This document shows positions 1 to 64,000 of a stretch of DNA of 64,000 bases, piece after piece. Position numbers and translations under genes: made by a program. Source of the stretch: a virus. The DNA lies in IMG/VR virus record IMGVR_UViG_3300042882_001046, positions 32,001 through 96,000 of that record. One strand, given 5' to 3'. The notes under the pieces were generated by a model. It saw only the letters and a program-made list of their open reading frames with translations. It searched no databases and was not told the DNA's origin. The stretch's first letter is position 1. Every line of letters begins with the position of its first letter.

Positions 1-1
1 T

Positions 2-298
2 TCTCATAATTCACAAATTCCAGGTAAAGGAAAAATTAATTTTGACGATACTTTATATGGAATTTCACCTGAAAAATTTACAAATGAATTTTTACCAAAA
101 ACATCAAGTATGGTTAGAGGTGAAGAATTAATTGAATTGATTTCACTTATTGTTAGGTTCTTAGTTACACACACTCACGCATATCCTGGATTACCACCAG
201 TACCTGTTACACAAGATGGGACATCCGCACAAGGCATACTTACAGAACTTCAAAACGCAGCAAATAAGATTCTAAACGGAAATATCCGACTTAATTGA
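2..298 (+). CDS. 5'-truncated ORF, possible C-terminus of a baseplate central spike (gp5/gpV-like)
   Basis: Frame is open from position 2 (SHNSQIPGKG...). It has an HxH motif (THTHAYPGLPP) near the C-terminus, like the metal-binding tips of contractile-tail spikes. Confidence 0.45.
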   Translation, partial: SHNSQIPGKGKINFDDTLYGISPEKFTNEFLPKTSSMVRGEELIELISLIVRFLVTHTHAYPGLPPVPVTQDGTSAQGILTELQNAANKILNGNIRLN

Positions 299-319
299 TA
301 TTTATTGAATAAAAGATAA

Positions 320-1828
320 ATGTCGATTTTAAGGTCTTACATAAATAAAAATAACACCATCATTTCTAACTCATATGTTAACACGGGAAGAAACCCTGTT
401 ATTGAGTTAAATTTTGGTGCTTCGGATTTAATAGTTCCGAATTACGGTTACACAAGATTTATCTTTGATTTGGATTTATCTTTACTGCGCCAGAATATTT
501 CTTCGGGAGTTATTTCTACAGGTTGCACCTCAGCAATGACTCATACATTAAAAATGACTAACACATCTTCGTTTGACAATGAACTATTAAATTCATTTAT
601 GTCTAACGAAAGAAGAAGAGCAACATCATTTGATTTAATTCTTTTTAGAATTCCACAAATATCAGGAGACACAGGTGGTCCACAATATTGGGACGAAGGA
701 GTTGGATACGATTATAATGATTTTAACATTGCACAAAACAGTGCAAATGGTGGGGCGTCTCCCTTAACATATGTTGATAGTAGAGCATATTCTACAAGAC
801 CTTCAAACTGGTATCAAACAACAACAATATCAGGTTGGTCTCAAAACGGTATCTACAACAATAAGAATGAGGGCACTGTAAACTATTCAGGGTTAACAAT
901 CGTAGCAAGACAACATTTTGAACTTGGTAACGAAGACCTTAATATGGATATGAGTAGTGAAATTAACGGTGTATTGAATGGTTCTATTACAGGTGTAACA
1001 GGATGGGGATTGGCATATCTTCCTCAGATAGAAAACATTACAGGTCTTACCGACAGTTATAGTGTGGCGTTTTTCTCAAGACAAACTCAAACATTCTATC
1101 AACCTTTTTTACTTACAGATTATAATGATTTAATTCAAGATAATAGAAACCAATTTTTAAAGAACCAAGAAAACAAATTGTTTTTATACGTTTATCAGAA
1201 TGGTGATTTAGTTAATTTAGATTCCGACCCATACGTTAGAATTGAAGATAGAAATGGGGATGCTGTTAGTGGTATGTCTTCTTTGAATACTTGTTTAAGG
1301 ACTAAAGGGGTTTACGAAGTTGTTGTTCCTAACGGATTTTCAAATTATCCAACGCCATGTTTATTTTATGATGTTTGGTCAGGTTTAACAATCAATGGAC
1401 AATCTATTCCTAATGTAACAAATCAATTCACATTACAACCATATAGTGCGGGTATTCAAATTGGTTCAATGTCAAAAGAACCTCAAATTTATGGATTTGA
1501 TTTTTACGGTATTTTACAAAACGAAAAAATATTAAACACAGATATTCGTAAAGTTGGTGTAACAATCAAACAGGCATATACAGGTCAACAACTATTATTA
1601 GATGTTTCTGGATTCTATAGAGTGTATGTTATGGAAGGAACAACAGAGGTTCTTGTTCAAGATTGGACTCCAATTAACAGAACACCAAATGAGTATTATT
1701 TTATATTTGACATGAGAGACAAAATTCCAAATCAATATTATGTCGACATTCAAGTGAATACTTCAGGAGAAAAAGATACTTATAAAAGACAATTAACATT
1801 TTCAATTGTAAATACGAAACAATCATGA
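320..1828 (+). CDS. Putative virion structural protein (502 aa, beta-rich)
   Basis: Long ORF after the spike-like gene, TATTTAT motif upstream, no recognisable enzyme motif. Confidence 0.5.
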   Translation: MSILRSYINKNNTIISNSYVNTGRNPVIELNFGASDLIVPNYGYTRFIFDLDLSLLRQNISSGVISTGCTSAMTHTLKMTNTSSFDNELLNSFMSNERRRATSFDLILFRIPQISGDTGGPQYWDEGVGYDYNDFNIAQNSANGGASPLTYVDSRAYSTRPSNWYQTTTISGWSQNGIYNNKNEGTVNYSGLTIVARQHFELGNEDLNMDMSSEINGVLNGSITGVTGWGLAYLPQIENITGLTDSYSVAFFSRQTQTFYQPFLLTDYNDLIQDNRNQFLKNQENKLFLYVYQNGDLVNLDSDPYVRIEDRNGDAVSGMSSLNTCLRTKGVYEVVVPNGFSNYPTPCLFYDVWSGLTINGQSIPNVTNQFTLQPYSAGIQIGSMSKEPQIYGFDFYGILQNEKILNTDIRKVGVTIKQAYTGQQLLLDVSGFYRVYVMEGTTEVLVQDWTPINRTPNEYYFIFDMRDKIPNQYYVDIQVNTSGEKDTYKRQLTFSIVNTKQS

Positions 1829-2295
1829 GCAGAATAGTAAAGTTAACAGAAAAAGATATAACTAAGTTAGTTAATAAAGTTTTGAAGGAACAAGAACAAG
1901 AAACTGAAAACTATATGTTTTTTAGTAATCTAAAACAAATGGCAAGACAATGTCAAATGTTATTAGATATGGACCCACAAATGCTTGATGAAATCATTAA
2001 GGATGGTCACGATTGGGCGGATGACCACGTAACAGAAGCCAAAACGAATATGGACCAAGTTTTTGACTTTTTTATGAATGAAAAAAATAAAAGAGAACAA
2101 TATGTTGATTACGAAGACATTAGTGAAGGAAGAAAAAAAACTGGTACCAAACTTTGTTCAAGAGGAAAAGCAGCCGCGAAATCAAAATTCAAGGTTTATC
2201 CATCCGCTTATGCTAATGGATACGCAGTCCAAGTTTGTAAAGGTAAAATGCCAGGTTTAGACGGTAAGAAACATTGTTCAGGCACCTATTGTTAA
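1825..2295 (+). CDS. Hypothetical protein with helical N-terminal xLTE..VLKEQ motif and basic Cys-containing C-terminal domain
   Basis: ATGA overlap with the upstream gene. C-terminal KLCSRGKAAAKSKFKVYPSAYANGYAVQVC resembles small proteins of T4-like aquatic phages. Confidence 0.6.
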   Translation: MSRIVKLTEKDITKLVNKVLKEQEQETENYMFFSNLKQMARQCQMLLDMDPQMLDEIIKDGHDWADDHVTEAKTNMDQVFDFFMNEKNKREQYVDYEDISEGRKKTGTKLCSRGKAAAKSKFKVYPSAYANGYAVQVCKGKMPGLDGKKHCSGTYC

Positions 2296-2323
2296 TCCAA
2301 AATTTTTGCCTTAAATTTGCCAT

Positions 2324-2743
2324 ATGGAAAAGAAAGACAAGAGGACATTGGGGTATTTTACAAAAATACTATATAAATTCTATTTAAAACTTAAAGATAA
2401 ATTTGACCCTTCACCAAAAATTACGGACGAAGAAAGATATTGTGTTCAAATTTGTATGAAGTTGTTGGATAATTATCTATCCAAATTGACATTTGCTCCT
2501 GTGTCCGAAAGTAGATATATTGTTAATGAAGACAAACAAATGTTTGTTGTAATTAACAACCACACAATCAACATTACAAATCATGTATATTCATACACCA
2601 TTTATATTCAAGACCATTCATCGTATTCAAGACTAACTAAAAAATTTGATTCAATTCTTGAAGAGGAAAGACAAAATATTCAAGATGAAATAAGACGTAA
2701 CATTAAACATTCGTTACAAACTATTTTGGACGGACTTGATTAA
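2324..2743 (+). CDS. Hypothetical protein
   Basis: 139-aa ORF preceded by TAAATTTG (2312-2319), a Bacteroidota -7 promoter element. Confidence 0.6.
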   Translation: MEKKDKRTLGYFTKILYKFYLKLKDKFDPSPKITDEERYCVQICMKLLDNYLSKLTFAPVSESRYIVNEDKQMFVVINNHTINITNHVYSYTIYIQDHSSYSRLTKKFDSILEEERQNIQDEIRRNIKHSLQTILDGLD

Positions 2744-3413
2744 TATGTTCTCTTAATACCTTACGTATCGTATTTGTTATTGATTCATTTTTAGGTTTGT
2801 ACGATACCATTTTTGGTTTGTTGCCAGTACCCACTTTTGAGTGGGTTTTTTCTGCCTTTCTTTTTTGAGCACAAGCCGCTCTTTTCTGACTATCAGACAT
2901 TTTTGATGCAACTCCCGCGGCTCTACATTTAGGATATCCTTTATCTGTTGCATTTGGTCTACCACACGGAGGATGACCACCACCTTCTTTTTTTCTACAA
3001 ATATTTACCCACGGACCTTTTGGTTGTTTTGAACCTTTAGGTTTTTTCTTAGTGCCAAACCAAACCGCCAAGTCTTCTTTTAAAAGAGATTCTTTTAAGG
3101 GCTCCCCACTTATTGTTGGGTTAATCGCAGAACCTTCTTCATCGTTCTGCCCTGTATAGAATTGTTTTAAATAATCGTCAACTTTACTAATCTTTTTGGT
3201 TCTTTTTTCAATTCTTTCTCTTTCTTCAGGAGATTCAAGATAATCTCCGTCGGCTTCTTGATATGCTAACTGAGCGTTTGTGTATTTGTAAACAGGGTTT
3301 ATAAAAGGACCCAATTCTTCCTCAGTCCAATCTTGTGGAGCTAAAATGATTGGAACTTTAAATTTTCCAGAACTACCTGAACTAGTTGCCTCTTTTAGTG
3401 TATTTTTTTTCAT
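2721..3413 (-). CDS. Hypothetical protein with basic WF..W..PCGR..YPKC domain
   Basis: 230-aa ORF. The motif AVWFG..GPWVNIC..PPCGR..GYPKCR is typical of conserved hypotheticals in T4-like aquatic phages. Confidence 0.65.
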   Translation of the reverse strand: MKKNTLKEATSSGSSGKFKVPIILAPQDWTEEELGPFINPVYKYTNAQLAYQEADGDYLESPEERERIEKRTKKISKVDDYLKQFYTGQNDEEGSAINPTISGEPLKESLLKEDLAVWFGTKKKPKGSKQPKGPWVNICRKKEGGGHPPCGRPNATDKGYPKCRAAGVASKMSDSQKRAACAQKRKAEKTHSKVGTGNKPKMVSYKPKNESITNTIRKVLREHINQVRPK

Positions 3414-3451
3414 ATTATTTACTATAATAAATATACAAACAGATTAGAATT

Positions 3452-3685
3452 ATGACAGAGAAACAACCAATAGGATTACTTTTTGATAGTGTTGCTTATT
3501 ACACGCCAAATGATGTGAATAGATTATGTGATGATATGAACTTAGAACAGGCTTATTACATGATGATTAAAGCGTTAGAATTTGCACACAACGCAAGAAT
3601 TTTTACACTACAAGAATCAGAATTAGTTTCTAAATCTTTGAGAGTAATGAACACCCATTTTACAGAACAACCAAATGAAGAATAA
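3452..3685 (+). CDS. Hypothetical protein
   Basis: 77-aa ORF ending at a bidirectional terminator. Confidence 0.55.
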   Translation: MTEKQPIGLLFDSVAYYTPNDVNRLCDDMNLEQAYYMMIKALEFAHNARIFTLQESELVSKSLRVMNTHFTEQPNEE

Positions 3686-3711
3686 AAAAGAGGTCTCACG
3701 GGACCTCTTTT
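3684..3711. terminator. Bidirectional intrinsic terminator
   Basis: AAAAAAGAGGTC-tcacgg-GACCTCTTTT between convergent genes. Confidence 0.8.
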
Positions 3712-3714
3712 ATT

Positions 3715-4485
3715 TTATAATTTGTTTCCACAAGAAGGACAAAACTTAAAATTTCTTTTAATTTTTGTACCACACTCGGTACAATACTGTCTTATTTCTT
3801 CAACATTAATATTCTTAGTACCCAACGGAAGTATTTTAAATTTAACCGTATGAGAGGTGTGGTAGTTAAACTGCTCATAAGAATTAGTAAAGTTTTGGTT
3901 TGACTTTTCTCCCTTTTCAATTCTTCCAGTCTCAATTGATTTTTTTGATTTTAAAGACCTTATGTTTGGTCCTGTAGGTGTTGATGTTGAAGAATAAAAT
4001 GAGGTTGATGTGGAGCCAACAATATTACTATTACTTGTGGTAAATGTCATGTTACCGTAATAAGGTGACCCTGTATTAATAGTTGTCCAACCAGTACCCC
4101 AATTTCCACCTGAAAGGTGAGGGTAAACCCTAACTTCTTGTTCATCATAGAACTCAACCAATACATCCCCATTTAAGTCAATTGCAGACCTATTCTCGGA
4201 CGTATCTTTTACTTTGTAGGTAGAGAACTCAAACTTGTTATTTGTGTCAAGGAAACGTTCTAAAAACACTCTCTGACCAGGTCTTAATACAACACCTGAG
4301 GTTGAGATGTAATTTCCGTTTAACTTAATCTTACAGAGAACAGATTTGTGAGTTGGGTTATGAAGTTCAAATTCAAAATTGTCTTTATCAGTTAGAAAGA
4401 CATTGTGGCCGTTGTAGACCTTAAGACGTGACTTTTTCTTTGTGATGTGCGCAGTCGGTTTGCCCACTTGTGTTGTGTAATACAT
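3715..4485 (-). CDS. Protein with C-terminal double zinc ribbon
   Basis: Ends in CTECG...FCPSCG. The likely start is ATG at 4485 (MYYTTQ). Confidence 0.7.
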   Translation of the reverse strand: MYYTTQVGKPTAHITKKKSRLKVYNGHNVFLTDKDNFEFELHNPTHKSVLCKIKLNGNYISTSGVVLRPGQRVFLERFLDTNNKFEFSTYKVKDTSENRSAIDLNGDVLVEFYDEQEVRVYPHLSGGNWGTGWTTINTGSPYYGNMTFTTSNSNIVGSTSTSFYSSTSTPTGPNIRSLKSKKSIETGRIEKGEKSNQNFTNSYEQFNYHTSHTVKFKILPLGTKNINVEEIRQYCTECGTKIKRNFKFCPSCGNKL

Positions 4486-4643
4486 TTGTTTTAGTTTTAA
4501 CAATAGTTTTATGACTATGTTACCAATACCTTTGTATCCGTGAATACTCTACAGTCGTTAAAACTGGGGACTGATAAACTTAAATCTATTTATAATTATA
4601 ATTTAATTTGGAAAATTGAAAATAATTTCCTTATCTTTGTTCT

Positions 4644-4994
4644 ATGAAAAAAATATTATTTGTTTTTTTGTTATTAATTTCATCAGTTTCTTTTGGACAA
4701 AAGAAAACTGAGGGTAGTCCTTTGGTTAAATACCTTTCAGAAAAAATTAATCAAGACATAACTTTTGTTGTGTGGGAAGAAAAAATGGACTCATTTAGAG
4801 TCCATGAAATAACTTATTATGACTTTAAAAAAGAAAATTACATTACTTTAGGCGAATCAGAAATAAAATTAATGTATCCTGAATTATTAAATTGGTTTAC
4901 AATTAAAAAAAATCTTCCACGACGTAGAACCAACAGGGCAAACATTAATAACCTTAATACTATCAAGACCGTCGACTTTGGGAATCGGCCCTAA
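4644..4994 (+). CDS. Small secreted hypothetical protein
   Basis: Signal peptide MKKILFVFLLLISSVSFG; TATCTTTG promoter element immediately upstream. Confidence 0.55.
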   Translation: MKKILFVFLLLISSVSFGQKKTEGSPLVKYLSEKINQDITFVVWEEKMDSFRVHEITYYDFKKENYITLGESEIKLMYPELLNWFTIKKNLPRRRTNRANINNLNTIKTVDFGNRP

Positions 4995-6113
4995 GTTTTT
5001 AACAATATTACCGCCAATTTCGGATGTCACAATTCCCCAAGGAAAATCTGGTCCCAATTTTTTAAAAAGTTTACCTTTTCGACCGTCATCATCAAACTCA
5101 CTAAACGCTTTCATATAATTTTCATTACCTAAAGGTGGAAATCTAAAAGTATTTTTGAAACTATCCTCTAGTTTCCAATCTTTCATTGCTGGTAATGCTG
5201 CGGACAATCTTGGGTCATCCATACTTATTCTTTCATAAGTTGTGTCCCCGTATTGAGATGGTAATGGTCCTCCTCCATATTTTGCCATTAATGCGGTTCC
5301 TAAAAATATTCTATACTCATCTGAAGAATCTCCTCTAAACATGGCGTCTCCATATGTTTTTCCATTATACTCAAAGTATATTATGTCAGGTTGATAATAA
5401 GTTTCATATGAAATGAAAACATTACCCTCACCAGCACCTAATGTCTTATCATAAATTTTCGTATAATCATTTTTAGGTAGTAGGTATCCCCCTCCAGCAT
5501 TTAACGGAGTCGTATTACAGAGTAATTTTGTTTTTGTACTTGTTGTAGTTTTAGTACCCTGTCCAACTATATCAAAATCTACAAATTGTTCTTTAGAATA
5601 CGCTTCAGCATATTTTTGTTTAAATTCTTCTGATTTGGCTCTATTATATGGCGTTTGACCAATCTTAACTTCTTTTACGTCCTTAGGGGCATTAATAACT
5701 AATGTCCCACTTTTAATCAAATCAGGGAATAACTCCTCAAAATAATTTTTTATACTGTTAGCTCTAGCTAAAGCTAAACTACCTTTTTCTTCAAAACCTT
5801 TTGGGTTTGTTACTAGTGATTCTCCCGCACTAATATTAACTGTAAATTTTGAAGAATCTGAATCTTTAATAAAATTTTCAATTTGAGGCTTTAAGTCGGA
5901 TAATGATTTTTTTACAGCGTCTGATTCATATTTACCAAACCCAAACTTATCACCTAATTTTGTTGTTGGGAAATTTTTATTTTCAGTTTTAGTTTCGGTA
6001 CCAACAACAACAGATGTTTGTTCTGACAAATATAAATTTTTTGTTGCAGACTCGTGTAAATTAAGAATTCTTAATCTTTCACTTTCAACTATATTCCAAT
6101 TTTGTTTAATCAT
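4887..6113 (-). CDS. Putative virion protein with OmpA-like segment
   Basis: Start moved to 6113 (MIKQNW). It has an N-terminal SERLRILNLHE motif, and ISAGES..SLALARANSIKNYF resembles the OmpA/MotB peptidoglycan-binding signature. Confidence 0.55.
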   Translation of the reverse strand: MIKQNWNIVESERLRILNLHESATKNLYLSEQTSVVVGTETKTENKNFPTTKLGDKFGFGKYESDAVKKSLSDLKPQIENFIKDSDSSKFTVNISAGESLVTNPKGFEEKGSLALARANSIKNYFEELFPDLIKSGTLVINAPKDVKEVKIGQTPYNRAKSEEFKQKYAEAYSKEQFVDFDIVGQGTKTTTSTKTKLLCNTTPLNAGGGYLLPKNDYTKIYDKTLGAGEGNVFISYETYYQPDIIYFEYNGKTYGDAMFRGDSSDEYRIFLGTALMAKYGGGPLPSQYGDTTYERISMDDPRLSAALPAMKDWKLEDSFKNTFRFPPLGNENYMKAFSEFDDDGRKGKLFKKLGPDFPWGIVTSEIGGNIVKNLGPIPKVDGLDSIKVINVCPVGSTSWKIFFNCKPI

Positions 6114-6133
6114 ATTAATAAATATCATATAAT

Positions 6134-6163
6134 AAAAAAAAGGGTCCCATTGGGACCCTTTTT
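6134..6163 (-). terminator. Intrinsic terminator after the major capsid gene
   Basis: GGGTCCCA-t-TGGGACCC hairpin flanked by A/T runs. Confidence 0.8.
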
Positions 6164-6183
6164 AATATTGGTTAGACCATAGA

Positions 6184-7974
6184 TTATCTCAATTCTCTCA
6201 AGTCAAATGTTCTAACACCATCAACTGTGATTCTTCCGTAGAATCTGTTGTTCACCATTTTCTTAGCGTATCTAGTCATGATACCTTTGATTGGTGTAAA
6301 GTTGAATGGGTTGTACATTGTTGGAGTTAATTGTAGAGGTACGTATGGTGCGTAGATGTAACCTGTGTCAAGTAAAGATGTACCTTTGTGACCCATTAAC
6401 ACTTGGTTAGGTGGGAAGTAAGGGTCTCTATACACTTGGTAACGACCTGCTAATGTACCAACTCTCTCAATACCCATGTTGTATTGGTCTTGCTCAGGAG
6501 CTGCGTTTGATACGTGGAAATATTCCAAGTCATCAAAAATTGCACTGATTTCAGAAGATACAACAATCCAGTTAGCTCCACCTCTCAAGGTAGATTTGTG
6601 GATTTGAGCTGAAATTTGGTTAATCGCTGTGATAAGCGTTTGGTTCCAGTCTTTCTGAGTATAAGGTACTGCAGAAGAACCTAATCTCTTCCAACCGTTG
6701 TAATCCCATCTTAAGTTCCAAGCCGCACCTTTTCTAAGGTCTCTCAAGATTTCTCTATCGATTTCAGCCGCAACTTGCTCAGATAATAAAGCTGTTAATT
6801 CAGCTTCAGCATCGATGTTGTGGAATGCCGCAACGTCTTGTGCCATTTCTGGAGACCATTGTGCTCTTAATTTTCTTTCAGTTACAGAAACTGTTACTGA
6901 CATAAGGTCGAAAGAAACCTCACCGATTCTATCTTCGAATTCTAAGTTCTTATAGATTCTATAAGTTGCTGTGAATGCGTTTGATGTATCAACTGTTGAT
7001 ACGAATGTAGAACCTGTGTAACCGTCTAATGAACCACCACAAGTGATACATACTGGTACCTGTAAATCAACTTCTAAATAGATTTTTCCTTCAGCATCAC
7101 ATAAGTTGTCATATTGACCACCATCAGTTTTACTGTTAGGGAATACTAACGTAGCGTTGTTGTTACCGTACTGTACAATACCTTTACCATATCTTTGAGT
7201 TACAACTCTGAATAAATAAGGGTTAGTTGTGTTAGCAGAAGTTGTTGTGTTTCCAGAAACACCATAGATTGTCAAATCAGATAAGAAAGCTTCGTTATCC
7301 ATTGGTTGACCATCAGGACCGATTAATTTACCTGCTCCATCAGATGCGAAACCTGACATAACTACTAATACTTTTCTGTAATCAGATTGAGTATAAGCAG
7401 AAGGAACTAAATTATCAGCTAACCAAGCAACTGTAGTTACAGGAGCTGTGATTGCAGAAAACTGTCCTTTTGAATAGTCGAATAAACCTGGTGGGTCTAA
7501 CGCTGGTTCGTTACCTTCATAGAATCTATCGTAAAGGTCTTTTGTGTTGTTATAGTCATAACCTGAGTTTGGAGTTTGGTTAGCAGCTGCGTTTGGTGAA
7601 CCGTAAGGTGCCCAGTGCTGATTTTGTGCATTCTCATAAGACTGAATGTTAGGTACGAAGTAGAATAATTTACCGATTGGTAAGTTCATAGCTTGTACTG
7701 AAACGATATCGTTTGCTAATAATTTAGAGAAAACTCTTCTAACGATAGGGAAAACAACTGTTTCAAATGCACCTGTATCAGATGTAGATGATGCTTCGTT
7801 AATTAAGTGTGAAGCTTGGTTTTCGTAAAGTTGAGCTACGTTCTCTCTCATGTGACCTTTAAGACCCTCTAAGAATCCTAATTTGTCCCATTTGTTGATT
7901 GTATCTTCTTTGATAACTTTAAGGTGCTTAAGACCGATGTTACCAACAAGACCTGATTCTAATAATGCTCCCAT
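6184..7974 (-). CDS. Major capsid protein, T4 gp23-like
   Basis: PIVRRV..L.ANDIVSVQAM..P.G..FY, RKLRAQWSPEMAQD..AFH.IDAE.EL, YAPYVPL and GIMTRY motifs of the gp23 family. Confidence 0.95.
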   Translation of the reverse strand: MGALLESGLVGNIGLKHLKVIKEDTINKWDKLGFLEGLKGHMRENVAQLYENQASHLINEASSTSDTGAFETVVFPIVRRVFSKLLANDIVSVQAMNLPIGKLFYFVPNIQSYENAQNQHWAPYGSPNAAANQTPNSGYDYNNTKDLYDRFYEGNEPALDPPGLFDYSKGQFSAITAPVTTVAWLADNLVPSAYTQSDYRKVLVVMSGFASDGAGKLIGPDGQPMDNEAFLSDLTIYGVSGNTTTSANTTNPYLFRVVTQRYGKGIVQYGNNNATLVFPNSKTDGGQYDNLCDAEGKIYLEVDLQVPVCITCGGSLDGYTGSTFVSTVDTSNAFTATYRIYKNLEFEDRIGEVSFDLMSVTVSVTERKLRAQWSPEMAQDVAAFHNIDAEAELTALLSEQVAAEIDREILRDLRKGAAWNLRWDYNGWKRLGSSAVPYTQKDWNQTLITAINQISAQIHKSTLRGGANWIVVSSEISAIFDDLEYFHVSNAAPEQDQYNMGIERVGTLAGRYQVYRDPYFPPNQVLMGHKGTSLLDTGYIYAPYVPLQLTPTMYNPFNFTPIKGIMTRYAKKMVNNRFYGRITVDGVRTFDLRELR

Positions 7975-8006
7975 TTTAGTATTTGTTTGTTTTAATTTAT
8001 TTTTTA

Positions 8007-9626
8007 TTACCCAATTTTACTCATTAAATCCTTCATTCTCATGAACTGAGGATTTTCGTAAGTTTTTGATTCAATTAAGGTAGTTGATGAACCTGTTGAA
8101 ACGTTTTTGTTTAATTTTGTTTCAACTGATTCGTTAATTGGTGTTGATTCAGTTTTAGATAATTCATCTTTAATTGACTTGTAAAGATTTTTTGATTCTT
8201 TCAAAGTTTCTACATTATCAAATCTTCTAAGAATATTTATTTTTTCTTTTTTAGTAGTCGAATGTTCTGTGAATAATCTAGTTGCATATGCTAAGTTTGA
8301 GTTGAAGATTGCAACTTCGTTAAGCTTTTCTCTGAAAATATTTAACGCTTTTCTGTATTCTTCATTCTTTTCTCTCAACATATTAACTTCTTCTTGAGTA
8401 GATTCTACTTTAACACCACTTTTACCATAAACATAGTTTCTGTTATTTGTGATGCCTTTTCTTAGACCTCTACCTTCTTTTGAACCCATGCCATAAGTTC
8501 TAGCAGCTTCTTTGGTTTCTCTTTTTTCAAAACCTGCGTCATCTCTACGAGCTTTAGTCGTTTTAAGGTTTTTTGGAGCAATTTTACCGTGCTTCATTGA
8601 TAACCTTTCATCTTCCTTGTCTTTGTATCCTTGACCTTCTTTTGTTTCTGCTTTAACAACTTTTGACTTGCCTTCCATATTTGCGCCTTTCTTGTATTCG
8701 AATTTTGCTTTACCAGTACCTACTGATTTAGGACCTTCTTTTTTGTCCTCTTTAAATCCACCTGCAGCTTTATCTTTGTAAGTGAATTTAGGTCCTGAGC
8801 CAATTCCAACACCTTTAGGTTTTACTGTCGATTTACCTTCTCTAACAGCTCTTCTATGGTTGTAAGATTCGTCCAAATCTTCTTCGTCGTCTTCTTCCAT
8901 CATGTCTTCATCTTCTGATTCCATCATGTCTTCATCATCTGATTCCATCATGTCTTCGTCTTCTGATTCCATCATGTCGTCTTCATCTTCTTCTTCCATC
9001 ATGTCCTCATCATCTGATTCCATCATGTCGTCTTCTGAATCAAACTCGATTTCATACATAACTTCTTCGTCTTGGTCAACGTCGATATCTTCAACGTCTC
9101 CGTCTTTTGAGAAAATTGCGTTGATTACATCTTCAGTATCAACATCCATTTCATCGATTTCATCTATCATAGTTTCATCCATTTCTTCCTCAGACTCACC
9201 AAGCTTAACTAAATATTCTGCATCAGCGTCGTTGTCAGTTAAGTGAATATCTTCACCATCTTTTTTAACGATGATTCCGTCTTCTTCACCCATAGCCTTA
9301 AACACCTTAAGAATTTCTTCGTCAGAAGCGTCAGTCAAATCTATTGGACTTTCTTCAGAATCCATATCCATGTCCATGTCAAATTCCATGTCCATTTCCA
9401 TATCATCCTCATTATCAGTATCCATGTCAACGTCTTCGTCGTCCATGTCTACATCTAATTCAACCTCATCTTCCATATCTTGTTCTGATAGAGATTCTTT
9501 TACTAACTGATTGATTTCTTCCTTCATAGTTGAAGCAAGTATTCCTTTTGCATTCTCGGCGATAGCCTCCTCAACATTTTTCATTTGAATGAGCGCCTCT
9601 TGTACTAAGTTTTTATTTTCTTGCAT
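8007..9626 (-). CDS. Prohead core scaffolding protein (gp22-like), highly acidic
   Basis: Lies between the protease and MCP genes. It has an Asp/Glu/Met-rich middle and a coiled-coil C-terminus with N..LAYATRLF.E..IL.RFD. Confidence 0.75.
   Translation of the reverse strand: MQENKNLVQEALIQMKNVEEAIAENAKGILASTMKEEINQLVKESLSEQDMEDEVELDVDMDDEDVDMDTDNEDDMEMDMEFDMDMDMDSEESPIDLTDASDEEILKVFKAMGEEDGIIVKKDGEDIHLTDNDADAEYLVKLGESEEEMDETMIDEIDEMDVDTEDVINAIFSKDGDVEDIDVDQDEEVMYEIEFDSEDDMMESDDEDMMEEEDEDDMMESEDEDMMESDDEDMMESEDEDMMEEDDEEDLDESYNHRRAVREGKSTVKPKGVGIGSGPKFTYKDKAAGGFKEDKKEGPKSVGTGKAKFEYKKGANMEGKSKVVKAETKEGQGYKDKEDERLSMKHGKIAPKNLKTTKARRDDAGFEKRETKEAARTYGMGSKEGRGLRKGITNNRNYVYGKSGVKVESTQEEVNMLREKNEEYRKALNIFREKLNEVAIFNSNLAYATRLFTEHSTTKKEKINILRRFDNVETLKESKNLYKSIKDELSKTESTPINESVETKLNKNVSTGSSTTLIESKTYENPQFMRMKDLMSKIG
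8895..9032 (-). repeat. Coding tandem repeat (~24-nt unit, MMES[DE]DED)
   Basis: About 6 degenerate copies of gattccatcatgtc(t/g)tc within the scaffold gene. Confidence 0.85.
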
Positions 9627-9685
9627 GAAAAAATTATTTAATTTATCATATAAATAGTGTCAAAATGAAAAAAAATTCATTTTGA

Positions 9686-10009
9686 TTATACCACTACGTA
9701 AGATTTATTTGATTGTTGTACTGATTTAACTAATTGATATCCTTGTGAATCCAACCAAGATGTGAGTGAATCAAAATTGGTTTCCCAAACTATGCATATT
9801 ATTGGGGTACCTAATGCATCCAATGCGGTAACCTGATAAGAATTTGTTCCAACAACATTATAGTGAATTGTAGCTTGAGGAATCAATTGTATTGAGTTAA
9901 TACTTAAACCAGTACCTTCACAATACGCCAAACAAGATGACCAAGTATTGGCAGAAATAACATGTTGTTGTTGAGATGGGGTAGTCCCTAATATTGCTAA
10001 GAAATTCAT
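9686..10009 (-). CDS. Hypothetical protein
   Basis: 107-aa ORF with a TATTTAT motif just upstream. Confidence 0.55.
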   Translation of the reverse strand: MNFLAILGTTPSQQQHVISANTWSSCLAYCEGTGLSINSIQLIPQATIHYNVVGTNSYQVTALDALGTPIICIVWETNFDSLTSWLDSQGYQLVKSVQQSNKSYVVV

Positions 10010-10039
10010 ATATTTTTTTTATATAAATATCCCCCAAAC

Positions 10040-10067
10040 AAAAAAAGTGGTCATTAAGACCACTTTT
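10040..10067 (-). terminator. Intrinsic terminator
   Basis: AAAAGTGGTC-attaa-GACCACTTTT. Confidence 0.75.
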
Positions 10068-10090
10068 AAATTAATTAACGTTTAAGTCAA

Positions 10091-10300
10091 TTATTCAATA
10101 ACTTCATCGATTTTACTTTCAGACACCGCAGTGATTCTCCAATCATGTGTGAACCCCTCGTATTTTTTTGTTACTTTCGCTTCAACGTCTGTAACTGAAA
10201 AACCTTTTACAAGTTTTTCTTCTCTGATTTTTTTAATCTTTCCTGAATTTTCATCAGGGAAATCGTACTGAATTTTTGCTACAAAATATTTTTCTTCCAT
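10091..10300 (-). CDS. Small protein resembling Bacteroidota DUF4494
   Basis: YF.AKI.Y....G..KK..E..LV...S.T.VEA pattern recalls DUF4494 (by eye only). Confidence 0.5.
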   Translation of the reverse strand: MEEKYFVAKIQYDFPDENSGKIKKIREEKLVKGFSVTDVEAKVTKKYEGFTHDWRITAVSESKIDEVIE

Positions 10301-10304
10301 AATT

Positions 10305-11021
10305 TTATTTTCCTAAAAAATCGTTCAATTTTTTCATTAAGTCAACTGATTTTTCAACATAATCATTTCCTTGTTTTGTTTTTATTTCTTCGTCTAAATT
10401 TTCCTCATACTTATTTCTGTCATCAGGATTTGAAAACAAATAAGCTCCTGGTGTAGATGGTGACGAAACTAAGTCAAAACATATAAGTTCAAAATCATCT
10501 TGAACTTCATTTCTTTCTCCAACTTTTTTAAGTGAACCAACCCCTCTTGATGATACTCCCATAGTAACACCTTGTCTCATTAAATTTGCTGCAATGTCTC
10601 CTTTTGTTGAAACAATTCCTCTTTCATGAAACCCTGGAGAAGTTAATAATTTTAACTTACCCATTAAGATATTTTTGTCCCACCAAATATCTGTGATAAT
10701 GTGAGACACTCTATCTAAGTCAATAAGTGATGATTCAGGGTGATTTAATTCTGAAGTTGATAATCCTTTAGCAATGGATTGTTTATATCTTTCGGCTTCT
10801 CTTTTTAATATTCTTTCAGGATAAGTTCTACCGTTTCTATTTGGTGTATCGTATTTCTGAAGTACCGCGTAAAATTCGAAAGGATTTCTATAATCAAGAT
10901 TTGTTGCTTCTTTTAATACCTCGATGTTACGAACATCGGTTGGGGAAACAAATCCAGCATCCATTTCAATCAATATACCATGACCAATCTCGCTGGCCTC
11001 TAAAATTCTTAAATTTTTCAT
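10305..11021 (-). CDS. Prohead protease, T4 gp21-like
   Basis: NRNGRTYP, ELNHPE (His), GVSSRGVGS (Ser) and DLVSSPSTPGAY motifs. Confidence 0.93.
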   Translation of the reverse strand: MKNLRILEASEIGHGILIEMDAGFVSPTDVRNIEVLKEATNLDYRNPFEFYAVLQKYDTPNRNGRTYPERILKREAERYKQSIAKGLSTSELNHPESSLIDLDRVSHIITDIWWDKNILMGKLKLLTSPGFHERGIVSTKGDIAANLMRQGVTMGVSSRGVGSLKKVGERNEVQDDFELICFDLVSSPSTPGAYLFSNPDDRNKYEENLDEEIKTKQGNDYVEKSVDLMKKLNDFLGK

Positions 11022-11057
11022 CTAATCTTTTAAGATAAATATACCGTTTTGAATAGT

Positions 11058-11498
11058 TTATTGAGTAACTTCTTTTTTTGAGTTTGAAAATTCAAAGTAT
11101 TTGTTTTGTATTACGTTATTTTTGTATACCGATTTTACTATAGTTTTTACTGAATCTTTAATTTCATTACATTTAAAATCCATTTCACATAAGGTATATA
11201 AGTTAATTTCTAAATTAAAAAAAGATTTTTTTCCTTTTGATATTCCACTTGTCCTTAGGTCTAAATCAACAATACTTTTTTCTTTAAATAGTTTTGGGTT
11301 TATGGATTCGAAAACAGAATGTTTTATTTCTCTTCCTAAGTTTGAAACAACTCTGTTCCAATTATCGTAGTCATCTTTTGGTGTTACCCACGATTGAATG
11401 TTAATGTATACCGATTTTAAATTTTTAGAATCAACAGTTCCATACACAGACTTAATGGGATTGAATAGGTTAAGCTTTACACTTTTTCCTTTTTTCAT
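11058..11498 (-). CDS. Hypothetical protein of the head module
   Basis: 146-aa ORF between the protease gene and bS21. Confidence 0.65.
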   Translation of the reverse strand: MKKGKSVKLNLFNPIKSVYGTVDSKNLKSVYINIQSWVTPKDDYDNWNRVVSNLGREIKHSVFESINPKLFKEKSIVDLDLRTSGISKGKKSFFNLEINLYTLCEMDFKCNEIKDSVKTIVKSVYKNNVIQNKYFEFSNSKKEVTQ

Positions 11499-11596
11499 TA
11501 ATGTTCATATTATATACGTTTATTTTGTTAATCAAAAAATACGACATATATACCTAATTGTCAAAATTTTTTTTAAATCGGAGATATTTCTAGAAT

Positions 11597-11788
11597 ATGT
11601 TAATAGTAAAAATCAACCAAGGGGAAAATCTTGAGAGAGCTCTTAAGACCCTAAAATCAAAAGTAATCAAAACAAAACAAACTCAAAAGTTGTTTGAGAA
11701 AAAAGAGTATACAAAAAAATCTGTACTTAGAAGAGCACAGATTTTAAAGGCAAAATACATACAACGCAAAAATTCAGAATTAAATTGA
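11597..11788 (+). CDS. rpsU: 30S ribosomal protein bS21, Bacteroidota type
   Basis: MLIVKI..GENLERALK..K.K..KT....L..K.EY.K.S..RR..I.KA.Y matches bS21; Tyr at position 54. Confidence 0.9.
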   Translation: MLIVKINQGENLERALKTLKSKVIKTKQTQKLFEKKEYTKKSVLRRAQILKAKYIQRKNSELN

Positions 11789-12493
11789 TTCTTCTAAATT
11801 CTTTAATTTTAAAAAGTTAAGTTGGTCAAACTTCTCGAGTTTAACTTTGTCTATAGTTTCAGAAATTCTTGTTTTCATTTCTTCAGCTTCTTCTTTTTCT
11901 AAAATATTATTTAATTTAGAAATTGCACTTTCACGAATAGTTTCAAATTTAGTTTCTAAAACTTTTGTATCTTCAGACACTAATTGAAAAAATTCTTTTT
12001 TAGAGTTTTCATCTAATGTTTCTATATAATTTCTAATGGTTTGGTTTGCAACCGTAACCATAGAACTTATTGGAATATTCACACTTTCCTTAATTGATTC
12101 TTTATTAGATGTTAGAATTTTAATTAGGTTCTTTTTAGCATTAACCCTTTCAACTAAATTAATTCTTTGGCTATAAACTAAAGTATCAATATCCGAATAA
12201 TTATTTTCAGTTTTTTCAGAAACGTTTGACGGAAGTTTTACTGTTGGTAACACTTTGTTTAAAATATTGATTCCCTCTTCAATAAAATATTTAGCGTCCT
12301 GTTCACTTAAACCTTGTGGAGTACTTAACTGGTCGTATATAGTATACGCCTTAGACATAGATTTATTACTCAAAACATTGTGTTTGAATTCTCTCAATGT
12401 CTTCTTGAATTCCTTTTCATTTTTGTAGGACTCCAAAAGATTTTTTTCAATAAGGGATTTTACGGCTCCAAAGGTCATTTTGTTCTTTTTCAA
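11780..12493 (-). CDS. Hypothetical helical protein downstream of the portal gene
   Basis: 237-aa ORF, TATTTAT upstream. Confidence 0.65.
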   Translation of the reverse strand: MKKNKMTFGAVKSLIEKNLLESYKNEKEFKKTLREFKHNVLSNKSMSKAYTIYDQLSTPQGLSEQDAKYFIEEGINILNKVLPTVKLPSNVSEKTENNYSDIDTLVYSQRINLVERVNAKKNLIKILTSNKESIKESVNIPISSMVTVANQTIRNYIETLDENSKKEFFQLVSEDTKVLETKFETIRESAISKLNNILEKEEAEEMKTRISETIDKVKLEKFDQLNFLKLKNLEESI

Positions 12494-12500
12494 ATAAATA

Positions 12501-14351
12501 TTATGAATTTAATAACTTATCCAATTCTTTTGAAATTTCTCCTAAAGAATCTTGTCCGTGACCTAAATTTATCATTTCCGCCCCCTCAATTAGATTATTT
12601 TCAACCAAAATATTAAGGTCTTTCATTTTTGATTCTGGTGTTACTTCTCCTCCTGCTGGTGGAGCTTCAGCTGGTGGGGCTTCAGGTAATGGAGGTTCTC
12701 CTCCTGATAAATCACCTCCACCAAATGATGGTGGTGGTGCCAATTCTTCACCTCCATCAGGAGTTGTTGCCGCTCCTGCACTTGGTGTTGCACCTGTTGC
12801 ACTTCCATAAAGTTTATCAATATTATCAAATAAACCTGTCTTGGTAATAACAGTAGGTGTTGCCTTAAGTTCTTCCCCAACCGCTCTTTCAATTCTTTGT
12901 TGTTGTAAGTCAAGACGAACTTCTTCATCAGACCAACCAAAGATATGTTTCTTAGCCCATGTAGATGAAGTTGCCTGAATACCGTTTCCTGGGTCAGCAA
13001 CCAAATCTTTGTATAACAATACCTTTTCTTTCCAAACATCAATTTTTAATAAATCCGCTTGAGTTGATGGATTTGTTAATCCTATTGTAAAGTTTGATAA
13101 TTCATCTTCAAATCCTAATAAAAATAAGTGAACGATTGCAATTTTGTTCAACTCTGCTAACATACTCTTTTGGATTCTGTTGATTGTACGAGCGAATCTA
13201 ATGTCTTGTAGTGCCAAGTTTTTACCATCACCAACAACTTCCTCAAATCCTAAGAATGCCTTAGGTACACGAAGAGCAGTTAATAGTTTCTTTTGGATAT
13301 ATTCAATATCTGCAATTTCAGATAGGTTAGTTGCACCAGGTAATGTTGTAATTGGGTCTGGTGCTGCTGGGTCACGTACAGGGATGAAGTAATCTTGGTC
13401 AACCGCCATTTGGTTGAATCTCATATCTACATTACCTGTCTTACTATCTACAATTTGCTCTCTTTTAAATTTGTTGGCAACACGTTGTACATATGCTTCA
13501 ACATCATCGTCATTCATATTTCCAACAAATACCTTGAACATTCTTCTTTCAGGTGCTCTTGATGTACGATAAATCAACATCGCGTCTTCCGATAATAAAA
13601 GTTGTTTCCAAATTCTTCTTGCTTTTTCCAACATAGAAGTACCATAAGGAAGTTTTCTATCATCACCCAATAATCTAAAGTGAGCAATTTCCCATGATTG
13701 GAATTCCATGTTTTTGTTCTTCCAAGTGAAATGTAGAGCCTTTCTATCCTTATCAACTTCTTGTTTTACGTCCGTTGCAATTTTACCACTTGCACCTACC
13801 TCATGTCTTTCAATTTCAATTGTAGGTAATTGTTGTACTCCAACAATTCCTTTTTCAGGGTCTAATTTTAAATAAACAAAGTTATCACCGTACTTACAAG
13901 TGTTTCTAGTCCACATTGGTAAGTTAGTGTTGATGTCTAAGGCGTTGTTAAATAAGTCGGCCAACACACCTTTAATTCTTTTTGATTCTGAATATATCTG
14001 TAAGATGAATCCATCTTCATTAGTGGTTGTTGATTCCTCAGCGTAGATATCTAATGCGGCAGAAATCTCAGGAGTATACTCCATTGATTCATAATCATAC
14101 TGAGCCGATAATCTTGTTGGTTCATAATAAATTGCTTGTGAATAAAGGTTGTTTTCTACCTTTGTCCACTGATTAGTAAGATAATAAGTTTGTTGTGCCT
14201 GAAGTTTTTCTTTCTCGTATTCTTCTCTACTTTTTGTGCGTAGAAGTTCCTTTTTATCAAACTTGAATGTTGGATAATCCTGTTGTAAAAGTGAGTTCGG
14301 TCCAAATGTTTGTGACAGTCGTTGCCAAACCGTCATATTCTGTTCTGCCAT
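12501..14351 (-). CDS. Portal protein, T4 gp20-like
   Basis: SMLE.ARR.WKQL.L.EDAM.IYR.SRAPERR.F, DYF.P.R, I.TLPG and AL.VP motifs; Pro/Gly-rich tail. Confidence 0.95.
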   Translation of the reverse strand: MAEQNMTVWQRLSQTFGPNSLLQQDYPTFKFDKKELLRTKSREEYEKEKLQAQQTYYLTNQWTKVENNLYSQAIYYEPTRLSAQYDYESMEYTPEISAALDIYAEESTTTNEDGFILQIYSESKRIKGVLADLFNNALDINTNLPMWTRNTCKYGDNFVYLKLDPEKGIVGVQQLPTIEIERHEVGASGKIATDVKQEVDKDRKALHFTWKNKNMEFQSWEIAHFRLLGDDRKLPYGTSMLEKARRIWKQLLLSEDAMLIYRTSRAPERRMFKVFVGNMNDDDVEAYVQRVANKFKREQIVDSKTGNVDMRFNQMAVDQDYFIPVRDPAAPDPITTLPGATNLSEIADIEYIQKKLLTALRVPKAFLGFEEVVGDGKNLALQDIRFARTINRIQKSMLAELNKIAIVHLFLLGFEDELSNFTIGLTNPSTQADLLKIDVWKEKVLLYKDLVADPGNGIQATSSTWAKKHIFGWSDEEVRLDLQQQRIERAVGEELKATPTVITKTGLFDNIDKLYGSATGATPSAGAATTPDGGEELAPPPSFGGGDLSGGEPPLPEAPPAEAPPAGGEVTPESKMKDLNILVENNLIEGAEMINLGHGQDSLGEISKELDKLLNS

Positions 14352-14388
14352 ATTATAAGTTTACTTATTACCTTGATAATATAAATAG

Positions 14389-16149
14389 TTATTTGGCACC
14401 AAATAACCACCCATATTTTTGGTAATCGGCTTTGGACGCCCCGTTATTCGTAAGGTGGGGGTCTCTTCCCATTTGGGGAACCATCGGATTAAAAAATTCT
14501 GACGTGTTTTTATTTTCACTCATAACAGTAGACCATGAATTCAACATTGCCTTTGTATGATTAACAACTTTACTTAAAGACGCAAATGATTTTTCTGCAA
14601 TGTATATTGCCATAGATAAACCCATTATACAGTCATCGTGTTGTCCTTTTTGGTGGTCAGGTCTTCCGTTTATGTAAACAAAAGTATTCATTTCGTTGTA
14701 AGTCCTATGAGAATATATTTTAAACCCGTGTCTAACCGCTTCCTCAAATGCCGCAATAATTTGAACCCTTTTTGTGTTAAAATTAATACCAGGTATTTTG
14801 TCATTAATTTTTGGGTCCCATTTCCATTTGTTTGTTGTATCAACACCATCAACATATAATCCCCCTTCGTATTGAAGTTCTTGCATTTTTCTTGCGGTTG
14901 AAACTCCCATACCACCTGTAATATCAATTACACAATAAGCATTATACATTGTACCCCACTTGTAGGCAATTTCAGCTAATATATCTGGAGGTATTTTTCC
15001 AACATATTCAAAAACTTGTTCTCTATCGTCAAAATCAATAATTTCTATTGATGAAAAATCTTCTGAATCTCCTCTTGAAACGTCGACACCCATTACGTAC
15101 TTATGTCCATTAACTGGTTCTTTAAAAATCCACAAGGAATTACCCATCAATTTTGCTTGAGGGTCTCTTAATTGATTTTTAGAAATATTCTGCATTAACT
15201 CAGAATCAAATACGTTATCCCCTGAACCCAAGAAATTACATTCCAACTCCTGAGCCACTTTACGTCTATCGTATTTAAGTTTTTTTACCATACTCTCAAA
15301 CCATGAAGAACACGGTTTGTACCCTTGCTCAACATAATTTTTTACAACACTATGGTCTCTCTCATATGGATTATCCATAGATAAGTCTATCAAAACATCA
15401 ACTGGATAATCTTCCCTGTTCAATAGATAATGAACTAAATCATTTGTCTTAACCATGTAAAGGTCTTTTGTATATCGAGGGTCTCTGAACCAAAACATTT
15501 CAGAGATTTTGAAATCGTTCATACCTCGTAAGGCTTGGTCATAAATTTCGTAATAGATTGGGTCGTAACCGTTTGGTGTGGATACAACAATAACTTTACC
15601 TCCCGTTGATAGTGAGGCCATACACGCTGACCAGAAATCTCCGTCAGCCTCGATAAACGCCGCCTCATCAAAAATAAGAATGGTTGGGGTATATCCCCTC
15701 AAAGCATCTTTTGAAGTTGCAACCGCCTTAACTTCACATCCGTTGTTAAGTTTAAAGTGTCTTTGTGAATTTTTTTCCACAGAGAATCCAATACCAACCC
15801 AAGCAGGCCATTGTTCTGTAAAACTTCTAACCTTATTTGCCATCTCCATGGAGGTATCCAACTTGTTGGCAATGATTAGAATTTTTTCAGGTTTTTCTTT
15901 TCTTGCAAATGCAAGTTTTTTTGACGCCCAAGCGGCTGTAACTGTAGATACACCTGCCTGACGATACTTCAAGGCGATGTTTTCGTTGTAGTTTTCGTAA
16001 TCTTCTAATAGGGAAACTTGGTCTGGAAATAAATCCAATGGAACATACTTAGAGACTGTGTTGTCGTATGTTTGTAAATAAGTACGAAGTGCGTAAGGAG
16101 TACTCCTCATACACTTCGTATATTCTATAATTAATTGTTCTTTAGTCAC
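14389..16149 (-). CDS. Terminase large subunit, gp17-like
   Basis: Walker A YRQAGVST, Walker B ILIFDEAAF, nuclease GVDVSRG..DFS and HDD motifs; GTG start. Confidence 0.95.
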   Translation of the reverse strand: MTKEQLIIEYTKCMRSTPYALRTYLQTYDNTVSKYVPLDLFPDQVSLLEDYENYNENIALKYRQAGVSTVTAAWASKKLAFARKEKPEKILIIANKLDTSMEMANKVRSFTEQWPAWVGIGFSVEKNSQRHFKLNNGCEVKAVATSKDALRGYTPTILIFDEAAFIEADGDFWSACMASLSTGGKVIVVSTPNGYDPIYYEIYDQALRGMNDFKISEMFWFRDPRYTKDLYMVKTNDLVHYLLNREDYPVDVLIDLSMDNPYERDHSVVKNYVEQGYKPCSSWFESMVKKLKYDRRKVAQELECNFLGSGDNVFDSELMQNISKNQLRDPQAKLMGNSLWIFKEPVNGHKYVMGVDVSRGDSEDFSSIEIIDFDDREQVFEYVGKIPPDILAEIAYKWGTMYNAYCVIDITGGMGVSTARKMQELQYEGGLYVDGVDTTNKWKWDPKINDKIPGINFNTKRVQIIAAFEEAVRHGFKIYSHRTYNEMNTFVYINGRPDHQKGQHDDCIMGLSMAIYIAEKSFASLSKVVNHTKAMLNSWSTVMSENKNTSEFFNPMVPQMGRDPHLTNNGASKADYQKYGWLFGAK

Positions 16150-16157
16150 ACATTTAG

Positions 16158-17489
16158 TTATTTAGGTCTCGATATACCTAAACCGCTAAAGAAATCATCA
16201 AGTCCATCGTCCTCGTCATCATCGTCTGAATCACCAGGTCCTAAACTACCTAAGAAATCACTCATTTCTTCATCGTCATTACTTTGTTTGTAGTCGTCGT
16301 ACTCGGTTTTAAGTTGTTGAGCTTCTCTCATAATTTCTTTGAATTTTGAAGTTGCTTTTCTAACTTTTGATTCATCCTCTGAAATTGCAAGTCCGATTAA
16401 TTCTAAAAACTCTTCGGCTGGTATCTGGTATAATACAGTGTGAAACCAGTTTATCAGGCCCTTGTTTGATTCTGAATACATTTCATCAGGTAATGCAAAC
16501 CTGATTTTTTCAACAATCTCAGGACCTATTCTAAGTTGCATAGGTTCGTTTGACAGGAGGTCTGTTTGACCCATAACTCTTTGAGCCATTTCAGGGTCTT
16601 GAGGTAATCCATATCTACCTTTTGCTTCTTCAATACCTTTAATAATTTCATGACATAGGATAGGAAAAATCATACCGTCGGCAATAATTTTAGTGTTTGA
16701 AGATTCTCCTCCCTCATCATCGCCACTTTCTTCTTCATCATCATTGTCTTCAAGTTTAACTTTTCCAGCAACACCTTGACCACTTTGACTCATCATTTCA
16801 ATCATTTGTTCCATACTAAAATACATGAAATCGTTGATTGCCATAATACCCAAATAATCTCTGTACAAAGAAGGGTTGATTGCGTCTAATCTTGCTTTGA
16901 CATCAGGTTTTTGAAAAATATAATGTCCTTTCTTTGCAGCTCCTTGAACAATTGCGTTGATGATATTTCTCTTATGTTTTTCTAATTCTAAAATTTCCTC
17001 GTCGGTCAAATCTTCAACATCGAACGATGGAATTTCTGGCATCTCAGGTTTTTCTTTTTTCTCAGGTTTTTCTTCTTGATATCTAAAGTCAGAAGTATCG
17101 ATACCATCTCTATTCAATCTAGCCTCAATTTCAAACCAATCCTCAGGAACCTCAGTTTCTTCTAATGAAGCCTCCTTTGCTAAATCTTCCAACTCTTCTC
17201 TATGTGCCGCCTCAATTCTCATAATTGCAGGAAGTTTTCTCATCATTTCTTGGTAAACCATACCTTGAACTTGTTGAGAACTAATATCTTCTATACCTGT
17301 AACTTGTTTTAATTTGTCCGCAACTTTTCCAAATCTTGAACTAACTAATCTTTGTACATCCTGTGCACCTTTTTTCATGGCAGGATTCTGAGCGTATAAA
17401 CTTTCAGGGCTAGCTAATTTTCTTTCTAACCTTGGGTCCATTCTTTCAGGTCTGTCCCCGTAATTTATTTGTTCTTTAATCTTTGCCAT
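16158..17489 (-). CDS. Hypothetical protein (443 aa, acidic)
   Basis: Long ORF co-oriented in the head/packaging cluster. Confidence 0.7.
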   Translation of the reverse strand: MAKIKEQINYGDRPERMDPRLERKLASPESLYAQNPAMKKGAQDVQRLVSSRFGKVADKLKQVTGIEDISSQQVQGMVYQEMMRKLPAIMRIEAAHREELEDLAKEASLEETEVPEDWFEIEARLNRDGIDTSDFRYQEEKPEKKEKPEMPEIPSFDVEDLTDEEILELEKHKRNIINAIVQGAAKKGHYIFQKPDVKARLDAINPSLYRDYLGIMAINDFMYFSMEQMIEMMSQSGQGVAGKVKLEDNDDEEESGDDEGGESSNTKIIADGMIFPILCHEIIKGIEEAKGRYGLPQDPEMAQRVMGQTDLLSNEPMQLRIGPEIVEKIRFALPDEMYSESNKGLINWFHTVLYQIPAEEFLELIGLAISEDESKVRKATSKFKEIMREAQQLKTEYDDYKQSNDDEEMSDFLGSLGPGDSDDDDEDDGLDDFFSGLGISRPK

Positions 17490-17490
17490 T

Positions 17491-18309
17491 TTATTTTTTC
17501 AATAGGTTTAAAATTACGTCAATCACTTTATCCTTAGCGTCTTCAGGAGAAATCTTTCCTGCCTTAGGTGCTGGGTTTACTCCAGGGTTTGGATTTTGAC
17601 CAGGATGTTTTGGTCTTGGTCTTGTACCTGGTTTTGTAGTTGGTTTTGTTGCTGGTTTTGTTGGTGCCGTAGCAGGACCTTGTTCAGACAAATGTCTTAT
17701 CAAATCACCCTTGGTGATTCTTGGAGGTAAGTTTTTTTCTACTATTTTCATAATTTGAGATTCAATAAACAAAGATACAGGATTTTTTCCTTCTCCCAAC
17801 TGTTTTTTTACTTCTTTTACACATCTTTCCCATTTTCTAGATTTTTTTGGTCCAACTTGGGAATGACAAATAGCCCATGGGTTTGGTTTGTTTTTCTTTG
17901 CTTCAGACATTCCCATCATATTTCTGTTATCATCCGAATCATCATCCATTCCATCAGGTGCCATATCATTAGCATCATGAGGGGCTTCTTGACCTGTAAG
18001 ATTTTGTAGTGCGTCTGCACCTAAAGCGTTTTTGTCTGTAACATCATCTGTTTCAGTTTCTTTCATTTCACCCTCTTCCGCAGTAACCATAACTTCTTTT
18101 GTGTTAGGGTCTTGTGAAACAACAACATTACCTATTTTACCACCTTTAGGTCCTACTTTATAAGTTTTTTTAGCGGGTATTTCAGTAACTTGTTCTGATA
18201 TGAACAATTTTGTGTGAAGAGTTTCGACTTGTGATTCTGTTAACTTACTAACAGTTTTTGATGACAATCCCTTTTCAATTAACTCAAGGGCTTTTTTATT
18301 AATTTTCAT
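17491..18309 (-). CDS. Hypothetical protein with Pro/Thr/Lys-rich segment, probable head-internal protein
   Basis: 272-aa ORF with several xSEQ/LTE motifs. Confidence 0.65.
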   Translation of the reverse strand: MKINKKALELIEKGLSSKTVSKLTESQVETLHTKLFISEQVTEIPAKKTYKVGPKGGKIGNVVVSQDPNTKEVMVTAEEGEMKETETDDVTDKNALGADALQNLTGQEAPHDANDMAPDGMDDDSDDNRNMMGMSEAKKNKPNPWAICHSQVGPKKSRKWERCVKEVKKQLGEGKNPVSLFIESQIMKIVEKNLPPRITKGDLIRHLSEQGPATAPTKPATKPTTKPGTRPRPKHPGQNPNPGVNPAPKAGKISPEDAKDKVIDVILNLLKK

Positions 18310-18694
18310 ATACTACTTTCTTTTCGAATTCTAATATCAAATCTCTCTCGTAGAGTTTGTCTTTTATTTCTTGTTCTGACATTCCGAATCTAAAAACCAT
18401 TCTTTTTTGATTTTCTAATTCTTCTGTTTCCCAGGCTAATGCAACAACATCATCCATCGCATCTATCATACAAAAAAAATCGGAGTTCTGAATCAATTCC
18501 AATTTTACATCAGTATTCCTCAGAACTCCTACCTTTTTGATATATTGTATTTCAGGAGGACTAGGATAACCGTTTGACGGTTTACTTTCCCAAGAATCTC
18601 CCCACACATCAAGACTATTAGAGAAAATGAACTCGTAAAGATTGTCCCCTTTATAATTGGGTCCTAAACCATTTACGTATATCAATTGACTCAT
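18299..18694 (-). CDS. Hypothetical protein
   Basis: 131-aa ORF overlapping both neighbours. Confidence 0.65.
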   Translation of the reverse strand: MSQLIYVNGLGPNYKGDNLYEFIFSNSLDVWGDSWESKPSNGYPSPPEIQYIKKVGVLRNTDVKLELIQNSDFFCMIDAMDDVVALAWETEELENQKRMVFRFGMSEQEIKDKLYERDLILEFEKKVVYEN

Positions 18695-19914
18695 ACTAAT
18701 AATCCTTCAGGTGATATTTTTACTTCTTTTCCTTTATTTTCAAACACCAAATTTTTCTTGTTAGTTTTTCCAACAATTTTAGCTGAGATGTTTTCTTCTA
18801 AAAATTTTTGAGCCGCTAATTCTTGTTCAACTGTTTCAGTAAGTTTGATAACGGATTTCATTTGTTTTCTAACTTCAGAAACAACCGCAAGTTTTTTATT
18901 AGCATACTTTTCTTTGTTTTCAAGAATTTCTTTTTTAGTTAATTCAAAATATTTTGAAATTACTTTATCTACTGGTGATTCCGAAAAAATACTGTCAATA
19001 ATTGCCCCGTTTCCGTAATCTTCTTCATCCATTTCACTTTCAACTGGAATATCCATATCCGCTTGGATGTCTTCAACTTCAGTATCATCTGTAAAATCCT
19101 CTCCATCCATATCATCACCACCTAAATCTTCAGCATCTTCTTCAAATTTTGCTAAGATGTCTTCTTTGTCTTCTTCAGATAAAATTTTAAGGTCTAATGC
19201 AGATATCACCATGTTGATAACATACTTCACATCTTCAGATGTCATACCTTCTTGGTTATCTAAAGTTCTGATTTTTTGGGTTAACTTTCCTGTAAGTTTT
19301 TGAATCGTTCTAAAAGTTACTGTTTCTTCTCCGTCCATTTCAGGTGCTTCAATATCCATTTCCGCATCAACTTCAACATCTCCTTCAGGTCCCATGTCTT
19401 CCATACCCATATCTAAATTCATTTCATCTTCTCCCGAAGGCATTTCTGCATTAGGTGATGGTGGTAAAGATGGTGCAGGTACCGCTGGTGGTGCCGCAGG
19501 AACTTCAGCCATTGGAGCTGGTTCCGCCTTAGGTTTAGGAGTTTTTAAGACAAACTTTTTTTGTTCTCCAAATAAAGAAATACCTTCTTCATTTTCATTA
19601 AGTCTGTTTAATTCTCCAGCAACTAAATTTAATCTTTTGAATGCTTGAGAATATGAAGAATAGTATTTTCTATTTTTCATTGGCTCAATGTACTCAGTTT
19701 CAGATTCGGAAATAGTTTTTTTAATAATATATCCTTGTCTTTCTTTAACAATTTCATATTTGTTGCCGTCTGCAAGACCGATAGAATATTCAGTTTTGGC
19801 AGTTTCATTTATATTCGATGGAACTACTTCGTTAAAACGTGCAATTTCCATGATTCTTTTTAATTTATCTTGGCCAGTTAATTTTTCACTACCAATTGGT
19901 TTTAAATCTCCCAT
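18691..19914 (-). CDS. Hypothetical acidic/Pro-rich protein, probable prohead core component
   Basis: 407-aa ORF with low-complexity linkers. Confidence 0.65.
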   Translation of the reverse strand: MGDLKPIGSEKLTGQDKLKRIMEIARFNEVVPSNINETAKTEYSIGLADGNKYEIVKERQGYIIKKTISESETEYIEPMKNRKYYSSYSQAFKRLNLVAGELNRLNENEEGISLFGEQKKFVLKTPKPKAEPAPMAEVPAAPPAVPAPSLPPSPNAEMPSGEDEMNLDMGMEDMGPEGDVEVDAEMDIEAPEMDGEETVTFRTIQKLTGKLTQKIRTLDNQEGMTSEDVKYVINMVISALDLKILSEEDKEDILAKFEEDAEDLGGDDMDGEDFTDDTEVEDIQADMDIPVESEMDEEDYGNGAIIDSIFSESPVDKVISKYFELTKKEILENKEKYANKKLAVVSEVRKQMKSVIKLTETVEQELAAQKFLEENISAKIVGKTNKKNLVFENKGKEVKISPEGLLV

Positions 19915-19937
19915 ATTACGATTTATTTATTTTTACT

Positions 19938-20690
19938 TTAGTTGTTTAATCCTTGGAATCCTCCTAAAGATATTGCGTTTAGTTGGACAATAACCTCATC
20001 ACCATCTTCACTTGTCATAACTGAATATGGTACTGTAGAACCAGATGGTGCAGTACCTCCACTAAATGACCCTAACATACCAATAGTGTATTGATATTGT
20101 TGGTTTACTTCAATAACAAATCCAATAGTTACACTTGGAGTTGGTGTAGATGTTGGTGTAGATGCTGGAGTTCCAGTTGGTGTTGGTGTTACTCCCGCAG
20201 TTCCTGTTGGAGACGCGGTAATACTTGGTGTTGGTGTTTTAGTTGCCGTGTTTGTTGGCGTTTGAGTTTGAGTATTTGTTACACTTGGTGTTGGTGTATT
20301 TGTTGTGGTTGCCGTGTTTGTTGGCGTTTGAGTGTTAGTTGCGGTATTTGTTGGCGTTTGAGTATTAGTTGGTGTAGGTGTTGGTGTTTTAGTTGCCGTA
20401 TTAGTTGGTGTTTGTGTTTGAGTTGTAGTAGGTGTTGGTGTTGAAGTGTTAGACGCTGTTGGGGTTGGAGTTACGTCTCCTAAACATTCAATACAAGTAT
20501 TCCATGGTCCATTAAATATTGTTGCCGTAAAGGCCAATGGAGTATCAAATCCAGGTGCAATTGTATAACAACCGTTGGCACCAGGAATTACAAGGTCATA
20601 AATTTTTCCCTCTATTAAGTCTGTTTCTATCTTTATGTAATAGTTCGTAGACGAACTACACGAAGAAGCTATATAATAATTAAGCGCCAT
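19938..20690 (-). CDS. Thr/Pro-rich repeat protein (possible glycosylated virion surface protein)
   Basis: Cys-containing N-domain followed by ~110 aa of TPTxT repeats. Confidence 0.65.
20130..20475 (-). repeat. Coding TPTNT/TPTPT repeats
   Basis: Repeated ttggtgttggtg / gtttgagt units. Confidence 0.8.
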
Positions 20691-20745
20691 CTAATTTTTT
20701 CTTTATAAATATACGATTATTCACATTTATTTAAAGTAATGAAGG

Positions 20746-21489
20746 TTACTCTTCTATTTTTCTCTCAACAGACAATTCTTTATCCAAGGCTTTATTTGAA
20801 CTATCAAACAATCTTTGAATATGTTCTGACCTTCTTAAGAATTTAAAAACCAAATTTTCATACGAAAGTTCTCCTTCTTTTTCTAATCCAGATTTTCTAT
20901 AATCTTTCAATTTTTCTTTAATGGAATCGATTAGTTTTTGATTATCTTCAGATTCTTCCGAATCTAAAACCTTGTCAATTTTTTCGGTCCAGTTTTTAAT
21001 TTTCTTTTCAAGAACTGATTTATCTATTTCGTTTTTAAACTTTTTTGGGTTTGTAACCCACTCATCATTCATTACTGAATAAACTCCTGTGGCAAAATGA
21101 GGTTCCTCATTGTCTTGAGCATATAACTCAACATCATATCCGTAAATCTTGATGTCGTGTTTATCATTAAAAACTTGTTTTTTTAAATTATATAATTCTT
21201 TATACAATGGAGCCTCATCTTCATATTGTTGTAAGTCAACAATGATGTGTAAATCAAAATCCGAAAACTCGGACCAGTTAAAATTGGCCAAAGAACCTGT
21301 TAAAACAATGTCCTCAACAAATACATCCTCACCTAAATAATTAATAAATTCTTCGGAAATTCGCATAAGAGCTTTCCTAACTTTAGGAACCATTGTTGCC
21401 TTTTCGGGGTCATTAGGATTTTCCCAAACTTTAGGGTTTAATGTTTTTTTTACCAAAAAACTATTAAGAATTTGTTGGAATTTACTCAT
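20746..21489 (-). CDS. Pol-beta superfamily nucleotidyltransferase
   Basis: LTGSLANFNWSEFSDFDLHI (GS..DxD) with a downstream DVELY acidic residue. Confidence 0.75.
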   Translation of the reverse strand: MSKFQQILNSFLVKKTLNPKVWENPNDPEKATMVPKVRKALMRISEEFINYLGEDVFVEDIVLTGSLANFNWSEFSDFDLHIIVDLQQYEDEAPLYKELYNLKKQVFNDKHDIKIYGYDVELYAQDNEEPHFATGVYSVMNDEWVTNPKKFKNEIDKSVLEKKIKNWTEKIDKVLDSEESEDNQKLIDSIKEKLKDYRKSGLEKEGELSYENLVFKFLRRSEHIQRLFDSSNKALDKELSVERKIEE

Positions 21490-21500
21490 TTATATAAATA

Positions 21501-21740
21501 CTATAGTTTTTTGTACTTAAACGCTTTTGAAATATCGGTGGTAAAGAATTTACCTTGAGATTCCGCCATTCTGAATTTGGTATAAATTTGGTGAGGTACT
21601 TCATCATATTCATACTTAAATCCGTTATTGAATTCAACAACAAGTTTTTTTGTCTCGGTGTCGTATTCGCTTTTTTTAATGTTTGAAGATTTTATCTCGT
21701 TAATAATCTTCGTTCCCTGAATCGTCTCTTTTACTATCAT
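21501..21740 (-). CDS. KTSC domain protein
   Basis: SSNI....YD...L.V.F..G..Y.Y..VP...Y..F..AES.GKFF signature. Confidence 0.85.
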   Translation of the reverse strand: MIVKETIQGTKIINEIKSSNIKKSEYDTETKKLVVEFNNGFKYEYDEVPHQIYTKFRMAESQGKFFTTDISKAFKYKKL

Positions 21741-22041
21741 ATAATTTCCAATCTTTGAGCGGCGTTAATTCATTTATTTTTTGAAGAAGTGGCATTACAT
21801 AATCCTGTACTTCTTTTTTAGTTGCATCGAATCCGTAATCTTTAACCGATGCAATGACTTTATTTAGTTTGTTTTGGAATCTTTCTTGTAAGTTCATCAT
21901 TTTCATCGTGTAAGTTGGAGGACTTTCTAAATCTGATTCACTAAATCCTAATTCTTGTAAATGTTGTCTAAGCTCCAAATATATGTCTAAAAGCTCTCTT
22001 AGTATAGACGCAGTTGCCAAAAATTTCTCAAACGGTTTCAT
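21700..22041 (-). CDS. Hypothetical protein
   Basis: Start moved to ATG 22041 (MKPFEKF), TATTTAT upstream. Confidence 0.55.
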   Translation of the reverse strand: MKPFEKFLATASILRELLDIYLELRQHLQELGFSESDLESPPTYTMKMMNLQERFQNKLNKVIASVKDYGFDATKKEVQDYVMPLLQKINELTPLKDWKLYDSKRDDSGNEDY

Positions 22042-22052
22042 ATTTAATAAAT

Positions 22053-22628
22053 ATGGACTACACCGATACTTTTCTATTACACGGTAAAATTGATGTTGAC
22101 CCAATCATAAAAATCATTACTGATAATAATTTGGATTGGGATGAATACACCGAAAGACAAAATAAATGGGGTACAGAACATCTATACACCAAAACAATAC
22201 CAATAATTTTTGACAAGTCTTTTAATTTTAATCATTTAAAAATTATTCCAACCGAAAATTATCCATTGTTTATTGACGAAATTTCAAAAATAGAAGAACA
22301 AATTAAATCAAACACAGGTGAAAGCGGAAAAATTATGAGAGCCCTATTGGTTAAATTAACGGCAGGTAAATTAATTAGACCTCACGTTGATACCGTAGGG
22401 TTTAGTTTAGTTGTTTGTAGAAGAATCCATATTCCAATTCAAACTAATGATGAATGTTTCTTTACTGTCGGTGATGATAAAAGAAATTTAAAGATTGGTG
22501 AAATGTGGGAAATCAACAACGACAAAAAAATGCACTCGGTTGAAAATTTTGGAAGTACTGACAGAATACATTTGATTGTAGATTGGGTTGAGGAATCATT
22601 ATTTGAAAAATATGATAGACAAAACTAA
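22053..22628 (+). CDS. Aspartyl/asparaginyl beta-hydroxylase-like 2OG-Fe(II) oxygenase
   Basis: IRPHVD, RIHIPI.TN, GEMWEINN..KMHSVEN and RIHLIVD motifs; start moved to 22053. Confidence 0.85.
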   Translation: MDYTDTFLLHGKIDVDPIIKIITDNNLDWDEYTERQNKWGTEHLYTKTIPIIFDKSFNFNHLKIIPTENYPLFIDEISKIEEQIKSNTGESGKIMRALLVKLTAGKLIRPHVDTVGFSLVVCRRIHIPIQTNDECFFTVGDDKRNLKIGEMWEINNDKKMHSVENFGSTDRIHLIVDWVEESLFEKYDRQN

Positions 22629-23277
22629 AAAACTTATTGTTTTGATGCCGCCCAAAACCGCATCAAATTCTATACGAGTCTTATTGGAGCAACATGGTTA
22701 CTTTTTTTCTAAAGACTCTAAAAAAACAAATTACCCCCAAATACATTTAAGGTTAAGTGAAATTGTGGATTTCTACAATATCAATAATTTAGACGAATAT
22801 AGAATAATACAAATTACCAGAAACCCATATCATCGGTACGTCTCGTCTTTTTACTTTCAAAAAAAAATTATCCCTCAAAACTTCTCTGTTAAATTTAAAG
22901 ATTATACTTTAGAACAATTTTCAAACCATTTATTGGAATCAAAAAAAACAAATAATTTTATTGATAATTTTTATGGTGATTCGTCATTTGTTAATCACAC
23001 AATTAATAATGGTATTAGTTGGGGTGGGACCAGATTTTATGATAAACAATTTGATTGGAATGATTTGGGGATGGACGTAAAATATTTTAAGTTAGAAAAC
23101 ATAATTGATGATATAAGTGAATTAGAAAATTTTTTAAATCTACCTATTAAAACTTTACCATTAATAAATTCACAAGGATTGAATGTTGATTATCTATCTT
23201 TAATAACACCAAAAATTCAAGATATTATTATTGAATTATTTGGAGAAGATTTTGATAAACTTAACTACTCAAAATAA
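22612..23277 (+). CDS. Sulfotransferase (Sulfotransfer_2-like)
   Basis: PKTASNS (5'-PSB) and RNPYHRYVSSF (3'-PB) motifs. Confidence 0.8.
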   Translation: MIDKTKKLIVLMPPKTASNSIRVLLEQHGYFFSKDSKKTNYPQIHLRLSEIVDFYNINNLDEYRIIQITRNPYHRYVSSFYFQKKIIPQNFSVKFKDYTLEQFSNHLLESKKTNNFIDNFYGDSSFVNHTINNGISWGGTRFYDKQFDWNDLGMDVKYFKLENIIDDISELENFLNLPIKTLPLINSQGLNVDYLSLITPKIQDIIIELFGEDFDKLNYSK

Positions 23278-23306
23278 AAAACCCCCGATATGTCGAGGGT
23301 TTAATT

Positions 23307-23687
23307 TTACTTTTTCAAGTTTTTAATTTGGTCTCTAAGCTCAATTGATTTTTCAAACTCTTGGTTTTCAATTGACTTCTTTAATTCCAATTCAAGTTTC
23401 TCAATAGATTTTTGATTTTTTTCAAAGCCTTTGATTTGGTCTCTAAGTTTAACTGCCGATTCAAAATCTTCGTTCTCAATTGCTCTTTCAAGTTGATACT
23501 TTAAAGATTCTAATCCTCCTGTTTCTTTAGATGAGTCTCCTCCTCTATAATAAGTTGTTACTTTTATTGTACCATCATCAGATACTCTACTTTGCGATTT
23601 CCATTCCCCTTGGGTTAAATCAAAATGAGAGAACATTTCATCAAACGCTCTAAAGATGTCATTGTAGTTTTTTCTGTTTCCAAACAT
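23307..23687 (-). CDS. UvrB/UvrC (UVR) motif protein with two UVR repeats
   Basis: LERAIENEDFESAVKLRDQIK and LKKSIENQEFEKSIELRDQIK. Confidence 0.85.
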   Translation of the reverse strand: MFGNRKNYNDIFRAFDEMFSHFDLTQGEWKSQSRVSDDGTIKVTTYYRGGDSSKETGGLESLKYQLERAIENEDFESAVKLRDQIKGFEKNQKSIEKLELELKKSIENQEFEKSIELRDQIKNLKK

Positions 23688-23759
23688 AATTTTATTTTTT
23701 TAATTCAGATTTATTAATTACCTTTGTGGTATTCAAATAATATACCAACTGAATCTTAA

Positions 23760-23803
23760 TGTCAAGATGTCAGGTAAAATAATTATAACCTGACAATTTG
23801 TCA
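23760..23803. promoter_or_regulatory. TGACA/TGTCA operator-like array between the divergent UVR and clpC genes
   Basis: TGTCA-aga-TGTCA at 23760-23772 and the palindrome TGACA-att-TGTCA at 23791-23803. Confidence 0.45.
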
Positions 23804-23857
23804 AAAGATTTGGAGAAGTCCAATATTTGATATTACTTTGTAAAAAATTAGAAACAT

Positions 23858-25873
23858 ATGAACGACTTAATGGACGATGACGACAAAATGATGAGTAAGA
23901 AACAGAAATCGACTGGCGACAGTACGACTCCTGTGTTAGACAACTTCAGTCGAGATTTGAATAAACTTGCTGAGGAAGGTAAATTGGACCCTGTCATTGG
24001 ACGTGACAGAGAGATTTTGAGAATAGCTCAAATTTTATCTCGTAGAAAAAAGAACAACCCAATCATCGTTGGTGAACCTGGTTGTGGTAAGACCGCAATT
24101 GTGGAAGGTTTGGCGATGAAGATTGTTAGTGGTGAATGTCCACGTAATCTTTTGGATAAACGTTTAGTCAATCTTGACTTAACTTCTGTTGTTGCTGGTA
24201 CAAAATACCGTGGACAATTTGAAGAGAGAATGAAGGTAATTATCGAAGAACTTCAAGCAAATCCTAACATCATTGTATTCATTGATGAAATCCATACTCT
24301 TGTAGGTTCTGGTAATTCTGCAGGTTCTATGGATGGTTCAAACATTTTTAAACCCGCACTTGCTCGTGGTGAAGTCCAAGTAATTGGTGCCACCACATTG
24401 GATGAGTTCCGTAAGAATATTGAAAAAGACGGAGCGTTAGAACGTAGGTTTCAAAAAGTTGTGGTTGAACCTTCAACTGTTGTTGAGACAATTCAAATCT
24501 TGAAAAACGTTCGCGACAAATATGAGTCTTATCATAAAGTCACGTATTCTGACGAGGTTATTGAAACTTGTGTTAAGTTGGCAGACCGTTATATCACGGA
24601 CCGTGAGTTCCCTGATAAAGCATTTGACATCTTAGATGAAGTTGGAGCTCGTATGCAAACAGAACTTAAAGTTCCTGAAGTTGTTGAAGAGTTAAAACGT
24701 AAAGCGGCTGAAATCAAACAACAAAAAATTGATGTTGTTAAGAAACAAAACTACGAACAAGCTGCTCAGTTAAGAGACAAAGAGAAAAAGGTATTGGATA
24801 AATTGGAGGATGAAAAACGTAAGTTTGAAGAACAGATGTCAAAAGACAAACAAAAAGTTACATTAGAGGATGTGTACGATGTTGTTTCAAACATGACCAA
24901 AATTCCTGTAAACAAAATGTCTGTTGATGATACCAAAGCTTTGTTGAACTTGGATAAACACATTGTTGGTACCGTAATCGGTCAGGACGCCGCTGTTATT
25001 AAAGTGGCTAAATCTATCAAAAGAAATAGATTGGGTATTAAAGACCCGAACCGTCCGATTGGTTCATTTGTGTTCCTTGGTTCAACAGGTGTTGGTAAAA
25101 CTCACTTGGCAAAACAATTGGCTAAGGAAATGTTTGGTAGCGAAGATTCATTAATTCGTGTGGATATGTCCGAGTACCAAGAGAAACACACCGTATCTAA
25201 ATTGGTTGGAGCCCCTCCAGGTTATGTTGGATACGAAGAAGGTGGATTGTTAACTGAAAAAGTTAAAAACAAACCATATTCAGTGATTTTATTTGATGAG
25301 GTTGAAAAAGCTCACAAAGATGTATTCACAGTATTACTACAAATCTTGGACGATGGTCACGTTACAGATAGTTTAGGTAGAAAGATTAACTTCAAAAATA
25401 CCTTAATTATCTTAACCTCAAACCTTGGGGTTAAAAAATTACAGGACTTTGGAACGGGTATTGGATTCGGTACAAACTCTTACAGTAATGAAGAGGCAAA
25501 AAAAGACATTTTGATGAAAGAGATGAAGAACTTCTTCTCTCCTGAGTTTATCAACCGTATTGACGATACTATTGTTTTTAACTCACTTTCTCAAGAAGAT
25601 ATCAAAAAGATTACGGATATCGAACTTAAAAAATTGATGAAACGTCTTGAAGATATGAAGTACAAGATTAATTATGACGATAGTTTAGTTGAGTACATTG
25701 CAAAAATTGGATATGATGAAAGTTATGGGGCAAGACCTATGAAAAGAGCAATCCAAGACAAAGTGGAGGACTTACTATCCGAAGAAGTTCTAACCGACAA
25801 AATTGTGGAAGGTAAATCTTACGTGATTAAGGTTGAGGACGAAACGGTAAAGGTCGTTAAAAAAGGACGATAA
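23858..25873 (+). CDS. clpC: ClpC-family AAA+ chaperone lacking the N-terminal domain
   Basis: Two NBDs (GEPGCGKT/FIDEIH and GSTGVGKT/LFDEVEKAH), M-domain YEQAAQLRD and IGF loop (GIGFG). The sequence starts directly before NBD1. Confidence 0.9.
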   Translation: MNDLMDDDDKMMSKKQKSTGDSTTPVLDNFSRDLNKLAEEGKLDPVIGRDREILRIAQILSRRKKNNPIIVGEPGCGKTAIVEGLAMKIVSGECPRNLLDKRLVNLDLTSVVAGTKYRGQFEERMKVIIEELQANPNIIVFIDEIHTLVGSGNSAGSMDGSNIFKPALARGEVQVIGATTLDEFRKNIEKDGALERRFQKVVVEPSTVVETIQILKNVRDKYESYHKVTYSDEVIETCVKLADRYITDREFPDKAFDILDEVGARMQTELKVPEVVEELKRKAAEIKQQKIDVVKKQNYEQAAQLRDKEKKVLDKLEDEKRKFEEQMSKDKQKVTLEDVYDVVSNMTKIPVNKMSVDDTKALLNLDKHIVGTVIGQDAAVIKVAKSIKRNRLGIKDPNRPIGSFVFLGSTGVGKTHLAKQLAKEMFGSEDSLIRVDMSEYQEKHTVSKLVGAPPGYVGYEEGGLLTEKVKNKPYSVILFDEVEKAHKDVFTVLLQILDDGHVTDSLGRKINFKNTLIILTSNLGVKKLQDFGTGIGFGTNSYSNEEAKKDILMKEMKNFFSPEFINRIDDTIVFNSLSQEDIKKITDIELKKLMKRLEDMKYKINYDDSLVEYIAKIGYDESYGARPMKRAIQDKVEDLLSEEVLTDKIVEGKSYVIKVEDETVKVVKKGR

Positions 25874-25874
25874 T

Positions 25875-25902
25875 AAAAAGGGGGATTATTCCCCCTTTTT
25901 TT
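25875..25902 (+). terminator. Intrinsic terminator after clpC
   Basis: GGGGGA-ttat-TCCCCC plus a T run. Confidence 0.8.
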
Positions 25903-25914
25903 GTATTTATAATC

Positions 25915-26523
25915 ATGAGTAATTTTTCAAAACTATTAGACCATTTTAGACAAAGTTTCCCAGACGAATTAAAGTCCAAGGTTGACGTTATTGAAAAATT
26001 TGTTGTTAACTATATTAAAAAACACAACATTACAGTTAAGTTTTTAAATTCGTGTGGTACTGGTTTTAGTGGGGTTAGAACAAGAGACCAAGTAATTATT
26101 TGCTCACCAGCAAACATGAGAACTATCGGTGATTTTTTATACACCATATTTCATGAAATTCGGCACGAACAACAAGTTAGGGATATAAAAATGGATAACC
26201 CACTTACTGATTACGATTTAGAAGATTTTGAAAAATTATATCAGCAATATTGGGAAATGGAGTTGGATGCCGACCAGTTTGCAAAAAATATGATTGCTAA
26301 ATTAGTTATTAAATTAAACATACCCATTTGGTTTGCAAAAGGTCAATTCGGACTATCTTATTATATTGAACAATATCCTTCTATGTCAAAATCAGTTGAG
26401 ATGTCTTTGAGGTCAATTGTGTCAACAATTCAACACCTAAAAAAATCGGGGGCCGAGTATGAAGACATACAAGACCACCCGATGGTTAAAAGGTTTATAG
26501 ATAAGTTAGAAAATTTTATCTAA
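25915..26523 (+). CDS. Putative zincin-like metallopeptidase
   Basis: HEIRH (HExxH) plus a downstream E.DA. Confidence 0.6.
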   Translation: MSNFSKLLDHFRQSFPDELKSKVDVIEKFVVNYIKKHNITVKFLNSCGTGFSGVRTRDQVIICSPANMRTIGDFLYTIFHEIRHEQQVRDIKMDNPLTDYDLEDFEKLYQQYWEMELDADQFAKNMIAKLVIKLNIPIWFAKGQFGLSYYIEQYPSMSKSVEMSLRSIVSTIQHLKKSGAEYEDIQDHPMVKRFIDKLENFI

Positions 26524-27369
26524 TTAGAATAACAAATCTCTATTGTTATAACTGTATTGTTTTGCTTCTTTAAAGTGTAGGGTGTGTCCCAAATCCTGAA
26601 TCATTTTTCTACCCATTTCAATCCCATTGAACACGTCATCAATAACGACATATTCATTTGGAGTGTGATAATCATAATACCCAATCGAGAAGTTAATACA
26701 AGAGAAGTCAAATTTACCTCTTAAGGCATAAACGTCAGTATATGGGTGAACCATGTATCTCATATCTTCATTAACCATTCCTTCGGTTAGGACTTTATCA
26801 ATTTTTTGGAAGAAGTCTGAATCTCTATCAAACAAAACTTGACCAAAACATTTTTCAGTAATCATCCAGTTTTCAGGGGCATCAAATTGGATTCCGTATC
26901 CAACATTTTCAAAAAACTTTGGGTCGGCAACTCTTGAGCCATGACATCCTGTTTCTTCAGATACAAAAAATGCTGCTTTTAGATATGGTAATTCTTTTAA
27001 TAATGTTAAACAAGCAAATACACCACATTTGTCATCACCACCAATACCAGTTGGTTTCCCCTCATTGTTATAGGCTTTGAGGGATGGTTTTAACACGTCT
27101 TGTGCGTTTGGTAACATCATTTCTTTGATGTTAATTGTATCAATATTGTGAACGGTGTCTGTGTGAGAAATTACACACGGGAAATAAAAATCTTCAGGTA
27201 GTTCTGAATTTTCTTGTTTTGTTGCATAGACATTCATTTTGTCATCAACATAATGGTCTATATTGTTTTCAGTCAACCAATTAACCAAGAATTCCACCAT
27301 TTGGTGTTCTTGATAGGTTTTTGTGGGTACACTTAAAACTTCTTTTAGAAGTGCTATTTTTTCTGTCAT
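26524..27369 (-). CDS. M20/M28 family metallopeptidase
   Basis: SHTDTVH, GGDDKCG, SEETG, D and H ligand motifs; TATCTTTG promoter element upstream. Confidence 0.85.
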   Translation of the reverse strand: MTEKIALLKEVLSVPTKTYQEHQMVEFLVNWLTENNIDHYVDDKMNVYATKQENSELPEDFYFPCVISHTDTVHNIDTINIKEMMLPNAQDVLKPSLKAYNNEGKPTGIGGDDKCGVFACLTLLKELPYLKAAFFVSEETGCHGSRVADPKFFENVGYGIQFDAPENWMITEKCFGQVLFDRDSDFFQKIDKVLTEGMVNEDMRYMVHPYTDVYALRGKFDFSCINFSIGYYDYHTPNEYVVIDDVFNGIEMGRKMIQDLGHTLHFKEAKQYSYNNRDLLF

Positions 27370-27389
27370 AGCACAAAGATAAGAATAAT

Positions 27390-28436
27390 TTATATTTCAT
27401 CCAAATTAAATAATGTTGGTTGATATAATAAATTATAAAAATTATCCTCAGACAATTTAACTTTTTTCTGTTGGAATCCTTTTTGTAGTATTACCACTAC
27501 TTTCATACCAGGGTATTCAAATCCTTCGATTTTGAATCTGGTTTCTTTTTTTGGGTCTTTAGGTAGATTATAAAATTTGTCTTGTTCAAATTTTTTAGTA
27601 ATTCTATCAGTCATTTCAGTGAAGTCGTGAACAGTAACTCCGTCTTCTCCTGGACCGTCTTCCAATTTTTCTAAAATATCATCTAATTTTCTCGAAGTAT
27701 AATTATTGAAACTTTCTGTGTCAAAATTATCGTCGTTCATATATTGATACGTGTCATCGGCCCAACCTCCTGGAGATGTTACGTTTCGTATTATATCATC
27801 AATCAAATCTTCAAGAGATAAGTGTATTTTATTTTCTTTTAAATACAACATTATCAGGTTAGCAACCGTGGTTCTGAATCCGTCACCATAAGATTCAAAC
27901 CCAAGTTGGTCCAAGAATTCATCAAATTCTTTATTAACCGAGTCTCTAGCACTTGTCCGAGCCTCACTGTTTCTTTCTGATTGATAATCTGAAATTATAT
28001 CTTCCGTTTCACGTCTAAAGTTAGTTAATAGTTTTTCTGAAAGTTGGTTTCTAAATTGTTCACTGTCAAAATCTACTTTAATTGGTAGAATTATCTTTGA
28101 AATTTGTGCGAGTTTTTCTTTATTATCATCATTCAAATTATAATATAGTCCCCAACCATTCTCAAAATCTTCTTTAGCCGAATGCCAATCCATAAATTCG
28201 TAATCACTATATGGAGAATTGATTACACGATAGAACCAACTGTCATCATCACTAAGACCCATCGCCTCTAAAAACTTTTCCTCGTTTTTAAACTCAACGT
28301 TAATCTTACTTTGACCTCTGTTCTGTCTATCTTCCCTTACTTCAGTGAATAACTCGTCCGCGTTTTCAAGTTCGTAAGCATTTATCTTACCTCTAACGTA
28401 GTTCCTTAAAGCAATGAATGTGTCTAATACCGCCAT
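27390..28436 (-). CDS. Hypothetical acidic protein
   Basis: 348-aa ORF, TATTTAT upstream. Confidence 0.65.
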   Translation of the reverse strand: MAVLDTFIALRNYVRGKINAYELENADELFTEVREDRQNRGQSKINVEFKNEEKFLEAMGLSDDDSWFYRVINSPYSDYEFMDWHSAKEDFENGWGLYYNLNDDNKEKLAQISKIILPIKVDFDSEQFRNQLSEKLLTNFRRETEDIISDYQSERNSEARTSARDSVNKEFDEFLDQLGFESYGDGFRTTVANLIMLYLKENKIHLSLEDLIDDIIRNVTSPGGWADDTYQYMNDDNFDTESFNNYTSRKLDDILEKLEDGPGEDGVTVHDFTEMTDRITKKFEQDKFYNLPKDPKKETRFKIEGFEYPGMKVVVILQKGFQQKKVKLSEDNFYNLLYQPTLFNLDEI

Positions 28437-28509
28437 ATGAATATAAATACAACTTCCACTTGGATTTAAACATATTTATACTTACCTTTGTAATGTTCTT
28501 TGAAAATAT

Positions 28510-28932
28510 GGGGATGAAATGGTATCGATTGGCATTGTTGGGGATAAGTGGCACGTAGTCAGAATTCATCTATGACTTTAATCTATGGTGAAGACAATTA
28601 GCTGGCAATACTTTTGCTAAGATGGCGACTTTAGGTTTAACTAGAGAAGCTTCTGTTGTAGCTGCCTAAGAGGTAGTCACAACCGTTACTCCAACCAAGT
28701 TGGTGTAACCTCGGGTCGATTAGGACGTTAACCTAGGAACAGAAGTCCAATATACGGGTCACAGGTCAGAGCTCGTTTAAAATAATTCTGAGACCAGGTT
28801 GTTTGTAAGTTTGGTTCCCACATACATCAAACTTAATATTTCGGAACGTTGAGAAACAACGTTGTACTAAACGTGTAGTCATTTATTGTCAAAGTGAGCA
28901 AGACGCGGGTTCGACTCCCGCCATCTCCACCA
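28510..28932 (+). ncRNA. ssrA: tmRNA
   Basis: Acceptor GGGGATG/CATCTCC-A-CCA with G3.U70, T-arm GCGGGTTCGACTCCCGC, tag ORF ending ...VAA-TAA (28604-28669), TACCTTTG promoter element at 28483. Confidence 0.92.
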
Positions 28933-28943
28933 ATTTAAATTTT

Positions 28944-29336
28944 ATGGGAGTAGATTGTAATATATGTAGCAACAAGTGTTTCGGGGTACCAGGGTACCAC
29001 GGAAGTTGTTGCACCATAGAGGACCGTGATTATATCATAGGTTCTCATCACGACACCCAAGAATTTATTGACTCTCTATCTAATAAATTTGGTAGAGAAG
29101 TTTCCTATAATGAAGTGTTTGTTGATTACGAAGAGGGAAAAACTTTATTCCCAAACAAATCAACTTGGCAAAATCCAAATAGCTATCCCGCACTTCGAGT
29201 TGATTTTTACAACCCAAGATTCCCATGTATTTTTTATAACACAAAAATTAAGGCGTGTTCTGTATACGACATACGTCCTAAAACCTGTAGAGAATACGAG
29301 TGTGATTATTTAAAGGAGCACACAACCAACATTTAA
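28944..29336 (+). CDS. YkgJ-family (CxxCxxCC) putative Fe-S/Zn cluster protein
   Basis: CNICSNKC..GSCC, CIFY..CSVY..RP.TCR.YEC. Confidence 0.8.
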   Translation: MGVDCNICSNKCFGVPGYHGSCCTIEDRDYIIGSHHDTQEFIDSLSNKFGREVSYNEVFVDYEEGKTLFPNKSTWQNPNSYPALRVDFYNPRFPCIFYNTKIKACSVYDIRPKTCREYECDYLKEHTTNI

Positions 29337-29411
29337 TAATTTCATAATACATTATTAATACACTTACAGACATACTTTCATAGTTATTGGGGAACTAATT
29401 TAAATAATTTT

Positions 29412-31889
29412 ATGAAGTATTTTCTTTTATTTTTATTGCTACTTCCAACATTAGCAATTGGACAAATAACCGTAAACGGTTTAACAAAATCAAAATCCGA
29501 AAACATATATTTTTCACATATAAGTTTTAAACACTCAGACGGTGCCACATATTCAACAATTTCAAATGAAAACGCGGAATATAAATTAAACCTTAAATCT
29601 GGTTTATATACAATAAAAGCGTCATACATTGGATATAAAGAATTCACAAAAGAATTAAATGTAACGTCCGACTTAACCTTTGATATAATATTTGAAGAAA
29701 CTGAAACTCAGTTGTCAGAAGTTGTTGTAAGGGCGGCTCCACAAAAAGTAACCGAAGCATCAATTGTTAGGTCAATACGAAATAATAATGTCGTATCCGA
29801 TGGACTATCAATTGAATTTATTAAGAAAACTCCTGACAGAAACGTTGGTGACGCACTTAAAAGAGTTGGTGGGGTAACCATCCAAAACGATAAATTTGTA
29901 TTGGTAAGAGGTTTGGCAGACCGTTATAATTCTGCATTATTAAATAAAACCCCACTACCGTCAACTGAACCAGATAAAAGAGCGTTTTCTTTTGACATAA
30001 TCCCAACTTCTTTAATTGACAACATTATTGTTGCTAAATCATCGTCAGCAAATTTGCCTGGTGATTGGAGTGGGGGATTAGTTCAAATAACAACAAAAGA
30101 AGTTTCTGATAAATTTTTTAATCTGTCATTGGGAAGTGGTTGGGGTTCGGTTTCAACCTTTAGAGATTTTAAGTTAGTTCAAGCTACCGATTTCCCTTCC
30201 ACATTCCCTTCAACTTATAGATACCGTATATCATCAAACGGAGATAAAAGGGCGTATACTAAATTAATTGGTAATCCATCAGTTGAACAGACTAAATCAA
30301 CCCCTAATTTAAATGGAGGATTATCATTTGGTCACGCAAATGGAAAATGGAATTCATTATTTAGTTCTACAATTAGAAATTCATATACACTAAACAATAT
30401 TGAAAGAAAAGATTATCAATCATCAACAGAGTTAGCTTATGACTATAAAGATGTTTTATTTACAAAAAGATTTTCAACAAACAGTTTGTTTAATTTAACT
30501 TACTTGGGTGAAAATAGATACAGTTGGAAAACTTTAGTAAACTACCAAATTGAAGATTCATATCTAAACCGTAATGGCGATAATTTTGATAACGTTCAGA
30601 ATGTTTTAACAACGTCTTCGAATCATGTTAACAACGTTGTAATTAGTTCTCAATTTGACGGTAAAATTAAAACATTAAATTTTAATTTAGGATACAATTA
30701 TACGTTTAGAGAACAACCAGATTATAGGATTAATCCAATCACAAAATCATTAGGTGTTAACGAACCTTACGCAACTGCGTGGAGAGACACATATCGTTTT
30801 TGGAGTGTAATGGATGAAAACTCATTTAACGGTAACATAAATAAAGAACTCAATAATATTAAAATTGGTGGTGGGTACATTAAAAGGTTTAGAGGTTTTA
30901 ACGCTAGAATATTTCGTTATCTATCAACAGACATGATGGATGAAATAACAAACAACACCGACAGATATACTGCCGATTTTGATTTGGGGTCTCTTTACTC
31001 GATGTATGAAAACGAATTTGGTAAATGGAAAATAAATGGTGGAATAAGAGGTGAATATAATTTATTTAATGTTCAAACCGCAGATTTTAGTGGTACGGAA
31101 GTGAATGTTAACAGAAAATATTTAGACCTTTTACCTTCGTTAAATCTCTCATACAACGAAGAAAAAACAAAGTATAGATTCTCAGTAAGTAAAACATTGG
31201 CAAGACCTGAATTCAGAGAAGTTGCTAATTTTGCTTATTATGATTTTGTAAGAAATGCTCAAATATTGGGAAATTCAAAGTTAGAAAAATCTGACATATA
31301 TAATTTAGACCTTAAATACGAATGGTACCCAAAGACAGGTGAAAACATTTCGGTTTCTTTATTTGGTAAAAATTTCATTAAACCAATTGAACAAATTGTT
31401 GCAGACGGCTCAGTTCCTTCAAATCTTCTTTTAACTTACACAAACCCTAATTCAGCAATCTTATACGGTATTGAATTTGAAGTTCGTAAAAAGATAAGTG
31501 ATTGGTTTGATGTTTATACAAATGCTTCGGTAATGAATTCAGAAGTAGAAGTTAATGGTATCAAAAGACAATTACAGGGTCAATCAAACTATGTTTTAAA
31601 CGGAGGAGTAAACATACATAAAAAGAAAAACACCCTTAATTTAACTTATAATAGAGTTGGTGATAGAATATCATCTGTAGGGTTTCAGGGGTATCCTGAT
31701 ATATTCGAAAATAGTAGAGATGTATTAGACATTACATTCTTACATAAACTTTCAAAAGGAGAAATAAAATTGGCAATAGGTGATGTATTTGCTCAACCAT
31801 CAATTTATTACCAAAAGGTACAAAACCGAAATCTAATAAAAATAAACAATGAGCAAACAATTTCATTAACATTAAATCTAACATTATGA
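29412..31889 (+). CDS. TonB-dependent outer-membrane receptor
   Basis: Signal peptide, carboxypeptidase-regulatory-like N-domain, plug (DALKRVGGVTI..VRGLADRYN..D.IP) and barrel (LPS.NL.Y, LARP.FRE, GN..L....I.NLDL.YE). Confidence 0.9.
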   Translation: MKYFLLFLLLLPTLAIGQITVNGLTKSKSENIYFSHISFKHSDGATYSTISNENAEYKLNLKSGLYTIKASYIGYKEFTKELNVTSDLTFDIIFEETETQLSEVVVRAAPQKVTEASIVRSIRNNNVVSDGLSIEFIKKTPDRNVGDALKRVGGVTIQNDKFVLVRGLADRYNSALLNKTPLPSTEPDKRAFSFDIIPTSLIDNIIVAKSSSANLPGDWSGGLVQITTKEVSDKFFNLSLGSGWGSVSTFRDFKLVQATDFPSTFPSTYRYRISSNGDKRAYTKLIGNPSVEQTKSTPNLNGGLSFGHANGKWNSLFSSTIRNSYTLNNIERKDYQSSTELAYDYKDVLFTKRFSTNSLFNLTYLGENRYSWKTLVNYQIEDSYLNRNGDNFDNVQNVLTTSSNHVNNVVISSQFDGKIKTLNFNLGYNYTFREQPDYRINPITKSLGVNEPYATAWRDTYRFWSVMDENSFNGNINKELNNIKIGGGYIKRFRGFNARIFRYLSTDMMDEITNNTDRYTADFDLGSLYSMYENEFGKWKINGGIRGEYNLFNVQTADFSGTEVNVNRKYLDLLPSLNLSYNEEKTKYRFSVSKTLARPEFREVANFAYYDFVRNAQILGNSKLEKSDIYNLDLKYEWYPKTGENISVSLFGKNFIKPIEQIVADGSVPSNLLLTYTNPNSAILYGIEFEVRKKISDWFDVYTNASVMNSEVEVNGIKRQLQGQSNYVLNGGVNIHKKKNTLNLTYNRVGDRISSVGFQGYPDIFENSRDVLDITFLHKLSKGEIKLAIGDVFAQPSIYYQKVQNRNLIKINNEQTISLTLNLTL

Positions 31890-33091
31890 AAAAATTATTA
31901 ATTGCTATTTTAGCATTAGGATTATTGAGTTGCGAAAAAGATTTAGGTGGTGGAGAAGATGGACCAATTAACATTCCAACTTCAACAACACTTTCAGGTA
32001 ACATCAATACAACAACAACTTTAACTGCAGATAAAGTTTGGACACTAAAAGGTTATGTATACGTAACCGACGGAGCAAAACTTATTATTCAACCAGGTAC
32101 GACAATCGTTTCTGACATTGCAGAAAAAGGAGCATTATGTATTGAAAGAGGTGCTCAAATTATTGCAGAAGGAACCGTAACAAAACCAATTATTTTTACA
32201 TCTGGTAGAGCGGTTGGAGAAAAATCACCTGGTGATTGGGGTGGTATTGTAATATTGGGTAGAGCAAAAACCAATAGAACATCAGAACCAACAATCGAAG
32301 GTGGTATTGGCAGACCGTTTGGTGGAACAAACGATTTAGATAATAGCGGTATTCTTCGTTATGTAAGAATTGAATACGCTGGTATCGCGGCAATGCCGAA
32401 TTCTGAAATAAATGCATTGACATTAGGTGGTGTTGGTAGTGGAACAATAATTGAATATGTTCAAACAATTTACGCTAACGATGATGCATTTGAATTCTTT
32501 GGAGGAACTGTATCACCAAGAAACTTATACGCGTTTGCGACCGCAGATGATGATTACGATTTTGACTTTGGATATAACGGAACCGTAACAAACAGTGTTT
32601 CAAAAAGAGACCCTCAATTTGTAGACAACGGAGATGCAGGAAATGGTGTAGAATGTGATAACGATGGAACAGGTTCATCATCACAACCTTTTACACATCC
32701 TAAATTAAGTGGTATGATTTTAATTGGACCGTTTGATGTGTCATCACTATCAAACCATAATTTAGGGTTAAGATGGAGACGTGCAACACAGTTTACAATA
32801 ACAAACTCAAAGATATTAGGTTATCAAAAAGGTTCGTTTTCTATTGAAAGTAATGAAACCGCACAATCATATAGAGATGGGGTATCTAAATTTCAAAATA
32901 ATGAGGTTCAATCGTTTGACCCATTATTAAATTTTAAATCAACCTCAACAGTGTTTACCGCATTACAAATGAAAGAAAAATCGTTAAGTGAAGGTAACCT
33001 TGAGAAAAATTATACGAGAGCAGAATTAGAAATACTTTCTAAACCAACATGGACTAATGGTTGGACAAGATTTCCATCAAGAGGAAATTAA
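31886..33091 (+). CDS. TBDR-associated surface lipoprotein (beta-helix-like)
   Basis: Lipobox LLSC; GDWGGIVILG, DNSGILRYVRIEYAG and DDAFEFFGG motifs; ATGA overlap with the TBDR gene. Confidence 0.8.
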   Translation: MKKLLIAILALGLLSCEKDLGGGEDGPINIPTSTTLSGNINTTTTLTADKVWTLKGYVYVTDGAKLIIQPGTTIVSDIAEKGALCIERGAQIIAEGTVTKPIIFTSGRAVGEKSPGDWGGIVILGRAKTNRTSEPTIEGGIGRPFGGTNDLDNSGILRYVRIEYAGIAAMPNSEINALTLGGVGSGTIIEYVQTIYANDDAFEFFGGTVSPRNLYAFATADDDYDFDFGYNGTVTNSVSKRDPQFVDNGDAGNGVECDNDGTGSSSQPFTHPKLSGMILIGPFDVSSLSNHNLGLRWRRATQFTITNSKILGYQKGSFSIESNETAQSYRDGVSKFQNNEVQSFDPLLNFKSTSTVFTALQMKEKSLSEGNLEKNYTRAELEILSKPTWTNGWTRFPSRGN

Positions 33092-33168
33092 TATTCTTTT
33101 AATTAAAATTTTAAGCCCTCACCTATGGTGGGGGTTTTTTATTTTAAATAATTTACTATTATTACGTT

Positions 33169-33516
33169 ATGAGTTTAACAAAAGTATTAATTGCAACTAT
33201 CATTATGATTTTTGGTCAGATAGGTTCATTTCTGCAATTACAAGGGGCCATCAAATATGGATGGTACGAAAAATATATGTGGGTGGTTTTACTTTCAAGT
33301 ATCCCAATAAGTTATTTGTACATTGTAGCCGTTAGAATGTATGTGGAAGGTTTTGGTGGTCAAATTTGGCCGAGTAGATTGATTGGATTCGCGCTTGGTA
33401 TCATGGTTTTTACATCTATGTCTTCAATGTTGTTTGGGGAACATATGTCATTAAAAACTGTTGTGTGTATATTACTGGCGTTAACAATTGTTGGAATCCA
33501 ATTGTTTTGGAAGTAA
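33169..33516 (+). CDS. 4-TM small membrane protein (DMT/SMR-like)
   Basis: Four hydrophobic segments in 115 aa, with a ..FGE..S.K motif before the last helix. Confidence 0.6.
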   Translation: MSLTKVLIATIIMIFGQIGSFLQLQGAIKYGWYEKYMWVVLLSSIPISYLYIVAVRMYVEGFGGQIWPSRLIGFALGIMVFTSMSSMLFGEHMSLKTVVCILLALTIVGIQLFWK

Positions 33517-33531
33517 TTGGTATTTATTGGT

Positions 33532-35016
33532 ATGAAATTCATGTCAATTCTTATATTAGAAGGTAGAAAAGAAGACCTAAAGAAAAAATACTCAAACAAG
33601 TTTGATGAAGAAACATTAAACTGGATTTTGAATATTTCCGACCTTGTAGATTTCAATCACAAATACACTGACTTTATTTTAAAGGCTTTAGACCCAAATT
33701 CAGATATTGATATGAATGTTGATATTGCCGTTGGGTTAATACAAGATTTTGACAAATATCAATCTCAATTAAATAAGAAAGATATTAATCAATATAATAC
33801 TTTTTCTGAATTAGAAGGAGCTTTATTACCATTCCATGAAAAAGAGAAAGAAAAAGAATTAGAAGGTCAATCTAAAAAAATCTATGAAAAAGGAGATTTT
33901 GTGGTGATTCAACCAAAAACTGAAGAAGCTTCTTGTAAGTATGGCTCAAACACTAAGTGGTGTGTTACATCAAAAGGTTCAGGTCATTTTGGTAGATATA
34001 CCTCAGGTCGTCAATCGTTATATTTTATTATCAACAAAGCCAAATCCACAAACAAAAATTATTCAAAAGTTGCAATCCATTTTGATGATGAAGGGTTTAT
34101 GAGATATTGGGATGCTCAAGATTCACCAATGAGTCAAAGAGAAATTGATGTATTTGAATATGCATTTCCTGAAATGATTGAGTCAATTAAAAATGACTAT
34201 AAGGTTTACAAGGGGTCAATGACAGACAGATTTTTGATAGAAACTTTTGATAAAGTGGGTGAGAATTCTGTTGAAGCTAAAAATTACTTAAATTCTAATT
34301 ATAATTTAACAACTTATATAAGAGGGTTCCAAAACATCCTCGATTTAGGTTTTGGACATTCCGAAGCCCGCTTATCAGTTTCTTTAAAATCGGACACAGA
34401 AAATAAATTAATTGACGAATATCAAGTTTTTATTACGTACAAAAGTAAAGATGATAGAACGTTCTCTGCCAGCATAGGGTTTATGGGGAATGATGAGGTT
34501 GCGGGTGATGATTTTGAGGACCTTGGTCTTGAAGGGTGGGGAATTGATTCAACATACTATCTTGGTAAAACCCCCGCAGAAACCGCTGAAGGTGTTAGAA
34601 GACACATTGTAACAAGAGTATTAGACCACATTAAAAACAATCCAAAATTACTTCAAAAAGTTGCAGGTTCTTCAAGAGTTTTTAGGTCTACCTATGGTTA
34701 CAAATTTGGTAAAAATAAAGGTTGGGTTAAAAAACTTGTTGATTATTTGGATAAAGGAAAGATAGGAACAAAACTAGATTTCCTCACAGATATTGGTTAT
34801 TTAGAAAAAATAACTCAAGACGGTAAAACACAATTTAGAAAAAGTAAACTTGGTTTTCTATATAATCCTCGAGACTTAAGAGGTCAACATTCTTCATTCT
34901 TTGCCGCAGCAAAAAATGCTGGAATTTTAAATTATAGAAAAATAGGAAAAGATTATTTCCTCATCAAAGGTCCAAATTTTGAGGCCTTCAAAGAAGGTAA
35001 GCTCAAGGCTCTTTAG
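33532..35016 (+). CDS. Hypothetical protein with ASCKYG..TKWC motif domain
   Basis: Start moved to 33532 with TATTTAT upstream; this motif type recurs in jumbo-phage proteins. Confidence 0.65.
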   Translation: MKFMSILILEGRKEDLKKKYSNKFDEETLNWILNISDLVDFNHKYTDFILKALDPNSDIDMNVDIAVGLIQDFDKYQSQLNKKDINQYNTFSELEGALLPFHEKEKEKELEGQSKKIYEKGDFVVIQPKTEEASCKYGSNTKWCVTSKGSGHFGRYTSGRQSLYFIINKAKSTNKNYSKVAIHFDDEGFMRYWDAQDSPMSQREIDVFEYAFPEMIESIKNDYKVYKGSMTDRFLIETFDKVGENSVEAKNYLNSNYNLTTYIRGFQNILDLGFGHSEARLSVSLKSDTENKLIDEYQVFITYKSKDDRTFSASIGFMGNDEVAGDDFEDLGLEGWGIDSTYYLGKTPAETAEGVRRHIVTRVLDHIKNNPKLLQKVAGSSRVFRSTYGYKFGKNKGWVKKLVDYLDKGKIGTKLDFLTDIGYLEKITQDGKTQFRKSKLGFLYNPRDLRGQHSSFFAAAKNAGILNYRKIGKDYFLIKGPNFEAFKEGKLKAL

Positions 35017-35227
35017 ATAACCTTCGAAAGTAGATATATAATCCAAAAAACAACCCCGCAACACAATACAAAACGAAGTTTGCGCTCCATAAACTTCCTG
35101 TCAGTAATATTAGGGAGTATTGAACGGCATCGAATCCAAAAGGATTGAAAAATAACGCGAGCATTAAAAATACCTGTGATAGGTTGTCTTGGAGGCTCCT
35201 TCTCCACGTTTTCATTCTTTTCACCAT
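35003..35227 (-). CDS. Small membrane protein
   Basis: 74 aa with hydrophobic helices. Confidence 0.45.
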   Translation of the reverse strand: MVKRMKTWRRSLQDNLSQVFLMLALFFNPFGFDAVQYSLILLTGSLWSANFVLYCVAGLFFGLYIYFRRLSKEP

Positions 35228-35300
35228 CTTCCATATGTAGGTATTTAAAATTTATGCGAATTCCGCGTTGTTTTTTATATAAATACATTATCTTTGTGAT

Positions 35301-35753
35301 ATGGAAAAATTTAATGACAAAGAGGCATTCAAAACTTGGGTCAAACAGAAAACTGAGACCAAAGAAGAGAGATATGCTCGTGTCAAAGAATATTGGAAAA
35401 CTCGAGGTCCGTTTAAGGATAAAAACGATATTCCACAATTACCAATAGTAGATAAAGAAGAATGGGAACAGTTTTATATCCCAAAATTAATTGAGTTGGG
35501 TGCAATTCCAAAAAAAGACTTGGTTGTTGGCGAGTATTACATTGGTGACCACAGGTGTACAGGAATTGCGAGATGGAATGGTGATGTGTTTGAATATTGG
35601 AAATGGGAGTTTTTTCCTATGGAAGACGAATGTAACCATTTTGAAGATGATAATGGATTTGCCCTTTTTGTCCCAATAGGAATTGGGACTAAAGAAGAAT
35701 TTGATAAATATGGTTATGACGCATGGCTAAAAGAAAAAGAAAAAAAGAATTGA
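35301..35753 (+). CDS. Hypothetical protein
   Basis: TATCTTTG promoter element just upstream. Confidence 0.65.
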   Translation: MEKFNDKEAFKTWVKQKTETKEERYARVKEYWKTRGPFKDKNDIPQLPIVDKEEWEQFYIPKLIELGAIPKKDLVVGEYYIGDHRCTGIARWNGDVFEYWKWEFFPMEDECNHFEDDNGFALFVPIGIGTKEEFDKYGYDAWLKEKEKKN

Positions 35754-35754
35754 T

Positions 35755-36378
35755 ATGAAAGTTATATTTTTAGACCATGACGGAGTAATATGCTTATCTA
35801 CTGAGTGGGGTGGTCGCCATAAAAAACAAAAGGAATGGGGCGGACGAAAATTGTCTATGACAAATAGTGAAGTCCCTTTAGATTGTAGATTTGATAACTT
35901 CAATAAAAAGGCAATCAAAATCTTAAATGAAATCTTAGAAGAAACAGGAGCGGAAATCGTTGTGTCGTCTGATTGGAAAAGATGGGCAAACGTTGAGGAG
36001 ATGGGTGAATATTATGAGTCTCAGGGAATCAAAAAGAAACCTATTGCATTTACCCCTAATTTGGGTCAATGTACTTGGTACATTGATGCATATCCTGCTG
36101 GTTTTATGTGGTCTCGAGCATGGGATTTGGAACAAACTAGAGTTATTGAAATTAAACAATACCTACATGACCATCCCGAGATTACTCATTGGGTTTCTAT
36201 TGATGATTTGAGAATGGGTAAAGAAGGTCTTGACTATAGTATACCTTACGAGCATGAGTGGGGATTAGATAATTTTGTTGAGACTCCGAAAAGTACTGAG
36301 GGTATCAAACAAACAGGTATTAAAGAAAAAATTATAAAATTTTTAAATAGTGAAATACAGGACAAGAAGATTAATTAA
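35755..36378 (+). CDS. HAD-superfamily phosphatase (Swiss-Army-knife RNA-repair-like HAD)
   Basis: IFLDHDGVI, IVVSSDW and WVSIDD motifs. Confidence 0.8.
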   Translation: MKVIFLDHDGVICLSTEWGGRHKKQKEWGGRKLSMTNSEVPLDCRFDNFNKKAIKILNEILEETGAEIVVSSDWKRWANVEEMGEYYESQGIKKKPIAFTPNLGQCTWYIDAYPAGFMWSRAWDLEQTRVIEIKQYLHDHPEITHWVSIDDLRMGKEGLDYSIPYEHEWGLDNFVETPKSTEGIKQTGIKEKIIKFLNSEIQDKKIN

Positions 36379-36724
36379 ACCAGAAGATTTAAATCCAAGA
36401 GGAACCCTATTTGGTGGCAGGGTTCTTCAATGGATTGATGAAGAGTCTGCAATTTATGCAATATGCCAATTGAACAGTTCGAACATTGTAACCAAAGCAA
36501 TGTCTGAAATAAATTTTGTGTCTACAGCAAAAGTTGGTGATGTTATTGAATTTGGATTAGATTTAGTTAAAATTGGTACTACATCCATTACAATAGCTTG
36601 TGATGTTAGAAATAAAAAAACAAAAGATTCTATTATTAAAATTGATGAGATTGTATTTGTGTTATTAGACGGAAACGGAAAACCTTACCCTCATGGAAAA
36701 ACAAGAAAAACTGACGACAATTGA
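36350..36724 (+). CDS. Acyl-CoA thioesterase (HotDog, YciA-like)
   Basis: DLNPRGTLFGGRVLQWIDE, IG.TSI and F.VLLD..GKP motifs. Confidence 0.88.
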   Translation: MKYRTRRLIKPEDLNPRGTLFGGRVLQWIDEESAIYAICQLNSSNIVTKAMSEINFVSTAKVGDVIEFGLDLVKIGTTSITIACDVRNKKTKDSIIKIDEIVFVLLDGNGKPYPHGKTRKTDDN

Positions 36725-36908
36725 CATTAAGAAATTAATCAAAGAAGAAGGTCATATCAGAAAATTTCATGGAATCGCCCCTGAAGGGTTTGTTTTAGTT
36801 CACGAAAATACATTAGAACAACTAAAGGACATGGATGTATGGTTAGAGTGGAAAATGGAAAAATTATCTATAGAAGAAATGAATAAAATCAATTTTGATA
36901 ATAATTAA
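36693..36908 (+). CDS. Hypothetical protein
   Basis: 71-aa ORF in the operon. Confidence 0.5.
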   Translation: MEKQEKLTTIDIKKLIKEEGHIRKFHGIAPEGFVLVHENTLEQLKDMDVWLEWKMEKLSIEEMNKINFDNN

Positions 36909-36929
36909 AAATATACTATATTTGTATTA

Positions 36930-37141
36930 AAGAAGTTAAATCGTTGAATGTATGTCTTATTTGGATTTTGAGGTAGAACTCGACCCAAATTGCTCTCAAG
37001 ATTCTCAGGATGATTGGGACCAACACGGTGACAATTGCACATTTTAACGTATGATGGTCAAGTTGGTGTAACTGTCTGCAGCAGTGAACGGGTGCTAGCT
37101 CCAAGGGTTAATATTCCCACCAACCTCTGACCATCTTTTTT
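36930..37141 (+). ncRNA. Candidate structured ncRNA (unclassified)
   Basis: Full TTTG-N19-TATATTTG promoter (36894-36924), several hairpins, a long closing stem (37053-37135) and a U run. Confidence 0.5.
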
Positions 37142-37159
37142 ATTAAAAACAATTTTTTT

Positions 37160-37348
37160 ATGAAAAGACTATTAAGACGCGAACACGGAGAGATTGGAGG
37201 AGTTTGCGGAGGAATTGGAGATTATTTTAACATTGACGAAACTGTAGTACGAGTTTTGTTTTTAATTGGAATTTTCACTCCGTTTCCTACGATTTTCACT
37301 TATTTTTTACTTTGGATATTCATTCCAAAAGATAGATTAATACCATGA
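37160..37348 (+). CDS. PspC domain protein
   Basis: IGGVCGGIGDYFNID..VVR.LF with a TM helix. Confidence 0.88.
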   Translation: MKRLLRREHGEIGGVCGGIGDYFNIDETVVRVLFLIGIFTPFPTIFTYFLLWIFIPKDRLIP

Positions 37349-37737
37349 GTAAAGTAATTAAAAACCCAACATTATTTGTTGACATAGACGGTACACTAGT
37401 TGAGTATCGTAAGTTTAGTGAGTTATCTGAATCAATACTTACCCCAATTCAGGATGTGATTGATTTTGTTAATAACCACTATGATAATGGTTCAGTTGTT
37501 ATGATAACAACAGCCAGACCTTCAACCTACGAATTATTTACCAAACAAGAATTAGAAAAGATTGGTGTAAAATACCATCAATTAATTATGGATTGTGGTA
37601 GAGGTACAAGAGTCATTTTGAATGACAAAGACCCTGAAAATCCGATAGACAGAGCGGTTGGGATAAACTTAGATAGAAACGGTGGGTTAAAAAATATAAC
37701 CATACCTGAGAGTGTAAAATCTTATGAGTCAAATTAA
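37345..37737 (+). CDS. Small HAD-like hydrolase
   Basis: LFVDIDGTL, TTARP and RVILND motifs. Confidence 0.75.
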   Translation: MSKVIKNPTLFVDIDGTLVEYRKFSELSESILTPIQDVIDFVNNHYDNGSVVMITTARPSTYELFTKQELEKIGVKYHQLIMDCGRGTRVILNDKDPENPIDRAVGINLDRNGGLKNITIPESVKSYESN

Positions 37738-38023
37738 AGTATCTGCTAAGAGACACTTAGCAAAAACAATTAGTTATCGTATAATCAGCACATTAATAGG
37801 ATTTTTAATAATGTGGGCAGTTAGTGGAAGTATAACAGTTGGAGCAGCATTTGGAGTTGCGGAATTAGTATATAAACCAATTCAGTATTATATTCATGAA
37901 AGAATTTGGTATAGATATATAAAATATGGTTTGATTAAGATTAAAGACGAAAAACCAAAAAAAGAAGAACAAAAAGAAGAACAAAAAACTAAGAGATTAG
38001 TTTATACTAAAAAGGCCAATTAA
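37724..38023 (+). CDS. DUF2061 membrane protein
   Basis: RHLAKTISYR..ST and YY.HER.W signature. Confidence 0.8.
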   Translation: MSQIKVSAKRHLAKTISYRIISTLIGFLIMWAVSGSITVGAAFGVAELVYKPIQYYIHERIWYRYIKYGLIKIKDEKPKKEEQKEEQKTKRLVYTKKAN

Positions 38024-38064
38024 TATTGGTCTTTTTTATTTATGTCTATGATATTTATTTCAAT

Positions 38065-39942
38065 ATGAGCATAGATAAAAAAATCTTAGAAATCTACAAT
38101 CAGATTACCGAATCACAAAAGTCAATTATAAAAACGATTGGTTTAAATGAAGCCGCTTTGGAAGCTCCATTAGATACTGTAAGAGTAAATTCTGGTTTTG
38201 GACCAAGATGGGGTAGATTACATAATGGTGTTGATTTAGCTGCGGACGCAGCAAATGTTAAATCTCCTGCGGATGGTGTTGTTGACATTGCCGCAATCAA
38301 AAATGATGATTGTGGAGGTACTATCATGATTAATCATGCTGACGGTTATAAATCAGGGTATTGCCACATGCAAAAAATTAATGTAAGAGCAGGTCAAAAA
38401 GTTCAAAAAGGTGAAGTAATCGGAATTAGTGGTGGTGGTCCTAATGACCCTGGTAAAGGTAGAAGTGATGGTAGACATTTACATTTTACTTTAAGAAAAG
38501 ATGGTCAAGTTGTTGACCCTATGAATTTTATTGGCAAAGAAGGTATTGTCATGACAGGAAGTACCCCTGAATCCTCGTCTAAAGCATCAGAAGATGCGTA
38601 TGATTATGCAACGTCTAAAAATAAATCCACAACAAGTTCATCACCAAAATATGCTGAGGTTGTTGGTACAGTAACAAGTGCAGAAGGAATGAACGAAGAA
38701 ATACAAGAAATTTTAAAACTTTACGATATAATTCTTAAAGAAGCCTCTTCCGCAAGTAGTGAATTATTTGGTGGTAATAACGTAAAAATACCTGTAGACG
38801 GGGCTCACGCAGGTCAATCAGGATGGCAAAGTAATAATGCTTGGGATATTGCGGCACCCGTAGGTACACCTGTTTATGCATTAGCCGATGGAGTTGCCCA
38901 AACATTTTCAGACTATGGAAGAGAGGTTAGAGCAACCCAAGGAAAAAAACTTTACGGTCAAAGTTTTACAGTGAAAAGTGACGGAGGTCTTCCAAGTATT
39001 TATTACACACATTTGGAAGGCTCACCTGTAACAAAAGGAGCAACAATCAAGTGCGGTCAATTTTTAGGTTATATTATGGATTTTCCTAATAGTAGTTACG
39101 ACCACGTTCACATTGGAGTTGAGACTGGAAACATACGACAGTTTTTGAATGATGATGGTACAATGAAATGTGCAAAAGGTCAACAAATTACTGGAGGAGA
39201 AATTAGTAATTCTCCTTCTACTGATGACGCATCATCAAAAGCGTATGATTATGCCGTTAGTAAACAATCTTCACAAACATCATCAAGTATTCCAAAATAT
39301 GCAGAAGTTGTTGGGACTGTGACAAGTGCCGAAGGGTTGAATGAGCAGAGAAATTTTGGTAAAAATATATCAAACAGATATGGTAGGGTTATAATTCCAA
39401 AAGATGATAATCCAAAAATTAAATCTCCAATATCTGGTGTTATTAACAATAAAAAGTATTTTTCGGGTTGCGCAAATCAATTAACTATTGAAAATAATGA
39501 CAACGGAACTGTTTATTTACAATATTGTGGTATATCAAATGTAAAAGTTAGTAATGGTAGGAGAGTAAATGTTGGTGATGTATTAGGTACTACTGATTCG
39601 GATGTAGAAGCTATTATGTATGATAGTAGGTGGAATAGAATTAATATTCCTTCTAAGGATTTAAAAATAGATAAAAAAGAAAAGGATAAAGAAGAAGAGG
39701 TAGATAAAACAAGAAAAAGTTCTGACCCTGAGTATTTTGACCCTCTTATGGCATCTATTATGGGTATTCCAGGTAAATTGTTTCAAGATAAATATGATAA
39801 GTCAGGTAACAGAACAGAAAAAAGATATGGTGGTGTTGCCGACAAACAACAAGTAGACCCATGGGTTTTAAATTTCTTAAAAGACCCATTCAATAGAAAA
39901 AAGGTTAATGAAAATATAGAAAAAATTAAAAAGATGTTATAA
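38065..39942 (+). CDS. Multi-domain M23 peptidase (two intact domains plus one degenerate)
   Basis: HNGVD/Y.H/HLHF, then H..NAWDI/YYTHL/HVHIG, then a third domain without the Zn ligands; start moved to 38065. Confidence 0.85.
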   Translation: MSIDKKILEIYNQITESQKSIIKTIGLNEAALEAPLDTVRVNSGFGPRWGRLHNGVDLAADAANVKSPADGVVDIAAIKNDDCGGTIMINHADGYKSGYCHMQKINVRAGQKVQKGEVIGISGGGPNDPGKGRSDGRHLHFTLRKDGQVVDPMNFIGKEGIVMTGSTPESSSKASEDAYDYATSKNKSTTSSSPKYAEVVGTVTSAEGMNEEIQEILKLYDIILKEASSASSELFGGNNVKIPVDGAHAGQSGWQSNNAWDIAAPVGTPVYALADGVAQTFSDYGREVRATQGKKLYGQSFTVKSDGGLPSIYYTHLEGSPVTKGATIKCGQFLGYIMDFPNSSYDHVHIGVETGNIRQFLNDDGTMKCAKGQQITGGEISNSPSTDDASSKAYDYAVSKQSSQTSSSIPKYAEVVGTVTSAEGLNEQRNFGKNISNRYGRVIIPKDDNPKIKSPISGVINNKKYFSGCANQLTIENNDNGTVYLQYCGISNVKVSNGRRVNVGDVLGTTDSDVEAIMYDSRWNRINIPSKDLKIDKKEKDKEEEVDKTRKSSDPEYFDPLMASIMGIPGKLFQDKYDKSGNRTEKRYGGVADKQQVDPWVLNFLKDPFNRKKVNENIEKIKKML

Positions 39943-39943
39943 T

Positions 39944-39969
39944 AAAAAACCCACCATTAGGTGGGTTTT
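39944..39969. terminator. Bidirectional intrinsic terminator
   Basis: AAAACCCACC-atta-GGTGGGTTTT. Confidence 0.8.
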
Positions 39970-39991
39970 GTTTTTAAGGGAAAGTTATAAA

Positions 39992-40183
39992 TTATTTTAC
40001 TTCTTCTACTTTCTCAACATCAGCTTTAACTGAATCAACTGCCACTGCAGATGAATCAACTTTAACTGAATCAACAGCTACTGCAGTTGAATCAACCGCT
40101 TCTGTAGATTTACCAGTCCCGTTTCCGCAAGATGCTAACATTGTTGTTGCTGCAATTGCAAATAGTGCTACGATTTTTTTCAT
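39992..40183 (-). CDS. Small lipoprotein with AVAVDS repeats
   Basis: Lipobox LASC; start moved to 40183 (MKKIVAL). Confidence 0.75.
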   Translation of the reverse strand: MKKIVALFAIAATTMLASCGNGTGKSTEAVDSTAVAVDSVKVDSSAVAVDSVKADVEKVEEVK

Positions 40184-40299
40184 GTTTTTTTGTTTTTTGT
40201 TTGTTATGTATTTTATTAACTTATGAACCATAAATATATGAAGAATTATCTTATGTGTCAATTATTTTAAAAGTTTTTTTTTGTTAAAATTTTGTTATG

Positions 40300-40385
40300 C
40301 GGAGAGTGTTGGGCTCGAACCAACGCGGCTGTTACACCCTACCTGTTTAGCAAACAGGCCCCTTCACCAACTTGGGTAACCCTCC
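40300..40385 (-). tRNA. tRNA-Ser(GCT)
   Basis: Cloverleaf with long variable arm; anticodon arm CCTGT-TTGCTAA-ACAGG. Confidence 0.93.
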
Positions 40386-40724
40386 TTATTGTAATAATTG
40401 TATTAAATAATAAGATAATTTATATCCTGTAAACGCACCAAGAGCTGATGGTAATGGGAAAACAATCATTTTACCTAAATCTGTAACGTATTTTGGTCTG
40501 TTAACAATCTTACCCATATAAAAGTAATATGTTAAGTACCCTAATAACACCGCTAAATCCGTTCTTGTTGCAATGAATACAACAATAGTCGCACCAATAA
40601 AACCAAAAGTAAAATTATCTCTAACTCCTTCCCAAATTTCAAATGTGGTAGCCTCTTTGTACTCTTTAACAATTTTTTTAAACTTTGTTCTGTTTGTCTG
40701 TTTTTTTTTAATTTGTGATTCCAT
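40386..40724 (-). CDS. Small membrane protein inside the tRNA array
   Basis: 112 aa, 3 hydrophobic segments. Confidence 0.6.
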   Translation of the reverse strand: MESQIKKKQTNRTKFKKIVKEYKEATTFEIWEGVRDNFTFGFIGATIVVFIATRTDLAVLLGYLTYYFYMGKIVNRPKYVTDLGKMIVFPLPSALGAFTGYKLSYYLIQLLQ

Positions 40725-40725
40725 G

Positions 40726-40799
40726 TTGGAATAGATGGATTCGAACCATCGACATCTACCGTATCAGGATAGCGCTCTAACCAACTGAGCTATATTCCA
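40726..40799 (-). tRNA. tRNA-Ile(GAT)
   Basis: Canonical cloverleaf; loop CTGATAC. Confidence 0.93.
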
Positions 40800-40804
40800 A
40801 TGTG

Positions 40805-40974
40805 CTGTAAGGGAAGGAGTCGAACCTTCAAGAGGAGATTCAATTGATAACACAACGCTTGCAAGCTGGTGGTCTACCCCATATTATCAATCTATTTCTT
40901 TGTCCCCGCCCCCGAGACAGGAGGGTGCGTATGCCAAGGTCATAACTGAGACAACCTAATTTCGCCACCTTACA
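40805..40974 (-). ncRNA. Giant (170 nt) tRNA-like RNA with GTC (Asp) anticodon-like loop
   Basis: Acceptor TGTAAGG/CCTTACA-G, T arm GAAGG-TTCGACT-CCTTC, stem CCCTC-CTGTCTC-GGGGG, plus structured inserts in the D-loop and variable region. Confidence 0.75.
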
Positions 40975-40979
40975 ATTTG

Positions 40980-41066
40980 CGGAGGAACAGGGATTCGAAC
41001 CCCAGATACCCTTTCGAGTATGCCAGTTTTCAAGACTGGTGCAATCAACCGCTCTGCCATTCCTCC
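40980..41066 (-). tRNA. tRNA-Ser(TGA)
   Basis: Cloverleaf with long variable arm; loop CTTGAAA. Confidence 0.93.
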
Positions 41067-41070
41067 AAAT

Positions 41071-41170
41071 AAAAGTGTTTTGGTCAACCACTCGCTACCC
41101 ACCGCAGTATGACGATTCCCCCTGTGGTCATCGTACTTACGCCTAAGCCTTGTCCGTTGTAAACACTTTT
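41071..41170 (-). ncRNA. Candidate 100-nt structured RNA between tRNA-His and tRNA-Ser
   Basis: Perfect 10-bp closing stem AAAAGTGTTT/AAACACTTTT with a GC-richer folded interior. Confidence 0.5.
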
Positions 41171-41171
41171 G

Positions 41172-41245
41172 GGTGACTAACGGGAATCGAACCCGTGACA
41201 ACTTGAACCACAATCAAGCGCTCTACCTACTGAGCTATAGACACC
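41172..41245 (-). tRNA. tRNA-His(GTG)
   Basis: G-1:C73 extended acceptor; loop TTGTGGT. Confidence 0.9.
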
Positions 41246-41250
41246 ATATG

Positions 41251-41320
41251 TTGCGTGTATGAGGTTCGAACTCACTTGACCTTCCTTATGAGAGAAAGTT
41301 CTTTCCCACTAAGCCACGCA
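41251..41320 (-). pseudogene. Degenerate tRNA with CAT anticodon
   Basis: Intact T arm and CTCATAA loop, but ~3 nt are missing at positions 7-9 and the D arm is short. Confidence 0.6.
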
Positions 41321-41326
41321 GTTTAG

Positions 41327-41398
41327 TGGTTTTATTAGGACTCGAACCCAAACTCCGAAATCCGTAGTTTCGTGTGCTATCCATTACACCATAAAACC
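41327..41398 (-). tRNA. tRNA-Arg(ACG)
   Basis: Cloverleaf; loop CTACGGA. Confidence 0.92.
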
Positions 41399-41402
41399 GT
41401 TG

Positions 41403-41473
41403 TTGTCCCTCAGGGATTCGAACCCCAACTGGATGGACCAAAACCACCTGTACTACCGTTATACTAAAGGACA
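41403..41473 (-). tRNA. tRNA-Gln(TTG)
   Basis: Cloverleaf; loop TTTTGGT. Confidence 0.92.
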
Positions 41474-41481
41474 CTTTAGTG

Positions 41482-41561
41482 TGGGAGTGGAGGGATTCGA
41501 ACCCCCAATGTCGACGACCACAGATTTACAGTCTGCTAAGCAACCGTTGCTCAACACTCCC
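41482..41561 (-). tRNA. tRNA-Tyr(GTA)
   Basis: Long variable arm; loop CTGTAAA. Confidence 0.92.
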
Positions 41562-41562
41562 A

Positions 41563-41792
41563 AGTTAGGAAAGGAGAAGATGGTCGAGTGGACATCTCCT
41601 TTTACGATTGGCATTACTCAGGTGTATTTCTCCCAACTCCGATGATACCGACCAAAATACACTCTCATGTCATAGGTACCACCATTCCCCAATCAACCTA
41701 TAAAACGATAATAGAATGTCCCAGCCGTCTCCTTCTCTTATCTAACATACACTAACAGCTAAATACGGCTTGACTGATTATACTGTATGTTT
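41563..41792 (-). ncRNA. Candidate ~230-nt rod-like structured RNA between tRNA-Trp and tRNA-Tyr
   Basis: Nested stems GGACAT/ATGTCC, TTTTAT/GTAAAA, GATTGG/CCAATC and GTGTATTT/AAATACAC, plus a 5' hairpin AACATACA/TGTATGTT. Confidence 0.55.
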
Positions 41793-41794
41793 TG

Positions 41795-41868
41795 CACGGG
41801 TGGAGAGGTTCGAACTCCCGACAACTGGTTTTGGAGACCAGTACTCTACCAAACTGAGCTACACCCGC
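41795..41868 (-). tRNA. tRNA-Trp(CCA)
   Basis: Cloverleaf; loop CTCCAAA. Confidence 0.93.
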
Positions 41869-41873
41869 TTATA

Positions 41874-42116
41874 TTACCTATACTTCCTGATAATCTTCAT
41901 TATCTCTCCGATATCTGTAAGTTCCATCTTTTGTCCGACACGGATTGGATAGAATGCCACGGTAAATCCGTGGTTTCCACAAAAACGTTCGGTTACTCTT
42001 TTTCCATTAACTTTTTCAAGATAAATCCATGGAATGTTACCTGCGAATTCACATTTGATTCCCAGTTTGTCCATTCTTCTTCTGAAATCGTTTAATACTC
42101 TTGTGTCTGTTTCCAT
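41874..42116 (-). CDS. Hypothetical protein inside the tRNA array
   Basis: 80-aa ORF filling the gap between tRNA-Cys and tRNA-Trp. Confidence 0.65.
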   Translation of the reverse strand: METDTRVLNDFRRRMDKLGIKCEFAGNIPWIYLEKVNGKRVTERFCGNHGFTVAFYPIRVGQKMELTDIGEIMKIIRKYR

Positions 42117-42130
42117 AAGTTTATTTTTTG

Positions 42131-42202
42131 AGGTCGAACCCAGAATCGAACTGGGGTAATTAGTTTTGCAGACTAACGCCTAAGCCGCTCGGCCACCCGA
42201 CC
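42131..42202 (-). tRNA. tRNA-Cys(GCA)
   Basis: Cloverleaf, U73; loop CTGCAAA. Confidence 0.93.
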
Positions 42203-42208
42203 ATTGTT

Positions 42209-42442
42209 TTATTTAACCATATCAAAGTTAATCATATTCTCTGACATTAATTCACGAAGTTCATTTCTTATTTCCTGATATGCGTCATACTTGTCCTGTG
42301 GTAAATCATCGGAAGCATATTTAGTTTTCGCTCTCAATGATTGGTCCAAATCCCAAAGTATTGACCACATCTTCATTCCTTTAGTTGCCAAGTCGAAATC
42401 TTGTTGGTCCTCAGGTAAATTAAATTCTAAAACAGCTTTCAT
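42209..42442 (-). CDS. Hypothetical protein (MKAVLEFNLPED...)
   Basis: Start moved to 42442; small-protein type common in phages. Confidence 0.65.
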   Translation of the reverse strand: MKAVLEFNLPEDQQDFDLATKGMKMWSILWDLDQSLRAKTKYASDDLPQDKYDAYQEIRNELRELMSENMINFDMVK

Positions 42443-42620
42443 TTTTTTTCTCTTTATATTTTTTACATCTCTTTTTTGGTACTTCAACGTAATATGAACC
42501 CATAAACGATGAGAATACACCAACGTAGTTGGACCCAACCTCTTTTACATCATGGAGCACTGAACCCTCAAAAAGGTTGAAGAAGATGTCAGTACAGTCT
42601 TTTTTTGTTACAACTTTCAT
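42420..42620 (-). CDS. Hypothetical protein
   Basis: Start moved to 42620; TATATTTG element just upstream. Confidence 0.5.
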   Translation of the reverse strand: MKVVTKKDCTDIFFNLFEGSVLHDVKEVGSNYVGVFSSFMGSYYVEVPKKRCKKYKEKKNESCFRI

Positions 42621-42658
42621 ATTACAAATATACACAATTTTATTTAATTTTTCTAATG

Positions 42659-42732
42659 TGACCCCGCCGAGATTCGAACTCGGGACTCCTTCATTAAAAG
42701 TGAAGTGCTCTAGCCAACTGAGCTACGAAGTC
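42659..42732 (-). tRNA. tRNA-Lys(TTT)
   Basis: Cloverleaf; loop CTTTTAA. Confidence 0.93.
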
Positions 42733-42738
42733 TTATTG

Positions 42739-42811
42739 TGGTAACGGTCAGAATCGAACTGACGACACCTTGGTCTTCAGCCAAGTGCTCTACCAACTGA
42801 GCTACATCACC
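42739..42811 (-). tRNA. tRNA-Phe(GAA)
   Basis: Cloverleaf; loop CTGAAGA. Confidence 0.93.
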
Positions 42812-42816
42812 ATTTG

Positions 42817-42889
42817 TAGTCCCTGTAGGAATCGAACCTACGACATCTTGCATGTAAAACAAGCGCTCTCCCAACTGAGCTAAAGGACT
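42817..42889 (-). tRNA. tRNA-Val(TAC)
   Basis: Cloverleaf; loop TTTACAT. Confidence 0.93.
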
Positions 42890-42894
42890 GTTTG

Positions 42895-42968
42895 TACTCC
42901 GTACGGGGCTCGAACCCGTAATCTTCACCGTGAAAGGGTGACGACTTAACCAATTTGTCCAACGGAGC
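42895..42968 (-). tRNA. tRNA-Glu(TTC)
   Basis: Cloverleaf; loop CTTTCAC. Confidence 0.93.
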
Positions 42969-43022
42969 AATTATTCAACAAAAATACGACCAATAAATCA
43001 AAGAACCAAAAAACATCAAAAT

Positions 43023-43055
43023 AAAAAACCCCGAACCTTTTTACGAGTTCGGGGT
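43023..43055 (-). terminator. Intrinsic terminator (putative attenuator) upstream of tRNA array 1
   Basis: Minus strand ACCCCGAAC-tcgtaaaaag-GTTCGGGGT-TTTTT. Confidence 0.85.
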
Positions 43056-43088
43056 ATATAAAAAATTTAGTTTATTAATCTAAAAAAA

Positions 43089-43187
43089 TTATCCTATTTT
43101 GACATCCGAACTACATAATAGCATACGCTCATACCAACAAATCGATTGTTGTGTACTAAAGACCATATGTTTAAATGTAGTTTTCAT
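43089..43187 (-). CDS. Putative leader peptide 1, 32 aa: MKTTFKHMVFSTQQSICWYERMLLCSSDVKIG
   Basis: ATG-to-TAA ORF between a consensus promoter and a terminator; its composition mirrors the downstream tRNAs. Confidence 0.75.
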   Translation of the reverse strand: MKTTFKHMVFSTQQSICWYERMLLCSSDVKIG

Positions 43188-43205
43188 TGTTTCTTATATA
43201 TAGTA

Positions 43206-43236
43206 CAAAGATACAAAAAAATCTTTGGGTGTCAAA
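43206..43236 (-). promoter_or_regulatory. Bacteroidota sigma70-type promoter for leader 1 / tRNA array 1
   Basis: Minus strand TTTG-N19-TATCTTTG. Confidence 0.8.
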
Positions 43237-43261
43237 TATTTTTTTTAACTATTTATAAAAG

Positions 43262-43681
43262 ATGAAAACATTGAGACAAATCATTAAGGAAGAATTATTA
43301 CTTGAAAAAAGAATCACTCAAGTTAATTCGTCTTTAGAAGTAGTATTCCTATTTGACGTAAACAGGACCACTCACGCCTTTGATAGAGACACAAGAGATG
43401 ATATTGAAGGGTATAATGTAAGACCGATTGTTAACGCTGAAATTAGAGAGATTATCAGTACAGTAAAAAAAGATATTGCCGAAAAAATAGTTTCAAGGGA
43501 AATTAACCCTGAAGTAGATTTTGTTGTAAAGTCCTTAAAATGGGAATTAGCCATGGCAATAACTCCTGTTCATATTGGAGGAACTTATTGGCAATTAATT
43601 ATCAAAACAGTATTCAGAGAATCCAAATACAACCCTTTTAGAGTGGGTGAAAACCAATTGGTGATTTACTCAGACATTTAA
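43262..43681 (+). CDS. Hypothetical protein (MKTLRQIIKEELLLE N-terminus)
   Basis: 139 aa; TATTTAT upstream. Confidence 0.65.
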   Translation: MKTLRQIIKEELLLEKRITQVNSSLEVVFLFDVNRTTHAFDRDTRDDIEGYNVRPIVNAEIREIISTVKKDIAEKIVSREINPEVDFVVKSLKWELAMAITPVHIGGTYWQLIIKTVFRESKYNPFRVGENQLVIYSDI

Positions 43682-43772
43682 AAAAAAAAAGGGTAACACT
43701 AGTATCTGAATCGTTCCCGTGTTACCCAGTTTGTAATTGAGCTTGTGTATCTAAATCGTGCTCCTCAATCAC
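43681..43772 (-). ncRNA. Candidate small RNA with two loop copies of ACGAUUYAGAUAC
   Basis: TATCTTTG promoter element (43777-43784), two hairpins and a poly-U end. Confidence 0.55.
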
Positions 43773-43811
43773 AATACAAAGATACAAAAATATTTCGTAC
43801 CACAAAAAATA

Positions 43812-44522
43812 TTATCCCTGAATATTAAAATTAATCACACATCTGTGAGTTTTTCCGTAAAAAGGTTTAACCGAATGAACAATATCGTAAGGCCAAATTA
43901 TTAACATCCCTTTCTTTGGTCTAATAAAGTAAGACATTCCCCTAACGTGAAATGTAAATACCCCACTATATGGATGGTCATCAACTGGGTCTCCGTCAGA
44001 TAGATAATAACCACCAGAAAAGTTTAAAGTTGTTTCTTCATTTGGTTGCCATCTACAATGATTATGAGCGTTATGTCCACGACCTTCAGTTGGATTATAA
44101 TATTGCATCCAACTCTCAGTAATCATTGGTTTTCTGTTGTGTTCAAATCCAAGTTTGTCCAGCATCTCCATATAACCCAATTCTACCCTTTTTTTAATTT
44201 TCTTAACACATTCCTCATCTATATTAAGAAAATCGTTTGGCGGGGTCCAAAATCGACTACCAATGGGGTTATGTTCCGTTGGTTCCACCCACATGTCTTG
44301 CCTATTGTAGTTTACTTGATATGTAGATTGTCTTTGTTCGTCGTATTGTTCTGGTAACTCTTGACCCATCAATTTTTGTTGGTCGGTTAGAGCATTAAAA
44401 CCAAAATTATAAACTTCGTCTTGAAGTTCGTCATCTGTGAATACTTTCATAAACACAGGAATAGGTGCAAGATGAAAAAGATTCTCCTGACTTGTTTTAA
44501 CTAATGGATTTTTTACGTACAT
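43812..44522 (-). CDS. 2OG-Fe(II) oxygenase-like protein (TIGR02466-type)
   Basis: ESWMQYY, HNAHNH, SGGYYL and PKKG.L..WP...HSV motifs. Confidence 0.75.
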   Translation of the reverse strand: MYVKNPLVKTSQENLFHLAPIPVFMKVFTDDELQDEVYNFGFNALTDQQKLMGQELPEQYDEQRQSTYQVNYNRQDMWVEPTEHNPIGSRFWTPPNDFLNIDEECVKKIKKRVELGYMEMLDKLGFEHNRKPMITESWMQYYNPTEGRGHNAHNHCRWQPNEETTLNFSGGYYLSDGDPVDDHPYSGVFTFHVRGMSYFIRPKKGMLIIWPYDIVHSVKPFYGKTHRCVINFNIQG

Positions 44523-44535
44523 AATTTAAATCTTG

Positions 44536-44616
44536 TACCCCAAGAGAGACTCGAACTCTCACGACCGAAGTCATTGGTTCCTAAGACCAACGCGGCTACC
44601 GTTACGCCATCGGGGT
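44536..44616 (-). tRNA. tRNA-Leu(TAG)
   Basis: Long variable arm; loop CTTAGGA. Confidence 0.92.
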
Positions 44617-44619
44617 GTG

Positions 44620-44711
44620 TCATTATCGCTTCAGCCACATCGGGAAAGGCGCCTCTCCCGCGTTGTTTAAGTGTGTAACTTGCGCCGTATCTCACTGAGG
44701 TACGATAATGA
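44620..44711 (-). ncRNA. Candidate 92-nt structured RNA between tRNA-Arg and tRNA-Leu
   Basis: 9-bp closing stem TCATTATCG/CGATAATGA; internal hairpin CGGGAGAG-GCGC-CTTTCCCG. Confidence 0.5.
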
Positions 44712-44714
44712 TTG

Positions 44715-44788
<74 letters not shown>

Positions 44789-44792
44789 ATTG

Positions 44793-44878
44793 TACCGAGG
44801 GAGGGACTCGAACCCTCACGGCCGTTTACTGACCAAGGGATTTTAAGTCCCTCGTGGCTACCATTACACCACCTCGGC
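44793..44878 (-). tRNA. tRNA-Leu(TAA)
   Basis: Long variable arm; loop CTTAAAA. Confidence 0.93.
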
Positions 44879-44886
44879 ATTGTCTT

Positions 44887-44894
44887 ACAAATAT
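44887..44894 (-). promoter_or_regulatory. -7 promoter element for the Leu/Arg/Leu tRNA trio
   Basis: Minus strand TATATTTG 8 nt upstream of tRNA-Leu(TAA), downstream of a terminator. Confidence 0.65.
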
Positions 44895-44916
44895 AACCTT
44901 TATGGAATCATAAATC

Positions 44917-44951
44917 AAAAAAAACCCCAAACTTTTTTTTTAGTTTGGGGT
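44917..44951 (-). terminator. Intrinsic terminator ending the leader-2 operon
   Basis: Minus strand ACCCCAAAC-loop-GTTTGGGGT-TTTTTTT. Confidence 0.8.
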
Positions 44952-44977
44952 CCTATTATATAAAGTTATTACCTTTT

Positions 44978-45709
44978 TTATTGAGCATCAAACTCTTCTT
45001 CCCATAACGTATCAGAAGAATTTTCTTCTGTATTATAAGTGTGATTTAATTCAATTGTCATGTCATTGAAATTAAATACGAACTCTCCGTCTGACCCTTC
45101 ATTAATTTCCCAACCACCATAATGACTTTCAAGTTGATTATAACACCAATCTTCAATTGTTGACGGAACTGAATCACCATTTTCTTCAAATGAACTTTCA
45201 ATATAACCAGAATCCCCCGAACCATTATATCTTAGAGTTAATATTCCATCTTGTGGAATTTCTAAATCAGATAGAACCCCATCTTTTTCCCATTCTTCAA
45301 AAATTTCTTGACCTTCTTCTTCTGACCATTCAGTCCCACTAGCGTCTCCTCTATCATACCAAGACCAATAATGGTTAAATGAAATGTCTTTGTTTGCAGA
45401 ATTAATACTAATCTCAAACTTTTGCCATGACATCGCATCAATATCTGGTGTCTCACTACTATATAATTCTTGGTCAGACGCATACTTCGTAATTTTTTGA
45501 AGTATCGGTATCAACCCTGACGGAACGTCCGCTCTCCAGTTATTGGAGAAATGTGTCATTTGATTCCAATCTATATTATTATAGTTAAGTGTATCACCAT
45601 AATCATCCATCTCGAATTCAAACTCACCGACTTCCATTCCGAGAGAGCTCAAATAATTACAAACTCTTCTCAGGTATTGTTTTTCTTCTGTTGTTAAAAG
45701 TTTTTCCAT
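44978..45709 (-). CDS. Acidic protein with C-terminal DUF6878-like domain
   Basis: Y.GSGDSG.IE and YGGWEINEG..G.F.F motifs. Confidence 0.6.
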   Translation of the reverse strand: MEKLLTTEEKQYLRRVCNYLSSLGMEVGEFEFEMDDYGDTLNYNNIDWNQMTHFSNNWRADVPSGLIPILQKITKYASDQELYSSETPDIDAMSWQKFEISINSANKDISFNHYWSWYDRGDASGTEWSEEEGQEIFEEWEKDGVLSDLEIPQDGILTLRYNGSGDSGYIESSFEENGDSVPSTIEDWCYNQLESHYGGWEINEGSDGEFVFNFNDMTIELNHTYNTEENSSDTLWEEEFDAQ

Positions 45710-45720
45710 ATAAATAAATA

Positions 45721-46074
45721 TCAGTCTTCAAACTCTAATTTCATTGTTTTTAACATCCATTGGGGTCTTTGATTTGACGAGATGTTACTAATCCACTCTT
45801 TGGCTGAAGGTATGTAATTATTACAATCTTCTTTTACGTGTTGTTCTCCAACATATCGGGTATAAACTGTTTTTCCGTCTGAGTTTAAGAACTCAGTTCC
45901 AAATCTTTTTTCCATTTCAAAAATTCCTTCACTATGATGTCTAAACATTCTATGAAGAGAATCTCCAAACCAAGATTTGGTTTCATCTAACCATTCATGT
46001 AAATGAATGTAATCCTCAGGTTTTCCTCCAAACTTTTTGGCGGATGATTTTGCATGTAAATTTGGATGTGCCAT
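45721..46074 (-). CDS. DUF6915-like His-rich protein
   Basis: HP..HA.SSA.KFGG..EDY...H.W.D, HR..RHH.EG and EQHV.ED motifs. Confidence 0.7.
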   Translation of the reverse strand: MAHPNLHAKSSAKKFGGKPEDYIHLHEWLDETKSWFGDSLHRMFRHHSEGIFEMEKRFGTEFLNSDGKTVYTRYVGEQHVKEDCNNYIPSAKEWISNISSNQRPQWMLKTMKLEFED

Positions 46075-46076
46075 GA

Positions 46077-46310
46077 TTATTTAATTTGTGAGTTGTTTCT
46101 TCTTGCTTCCTCAGCTTCTTTGTAAACCCTAACCCATGTTAAAAATACATCAATAGGTGCTAAAATCCAACACATAATAATTAACGCCATACTCTCAAGA
46201 CCTGGAGATATTCCAAGACCACCTGACATAACATCTCTGTTCCATTTTCTAATTGACATGATTACGCAGTAAATGAAACAAACAACGTAATACGACCAAA
46301 ATAATTGCAT
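46077..46310 (-). CDS. Small membrane protein
   Basis: Start moved to 46310 (MQLFWSY); two TM helices. Confidence 0.6.
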   Translation of the reverse strand: MQLFWSYYVVCFIYCVIMSIRKWNRDVMSGGLGISPGLESMALIIMCWILAPIDVFLTWVRVYKEAEEARRNNSQIK

Positions 46311-46325
46311 AAATAAAAGTTTTAG

Positions 46326-46398
46326 TGGAGAATGAGGGAATCGAACCCACGACAACTTGAATGCAAATCAAGCGCTCTACCAACTGAGCTAATTCCCC
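46326..46398 (-). tRNA. tRNA-Ala(TGC)
   Basis: G3.U70; loop TTTGCAT. Confidence 0.93.
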
Positions 46399-46404
46399 TG
46401 TTTG

Positions 46405-46477
46405 AGCCTCCTGTCGGAATCGAACCAACGACCTACTGATTACAAATCAGTTGCTCTACCTGCTGAGCTAAGGAGGC
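46405..46477 (-). tRNA. tRNA-Thr(TGT)
   Basis: Cloverleaf; loop TTTGTAA. Confidence 0.93.
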
Positions 46478-46527
46478 ATTTGTGGGTGTATGCTCATCAC
46501 ATACTCATGGGTTCCCACAACCCGTTG

Positions 46528-46600
46528 AGCGGAAGACCAGGCTCGAACTGGCCACCCCCGACTTGGAAGGACGGTGCTCTACCAAATGAGCTACTTCCGC
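46528..46600 (-). tRNA. tRNA-Gly(TCC)
   Basis: Cloverleaf; loop CTTCCAA. Confidence 0.93.
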
Positions 46601-46605
46601 AATTT

Positions 46606-46681
46606 TGGCGGTCCCGACGGGATTCGAACCCGTATCTCGCACCGTGACAGGGTGGAATTGTAACCATTCAACCACGGGACC
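46606..46681 (-). tRNA. tRNA-Asp(GTC), CCA encoded
   Basis: Cloverleaf; loop CTGTCAC; ends in GCCA. Confidence 0.92.
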
Positions 46682-46709
46682 GTGTGTGGGGAGTTTCACC
46701 CCAAACTTT

Positions 46710-47201
46710 TTAATTTGTTAAGATGTGTTGATGTTCTCCGATTACTCGTTTTAAACTACTAACATATCTCTTATCAGACGCATATACCCTTCCGAGTAGT
46801 GCAAGATACTGATTTTTTGTCAAATCGTCTTTACCTTTTAACATATAATCTTGCCATAAAAAGTAATCATATACGCTAAGGTTCCAATCTGTATATTTTG
46901 AGTATCCGCTCTGAGTTTTACCAACTGAAGACGTTTCTCTTTTTGTTGGAACTCTCATTCCAAACAGATTGTTTGCCGTTTTGAACAATTTTGATGTAAA
47001 TGCTCCTGACTCTAACACAGCTTGTGCAAACACAATATCAGGAAATTTTATACCAAACTTAATTATCTGCTCGTACAATTCTTCTTTTGTCAACCTATCA
47101 TCTTGTGTCTGATAAGTTGTTTGTACTTGCTTCTCTTGTGCTTTTGTTGTCATTGTTCCTAACAATAACAACACAGTCAATAAGAATGTTTTTAACTTCA
47201 T
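46710..47201 (-). CDS. Secreted glucosaminidase-domain peptidoglycan hydrolase
   Basis: Signal peptide; AQAVLESG..S.L....NNLFGM and Y..D..Y motifs. Confidence 0.8.
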   Translation of the reverse strand: MKLKTFLLTVLLLLGTMTTKAQEKQVQTTYQTQDDRLTKEELYEQIIKFGIKFPDIVFAQAVLESGAFTSKLFKTANNLFGMRVPTKRETSSVGKTQSGYSKYTDWNLSVYDYFLWQDYMLKGKDDLTKNQYLALLGRVYASDKRYVSSLKRVIGEHQHILTN

Positions 47202-47281
47202 TTCTTTCTTTTTGTCTGTTTATGCTTCAGGATTACTCCATCCACGATACCACAACATTGGAAATTTTCCACCCACCTCAG

Positions 47282-47353
47282 CTGCTCCACCTGGGCTCGA
47301 ACCAGGATAAAAGGATTAACAGTCCTCCGTAATAACCATTATACGATAGAGCA
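47282..47353 (-). tRNA. tRNA-Asn(GTT)
   Basis: Cloverleaf; loop CTGTTAA. Confidence 0.9.
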
Positions 47354-47390
47354 AAATTATAATCAAATTTTCCAACAAAGGAAACTTTTG

Positions 47391-47464
47391 TCGGGATGGC
47401 TGGATTCGAACCAACGGCCTCCACGTCCCAAACGTGGCGCGATACCTGACTACGCTACATCCCG
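47391..47464 (-). tRNA. tRNA-Pro(TGG)
   Basis: C1-G72; loop TTTGGGA. Confidence 0.93.
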
Positions 47465-47469
47465 TACAT

Positions 47470-47500
47470 AAAAAAACCCTGAAGTATTAGTTCAGGGTTT
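47470..47500 (-). terminator. Intrinsic terminator (putative attenuator) upstream of tRNA array 2
   Basis: Minus strand AAACCCTGAA-ctaatac-TTCAGGGTTT-TTTT, 5 nt before tRNA-Pro. Confidence 0.85.
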
Positions 47501-47522
47501 AGATAATTGGCTATAATATTGT

Positions 47523-47621
47523 TTACCAACCACTCGCTTCTGAACTTACGCAAATAGTGCCCGCATCCCCATTAGGAGTTGTCGGTGTGTCTAAATTCGT
47601 ATTTGTGTTCATAGTTTTCAT
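47523..47621 (-). CDS. Putative leader peptide 2, 32 aa: MKTMNTNTNLDTPTTPNGDAGTICVSSEASGW
   Basis: ATG-to-TAA ORF upstream of the terminator; its composition mirrors the downstream tRNAs. Confidence 0.75.
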   Translation of the reverse strand: MKTMNTNTNLDTPTTPNGDAGTICVSSEASGW

Positions 47622-47625
47622 AGTG

Positions 47626-47657
47626 CAATATTACAATAAATATATTTAAAAACCAAA
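47626..47657 (-). promoter_or_regulatory. Putative promoter for leader 2
   Basis: Minus strand TTTG-N20-TAATATTG (one mismatch to TAnnTTTG); a TATTTAT motif overlaps the spacer. Confidence 0.5.
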
Positions 47658-47666
47658 AAATAAATA

Positions 47667-48449
47667 TTAGTTACTAAAACCTCTCAAATAAACATCATTT
47701 GTCATATTGAAATTAATCCTCATTGATGAGTTTGGATAAGTACTATAAACTCTATATTGACCCTGTGGAATTACATTCCCTGTATAATTAATCAAGTATG
47801 ATGACAACTGAGTATTTGTGTTCAACACTGTTTGACTATTGTTAGCACTTGACACTATTCTTGTACCGTTTTTCGCATAATAACCAATTCTAGTTTGTCT
47901 TTTTGTATCATTATTCATTGCCGAGACAGGAATCAAAACTAAAACCCAAGCGTTATCATTAACAGTATTTTTAGATATTTTTACTGTTGTAAAATTATAT
48001 GCCATTTTAGGGTTACCGTGTTCATCAACTCCACCACTTACTTGTGGTATGTCAGCCTGAATAACTTGTGGTAACACACCATTAGTCCAAAATGGCATGT
48101 TTAAATAATTGTTTAAATCTCGGTAATTGGTATTTTGAATACTCACCATTGTCCAACAAGAGTAAAATGGAACGCTTGTAGATTGTGGGTTTCTTGGAAC
48201 TGAGTTTTTAAGGTAATTAACAATTAATGTTGTTTTAGCTTGCTTTTCAATAAAAACATACGCCTTCAAATTAGGTGTTGAACTTGTCGTAACCCTTAAA
48301 TTAGGGTTCGTACTTGAAGTTGAGTTAAGTTCTTGGGATTGCTCAATTTTAGTTTTTTCGAAGTCTACTCCAGTGATGTCTTCTTTAGAACAAGACACAA
48401 CAAATACCGATAAGGTAAGGAATGATAATAATAATTGTTTGATTTTCAT
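47667..48449 (-). CDS. Lipoprotein, hypothetical
   Basis: Lipobox VVSC followed by SKED (Bacteroidota-style). Confidence 0.7.
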   Translation of the reverse strand: MKIKQLLLSFLTLSVFVVSCSKEDITGVDFEKTKIEQSQELNSTSSTNPNLRVTTSSTPNLKAYVFIEKQAKTTLIVNYLKNSVPRNPQSTSVPFYSCWTMVSIQNTNYRDLNNYLNMPFWTNGVLPQVIQADIPQVSGGVDEHGNPKMAYNFTTVKISKNTVNDNAWVLVLIPVSAMNNDTKRQTRIGYYAKNGTRIVSSANNSQTVLNTNTQLSSYLINYTGNVIPQGQYRVYSTYPNSSMRINFNMTNDVYLRGFSN

Positions 48450-48459
48450 GATTGTTTGT

Positions 48460-48741
48460 TTAAATGTATTTTTTAAAAATTGTTTCTAAGGTGTCTTCAT
48501 CTTCCCTACTTATAACATGAAATTTTTGAGATAACTTATCCATTTTCTCTAAAAATTCATCTTCTAAAATAGATGTTTTTGGTTTACCATTTTTATCAGT
48601 TTGTATTTGAGACAACACTGATTTAGGTAAATGGTTTTCTTCAACTAACCCTTCAATTAATTCTTTAATTTCTCTTGGGTCACAGGCCGTAACAAATTCA
48701 TACGGGTCAATGTCGATTTCTTCTACACAAAATTCAGGCAT
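48460..48741 (-). CDS. Hypothetical acidic protein
   Basis: 93-aa ORF. Confidence 0.6.
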   Translation of the reverse strand: MPEFCVEEIDIDPYEFVTACDPREIKELIEGLVEENHLPKSVLSQIQTDKNGKPKTSILEDEFLEKMDKLSQKFHVISREDEDTLETIFKKYI

Positions 48742-48766
48742 AATTATTTTTTTTTTAATAGTTTAG

Positions 48767-48840
48767 TGGACCAGCCTGGGCTCGAACCAGGGACCTTCAC
48801 ATTATGAGTGTGTTGCTCTAACCAACTGAGCTACAAGTCC
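48767..48840 (-). tRNA. tRNA with CAT anticodon (Ile2 or elongator Met)
   Basis: Cloverleaf, loop CTCATAA, paired G1-C72 (not initiator); its own TATCTTTG element lies just upstream. Confidence 0.88.
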
Positions 48841-48905
48841 AATTTGATACAAAGATAAACAATAAATTTGATTTTGGAAATTTTTTTGTGATATTTATAG
48901 ATATT

Positions 48906-49007
48906 ATGACAGACAAAAATATAACGTGTCTTTTGGGAACTAACCAAAAATATGAGAACTCGGGCGATTTGAGACGTGGAAAACCTCGAACCATAAACTA
49001 TTGCTAA
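48906..49007 (+). CDS. Small 33-aa ORF followed by a terminator
   Basis: MTDKNITCLLGTNQKYENSGDLRRGKPRTINYC; TATTTAT upstream. Confidence 0.4.
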   Translation: MTDKNITCLLGTNQKYENSGDLRRGKPRTINYC

Positions 49008-49023
49008 ATCTGTAGTATAATAT

Positions 49024-49057
49024 AAAGGGGTCGACTAAATTGACCCCTTTTGTTTTT
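49024..49057 (+). terminator. Intrinsic terminator
   Basis: AAAGGGGTC-gactaaatt-GACCCCTTT-TGTTTTT. Confidence 0.75.
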
Positions 49058-49090
49058 AATAAAAATAATATATCTTTGTAAAAAATTTTA

Positions 49091-49582
49091 GTGATGAGCA
49101 CTGTATTGGTATTAAATTTTGACTACACTCCGTTAAACACAACTAGTGTTTGGAGGGGGTTTGTGTTAGTTGATAAAGGAAAGGCAGAAATTGTAAAATC
49201 AGACGAAAATCCGATTGTTGCAGGATATAATACTTATGTACGTCCACTTATTATTAGATTACTGAAATATATCAAACATCGTTCAAGGACATTAAGGGCA
49301 AACAGAAGTCGAATATATAAAAGAGACGGATATGAGTGTGTTTATTGTGGGTCAAAAAAAGAGTTGACCTTAGACCACGTATTACCCAAATCAAGAGGTG
49401 GGACAAATGAATGGACTAACCTTGTTACGTCTTGTATGAAATGTAATCGTAAAAAAGCAGATAGAACACCAGATGAGGCCAAAATGAACATGAAATCTAA
49501 ACCATACATTCCACAAATTATGTACGAAGACAAAACTTTATTGAATGTTTGGAATGCGTATCAAGAATCATTCATTTCTTAA
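49091..49582 (+). CDS. HNH endonuclease
   Basis: VLVLN.DY.PL N-terminus, RD...C.YCG, T.DHV.P.S.GG...W.NLV.SC..CN..K. Confidence 0.9.
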   Translation: MMSTVLVLNFDYTPLNTTSVWRGFVLVDKGKAEIVKSDENPIVAGYNTYVRPLIIRLLKYIKHRSRTLRANRSRIYKRDGYECVYCGSKKELTLDHVLPKSRGGTNEWTNLVTSCMKCNRKKADRTPDEAKMNMKSKPYIPQIMYEDKTLLNVWNAYQESFIS

Positions 49583-49599
49583 AAATAAAACCTATAATT

Positions 49600-49920
49600 A
49601 TGAGTAATATGTCAGACAAATCATTGAGAATTACAATTGTTATCCTTGGATTAATTCTTTGCTGGGGAACTGTTATGTACAGTAAACAAGAACAAAAATT
49701 AAAAGAAAAAGAATTAAAAATTGAGGTGTTTAGTGGCGGAGATATTTCTAAAGTTCAAACTATGGATTCATTACAAAATGTAATTGATTCTTTAGAGGTT
49801 GAAATTTTCCCATGTCAAGTTGAGCTTGGAAGATATCAAATCGCATATGAAATTTTTAAGGAGAGAAATCCAAAAGCCGCGTCACAATACGGTGACATAA
49901 TATCACAAGAAACAGAATAA
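49600..49920 (+). CDS. Membrane-anchored hypothetical protein
   Basis: N-terminal TM helix; start moved to 49600. Confidence 0.55.
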   Translation: MSNMSDKSLRITIVILGLILCWGTVMYSKQEQKLKEKELKIEVFSGGDISKVQTMDSLQNVIDSLEVEIFPCQVELGRYQIAYEIFKERNPKAASQYGDIISQETE

Positions 49921-49932
49921 AAATAAAATAAA

Positions 49933-50238
49933 ATGCAAGATTCAAATTACACAAACCCAGAACAATCAGGTCAGGGACAAAACCCTCAAGACCTTATTAA
50001 CGCATCATTAATTTTTGCCAGAGCTTTAGGTTTAATTCTTAAAGAAGGTGAAGGTATTGTTGTCGACATCAAAGGAGACATTAATTTAGGAGAAGACGTA
50101 AAAAAAGTTATCGTTTTTGAATATCAAAACCAAGTTCACATATATAAGTGTGAAGAAGACCTTGAAGAAGGGACCGCGGTAAATATGGACCAAAAAAATG
50201 AGGGTCCTGAAGTTGTGGAACCAACCGAAGAGGTATAA
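49933..50238 (+). CDS. Hypothetical protein
   Basis: 101-aa ORF. Confidence 0.6.
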   Translation: MQDSNYTNPEQSGQGQNPQDLINASLIFARALGLILKEGEGIVVDIKGDINLGEDVKKVIVFEYQNQVHIYKCEEDLEEGTAVNMDQKNEGPEVVEPTEEV

Positions 50239-50260
50239 TTTTTTTAAAAACAAATTTTAA

Positions 50261-51928
50261 ATGAGGGTATTAGGGTTTTCAGTAGGCCACGATAAAGGAG
50301 CGGTTATTATTGAAGATGGGAAAGTTATTGTGGGTATAACACAAGAAAGAATTTCTCGTGTTAAACATGATGGAGCACATCAAGGAGGACTTATACCTTT
50401 TGAGTCAATAAATTATTGTCTAAACTCAATTGGTATTACTTATAAAGAAATTGACCTTTTTGTTTATAGTACAACGGAGCTTGAGGATAAAACAGCTGCG
50501 GATTTTTTCAGAAAATATAATGACATTAGTTACGATAGATTATTTTTTATACCTCACCATTTAGCACACGCTTATTCAACATTCTTTAGTTCAGGATTTG
50601 ATGACGCTGCGGTTATTGTTGCCGACGCGTCAGGTAGTATATTAAACTTCAAAAATAAATTACATTTATGGTATGAAGTTGACCGTACGGGATTGAACCC
50701 TGATGAAGATTGGACAGAAGGAATTTCAATATATCATTTTAAGAAAAATGAATATAATGAAGTTTATAAAAAATGGATAAAATATCCTGTACCTATTGAT
50801 ACTAATGAAGGTGTGTCGGTTGGTACCGTATATTCACAAGGTTCTTTACAGTTAATCTATGAACCAAATGAACATACTTGGCCTGCAGGTAAATTAATGG
50901 GACTGGCATCTTATGCGGATGATGAAATTGTAAAAGAAGCCCCTGAATATGTTCAAGATTTAGGTGATGATATCTATATTCCCAATAACGCAATATACCC
51001 AAAAGTTACTTGGGGGTCTGATTTCTTTTCAAGAGCATGTGTTGCGGGAATATATCAAAGAGAACAAGAAAGAGCATCCTTAATTTTAGCAAAAATCGCA
51101 AAAGATAAAACAGGTTCAGAAAATGTATGTGTTGCGGGTGGTTCTTTTTTGAATTGTAATTCTAATGAAAGAATTTTAAATTCAGGTTTATATGAAAATT
51201 GTTATTTCATTCCGCCAAGCGATGATAGTGGAATTCCATTAGGTTGTGCTTGGTTTGCATATCAAAAATTAACCGATATTTCGGAAGTAGAACAATTAAG
51301 CCCTTATCTTGGTAAATCATACAGTAAAAACGATGTTGTTGAAGCACTTAACGAGTATCCAGGTTTAAAGTATACTGAATACGATAATTTTGATTTACTA
51401 ATCAATGAAATTAGTTATTGGTTAACACAAAATAGAGTTATTGGGTGGTTTCAAGGAGGTTCGGAGATTGGTCCAAGAGCGTTAGGTAATCGTTCTATAT
51501 TGGCATCTCCAATTAAGTCATGGATGACTGGTCATATAAACTCAGACATAAAGAAAAGAGAGTGGTATAGACCTTTTGCACCTGCAGTATTATTTGAGCA
51601 TCAATCAGAAGTTTTTGAATCTGATGTATATTCACCTTACATGTTGTTGACAACAACAGTTAAAGAAGATTGGATAAATAAAATACCAGCCGTAGTTCAT
51701 ATTGATAATTCTGCAAGACATCAATCGGTTACCGAAAAAAATAACCCTAAATTCTATTCTTTGATTAAAAAATTCTACGAAAAAACTAATGTTCCTGTTT
51801 TATTGAACACAAGTTTTAACGGACCAAAAGAACCTATTGTAGAAACACCTAAAGAAGCAATTAATACATTCTTAGAAAACAATTTAGACTACTTGGTCAT
51901 CAATAATTTTATTATCTCCAAAAATTAA
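50261..51928 (+). CDS. Carbamoyltransferase (NodU/CmcH family) 1
   Basis: GHD..A, ERISRVKH, HHLAHA, GKLMGLA, GG.FLNC..N, E.GPRALG.RS, K.RE.YRPFAP and NTSFN motifs. Confidence 0.9.
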   Translation: MRVLGFSVGHDKGAVIIEDGKVIVGITQERISRVKHDGAHQGGLIPFESINYCLNSIGITYKEIDLFVYSTTELEDKTAADFFRKYNDISYDRLFFIPHHLAHAYSTFFSSGFDDAAVIVADASGSILNFKNKLHLWYEVDRTGLNPDEDWTEGISIYHFKKNEYNEVYKKWIKYPVPIDTNEGVSVGTVYSQGSLQLIYEPNEHTWPAGKLMGLASYADDEIVKEAPEYVQDLGDDIYIPNNAIYPKVTWGSDFFSRACVAGIYQREQERASLILAKIAKDKTGSENVCVAGGSFLNCNSNERILNSGLYENCYFIPPSDDSGIPLGCAWFAYQKLTDISEVEQLSPYLGKSYSKNDVVEALNEYPGLKYTEYDNFDLLINEISYWLTQNRVIGWFQGGSEIGPRALGNRSILASPIKSWMTGHINSDIKKREWYRPFAPAVLFEHQSEVFESDVYSPYMLLTTTVKEDWINKIPAVVHIDNSARHQSVTEKNNPKFYSLIKKFYEKTNVPVLLNTSFNGPKEPIVETPKEAINTFLENNLDYLVINNFIISKN

Positions 51929-51929
51929 T

Positions 51930-53522
51930 ATGAGTTCAATTTATTCTTTTTTTGCGGGTTCACATAGTGCAACATCATCATTAATCATTGATGGTGAAAT
52001 AAAATATGTTATTGAGGAAGAGAGATTAAGTAGAATCAAAGCAGGAGATAAATACGAATCATTTCCAAATTTATCGTCATCCAAAATTGTTGAATTATCT
52101 GGTTTACAAATAAAAGATGCGGACTATAGAATAATGGTAGAGCCAGTACCTGATTTGTATGCAGATGAACTTACAAATGGTAAATATGAAAGAGTTAGTC
52201 ACCACGACTCACATTGTTACGGTTCATATTTTACAAGTGGAATGGACGGAAAAGTTATGACAATATCCTATGATGGTGGAGGTGATAAGTCAGTTATGAA
52301 AATTTACCTATGTGAAAATGGTAAAATGACATTACTTAAAAGTTTGGATTATTCAACCTTTGGAAGTTTATCACATCTTTGGGGATTTTCTACTACAGGT
52401 ATTTTAGGGGTTGGTGAGAACGGTGCATCAATTTGGAAAATTTGTAAAGATGAAGGTAAATTAATGGGTATGGCGGCGGACGGATATTACGATGAAAACA
52501 TTATTAATATGTTAAAGTCCGTTATAAAATATAAAGATTTAAAATTTAGTCCATCAACAACAGGAGAAAGAACTAAATTTTTAATGGACTCATTACGATT
52601 ACAAGGTGCCTTTGATACCAAAGAACAACGAGAAGTTTTTTCATATAATTTACAACATTATACAAACAAAATGTTTGTTGAGTTTTTAACTGACCTAAAC
52701 AAACTTTACCCTGAGTATAGAAAATTTGCGTTCTCGGGTGGACTTTTTGCAAACGTAAAGTTGAACCAAAAGATAAATGAATTAGATTTTGTTGATGAGA
52801 TTTTTGTTTATCCCCCAATGGGTGATGAAGGACTTCCATTAGGTGCCTGTATTAAAAAAGCTGTGGAGTTGGGTGAAATAACAAAACCAATTAAGTTAAA
52901 AAATGTGTTTTTTGGTATTGAATACACAAATGAAGAAGTGGACAACATATCAAAAGATTATGACTTCAATAAGTCACTATATGTACCTGAAGAAATTGCA
53001 TCAGACATCGATAATGGTGGTATTATAGGATGGTTTCAGGATAGATTTGAACATGGTCCAAGAGCATTAGGCGCACGAAGTATATTGGTTAAACCAACCG
53101 AAATTGGTACGCACCGAGTTCTAAATGAAAGACTTAAGAGGTATGAAATAATGCCATTTGCACCAATTGTAATGGAAGAATATTTTGACGAAATTTTTTA
53201 TCCTTCCAAATCAAAATACTCTTCTGAATTTATGACAATTTGTTATTCCACAAGAGAATCTTGGATAAACAAAATTCCCGCAGTTATTCAAAAATCCGAT
53301 AAAACGGCAAGACCTCAGATTGTTGTAAAAAATAAAAACAAAAAGTTTTGGGAAATATTAAACGCGTATTATAAAATTTCAGGAATCCCTGTTTTATTGA
53401 ATACGTCATTTAATTCTCACAACGAACCAATTATAGATTCTCCACAACAAGCGTTTGATACGTTAAAAAAAGGAATCATAGATAAATTAATTATAGGAGA
53501 TTATGTTTATTATCGTAAATAA
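51930..53522 (+). CDS. Carbamoyltransferase (NodU/CmcH family) 2
   Basis: EERLSR.K, HHDSH, EGKLMGMA, GG.FANV..N, GPRALGARS, PFAP, TAR.Q and NTSFN motifs. Confidence 0.9.
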   Translation: MSSIYSFFAGSHSATSSLIIDGEIKYVIEEERLSRIKAGDKYESFPNLSSSKIVELSGLQIKDADYRIMVEPVPDLYADELTNGKYERVSHHDSHCYGSYFTSGMDGKVMTISYDGGGDKSVMKIYLCENGKMTLLKSLDYSTFGSLSHLWGFSTTGILGVGENGASIWKICKDEGKLMGMAADGYYDENIINMLKSVIKYKDLKFSPSTTGERTKFLMDSLRLQGAFDTKEQREVFSYNLQHYTNKMFVEFLTDLNKLYPEYRKFAFSGGLFANVKLNQKINELDFVDEIFVYPPMGDEGLPLGACIKKAVELGEITKPIKLKNVFFGIEYTNEEVDNISKDYDFNKSLYVPEEIASDIDNGGIIGWFQDRFEHGPRALGARSILVKPTEIGTHRVLNERLKRYEIMPFAPIVMEEYFDEIFYPSKSKYSSEFMTICYSTRESWINKIPAVIQKSDKTARPQIVVKNKNKKFWEILNAYYKISGIPVLLNTSFNSHNEPIIDSPQQAFDTLKKGIIDKLIIGDYVYYRK

Positions 53523-54141
53523 TGAACGGATAGAGATTAAGTTTGACCCTTACATTTATGTTAATGTTTGGGGTCCTGAACATTTTTATTATGTTGAGGT
53601 TCGTGAATATGTTAAAGACAATCCTGAATCAAAATTTGTAGAAGGATTTCATTTTAACAGAAACGCCAATGTTGTCAAAGATTATAATTTTTATTTCTTT
53701 GGTGAATTCTACGGAGACTATGAAATATCAATTTTCAAATTTGTAAAAAATGTTGGCTTACAAAAAATACATTCTCATAGGTATAATGATTGTGGCCAAT
53801 TAGTTCAATTTAATTTAGTTACGGATAATATTGAAGATGCCAAGATTTGGACTAAAAGTATTGATGAATATCAAAAAAAACACGGGTGTATTGTAAAAGT
53901 TAATTCTAAATTTGAGGAAATTAACAATCAATACTCAACTGAAATCCAGTCTCCATATAAAACATACAACATAGGTAGGTTTCATAAAACAGTAAATGAT
54001 TTCAAAAGTGTTGGTGAAACAAGAAAATATGGTAATCTTTGGTTTGGAAACTGGAAAGTTTTTTGGTCTTATCAACACCCAAGAAATTGGAAGGAGTTAT
54101 CCGCAAAAGAAATTTCAGATGATATTTTGGGTTTAAGTTAA
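53503..54141 (+). CDS. Hypothetical protein
   Basis: 212-aa ORF overlapping the upstream stop. Confidence 0.6.
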   Translation: MFIIVNNERIEIKFDPYIYVNVWGPEHFYYVEVREYVKDNPESKFVEGFHFNRNANVVKDYNFYFFGEFYGDYEISIFKFVKNVGLQKIHSHRYNDCGQLVQFNLVTDNIEDAKIWTKSIDEYQKKHGCIVKVNSKFEEINNQYSTEIQSPYKTYNIGRFHKTVNDFKSVGETRKYGNLWFGNWKVFWSYQHPRNWKELSAKEISDDILGLS

Positions 54142-54173
54142 TTTTTCTTATCTTTGTTCAAAATAAAACATAT

Positions 54174-54854
54174 ATGAATATAGGACAAGATTTTCAAAAC
54201 TACTACGTTAAACATTTAGGTAAGTCTTCATTGGATTTACATAATTTTTCAAACCATATCGAATCTTCCATGACTCCTTATATTTTGGAAGAAAGGGAAT
54301 TGAGGGCAACTCAAATTGATATCTTTTCAAGATTAATGAGAGATAGGATTCTATGGGTTGCGGGTCCTGTTAATGACCATATGTCAACAATAGTTCAAGC
54401 TCAATTAATGTTCTTGGATTCAAGCGATAAAACAGATATTACAATGCATATTGACTCTCCAGGTGGAAGTGTTAAATCTGGTTTATCTATGGTTGATGTT
54501 ATGAATTACATCGCTTGTGATATTAGAACTATTAACACAGGTATGGCAGCATCTATGGGGTCAGTATTGTTAGGTGCAGGAACTAAAGGTAAAAGAAGTT
54601 CATTAAAGTTCTCAAGAACTATGTTACACCAATCTTCAGGAGGTGCTGGTGGAAATATCCAAGACGCTAGAGTATCATTTAAAGAATGGGAAAAAATCAA
54701 CGATACTTTATTTGACCTTTTAGGTGAATATTGTGGTAAAACCGCAGAACAAGTTAAACTTGATGCAACTCGTGATTTATGGTTAGATAGTGAAGAGGCG
54801 TTAGCTTACGGAATTATTGATGAAATTGTTAAAACAAAAAAGAAGGGTAAATAA
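54174..54854 (+). CDS. clpP: ATP-dependent Clp protease proteolytic subunit
   Basis: DIFSRL..DR, AQLMFL, SPGGSV, AASMG (Ser), MLHQ (His) and RD.W (Asp). Confidence 0.95.
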   Translation: MNIGQDFQNYYVKHLGKSSLDLHNFSNHIESSMTPYILEERELRATQIDIFSRLMRDRILWVAGPVNDHMSTIVQAQLMFLDSSDKTDITMHIDSPGGSVKSGLSMVDVMNYIACDIRTINTGMAASMGSVLLGAGTKGKRSSLKFSRTMLHQSSGGAGGNIQDARVSFKEWEKINDTLFDLLGEYCGKTAEQVKLDATRDLWLDSEEALAYGIIDEIVKTKKKGK

Positions 54855-54867
54855 CCCTTCTTTTTTT
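54836..54867. terminator. Intrinsic terminator after clpP
   Basis: AAGAAGGGT-aaat-AACCCTTCTTTTTTT. Confidence 0.7.
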
Positions 54868-54924
54868 AGACTTTAGAACACCCCCTTTATTTTTGTTCGT
54901 CAGTTTATCACAAAATAGTTTTAC

Positions 54925-55629
54925 TTATTTTGGCGTAGCTGAAGTTCCCAAAGATGGAATTAGACCTCCAAGACCACCACTAGTAACATCAGTTTTAAGT
55001 TTGTCGTAAACTCCTGAAGCTTTATCATTCATTTTTCCAAACAATTCACAAACTATTCCACTTATCTGTTTTTCAATACTTTGTATAAACCCATAATCTT
55101 TAACCGCGCCTCCTAAAGCATTTCTAAGGAACGTATATCCTTGACCTTCTAATCCTTGTTGTCTTTGAATCATCATGAAGACCGCCTCAGACAACGCCTC
55201 AGCAATTAATTTTGTAAGTTCTTCACAACTTTTCATTGCTTTAGCTAATCTTGCAGGGTTTGTTGTTATAAATGAAACTAAAAAATCTTTAAAATATCCT
55301 TTTAGTCCAATTGCACTTAATACTGAATTAACTAAAGGTTCAGCAACCGTTTGAAAAATACCTCCTAAACTATTCCCAAAGATTTTACCTAAAAAGTCCA
55401 TAAGTTGTTCATTCAACAAACTTGTTTCTTGTAGGTAATTAATTTCTTCTAAAAGTTTATAAGCAATTTTTTCTTGTTTTTTCTTAGGAAGAGAACTAAA
55501 ATTTTTGATGTTTTTTTCTGACTCAAAAATCATCATAATTCTACTTTTGACTAAATTTTCTTCAATCAAAAGTTTTTCTTTCCTTTCTTTAGTTTCTAAA
55601 ATTGCTTTTTTGATGTTTTTATCTAACAT
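54925..55629 (-). CDS. Hypothetical helical protein, probable virion-internal
   Basis: 234 aa; LIEE/LNEQ motifs, Gly-rich hydrophobic middle. Confidence 0.65.
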   Translation of the reverse strand: MLDKNIKKAILETKERKEKLLIEENLVKSRIMMIFESEKNIKNFSSLPKKKQEKIAYKLLEEINYLQETSLLNEQLMDFLGKIFGNSLGGIFQTVAEPLVNSVLSAIGLKGYFKDFLVSFITTNPARLAKAMKSCEELTKLIAEALSEAVFMMIQRQQGLEGQGYTFLRNALGGAVKDYGFIQSIEKQISGIVCELFGKMNDKASGVYDKLKTDVTSGGLGGLIPSLGTSATPK

Positions 55630-55638
55630 ATTCTCAAA

Positions 55639-56655
55639 TTACTTTATTCTCCAAATTGAATCGTCTCCGTATGATGTTGGACCACCTTCTTTATTTCCTG
55701 ATAATATATCTAAATAATTGTCTAATCTATTTCCACCACCTGCAATACCCCATTTACCATAGTGTTCATCCTTACAAGCTTGTACAATTCTTTTCGCTTT
55801 GTTAATTGTTGCTGGGTCAATGACAATACTATTTTTTCTTCTGAATGTTTCGAAGTAATCCGTAACATTTTTTCTACAAGCTTGTCTATTAATTGATTGA
55901 TTTGAAAGAACATCCGAAAGAACGCTTCCATCATTTCTTTTAATATCGTCTTGAGTATTAGGATTATACCACATAACCAATCCATTAGGGAAAAGGTCTG
56001 CAGGTGCACCTAAATCTTTATCGGTAACCTTTACCAAAGTTGATTGTTCGATTCTACTTGGATTTAACTTATATCCTTTTTGTTCAAACGTAGAAATGAA
56101 TGATAATTGGTCTTTGTTAAAATCTGTTGTTGAAGTGTTTGGTGTAAAATTTGTTGAGGAACCTTTTGGTCTGTATAATGTTACGTTACCAACAACTTGA
56201 GTGTCGTAAACTTTATCTAATGTTGTTAAATCAACTCCTTCAGCTCTTAAAGTTTCTAATTTTTTCCAACCTTTTTTAATTTCGGTCGCAATTTTAGATT
56301 CGTTATCTGCCGTTGTTTGTTGTGTTGTAATTTCAGTCGCAGTTGCATTTGCTAATTGAGGACAAACCCATTTTCCTTTTCTACTTCCGTCTTCAAATGC
56401 AAAAGTCATGTCAGGAAAAAATCTAACAAATTTTCCAACTTGTTTAGTACTTTCTTTCTTGTAGTATAGTTTACCTGTAGATTTTTGACGTTTTAATGAA
56501 CCGTTTTTCAAACATCCAGCACTAATAGCTTTACGTAAAAGACCTTCTTCAGGAGATAATTCTCCCGTCGCTTTAGTTTGTTCTTTCATCAAAGATTTGT
56601 GCATTGACAAAATATTTTTCTTTTCTGATTCTTCTTCTATTAAAAACTGTTTCAT
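55639..56655 (-). CDS. Hypothetical protein, probable virion-internal
   Basis: N-terminal SEKKNILSMH..LMKEQ motif. Confidence 0.65.
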   Translation of the reverse strand: MKQFLIEEESEKKNILSMHKSLMKEQTKATGELSPEEGLLRKAISAGCLKNGSLKRQKSTGKLYYKKESTKQVGKFVRFFPDMTFAFEDGSRKGKWVCPQLANATATEITTQQTTADNESKIATEIKKGWKKLETLRAEGVDLTTLDKVYDTQVVGNVTLYRPKGSSTNFTPNTSTTDFNKDQLSFISTFEQKGYKLNPSRIEQSTLVKVTDKDLGAPADLFPNGLVMWYNPNTQDDIKRNDGSVLSDVLSNQSINRQACRKNVTDYFETFRRKNSIVIDPATINKAKRIVQACKDEHYGKWGIAGGGNRLDNYLDILSGNKEGGPTSYGDDSIWRIK

Positions 56656-56658
56656 ATT

Positions 56659-57546
56659 TTAAATTTGATTTGGGTCTACTCCATCAACATCTTCTTCATC
56701 AGAATCTACTGTAGGTGTTGTTGTTGGTTTATTACAGATTTTATCAACCTCTGCATCTGTAAATGATGAAAATCCTTTTGCCTTTAACGCCGCTTCAGTT
56801 TTTGGACCAAATTTACCGTCGGTAACTAATCCTAAACATCCTTGAACTTTTGCAATTGCATCAGACTTACATCCTTTAGTGTAGCTTCCTGAACATGGTT
56901 TATATCCGCCACCAGTTCCTCCGCCTCCGCCTTTTTTCTTTTTACCATCACCTTCTTCTTTACCACCTTCTTCTTTTGATTTTGCCAAATCTTCTTCAGC
57001 GTCGTCAACTATAGGTGCAATTGCTGACCAAACATATTTTCTAAAATCTTCTCCATCAATATCACTATCTAAGTCATCATATAAATCACCATAAACTTTA
57101 TTGTAGTATTTCGCCATTGCACAAAGGTCGGCAACAGTTTCCATCGATGATATAGCTCCTTTAATTGCATCCTCATCAGTACCTATTCCTTGAATAGCGT
57201 TGTATATTGAATCCGCAGCCTCTCTGTGGTCTCCTTTACTTTGAGTTGGTTTTAAGTTTTTATCAAGTGAAGAACATCCTTGTAAAAATGTTTGGGTTTT
57301 ACTAAAAGCGTCTCCTCCTCCTTGGACCTTATAAATCCAAGCACCTACAGCTGCTGCTGCGGTTGCCCCTGCGGCCCAAAGCCAAGGTGCTGCGATTGTA
57401 ATTGCAGGAATAACTAATGGGGCAACCTCATTTACTGGTTGTTTAATTGTTTCAACGTTTTCATTTAACGTTTTTGAAGTATCATACTTCATCATCAATT
57501 TTATTCTGTCTAGCGCCTCTTGTGGGCTGTATTGTGGTTGTACCAT
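56659..57546 (-). CDS. Protein with TM helix, annexin-like repeat and peptidoglycan-binding domain
   Basis: IYNAIQGIGTDEDAIKGAI (GxGTDE) and VQ.CLGL..DGKFGPKT.AAL (PGBD). Confidence 0.7.
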   Translation of the reverse strand: MVQPQYSPQEALDRIKLMMKYDTSKTLNENVETIKQPVNEVAPLVIPAITIAAPWLWAAGATAAAAVGAWIYKVQGGGDAFSKTQTFLQGCSSLDKNLKPTQSKGDHREAADSIYNAIQGIGTDEDAIKGAISSMETVADLCAMAKYYNKVYGDLYDDLDSDIDGEDFRKYVWSAIAPIVDDAEEDLAKSKEEGGKEEGDGKKKKGGGGGTGGGYKPCSGSYTKGCKSDAIAKVQGCLGLVTDGKFGPKTEAALKAKGFSSFTDAEVDKICNKPTTTPTVDSDEEDVDGVDPNQI

Positions 57547-57579
57547 GATAAGTAATTTTTATTTATAAATATACGATTA

Positions 57580-57828
57580 TTACCAAATTTGATTAGCAGC
57601 ACCTCTTGTGAGGCCAGTTTCCCATTTTTCTCCCGAAGCACCTAATTTATTTGCCTTTCCTCTTGTTATATTATATGAATCAGACCATTTAGGAACTTTC
57701 CCACCTCCTCCTGATGAAGGTGCTGGTGAAGCAGCTGCGGCTGCGTCTTGTTCACCCATTTCACCTTTTGATTCTGTGTTTGAAAATTTTTTAAAAAAAT
57801 CTATAAGGAAATCTACGTCTAATGTCAT
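57580..57828 (-). CDS. Small hypothetical protein
   Basis: 82 aa with a duplicated W.....RG.AN motif. Confidence 0.6.
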   Translation of the reverse strand: MTLDVDFLIDFFKKFSNTESKGEMGEQDAAAAASPAPSSGGGGKVPKWSDSYNITRGKANKLGASGEKWETGLTRGAANQIW

Positions 57829-57876
57829 GTTAATAAATATTTTGTAATTTGAAAAGAATTTGATTATCTTAGCCCC

Positions 57877-58407
57877 ATGAGAAAACTTATTTTATTATTA
57901 GGTATATTTTTAACCTCTTGTGAACAATATGTGGTTGAAATTAAAGATGTTACATTAAGTGGTAAGTACGTGGTATCAAAGTTAGAGATTACAAATGTGG
58001 ACCAAAACTATACAAGGGATTCTTTATACCTTGTTGGTACAACATATGTAAATCCTAACTTACCTCATCCATTTAATAATATTCCCATTAACAACTCTTA
58101 TTTTCATTTTGACTATTCTACAGTTAGAATGAAATTATTAGGGGTTTCAAATGCTGGCCAAGATATTTGGCAGTATGGAAATTCTCCTAATGAAATTTTT
58201 TATAAAACTTTTGGTGGAACTCCGTATCATGCGGGTTATCTACAATATGACTACACCTCACAAAGCGGCGGGCATCGTCTGATTACATTTTTAATTGAGG
58301 ACGATGGTTTACAATCCCTCCAATTAAAAACAGAAGGAGCGTGGTTTAACGGTAAATTTGGTCAGAAACAAGTTATGACACTTTCATTAACAAGAGTGGG
58401 TCCTTAA
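57877..58407 (+). CDS. Lipoprotein, hypothetical
   Basis: Lipobox LTSC. Confidence 0.7.
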   Translation: MRKLILLLGIFLTSCEQYVVEIKDVTLSGKYVVSKLEITNVDQNYTRDSLYLVGTTYVNPNLPHPFNNIPINNSYFHFDYSTVRMKLLGVSNAGQDIWQYGNSPNEIFYKTFGGTPYHAGYLQYDYTSQSGGHRLITFLIEDDGLQSLQLKTEGAWFNGKFGQKQVMTLSLTRVGP

Positions 58408-58706
58408 TAGAACTCACTCTTTGGTAATACCTCAGGGTTAATCGTATAATATTCGTTTAAAAACGTAATTAATTCATCCTCATCTAATTCAACTTTGTCC
58501 ATTGGTAAGACTTCGTCATCTTCAAAGTCATCATCAAAAAAGTCAAAAGATTCGGTCACTAAATCAAATCCGTAATCTTCAACAATACTATAATCTATAC
58601 TGTCGGTTCTCATAACCTCTTCGTCGTCTTCAATAGTTCTGAAAGACACGTCTAAAATGTTGGAGTCACTATTAAGGAAATAGGACACAATTTCTTTTAT
58701 TTCCAT
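58404..58706 (-). CDS. Hypothetical acidic protein
   Basis: Start moved to 58706 (MEIKE). Confidence 0.6.
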   Translation of the reverse strand: MEIKEIVSYFLNSDSNILDVSFRTIEDDEEVMRTDSIDYSIVEDYGFDLVTESFDFFDDDFEDDEVLPMDKVELDEDELITFLNEYYTINPEVLPKSEFY

Positions 58707-58803
58707 AAACACAATTTATAAAGAAATATCTAAAAACAAATTAAAAGTCATATTTTTTTATTTGTATTTATGATTATAATTAAGATAGAAAAATACGCAA
58801 CAT

Positions 58804-59385
58804 ATGAGATTTAATTCATTAACAATCGATAACTTCTATGAAAACCCAATGGAGGTTAGAGAATTTGCCCTTAATCAAGAATTTAAAGTAAGAGGGAACT
58901 ACCCTGGAATGAGAACTGAATCGTTCTTATCTGACGGAATTAGAAAAAAATTTAGAGATATTCTTTATCCATTTGCGGGTGAGATTACTTGGTGGGGTGG
59001 TGAATATACTGGGTCATTCCAATACACAACAGCATCAGATAGGTCATGGATTCATGCGGACTCAACAACTGATTGGGCGGCATTGATTTACCTTACTCCT
59101 AACGCACCTTTGTCATCAGGTACAGGTATTTTTAGACACAAAGAAACTGGTTGGCAACATTTTGATTATAAGAGAGAAAACGAACCAGGATATAAAGAAT
59201 CGGCTCCTCCAGGTCACGATATGCAAGATTATACAAAATGGGAAATGGTTGACAGATATGGAAACTCATTTAATAGATGTGTAATGTACAGAGCAGACAA
59301 TTACCACGTATCATTAGATTATTTTGGTAAGGATATGTACGACGGAAGACTGTTTCAAGTATTCTTTTTCAACACTGAAAAATAA
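58804..59385 (+). CDS. DUF6445-like / 2OG-Fe(II) oxygenase fold
   Basis: IDNFY.NP..VR..AL, YPG.R, WIHAD, AALIYL.P, GT and FNR...Y.....H motifs. Confidence 0.7.
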   Translation: MRFNSLTIDNFYENPMEVREFALNQEFKVRGNYPGMRTESFLSDGIRKKFRDILYPFAGEITWWGGEYTGSFQYTTASDRSWIHADSTTDWAALIYLTPNAPLSSGTGIFRHKETGWQHFDYKRENEPGYKESAPPGHDMQDYTKWEMVDRYGNSFNRCVMYRADNYHVSLDYFGKDMYDGRLFQVFFFNTEK

Positions 59386-59389
59386 AAAT

Positions 59390-59416
59390 AAACCCCGATT
59401 TTGGTCGGGGTTTTTT
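59390..59416. terminator. Bidirectional terminator
   Basis: AAACCCCGA-ttttgg-TCGGGGTTTTTT. Confidence 0.8.
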
Positions 59417-59417
59417 A

Positions 59418-59840
59418 TTACAAACTATTATTTAATTCTTCTATAAACTTTGGGTCTAAGTCATTTAGTATACTTATAACTCCATCGTGACAATAACAAT
59501 AATCAAATGTGGAAGATATTTTGGTAAATTTTTTGAACCCGATTATAACAGGACTAAATTTTCTTTTTTGTTCTATTTTAGCATTTCTATATAAGTTTTC
59601 ATATCTAATCCCCAATTCCATTAAAAAATCAATACTGTCCTCCGTATAAGATTCAAAATAAGGTATATTAATGTTATCAATTATAAACGGTAACGTGTTT
59701 GTTTCCTTTATATCCCCAATTAATGTGGATATCGCAAGACTACCTTCATTTTGGTCCTTTTGCAAAAAATGCCAAAGAAAATATTCATTCTCTTTGGCAA
59801 TTTTGAAATAATCTTTATGTGATACTTTTTCCCTAATCAT
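59418..59840 (-). CDS. Hypothetical protein
   Basis: 140-aa ORF coupled to the upstream oxygenase gene. Confidence 0.55.
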   Translation of the reverse strand: MIREKVSHKDYFKIAKENEYFLWHFLQKDQNEGSLAISTLIGDIKETNTLPFIIDNINIPYFESYTEDSIDFLMELGIRYENLYRNAKIEQKRKFSPVIIGFKKFTKISSTFDYCYCHDGVISILNDLDPKFIEELNNSL

Positions 59841-60439
59841 TATCTAAGATTTGCCCCGCAAAACCAAGTAACCAATGATTTTCTAACACCTGATGTTAGT
59901 GGAGTTACTCTATGTAATAAAAACGAAGGGAAAAAAACCATTGTTCCCAATCCTTTTGGTACTTCAATTATATTCCCACCTGGATTAATTTGTAATTGAC
60001 CTCCTTCATATTCTTCTGGTGTTGATAATTGTAACACACAAGAAAGTTTTCTATTTGAAATGCCAGGACCTAAATCAACATGCCAATCGTAATGACCACC
60101 ATCTCCATAGTATTTTGTATATTGTAATCCGTCTCCAAATCCCCATATATCAAAGTTCCACATTTCTTTATTGGCAATAATAGCATATTCCGCCAATTTG
60201 TCATAAATGAATGCGGTTTCTGGTGTTTCATTCAACCAAGCAATCTCACTTATTCTATAATCGGAAACATCCTGACTTTGGTCGTGACCCACTGTTGTTG
60301 CGGCTTGTTTAGGGTACGATTCCCCTATTTCAATTATTTTTTCAATTTCTTTAGGTGTAAATGCGTTTGTGAAATAATAATAATTTAAGTGGTTTACGTT
60401 ATTTCTCTGTTCGTCTAAAAATTTGTTTGCTGCTGACAT
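59840..60439 (-). CDS. 2OG-Fe(II) oxygenase (PKHD/P4H-type)
   Basis: HYDWHVD, RKLS..LQLS...EYEGG, FPSFLLHRVTP and R.SLV.W motifs; start moved to 60439. Confidence 0.88.
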   Translation of the reverse strand: MSAANKFLDEQRNNVNHLNYYYFTNAFTPKEIEKIIEIGESYPKQAATTVGHDQSQDVSDYRISEIAWLNETPETAFIYDKLAEYAIIANKEMWNFDIWGFGDGLQYTKYYGDGGHYDWHVDLGPGISNRKLSCVLQLSTPEEYEGGQLQINPGGNIIEVPKGLGTMVFFPSFLLHRVTPLTSGVRKSLVTWFCGANLR

Positions 60440-60493
60440 TTTATTTAAATTTTGTATTTTAATTATAAACAATAACAAATCTAATTTCAATAG

Positions 60494-61708
60494 ATGGAAA
60501 TGAATATAGAAAAAAAATTTAAGGTTGTTGATTCCGTATTTTTTAACGGGGAGATAGATTATTTGCAATTCAGATTTACGGAACTAAACAACATGGTAGA
60601 TTTTTTTATTATCTTAGAAATAACAGGTGAAAATGAAAAAACATCATTATTTGAAAGTAATATAGAAAAATTTGAATTGTGGAAAGATAAGATAATACAT
60701 ATCAAATCGACTCACCCTTCGGAAGAAACTATTAGTGATATGCTTGAAAAGCATGAATTAAATGAAAAAAATAACCTTAAAGTTGTACCAATTAAACTTA
60801 GTCAAATCCACGATTTATCCGTTTGTCTAATCTCTTTAAATTTAAATTTTGATGATATAATTTTAATTTCAAACATTGATGAGATTCCGATTCTACCTAA
60901 GTCAGAGGTTTTACAATCTTTCCTTTCTTTTGAACCTGTTGTTTTTTTACAAAAAAATTTTTTGTGGAATAAAGGTTTTGTTAAGCAAGAGAATCATTTA
61001 GGGTCGTTGTGTTTTCAATATTCACATTTTATAACAAACAACCACATTTCCCACATTTTTACTGAAAATAGTTCAAGAGAAATAACTTTAAATTTTACTC
61101 CAATAAACTCAGGATTTAAATTTGAATTATTCCAAAACTTAGAAAATTCCGTACATAGTATTGCATCAAAATACGGTCACGATGACCTTGAAAAAATTAA
61201 TTCAATTGTTTCTAATAGTAGAAATGAGTTAATTTATTATGATTTTAAAACGTTATTAAACCCAATGTCGTTAGTAAAATATGATGGGGATTTACCAGTA
61301 TATGTTGATATGTTAGATAGCCAAGAAATTGGTAGGGTATTACCTAAAAAACATTTAGTTGTTGTTGGGATTGATGCTTCTCAAAATATCGATACTGATA
61401 ATTTTGAAACAGTGTCTATAATATCCCATACTACTTCAATTGATACGGAACCATATAAACAAGTTTCAGATAACGTTAAAATACACTACATTCAAATTCC
61501 AAACATAAATTATTATGACGTATTAATAGAAGATAATAATTTGAAAAATTTTCAGAAAATGTATGTTTTAAATGAAATTAAGTCGGTTTTAATTTCATTA
61601 CACCCATTAGATATTGATATTTTTGAGTTTTATTTTGCTGGTAAAACCATATCATATCCTTGGTCAATAATTAAAGATAATTTTATATACGATTTACTAC
61701 ATAAATAA
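60494..61708 (+). CDS. Glycosyltransferase family 17-like protein (divergent)
   Basis: FFNGE.D.L..R..EL...VD.FII.E and DDIILISNIDEIP. Confidence 0.6.
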   Translation: MEMNIEKKFKVVDSVFFNGEIDYLQFRFTELNNMVDFFIILEITGENEKTSLFESNIEKFELWKDKIIHIKSTHPSEETISDMLEKHELNEKNNLKVVPIKLSQIHDLSVCLISLNLNFDDIILISNIDEIPILPKSEVLQSFLSFEPVVFLQKNFLWNKGFVKQENHLGSLCFQYSHFITNNHISHIFTENSSREITLNFTPINSGFKFELFQNLENSVHSIASKYGHDDLEKINSIVSNSRNELIYYDFKTLLNPMSLVKYDGDLPVYVDMLDSQEIGRVLPKKHLVVVGIDASQNIDTDNFETVSIISHTTSIDTEPYKQVSDNVKIHYIQIPNINYYDVLIEDNNLKNFQKMYVLNEIKSVLISLHPLDIDIFEFYFAGKTISYPWSIIKDNFIYDLLHK

Positions 61709-61735
61709 AAAACCCCTCTTTTGGAGGGGATTTTT

Positions 61736-62773
61736 TTATTTTATAATTTTCATTCTGTTCATCATTTCCATTACTTTGTTCTTTTGTGAGATAAAAGACT
61801 CTTGTAAATCTTCGTCAACCTCATCCCAATCACCTGTGTAAGATTTGATTTCTTCCCACGATTTGTCTCTCGGGTCAAATTTGCCAAAATCAATTTCTAA
61901 CTCATCTTCTTCAAAGTCGTCATCATCTCTTTTTCTTCTTTGTTCTTCAACTTCGTTTTCATTGTATGATGAACGTTGGTAAGGTCCTGCCTTTCCTGGT
62001 CCTTCACTATCAAAGTCATAAGCACTTTCCATGTCACCATAAATTCCTTGAGAACCTGATACATCTACTTCGTCCATTTCTGATTCCGCCCACGCAGATT
62101 CCATAGTTTCATACTCTTCATCACAATCTAAACATTGTTCGTCCATTTCTTCAGTTGGATAGACATCTCCTCCCGCCATTGGTCCGTCAGAAATGAAATC
62201 ATATGCTGGGTCAATGTTACTTAAGTCCATATCAGGGGCGTTTCCACCACCAGTATATCCTTGTTCGTCCATTTCTTCACCTGATTCAATATCTTCAAAT
62301 CCATCATCTTCATTGTCCGTATTTTCATATTCATCTTCTTTGTAAAGATTTTTATGCATACCTTCAAACGTATCAACATCATTAGATGGTCCTTCAATGT
62401 AATCAAACCCACCTGTTGGGTCTAAATCTTGTTCATCATAGATATCATCTAAATGTCCAGTTTCTTCTTCCATGTAACCCGAACCACATTCATTACAAAC
62501 ACCTTCTTCCATGTAACCCGAACCACATTCTGAACACATTTGTTTTTCTTCAACTTGTTCATTGATTCCCATGTTTGTGTATTTCTTAACTTCACCTTTA
62601 TTGTTTACAACCATACCGTCTTTATCACCAGCAAAATCATACACGTACAAAGGTTGTGTATTTGAAACTTGTGGCTGCATTGTTTGGTATCCGTTATATA
62701 AACTTTTATGTTGGTTCAAGATGTCTGACTTCTCAGTTGCAGACAATTGACCTAATCCAAAGTATCCTCTCAT
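61736..62773 (-). CDS. Acidic low-complexity protein with CxEC repeats, probable head-internal
   Basis: N-terminal TEKSDILNQH motif, CSECGSGYMEE repeated, C-terminal LQE..MMNRM. Confidence 0.7.
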   Translation of the reverse strand: MRGYFGLGQLSATEKSDILNQHKSLYNGYQTMQPQVSNTQPLYVYDFAGDKDGMVVNNKGEVKKYTNMGINEQVEEKQMCSECGSGYMEEGVCNECGSGYMEEETGHLDDIYDEQDLDPTGGFDYIEGPSNDVDTFEGMHKNLYKEDEYENTDNEDDGFEDIESGEEMDEQGYTGGGNAPDMDLSNIDPAYDFISDGPMAGGDVYPTEEMDEQCLDCDEEYETMESAWAESEMDEVDVSGSQGIYGDMESAYDFDSEGPGKAGPYQRSSYNENEVEEQRRKRDDDDFEEDELEIDFGKFDPRDKSWEEIKSYTGDWDEVDEDLQESFISQKNKVMEMMNRMKIIK

Positions 62774-62855
62774 AGTTTTTAGTTTTCTTAATAAATAGTT
62801 TTGTTTTTTAATTTATTTCGTTTGACATTATTCAGAACTAATTCTATTATTTGTT

Positions 62856-62942
62856 GAGACAAGTGAGACCCGTATTTCATTCGATAGTATCTTGGTAATT
62901 TATTTATCGCCTTAATCTACACGGTCCACTTGTTTCTTTTTT
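62856..62942 (+). ncRNA. Candidate structured leader / sRNA
   Basis: Stems GAGACAAGTG/CACTTGTTTC, GACC/GGTC and CGATA/TATCG, then a U run. Confidence 0.4.
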
Positions 62943-62944
62943 AT

Positions 62945-63199
62945 ATGACTATTAACAACTATGATATTGACCAATATGCGGAAGGAGCCATCATTCTTGA
63001 TGGACTTGATGATGCCATTATCGGTATTGTTGAGGAGTTTGGTAATGGTCCTCGTATCCTATATTCAAAAAACAAAATTCTTAACATTTTGTGTGAAAGA
63101 GACCTGATGACAATGGGAGAGGCTGAAGAATTTTTTGACTACAATATTATCGGTCTTTACGCTGGAGAACAAAATCCTGTTTTTTTAGTTTCAGAATAA
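62945..63199 (+). CDS. Hypothetical phage protein
   Basis: Start moved to ATG 62945; DG.D.AIIG..Y....EA.EFF.YNI pattern common in phage small proteins. Confidence 0.65.
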   Translation: MTINNYDIDQYAEGAIILDGLDDAIIGIVEEFGNGPRILYSKNKILNILCERDLMTMGEAEEFFDYNIIGLYAGEQNPVFLVSE

Positions 63200-63220
63200 T
63201 TTTTTTATTATCTTTGCTCT

Positions 63221-63895
63221 ATGATAAAAGTAGACGTAAATAGCAAAGGTCGGCCAGAGAACAATGTTTGGATATTCTCTGACCCTCACTATAACCACAA
63301 GAATATATGTCGTGGTGTAACCAATTGGAAAACTTCTGATGGTGAAATCCCTATTGCTCAAACCCGTGATTTTCCAACCATAGAAAAAATGAACGCAGCA
63401 ATTGTTAATAACATTAACAACTGTGCAATGCCTGACGATACACTAATATGTCTTGGTGATTGGTCTTTTGGTGGGTTTGAAAGTATCCGCGAGTTCTGGG
63501 ATAGAATTATGTGTAAAAATATTCACTTAATTCTTGGTAATCACGACCACCACATCGATAGAAATAGAGACGGGTCCCAAGGACTTTTTAAAAGTGTTTC
63601 TCACTACAATACTCTTGAGATGGGTCAGTTTAAGTTCCGTTTGATGCACTATCCTATTAGTTCATGGGATGGTCTTAATAAAGGTGTTATGCACTTACAC
63701 GGACACTGTCACTTACCAACAAATTTAAGATTTGGTAAAGGACAAAGAATGGATGTCGGTATGGACGGACACCCTGAATTCAGACCTTACAATGTTATGG
63801 ATGAAGTGGTACCATTACTTAGACATAGAGAAAAATTATCAGAAATGCCAAATGACCACCATTTAGATGACCTTGTAAATAAAGACAATGGATAA
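63221..63895 (+). CDS. Calcineurin-like metallophosphoesterase
   Basis: SDPH, LGD, GNHD, HYP and HGH motifs. Confidence 0.9.
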   Translation: MIKVDVNSKGRPENNVWIFSDPHYNHKNICRGVTNWKTSDGEIPIAQTRDFPTIEKMNAAIVNNINNCAMPDDTLICLGDWSFGGFESIREFWDRIMCKNIHLILGNHDHHIDRNRDGSQGLFKSVSHYNTLEMGQFKFRLMHYPISSWDGLNKGVMHLHGHCHLPTNLRFGKGQRMDVGMDGHPEFRPYNVMDEVVPLLRHREKLSEMPNDHHLDDLVNKDNG

Positions 63896-64000
63896 GTCAG
63901 TCAAATTGTTTTATAAACCACCCAAAGACGAGTGTTTTGAGGAGTTAAAATCTCTTTGCATTCGTTTTTGGAATGTGTTTCCAGGATTTGCGGTTTGGGA
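63888..64000 (+). CDS. 3'-truncated hypothetical ORF
   Basis: ATG at 63888 overlaps the upstream stop; frame is open to the window end. Confidence 0.4.
   Translation, partial: MDKSVKLFYKPPKDECFEELKSLCIRFWNVFPGFAVW

Follow-up and report, generated by a model that had tools for sequence, protein, structure and literature searches.

In the attenuators of amino-acid operons (trpL, hisL, leuL and pheL), a short open reading frame (ORF) rich in regulatory codons precedes an intrinsic terminator, the antiterminator uses the 5′ arm of that terminator, and the stop codon is placed such that a ribosome that has finished translation blocks the antiterminator. The classical leaders contain runs of regulatory codons, and the multivalent leaders of thr and ilvGMEDA monitor several amino acids simultaneously. 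In the pheM leader of pheST and in the T-box riboswitches, the state of the tRNA pool sets the expression of genes of the translation apparatus; pheM controls a synthetase via a run of Phe codons, whereas T-boxes bind uncharged tRNA directly, with no ribosome involved. Neither of them is known to control tRNA genes. Genes for tRNAs are common in phages, and it is debated whether they compensate for codon usage, replace host tRNAs that have been degraded, or evade anticodon nucleases. We know of essentially no account of how phage tRNA genes are regulated.

The DNA analyzed here, referred to as the window, is a stretch of 64,000 nucleotides (positions 32,001 to 96,000 of the IMG/VR virus record IMGVR_UViG_3300042882_001046). 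On its minus strand, a 32-codon ORF, leader 2, precedes a block of tRNA genes. We consider that leader 2 probably gates a phage tRNA transcription unit as a ribosome-mediated attenuator of transcription, of the same type as the trp and his leaders. The original prediction of a regulatory leader attenuator matched to the downstream tRNAs is supported by the conservation of the module, the tracking of tRNA content by leader codons, the covariation of the pairing segments, the predicted folds of nascent transcripts, and the 5-nt gap between the terminator and the first tRNA. Leader 2 shares with the amino-acid operon attenuators the codon-rich short ORF with its intrinsic terminator, the use of the terminator 5′ arm by the antiterminator and the position of the stop codon, and it shares with the thr and ilvGMEDA leaders the representation of several amino acids. 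In contrast to the amino-acid operon attenuators, the genes behind the phage leaders are tRNA genes rather than genes for biosynthetic enzymes, up to 16 tRNA species are represented, each by as few as one codon and often by just one, the match extends to synonymous codons and anticodons, and phage-borne paralogues are present, one per tRNA block. Unlike T-boxes, the phage leaders would depend on a ribosome, and unlike both pheM and T-boxes, they would control tRNA genes. An Rfam search with both leaders at E values up to 1 returned no leader family (Trp, His, Leu, Thr, Phe or others) and no T-box; its only matches, outside the leaders, were to tRNAs, together with chance matches below the threshold. 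A literature search, which was not exhaustive, found no published account of such control logic for tRNA genes. As far as we found, tRNA genes as the target of this known type of attenuation are therefore new and unpublished.

The virus record is 118,268 bp long, with a G+C content of 33%, and includes the window as a part. Its genes include those for major capsid, portal and terminase proteins of the T4 type and for a TonB-receptor-like outer-membrane protein with a domain build known mainly from Bacteroidota. Its intergenic regions contain TTTG-N19-TAnnTTTG sites, which correspond to the housekeeping promoter consensus of Bacteroidota. The virus is a T4-like phage, and Bacteroidota are its likely host group. 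Megablast and tblastn searches against 50,697 GenBank phage records gave matches at the level of tRNAs only, suggesting a lineage without a cultured relative; in these searches, no relative of the neighboring 243-aa protein was found among the 50,697 records. The relatives described below come from freshwater lake metagenomes, and as their contigs of 122–130 kb are rated ~40% complete, the genome is probably near 300 kb.

Between 48840 and 40299, the minus strand carries 23 tRNA genes with interspersed small ORFs. Terminators on this strand split the region into three units, namely Pro-Asn-Asp-Gly-Thr-Ala behind leader 2 (unit 2), Leu-Arg-Leu behind a plain terminator at 44954–44921, and Glu-Val-Phe-Lys-Cys-Trp-Tyr-Gln-Arg-His-Ser-Ile-Ser behind leader 1 (unit 1), a paralogue of leader 2. 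Besides the terminator of leader 2, the only terminator-like sites on the minus strand with a stem of at least 10 pairs are the one at 44954–44921 and those at 43055–43028 and 39969–39946.

The elements that the original prediction had described for leader 2 were found as claimed. The ORF lies at 47523–47621 on the minus strand, comprises 32 codons plus the stop codon, and encodes MKTMNTNTNLDTPTTPNGDAGTICVSSEASGW. Of the 20 codons 3–22, 18 specify Thr (7), Asn (4), Pro (2), Asp (2), Gly (2) or Ala (1), and the remaining two residues are M4 and L10. The sensing part, taken as codons 2–25, contains codons for Thr, Asn, Pro, Asp, Gly and Ala; relatives retain the ORF, in which the sensing part shows synonymous changes and the tail varies. 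The predicted terminator, AAACCCTGAA-N7-TTCAGGGTTT at 47500–47474 followed by TTTT, is the intrinsic terminator of the leader (47470–47500, minus strand), with a 10-bp stem (AAACCCUGAA/UUCAGGGUUU), a 7-nt loop and a U-run; the stop codon of the ORF is located 22 nt ahead of the stem. The complementarity of AGUUCAG (47546–47540, minus strand, inside codons 26–28) to CUGAACU (47495–47489, minus strand) in the terminator 5′ arm was likewise confirmed. These two stretches are referred to as segment 2, the 5′ half of the antiterminator, and segment 3, respectively.

The downstream genes follow in the predicted order, Pro, Asn, Asp, Gly, Thr and Ala, but the array is not pure tRNA, as it also contains protein ORFs. 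The unit that leader 2 would gate (44921–47464, minus strand) begins 5 nt past the U-run with tRNA-Pro(tgg) (47464–47390) and continues on the same strand with tRNA-Asn(gtt) (47353–47281), a glucosaminidase-like ORF of 163 aa (47201–46710), tRNA-Asp(gtc) (46681–46606), tRNA-Gly(tcc) (46600–46527), tRNA-Thr(tgt) (46477–46404) and tRNA-Ala(tgc) (46398–46325). Three ORFs lie between tRNA-Ala and the plain terminator at 44954–44921, with which the unit ends, and no further terminator-like site was found inside unit 2 on the minus strand. On the other side, a 260-aa ORF ends 45 nt upstream of leader 2, with no terminator in between.

We propose that leader 2 senses the decoding speed of the codons that are read by its own downstream tRNAs. 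Transcription would start just upstream of the ATG, with read-in from the upstream gene as a further possibility, and a ribosome would translate the 32-codon ORF. Slow decoding of the Thr, Asn, Pro, Asp, Gly or Ala codons among codons 3–22 would cause the ribosome to lag, upon which AGUUCAG would pair with CUGAACU, the stem would close around an internal hairpin, and the terminator would be blocked, allowing RNA polymerase to proceed into tRNA-Pro, Asn, Asp, Gly, Thr and Ala. Upon fast decoding, the ribosome at codons 26–33 would cover segment 2 or separate segments 2 and 3, and with segment 2 unavailable, the terminator would form and transcription would stop at ~47470. The net effect would be negative feedback on the supply of each tRNA block. 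In the same manner, leader 1 would act as a "roll-call" leader for 13 tRNAs, in which the transit time sums all of the species. Translation of the ORF, the coupling of ribosome and polymerase, the promoters, and the direction and magnitude of the response are inferred from the sequence.

The original prediction held that two composition matches with the same geometry are hard to attribute to chance. Leader composition was compared with tRNA identity by scoring codons 2–25 of each leader at the anticodon level, with the contig's own codon usage as the null. Leader 2 covers 6 of the 6 tRNAs in its unit, with 18 of 24 codons matching (P = 1.6e-5, 500,000 random 24-codon strings). Leader 1 covers 13 of 13 tRNAs, or 12 of 13 under strict wobble rules, and the full coverage was reached by 3e-5 of the random strings. 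Among the 317 small ORFs of the contig (25–45 codons, six frames), each leader is the sole top scorer for its own set, the runners-up reaching 14 codons and 11 tRNAs. The swapped sets match poorly: leader 1 covers 1/6 of set 2, and leader 2 covers 5/13 of set 1. These results indicate that the match is far beyond chance for both leaders, in agreement with the prediction.

Leader 1 is built like leader 2, also as predicted. Its ORF (43089–43187, minus strand; MKTTFKHMVFSTQQSICWYERMLLCSSDVKIG) has the MKT start, 32 codons, and SSD at codons 26–28. Its segment 2, AGUUCGG at 43112–43106, pairs with CCGAACU, and its terminator (43023–43055, minus strand) consists of ACCCCGAACU-N8-GGUUCGGGGU and a U-run. 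The unit behind leader 1 (39946–42968, minus strand) ends at the terminator at 39969–39946 and contains, in order, tRNA Glu, Val, Phe, Lys, Cys, Trp, Tyr, Gln, Arg(acg), a tRNA(CAU)-like element, His, Ser(tga), Ile and Ser(gct), with small ORFs interspersed among the tRNAs. Each of the 13 tRNAs is represented by one or two codons in the leader.

The predicted RNA switch was compared across 49 distinct modules. The GUUCRG:CYGAAC helix, formed by segment 2 with the terminator 5′ arm, is paired in 99.7% of the cells, and the terminator stem is 96.3% paired. The one variable pair of the helix is AU in 30 modules, GC in 18 and GU in 1, with no mismatch, and this level of covariation was reached in 0 of 500 shuffles. 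The same 5′-arm base often only wobble-pairs with the 3′ arm (UG in 22), indicating that segment 2 is not a mere copy of the 3′ arm. The change from AU to GC is seen within the leader 1 orthologues, with a GU intermediate in locus L030, and a second time between the L102/L104 modules, whose terminators are otherwise nearly identical. The covariation, seen in a short antiterminator core of 6–7 bp with a single varying pair, probably reflects 2–3 independent events.

The predicted folds are consistent with this pairing. In transcripts cut before the 3′ arm, the minimum-energy fold has segments 2 and 3 paired, with energies of −15.8 kcal/mol for leader 2 and −14.1 kcal/mol for leader 1, where the antiterminator helix extends to 12 pairs with one bulge. 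The full transcripts of both leaders are predicted to fold into the terminator. In the two leaders of the window, the matched codons end ~4 codons before segment 2; in all classes of the family, segment 2 starts at codons 25–30, and the stop codon falls between 2 codons upstream and 10 codons downstream of the segment 2 start. The placement of the stop codon and the sensing codons fits the classical attenuator in its geometry, as distinct from its kinetics. The structural elements of a leader-peptide attenuator are all present, namely the codon-enriched ORF, the terminator, the mutually exclusive antiterminator and the placement of the stop codon. A candidate anti-antiterminator, in which UGAAC (codons 4–5) pairs with segment 2 in the leader 2 fold, was rejected; it has no equivalent in leader 1 of the window.

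A candidate promoter of leader 2 is located at 47626–47657 on the minus strand. It consists of the motif ATATTTAT (47643–47636), 14 nt upstream of the ATG, and the Bacteroidota-type −7 box TAATATTG (47633–47626), which has one mismatch to the type and a TTTG ~20 nt upstream. The box ends 4 nt ahead of the ATG, and a leaderless start of the transcript is plausible but unproven. The motif ATATTTAT is enriched upstream of genes in the contig (15 of 29 copies), also precedes the tmRNA gene, and may be a phage-specific promoter element. The candidate promoter stretch is conserved even in relatives with a different upstream gene. For leader 1, the putative promoter (43206–43236, minus strand), TTTG-N19-TATCTTTG, matches the Bacteroidota consensus. 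The boxes of the Bacteroidota type were identified by eye and with a regular expression; a scan for sigma-70 promoters gave 38 sites, compared to 39 expected.

A second promoter-like site (42979–43010, minus strand) lies between the leader 1 terminator and tRNA-Glu. Its −7 box, TATTTTTG at 42986–42979, is conserved in all of the relatives, with variable inner bases. A conserved, promoter-like TAnnTTTG box is located between the terminator and the first tRNA in most modules of the family, including those of leader 1, of a third leader found in relatives (leader 3, described below), and of leader 2 in some lineages. Because a promoter-like box follows the terminator in these modules, the attenuator would supply only part of the tRNA transcription there, contributing a regulated portion in addition to that from a dedicated promoter, perhaps at another stage of infection. 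The Leu(taa)-Arg(tct)-Leu(tag) unit (44535–44954, minus strand) has no leader in the genome of the window and is preceded by the plain terminator and a promoter-like site at 44919–44888.

The boxes bear on the strongest alternative, in which the leader senses the codons of its unit and the output is not simple readthrough into the tRNAs. Instead, the leader might interfere with or occlude the tRNA promoter, affect how the tRNA precursor is processed or how stable it is, or gate transcripts from the upstream operon; this alternative is also favored by the lack of a terminator between the upstream gene and the leader. However, no promoter fits the 5-nt gap between the U-run and tRNA-Pro in leader 2 of the window, so that tRNA-Pro would need readthrough, which is the only evident route to this gene in that module. 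Furthermore, the terminator/antiterminator geometry and the covariation are those of a readthrough switch, and the codon set always matches the downstream unit up to the next terminator. We therefore regard an output other than readthrough as unlikely.

Contigs from four metatranscriptomes, which can neither show transcript ends nor exclude DNA carry-over, extend across both terminators. Contig X16 (1497 nt, depth 39, from a relative ~97% alike, with DNA carry-over possible) spans leader 2 and its terminator and extends into the unit through tRNA-Pro, tRNA-Asn, the ORF and part of tRNA-Asp. Contig X17, for which DNA carry-over is equally possible, spans the leader 1 terminator. Other contigs from these RNA libraries break near 47501–47508 or at 47544.

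About 90 related metagenomic loci were gathered with two neighboring proteins and a DNA pattern, the neighboring protein being 48–100% identical. The terminator motif with a preceding small ORF occurs 106 times in them, and a tRNA lies within 140 nt in 101 of the 106; the other five modules lie at contig ends. In the window's 118-kb contig, the terminator motif has only three copies, each shortly before a tRNA cluster. All related loci of sufficient length retain the module, while their flanking genes have diverged or been replaced.

This conservation weighs against the view that the hairpin is a constitutive, leaky terminator of the upstream structural gene and that the small ORF has no consequence. 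Such a terminator would suit the 260-aa ORF, which ends 45 nt upstream of leader 2 and is followed by no other terminator. However, relatives with another gene in the upstream position (L005) retain the module, both the ORF and its codon set show conservation and covariation with the tRNAs, and complementarity of segment 2 to the 5′ arm is present in 49 of the 49 distinct modules. A constitutive terminator is thus very unlikely to account for the locus.

The codon content of the leaders follows the tRNA content of the units. In 38 distinct complete modules, the leader contains a cognate codon for 312 of the 323 tRNAs of its own unit; for shuffled pairings of leaders and units, the mean was 65% and the maximum 77%, and the observed value was reached in 0 of 2000 shuffles. 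As the sequences are related, such family counts overstate independence, and the individual events of gain and loss are the stronger evidence. Single leaders of ~25 codons cover 14, 15 or 16 different tRNAs, and coverage is full in individual loci (16/16 and 15/15).

Several such events were found. In the L102/L104 lineage, tRNA-Pro is gone from unit 2 and the Pro codons are gone from leader 2, and a new module with 3 Pro codons lies directly before Pro-Ile-Cys-Trp-Tyr-Gln-Arg-Met-Ser; the old leader 1 of this lineage has no Trp, Tyr or Lys codons. Between L064 and L043, the replacements R>H, V>I, S>C and K>Q match the loss of tRNA Arg, Val, Ser and Lys. In L030, tRNA-Ala is lost, and the leader reads GDGGT in place of GDAGT. 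In relatives, leader 3, MRTTLLHTLLLDRQGLLRRLMP, which is rich in Leu and Arg (TTA x5, CTT x2, CTA or CTG, and AGA x4), is located ahead of Leu(taa)-Arg(tct)-Leu(tag). In lineages without leader 3, leader 2 itself contains 4–5 Leu codons and AGA, and in L063, the one among them that was scanned, no strong terminator lies ahead of Leu-Arg-Leu. A terminator before tRNA-Ile(tat) in L063 (16640–16669), considered as a leader module, was rejected, as it has no leader and ends a protein gene.

The match also extends to the choice among synonymous codons. CGT, CGC or CGA for Arg occurs only in leaders before Arg(acg), and AGA occurs before Arg(tct); the contig's own Arg usage is 760 for AGA versus 100 for CGT. 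Similarly, Ser is encoded by AGT or AGC with Ser(gct) and by TCA or TCG with Ser(tga), a matching that the two modules of L102 show separately. The converse holds less strictly: codons are kept despite the absence of the tRNA gene for Ala in L031 and L005 and for Lys and Val in L045, and Thr codons at positions 3–4, as well as Lys, Asn or Met codons, are present whatever the tRNA set.

The peptide tail after segment 2 varies freely (ICVSSEASGW, MFVRSESIIW and IRMSSDIIFE), and in L065 and L069, a one-base deletion shifts the frame and truncates the tail, with the segment 2 nucleotides kept. In the MKNLNT class, the amino acid is changed at 18 of the 23 sensing codons, and the coverage of the unit's tRNAs is kept. 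These results suggest that the codon content and the RNA structure, rather than the peptide, are the selected features, since the peptide drifts while the coverage and segment 2 persist. By codon position, the variable sites number 4, 3 and 11 in the MKTM class, the only class with a clear signal in the third-position test; the classes other than MKTM showed no clear bias. In our view, the pattern reflects selection for codon content and not for the peptide, which is distinct from a proof of translation.

The same observations count against the possibility that the ORFs are independent genes for small proteins whose match to the neighboring tRNAs arose incidentally, for instance through local codon bias or common ancestry. 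Each ORF does have a promoter-like site, an ATG and a terminator, and in most lineages the tRNAs have a promoter-like box of their own. However, the peptide drifts and its tail is dispensable, yet the codon coverage and the segment 2 nucleotides are kept; the match operates at the level of synonymous codons and follows the relocation of tRNAs; the chance probabilities are ~1e-5 each; and such genes would not account for the covariation of segments 2 and 3. We consider this origin of the match highly improbable. The opposite polarity, in which efficient translation of the leader promotes tRNA transcription in a feed-forward manner, for example by a ribosome melting the terminator, is scarcely credible, as the stop codon 22 nt before the stem leaves the terminator out of reach of a terminating ribosome, and a ribosome that had read through would cover, rather than free, the conserved pairing segment.

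If leader 2 and its paralogues are attenuators, phages would monitor tRNA supply species by species, ribosome-mediated feedback would extend beyond amino-acid and synthetase genes to tRNA genes, and the use of single codons would let one leader integrate a dozen or more tRNA species. A broader reading, which we put forward tentatively and hold to be possible but rather doubtful, is that unrelated phage lineages share a general, modular "roll-call" feedback, in which a tRNA block would be switched on when any species limits the ribosome, and the leaders would serve as a sensor of host translation and a trigger of counter-defense. The triggers might then include early infection, degradation of host tRNAs, or attack by host anticodon nucleases. 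In practical terms, the leaders would provide a rule by which the tRNA transcription units of phage genomes can be delimited, and they could be used as compact building blocks of synthetic sensors for tRNA availability.

The Caulobacter phage phiCbK (JX100813) has a similar arrangement, which makes the idea directly testable in a tractable system. This phage is unrelated to that of the window in sequence and host, being an alphaproteobacterial siphovirus as opposed to a T4-like phage probably of Bacteroidota, and the two share the same logic of mini-ORF, terminator and tRNAs, as judged from composition. The phiCbK cases support the generality of codon-matched leaders before tRNAs. In one of them, gp083 (S11 L6 P4 K3 of 45 residues) and an annotated terminator precede Pro Pro Lys Lys Leu Leu Leu Ser Ser. 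In the other, an unannotated 32-codon ORF, MSKTYRQFVRQIQVVRNIRAG..., and a terminator precede Phe Val Ile Ile Val Gln Gln Gly.

In the related metagenomic loci, a third paralogous leader, MRTTLLHTLLLDRQGLLRRLMP (L032:3174-3305, with equivalents in L005, L006, L014, L031, L033, L072, L077, and L082-L093), contains eight Leu and four Arg codons. Its stop codon is followed immediately 3' by GUUCAG, then by a terminator and tRNA Leu(taa)-Arg(tct)-Leu(tag). The third leader is absent at 44955-44980 of the window, where a promoter-like site and a plain terminator are all that the genome carries. A 32-codon ORF without annotation, MSKTYRQFVRQIQVVRNIRAGRSRMADEGFRD, was also found in phiCbK, a cultured Caulobacter phage (L115:1840-1940; JX100813, ~51339-51439). 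An annotated terminator (51465-51502) lies directly 3' of this ORF, followed by tRNA Phe-Val-Ile-Ile-Val-Gln-Gln-Gly.

For leader 2, the ORF ahead of the tRNA Pro-Asn-Asp-Gly-Thr-Ala array, the UGAAC at codons 4-5 (47609-47613, minus strand) pairs with the antiterminator 5' half, segment 2 (47545-47541), in the full-length fold. This predicted pairing suggests that UGAAC could be an anti-antiterminator (segment 1). UGAAC is also seen in leaders starting with ATGAAC (the MNTTM class) or carrying AUGAAC or UUGAAC at codons 3-5; the window's leader 1, the paralogous ORF, is without such a UGAAC.

Behind leader 1, a tRNA-like element (41251-41320, minus strand) is located between tRNA-Arg(acg) and tRNA-His. 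Its anticodon loop carries CAU, its D-arm is defective, and its Rfam tRNA score of 24.7 bits is below the 29-bit threshold. The corresponding slot in the relatives is occupied by tRNA-Met(cat). The element may serve as the match for the two ATG codons inside leader 1; alternatively, it may be a gene undergoing decay.

The ATATTTAT motif is common to the regions upstream of leader 2, many genes, and a phage-encoded tmRNA with the tag GNTFAKMATLGLTREASVVAA (28510-28932, plus strand), where it lies 31 nt upstream (28472-28479). Because 15 of its 29 copies precede the start of a gene on their own strand by at most 60 nt, ATATTTAT is a candidate phage promoter element. A second conserved motif, GTTCTTTGA(A/C)AT(A/G)TTGG (42990-43006, minus strand), is present in the window and its relatives in the gap from the terminator to the first tRNA. 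Its position relative to the Bacteroidota-type -7 box, TAnnTTTG, differs between classes: some have the motif immediately upstream of this box, others downstream of it, ~10 nt before the tRNA. The motif may represent an additional -7 box of variant sequence, which would place the tRNA promoters in tandem. In one lineage, L006, a G+C-rich insertion of ~80 nt, possibly structured, separates the tRNA promoter box from tRNA-Glu (L006:11062-11198), and the gap is 137 nt, compared to 58 nt elsewhere.

Among the other protein genes of the window, an 825-aa protein (29412-31889, plus strand) with CarboxypepD_reg, Plug, and outer-membrane beta-barrel domains has, as judged from these domain assignments, the build of a TonB-dependent receptor, which hints at a Bacteroidota host. 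A gene of this type is unusual phage cargo. The plus strand also encodes a ClpB/Hsp104-like double AAA+ ATPase of 671 aa (23858-25873) and two adjoining large ORFs of 555 and 530 aa (50261-53522), the second of which is a carbamoyltransferase by Pfam.
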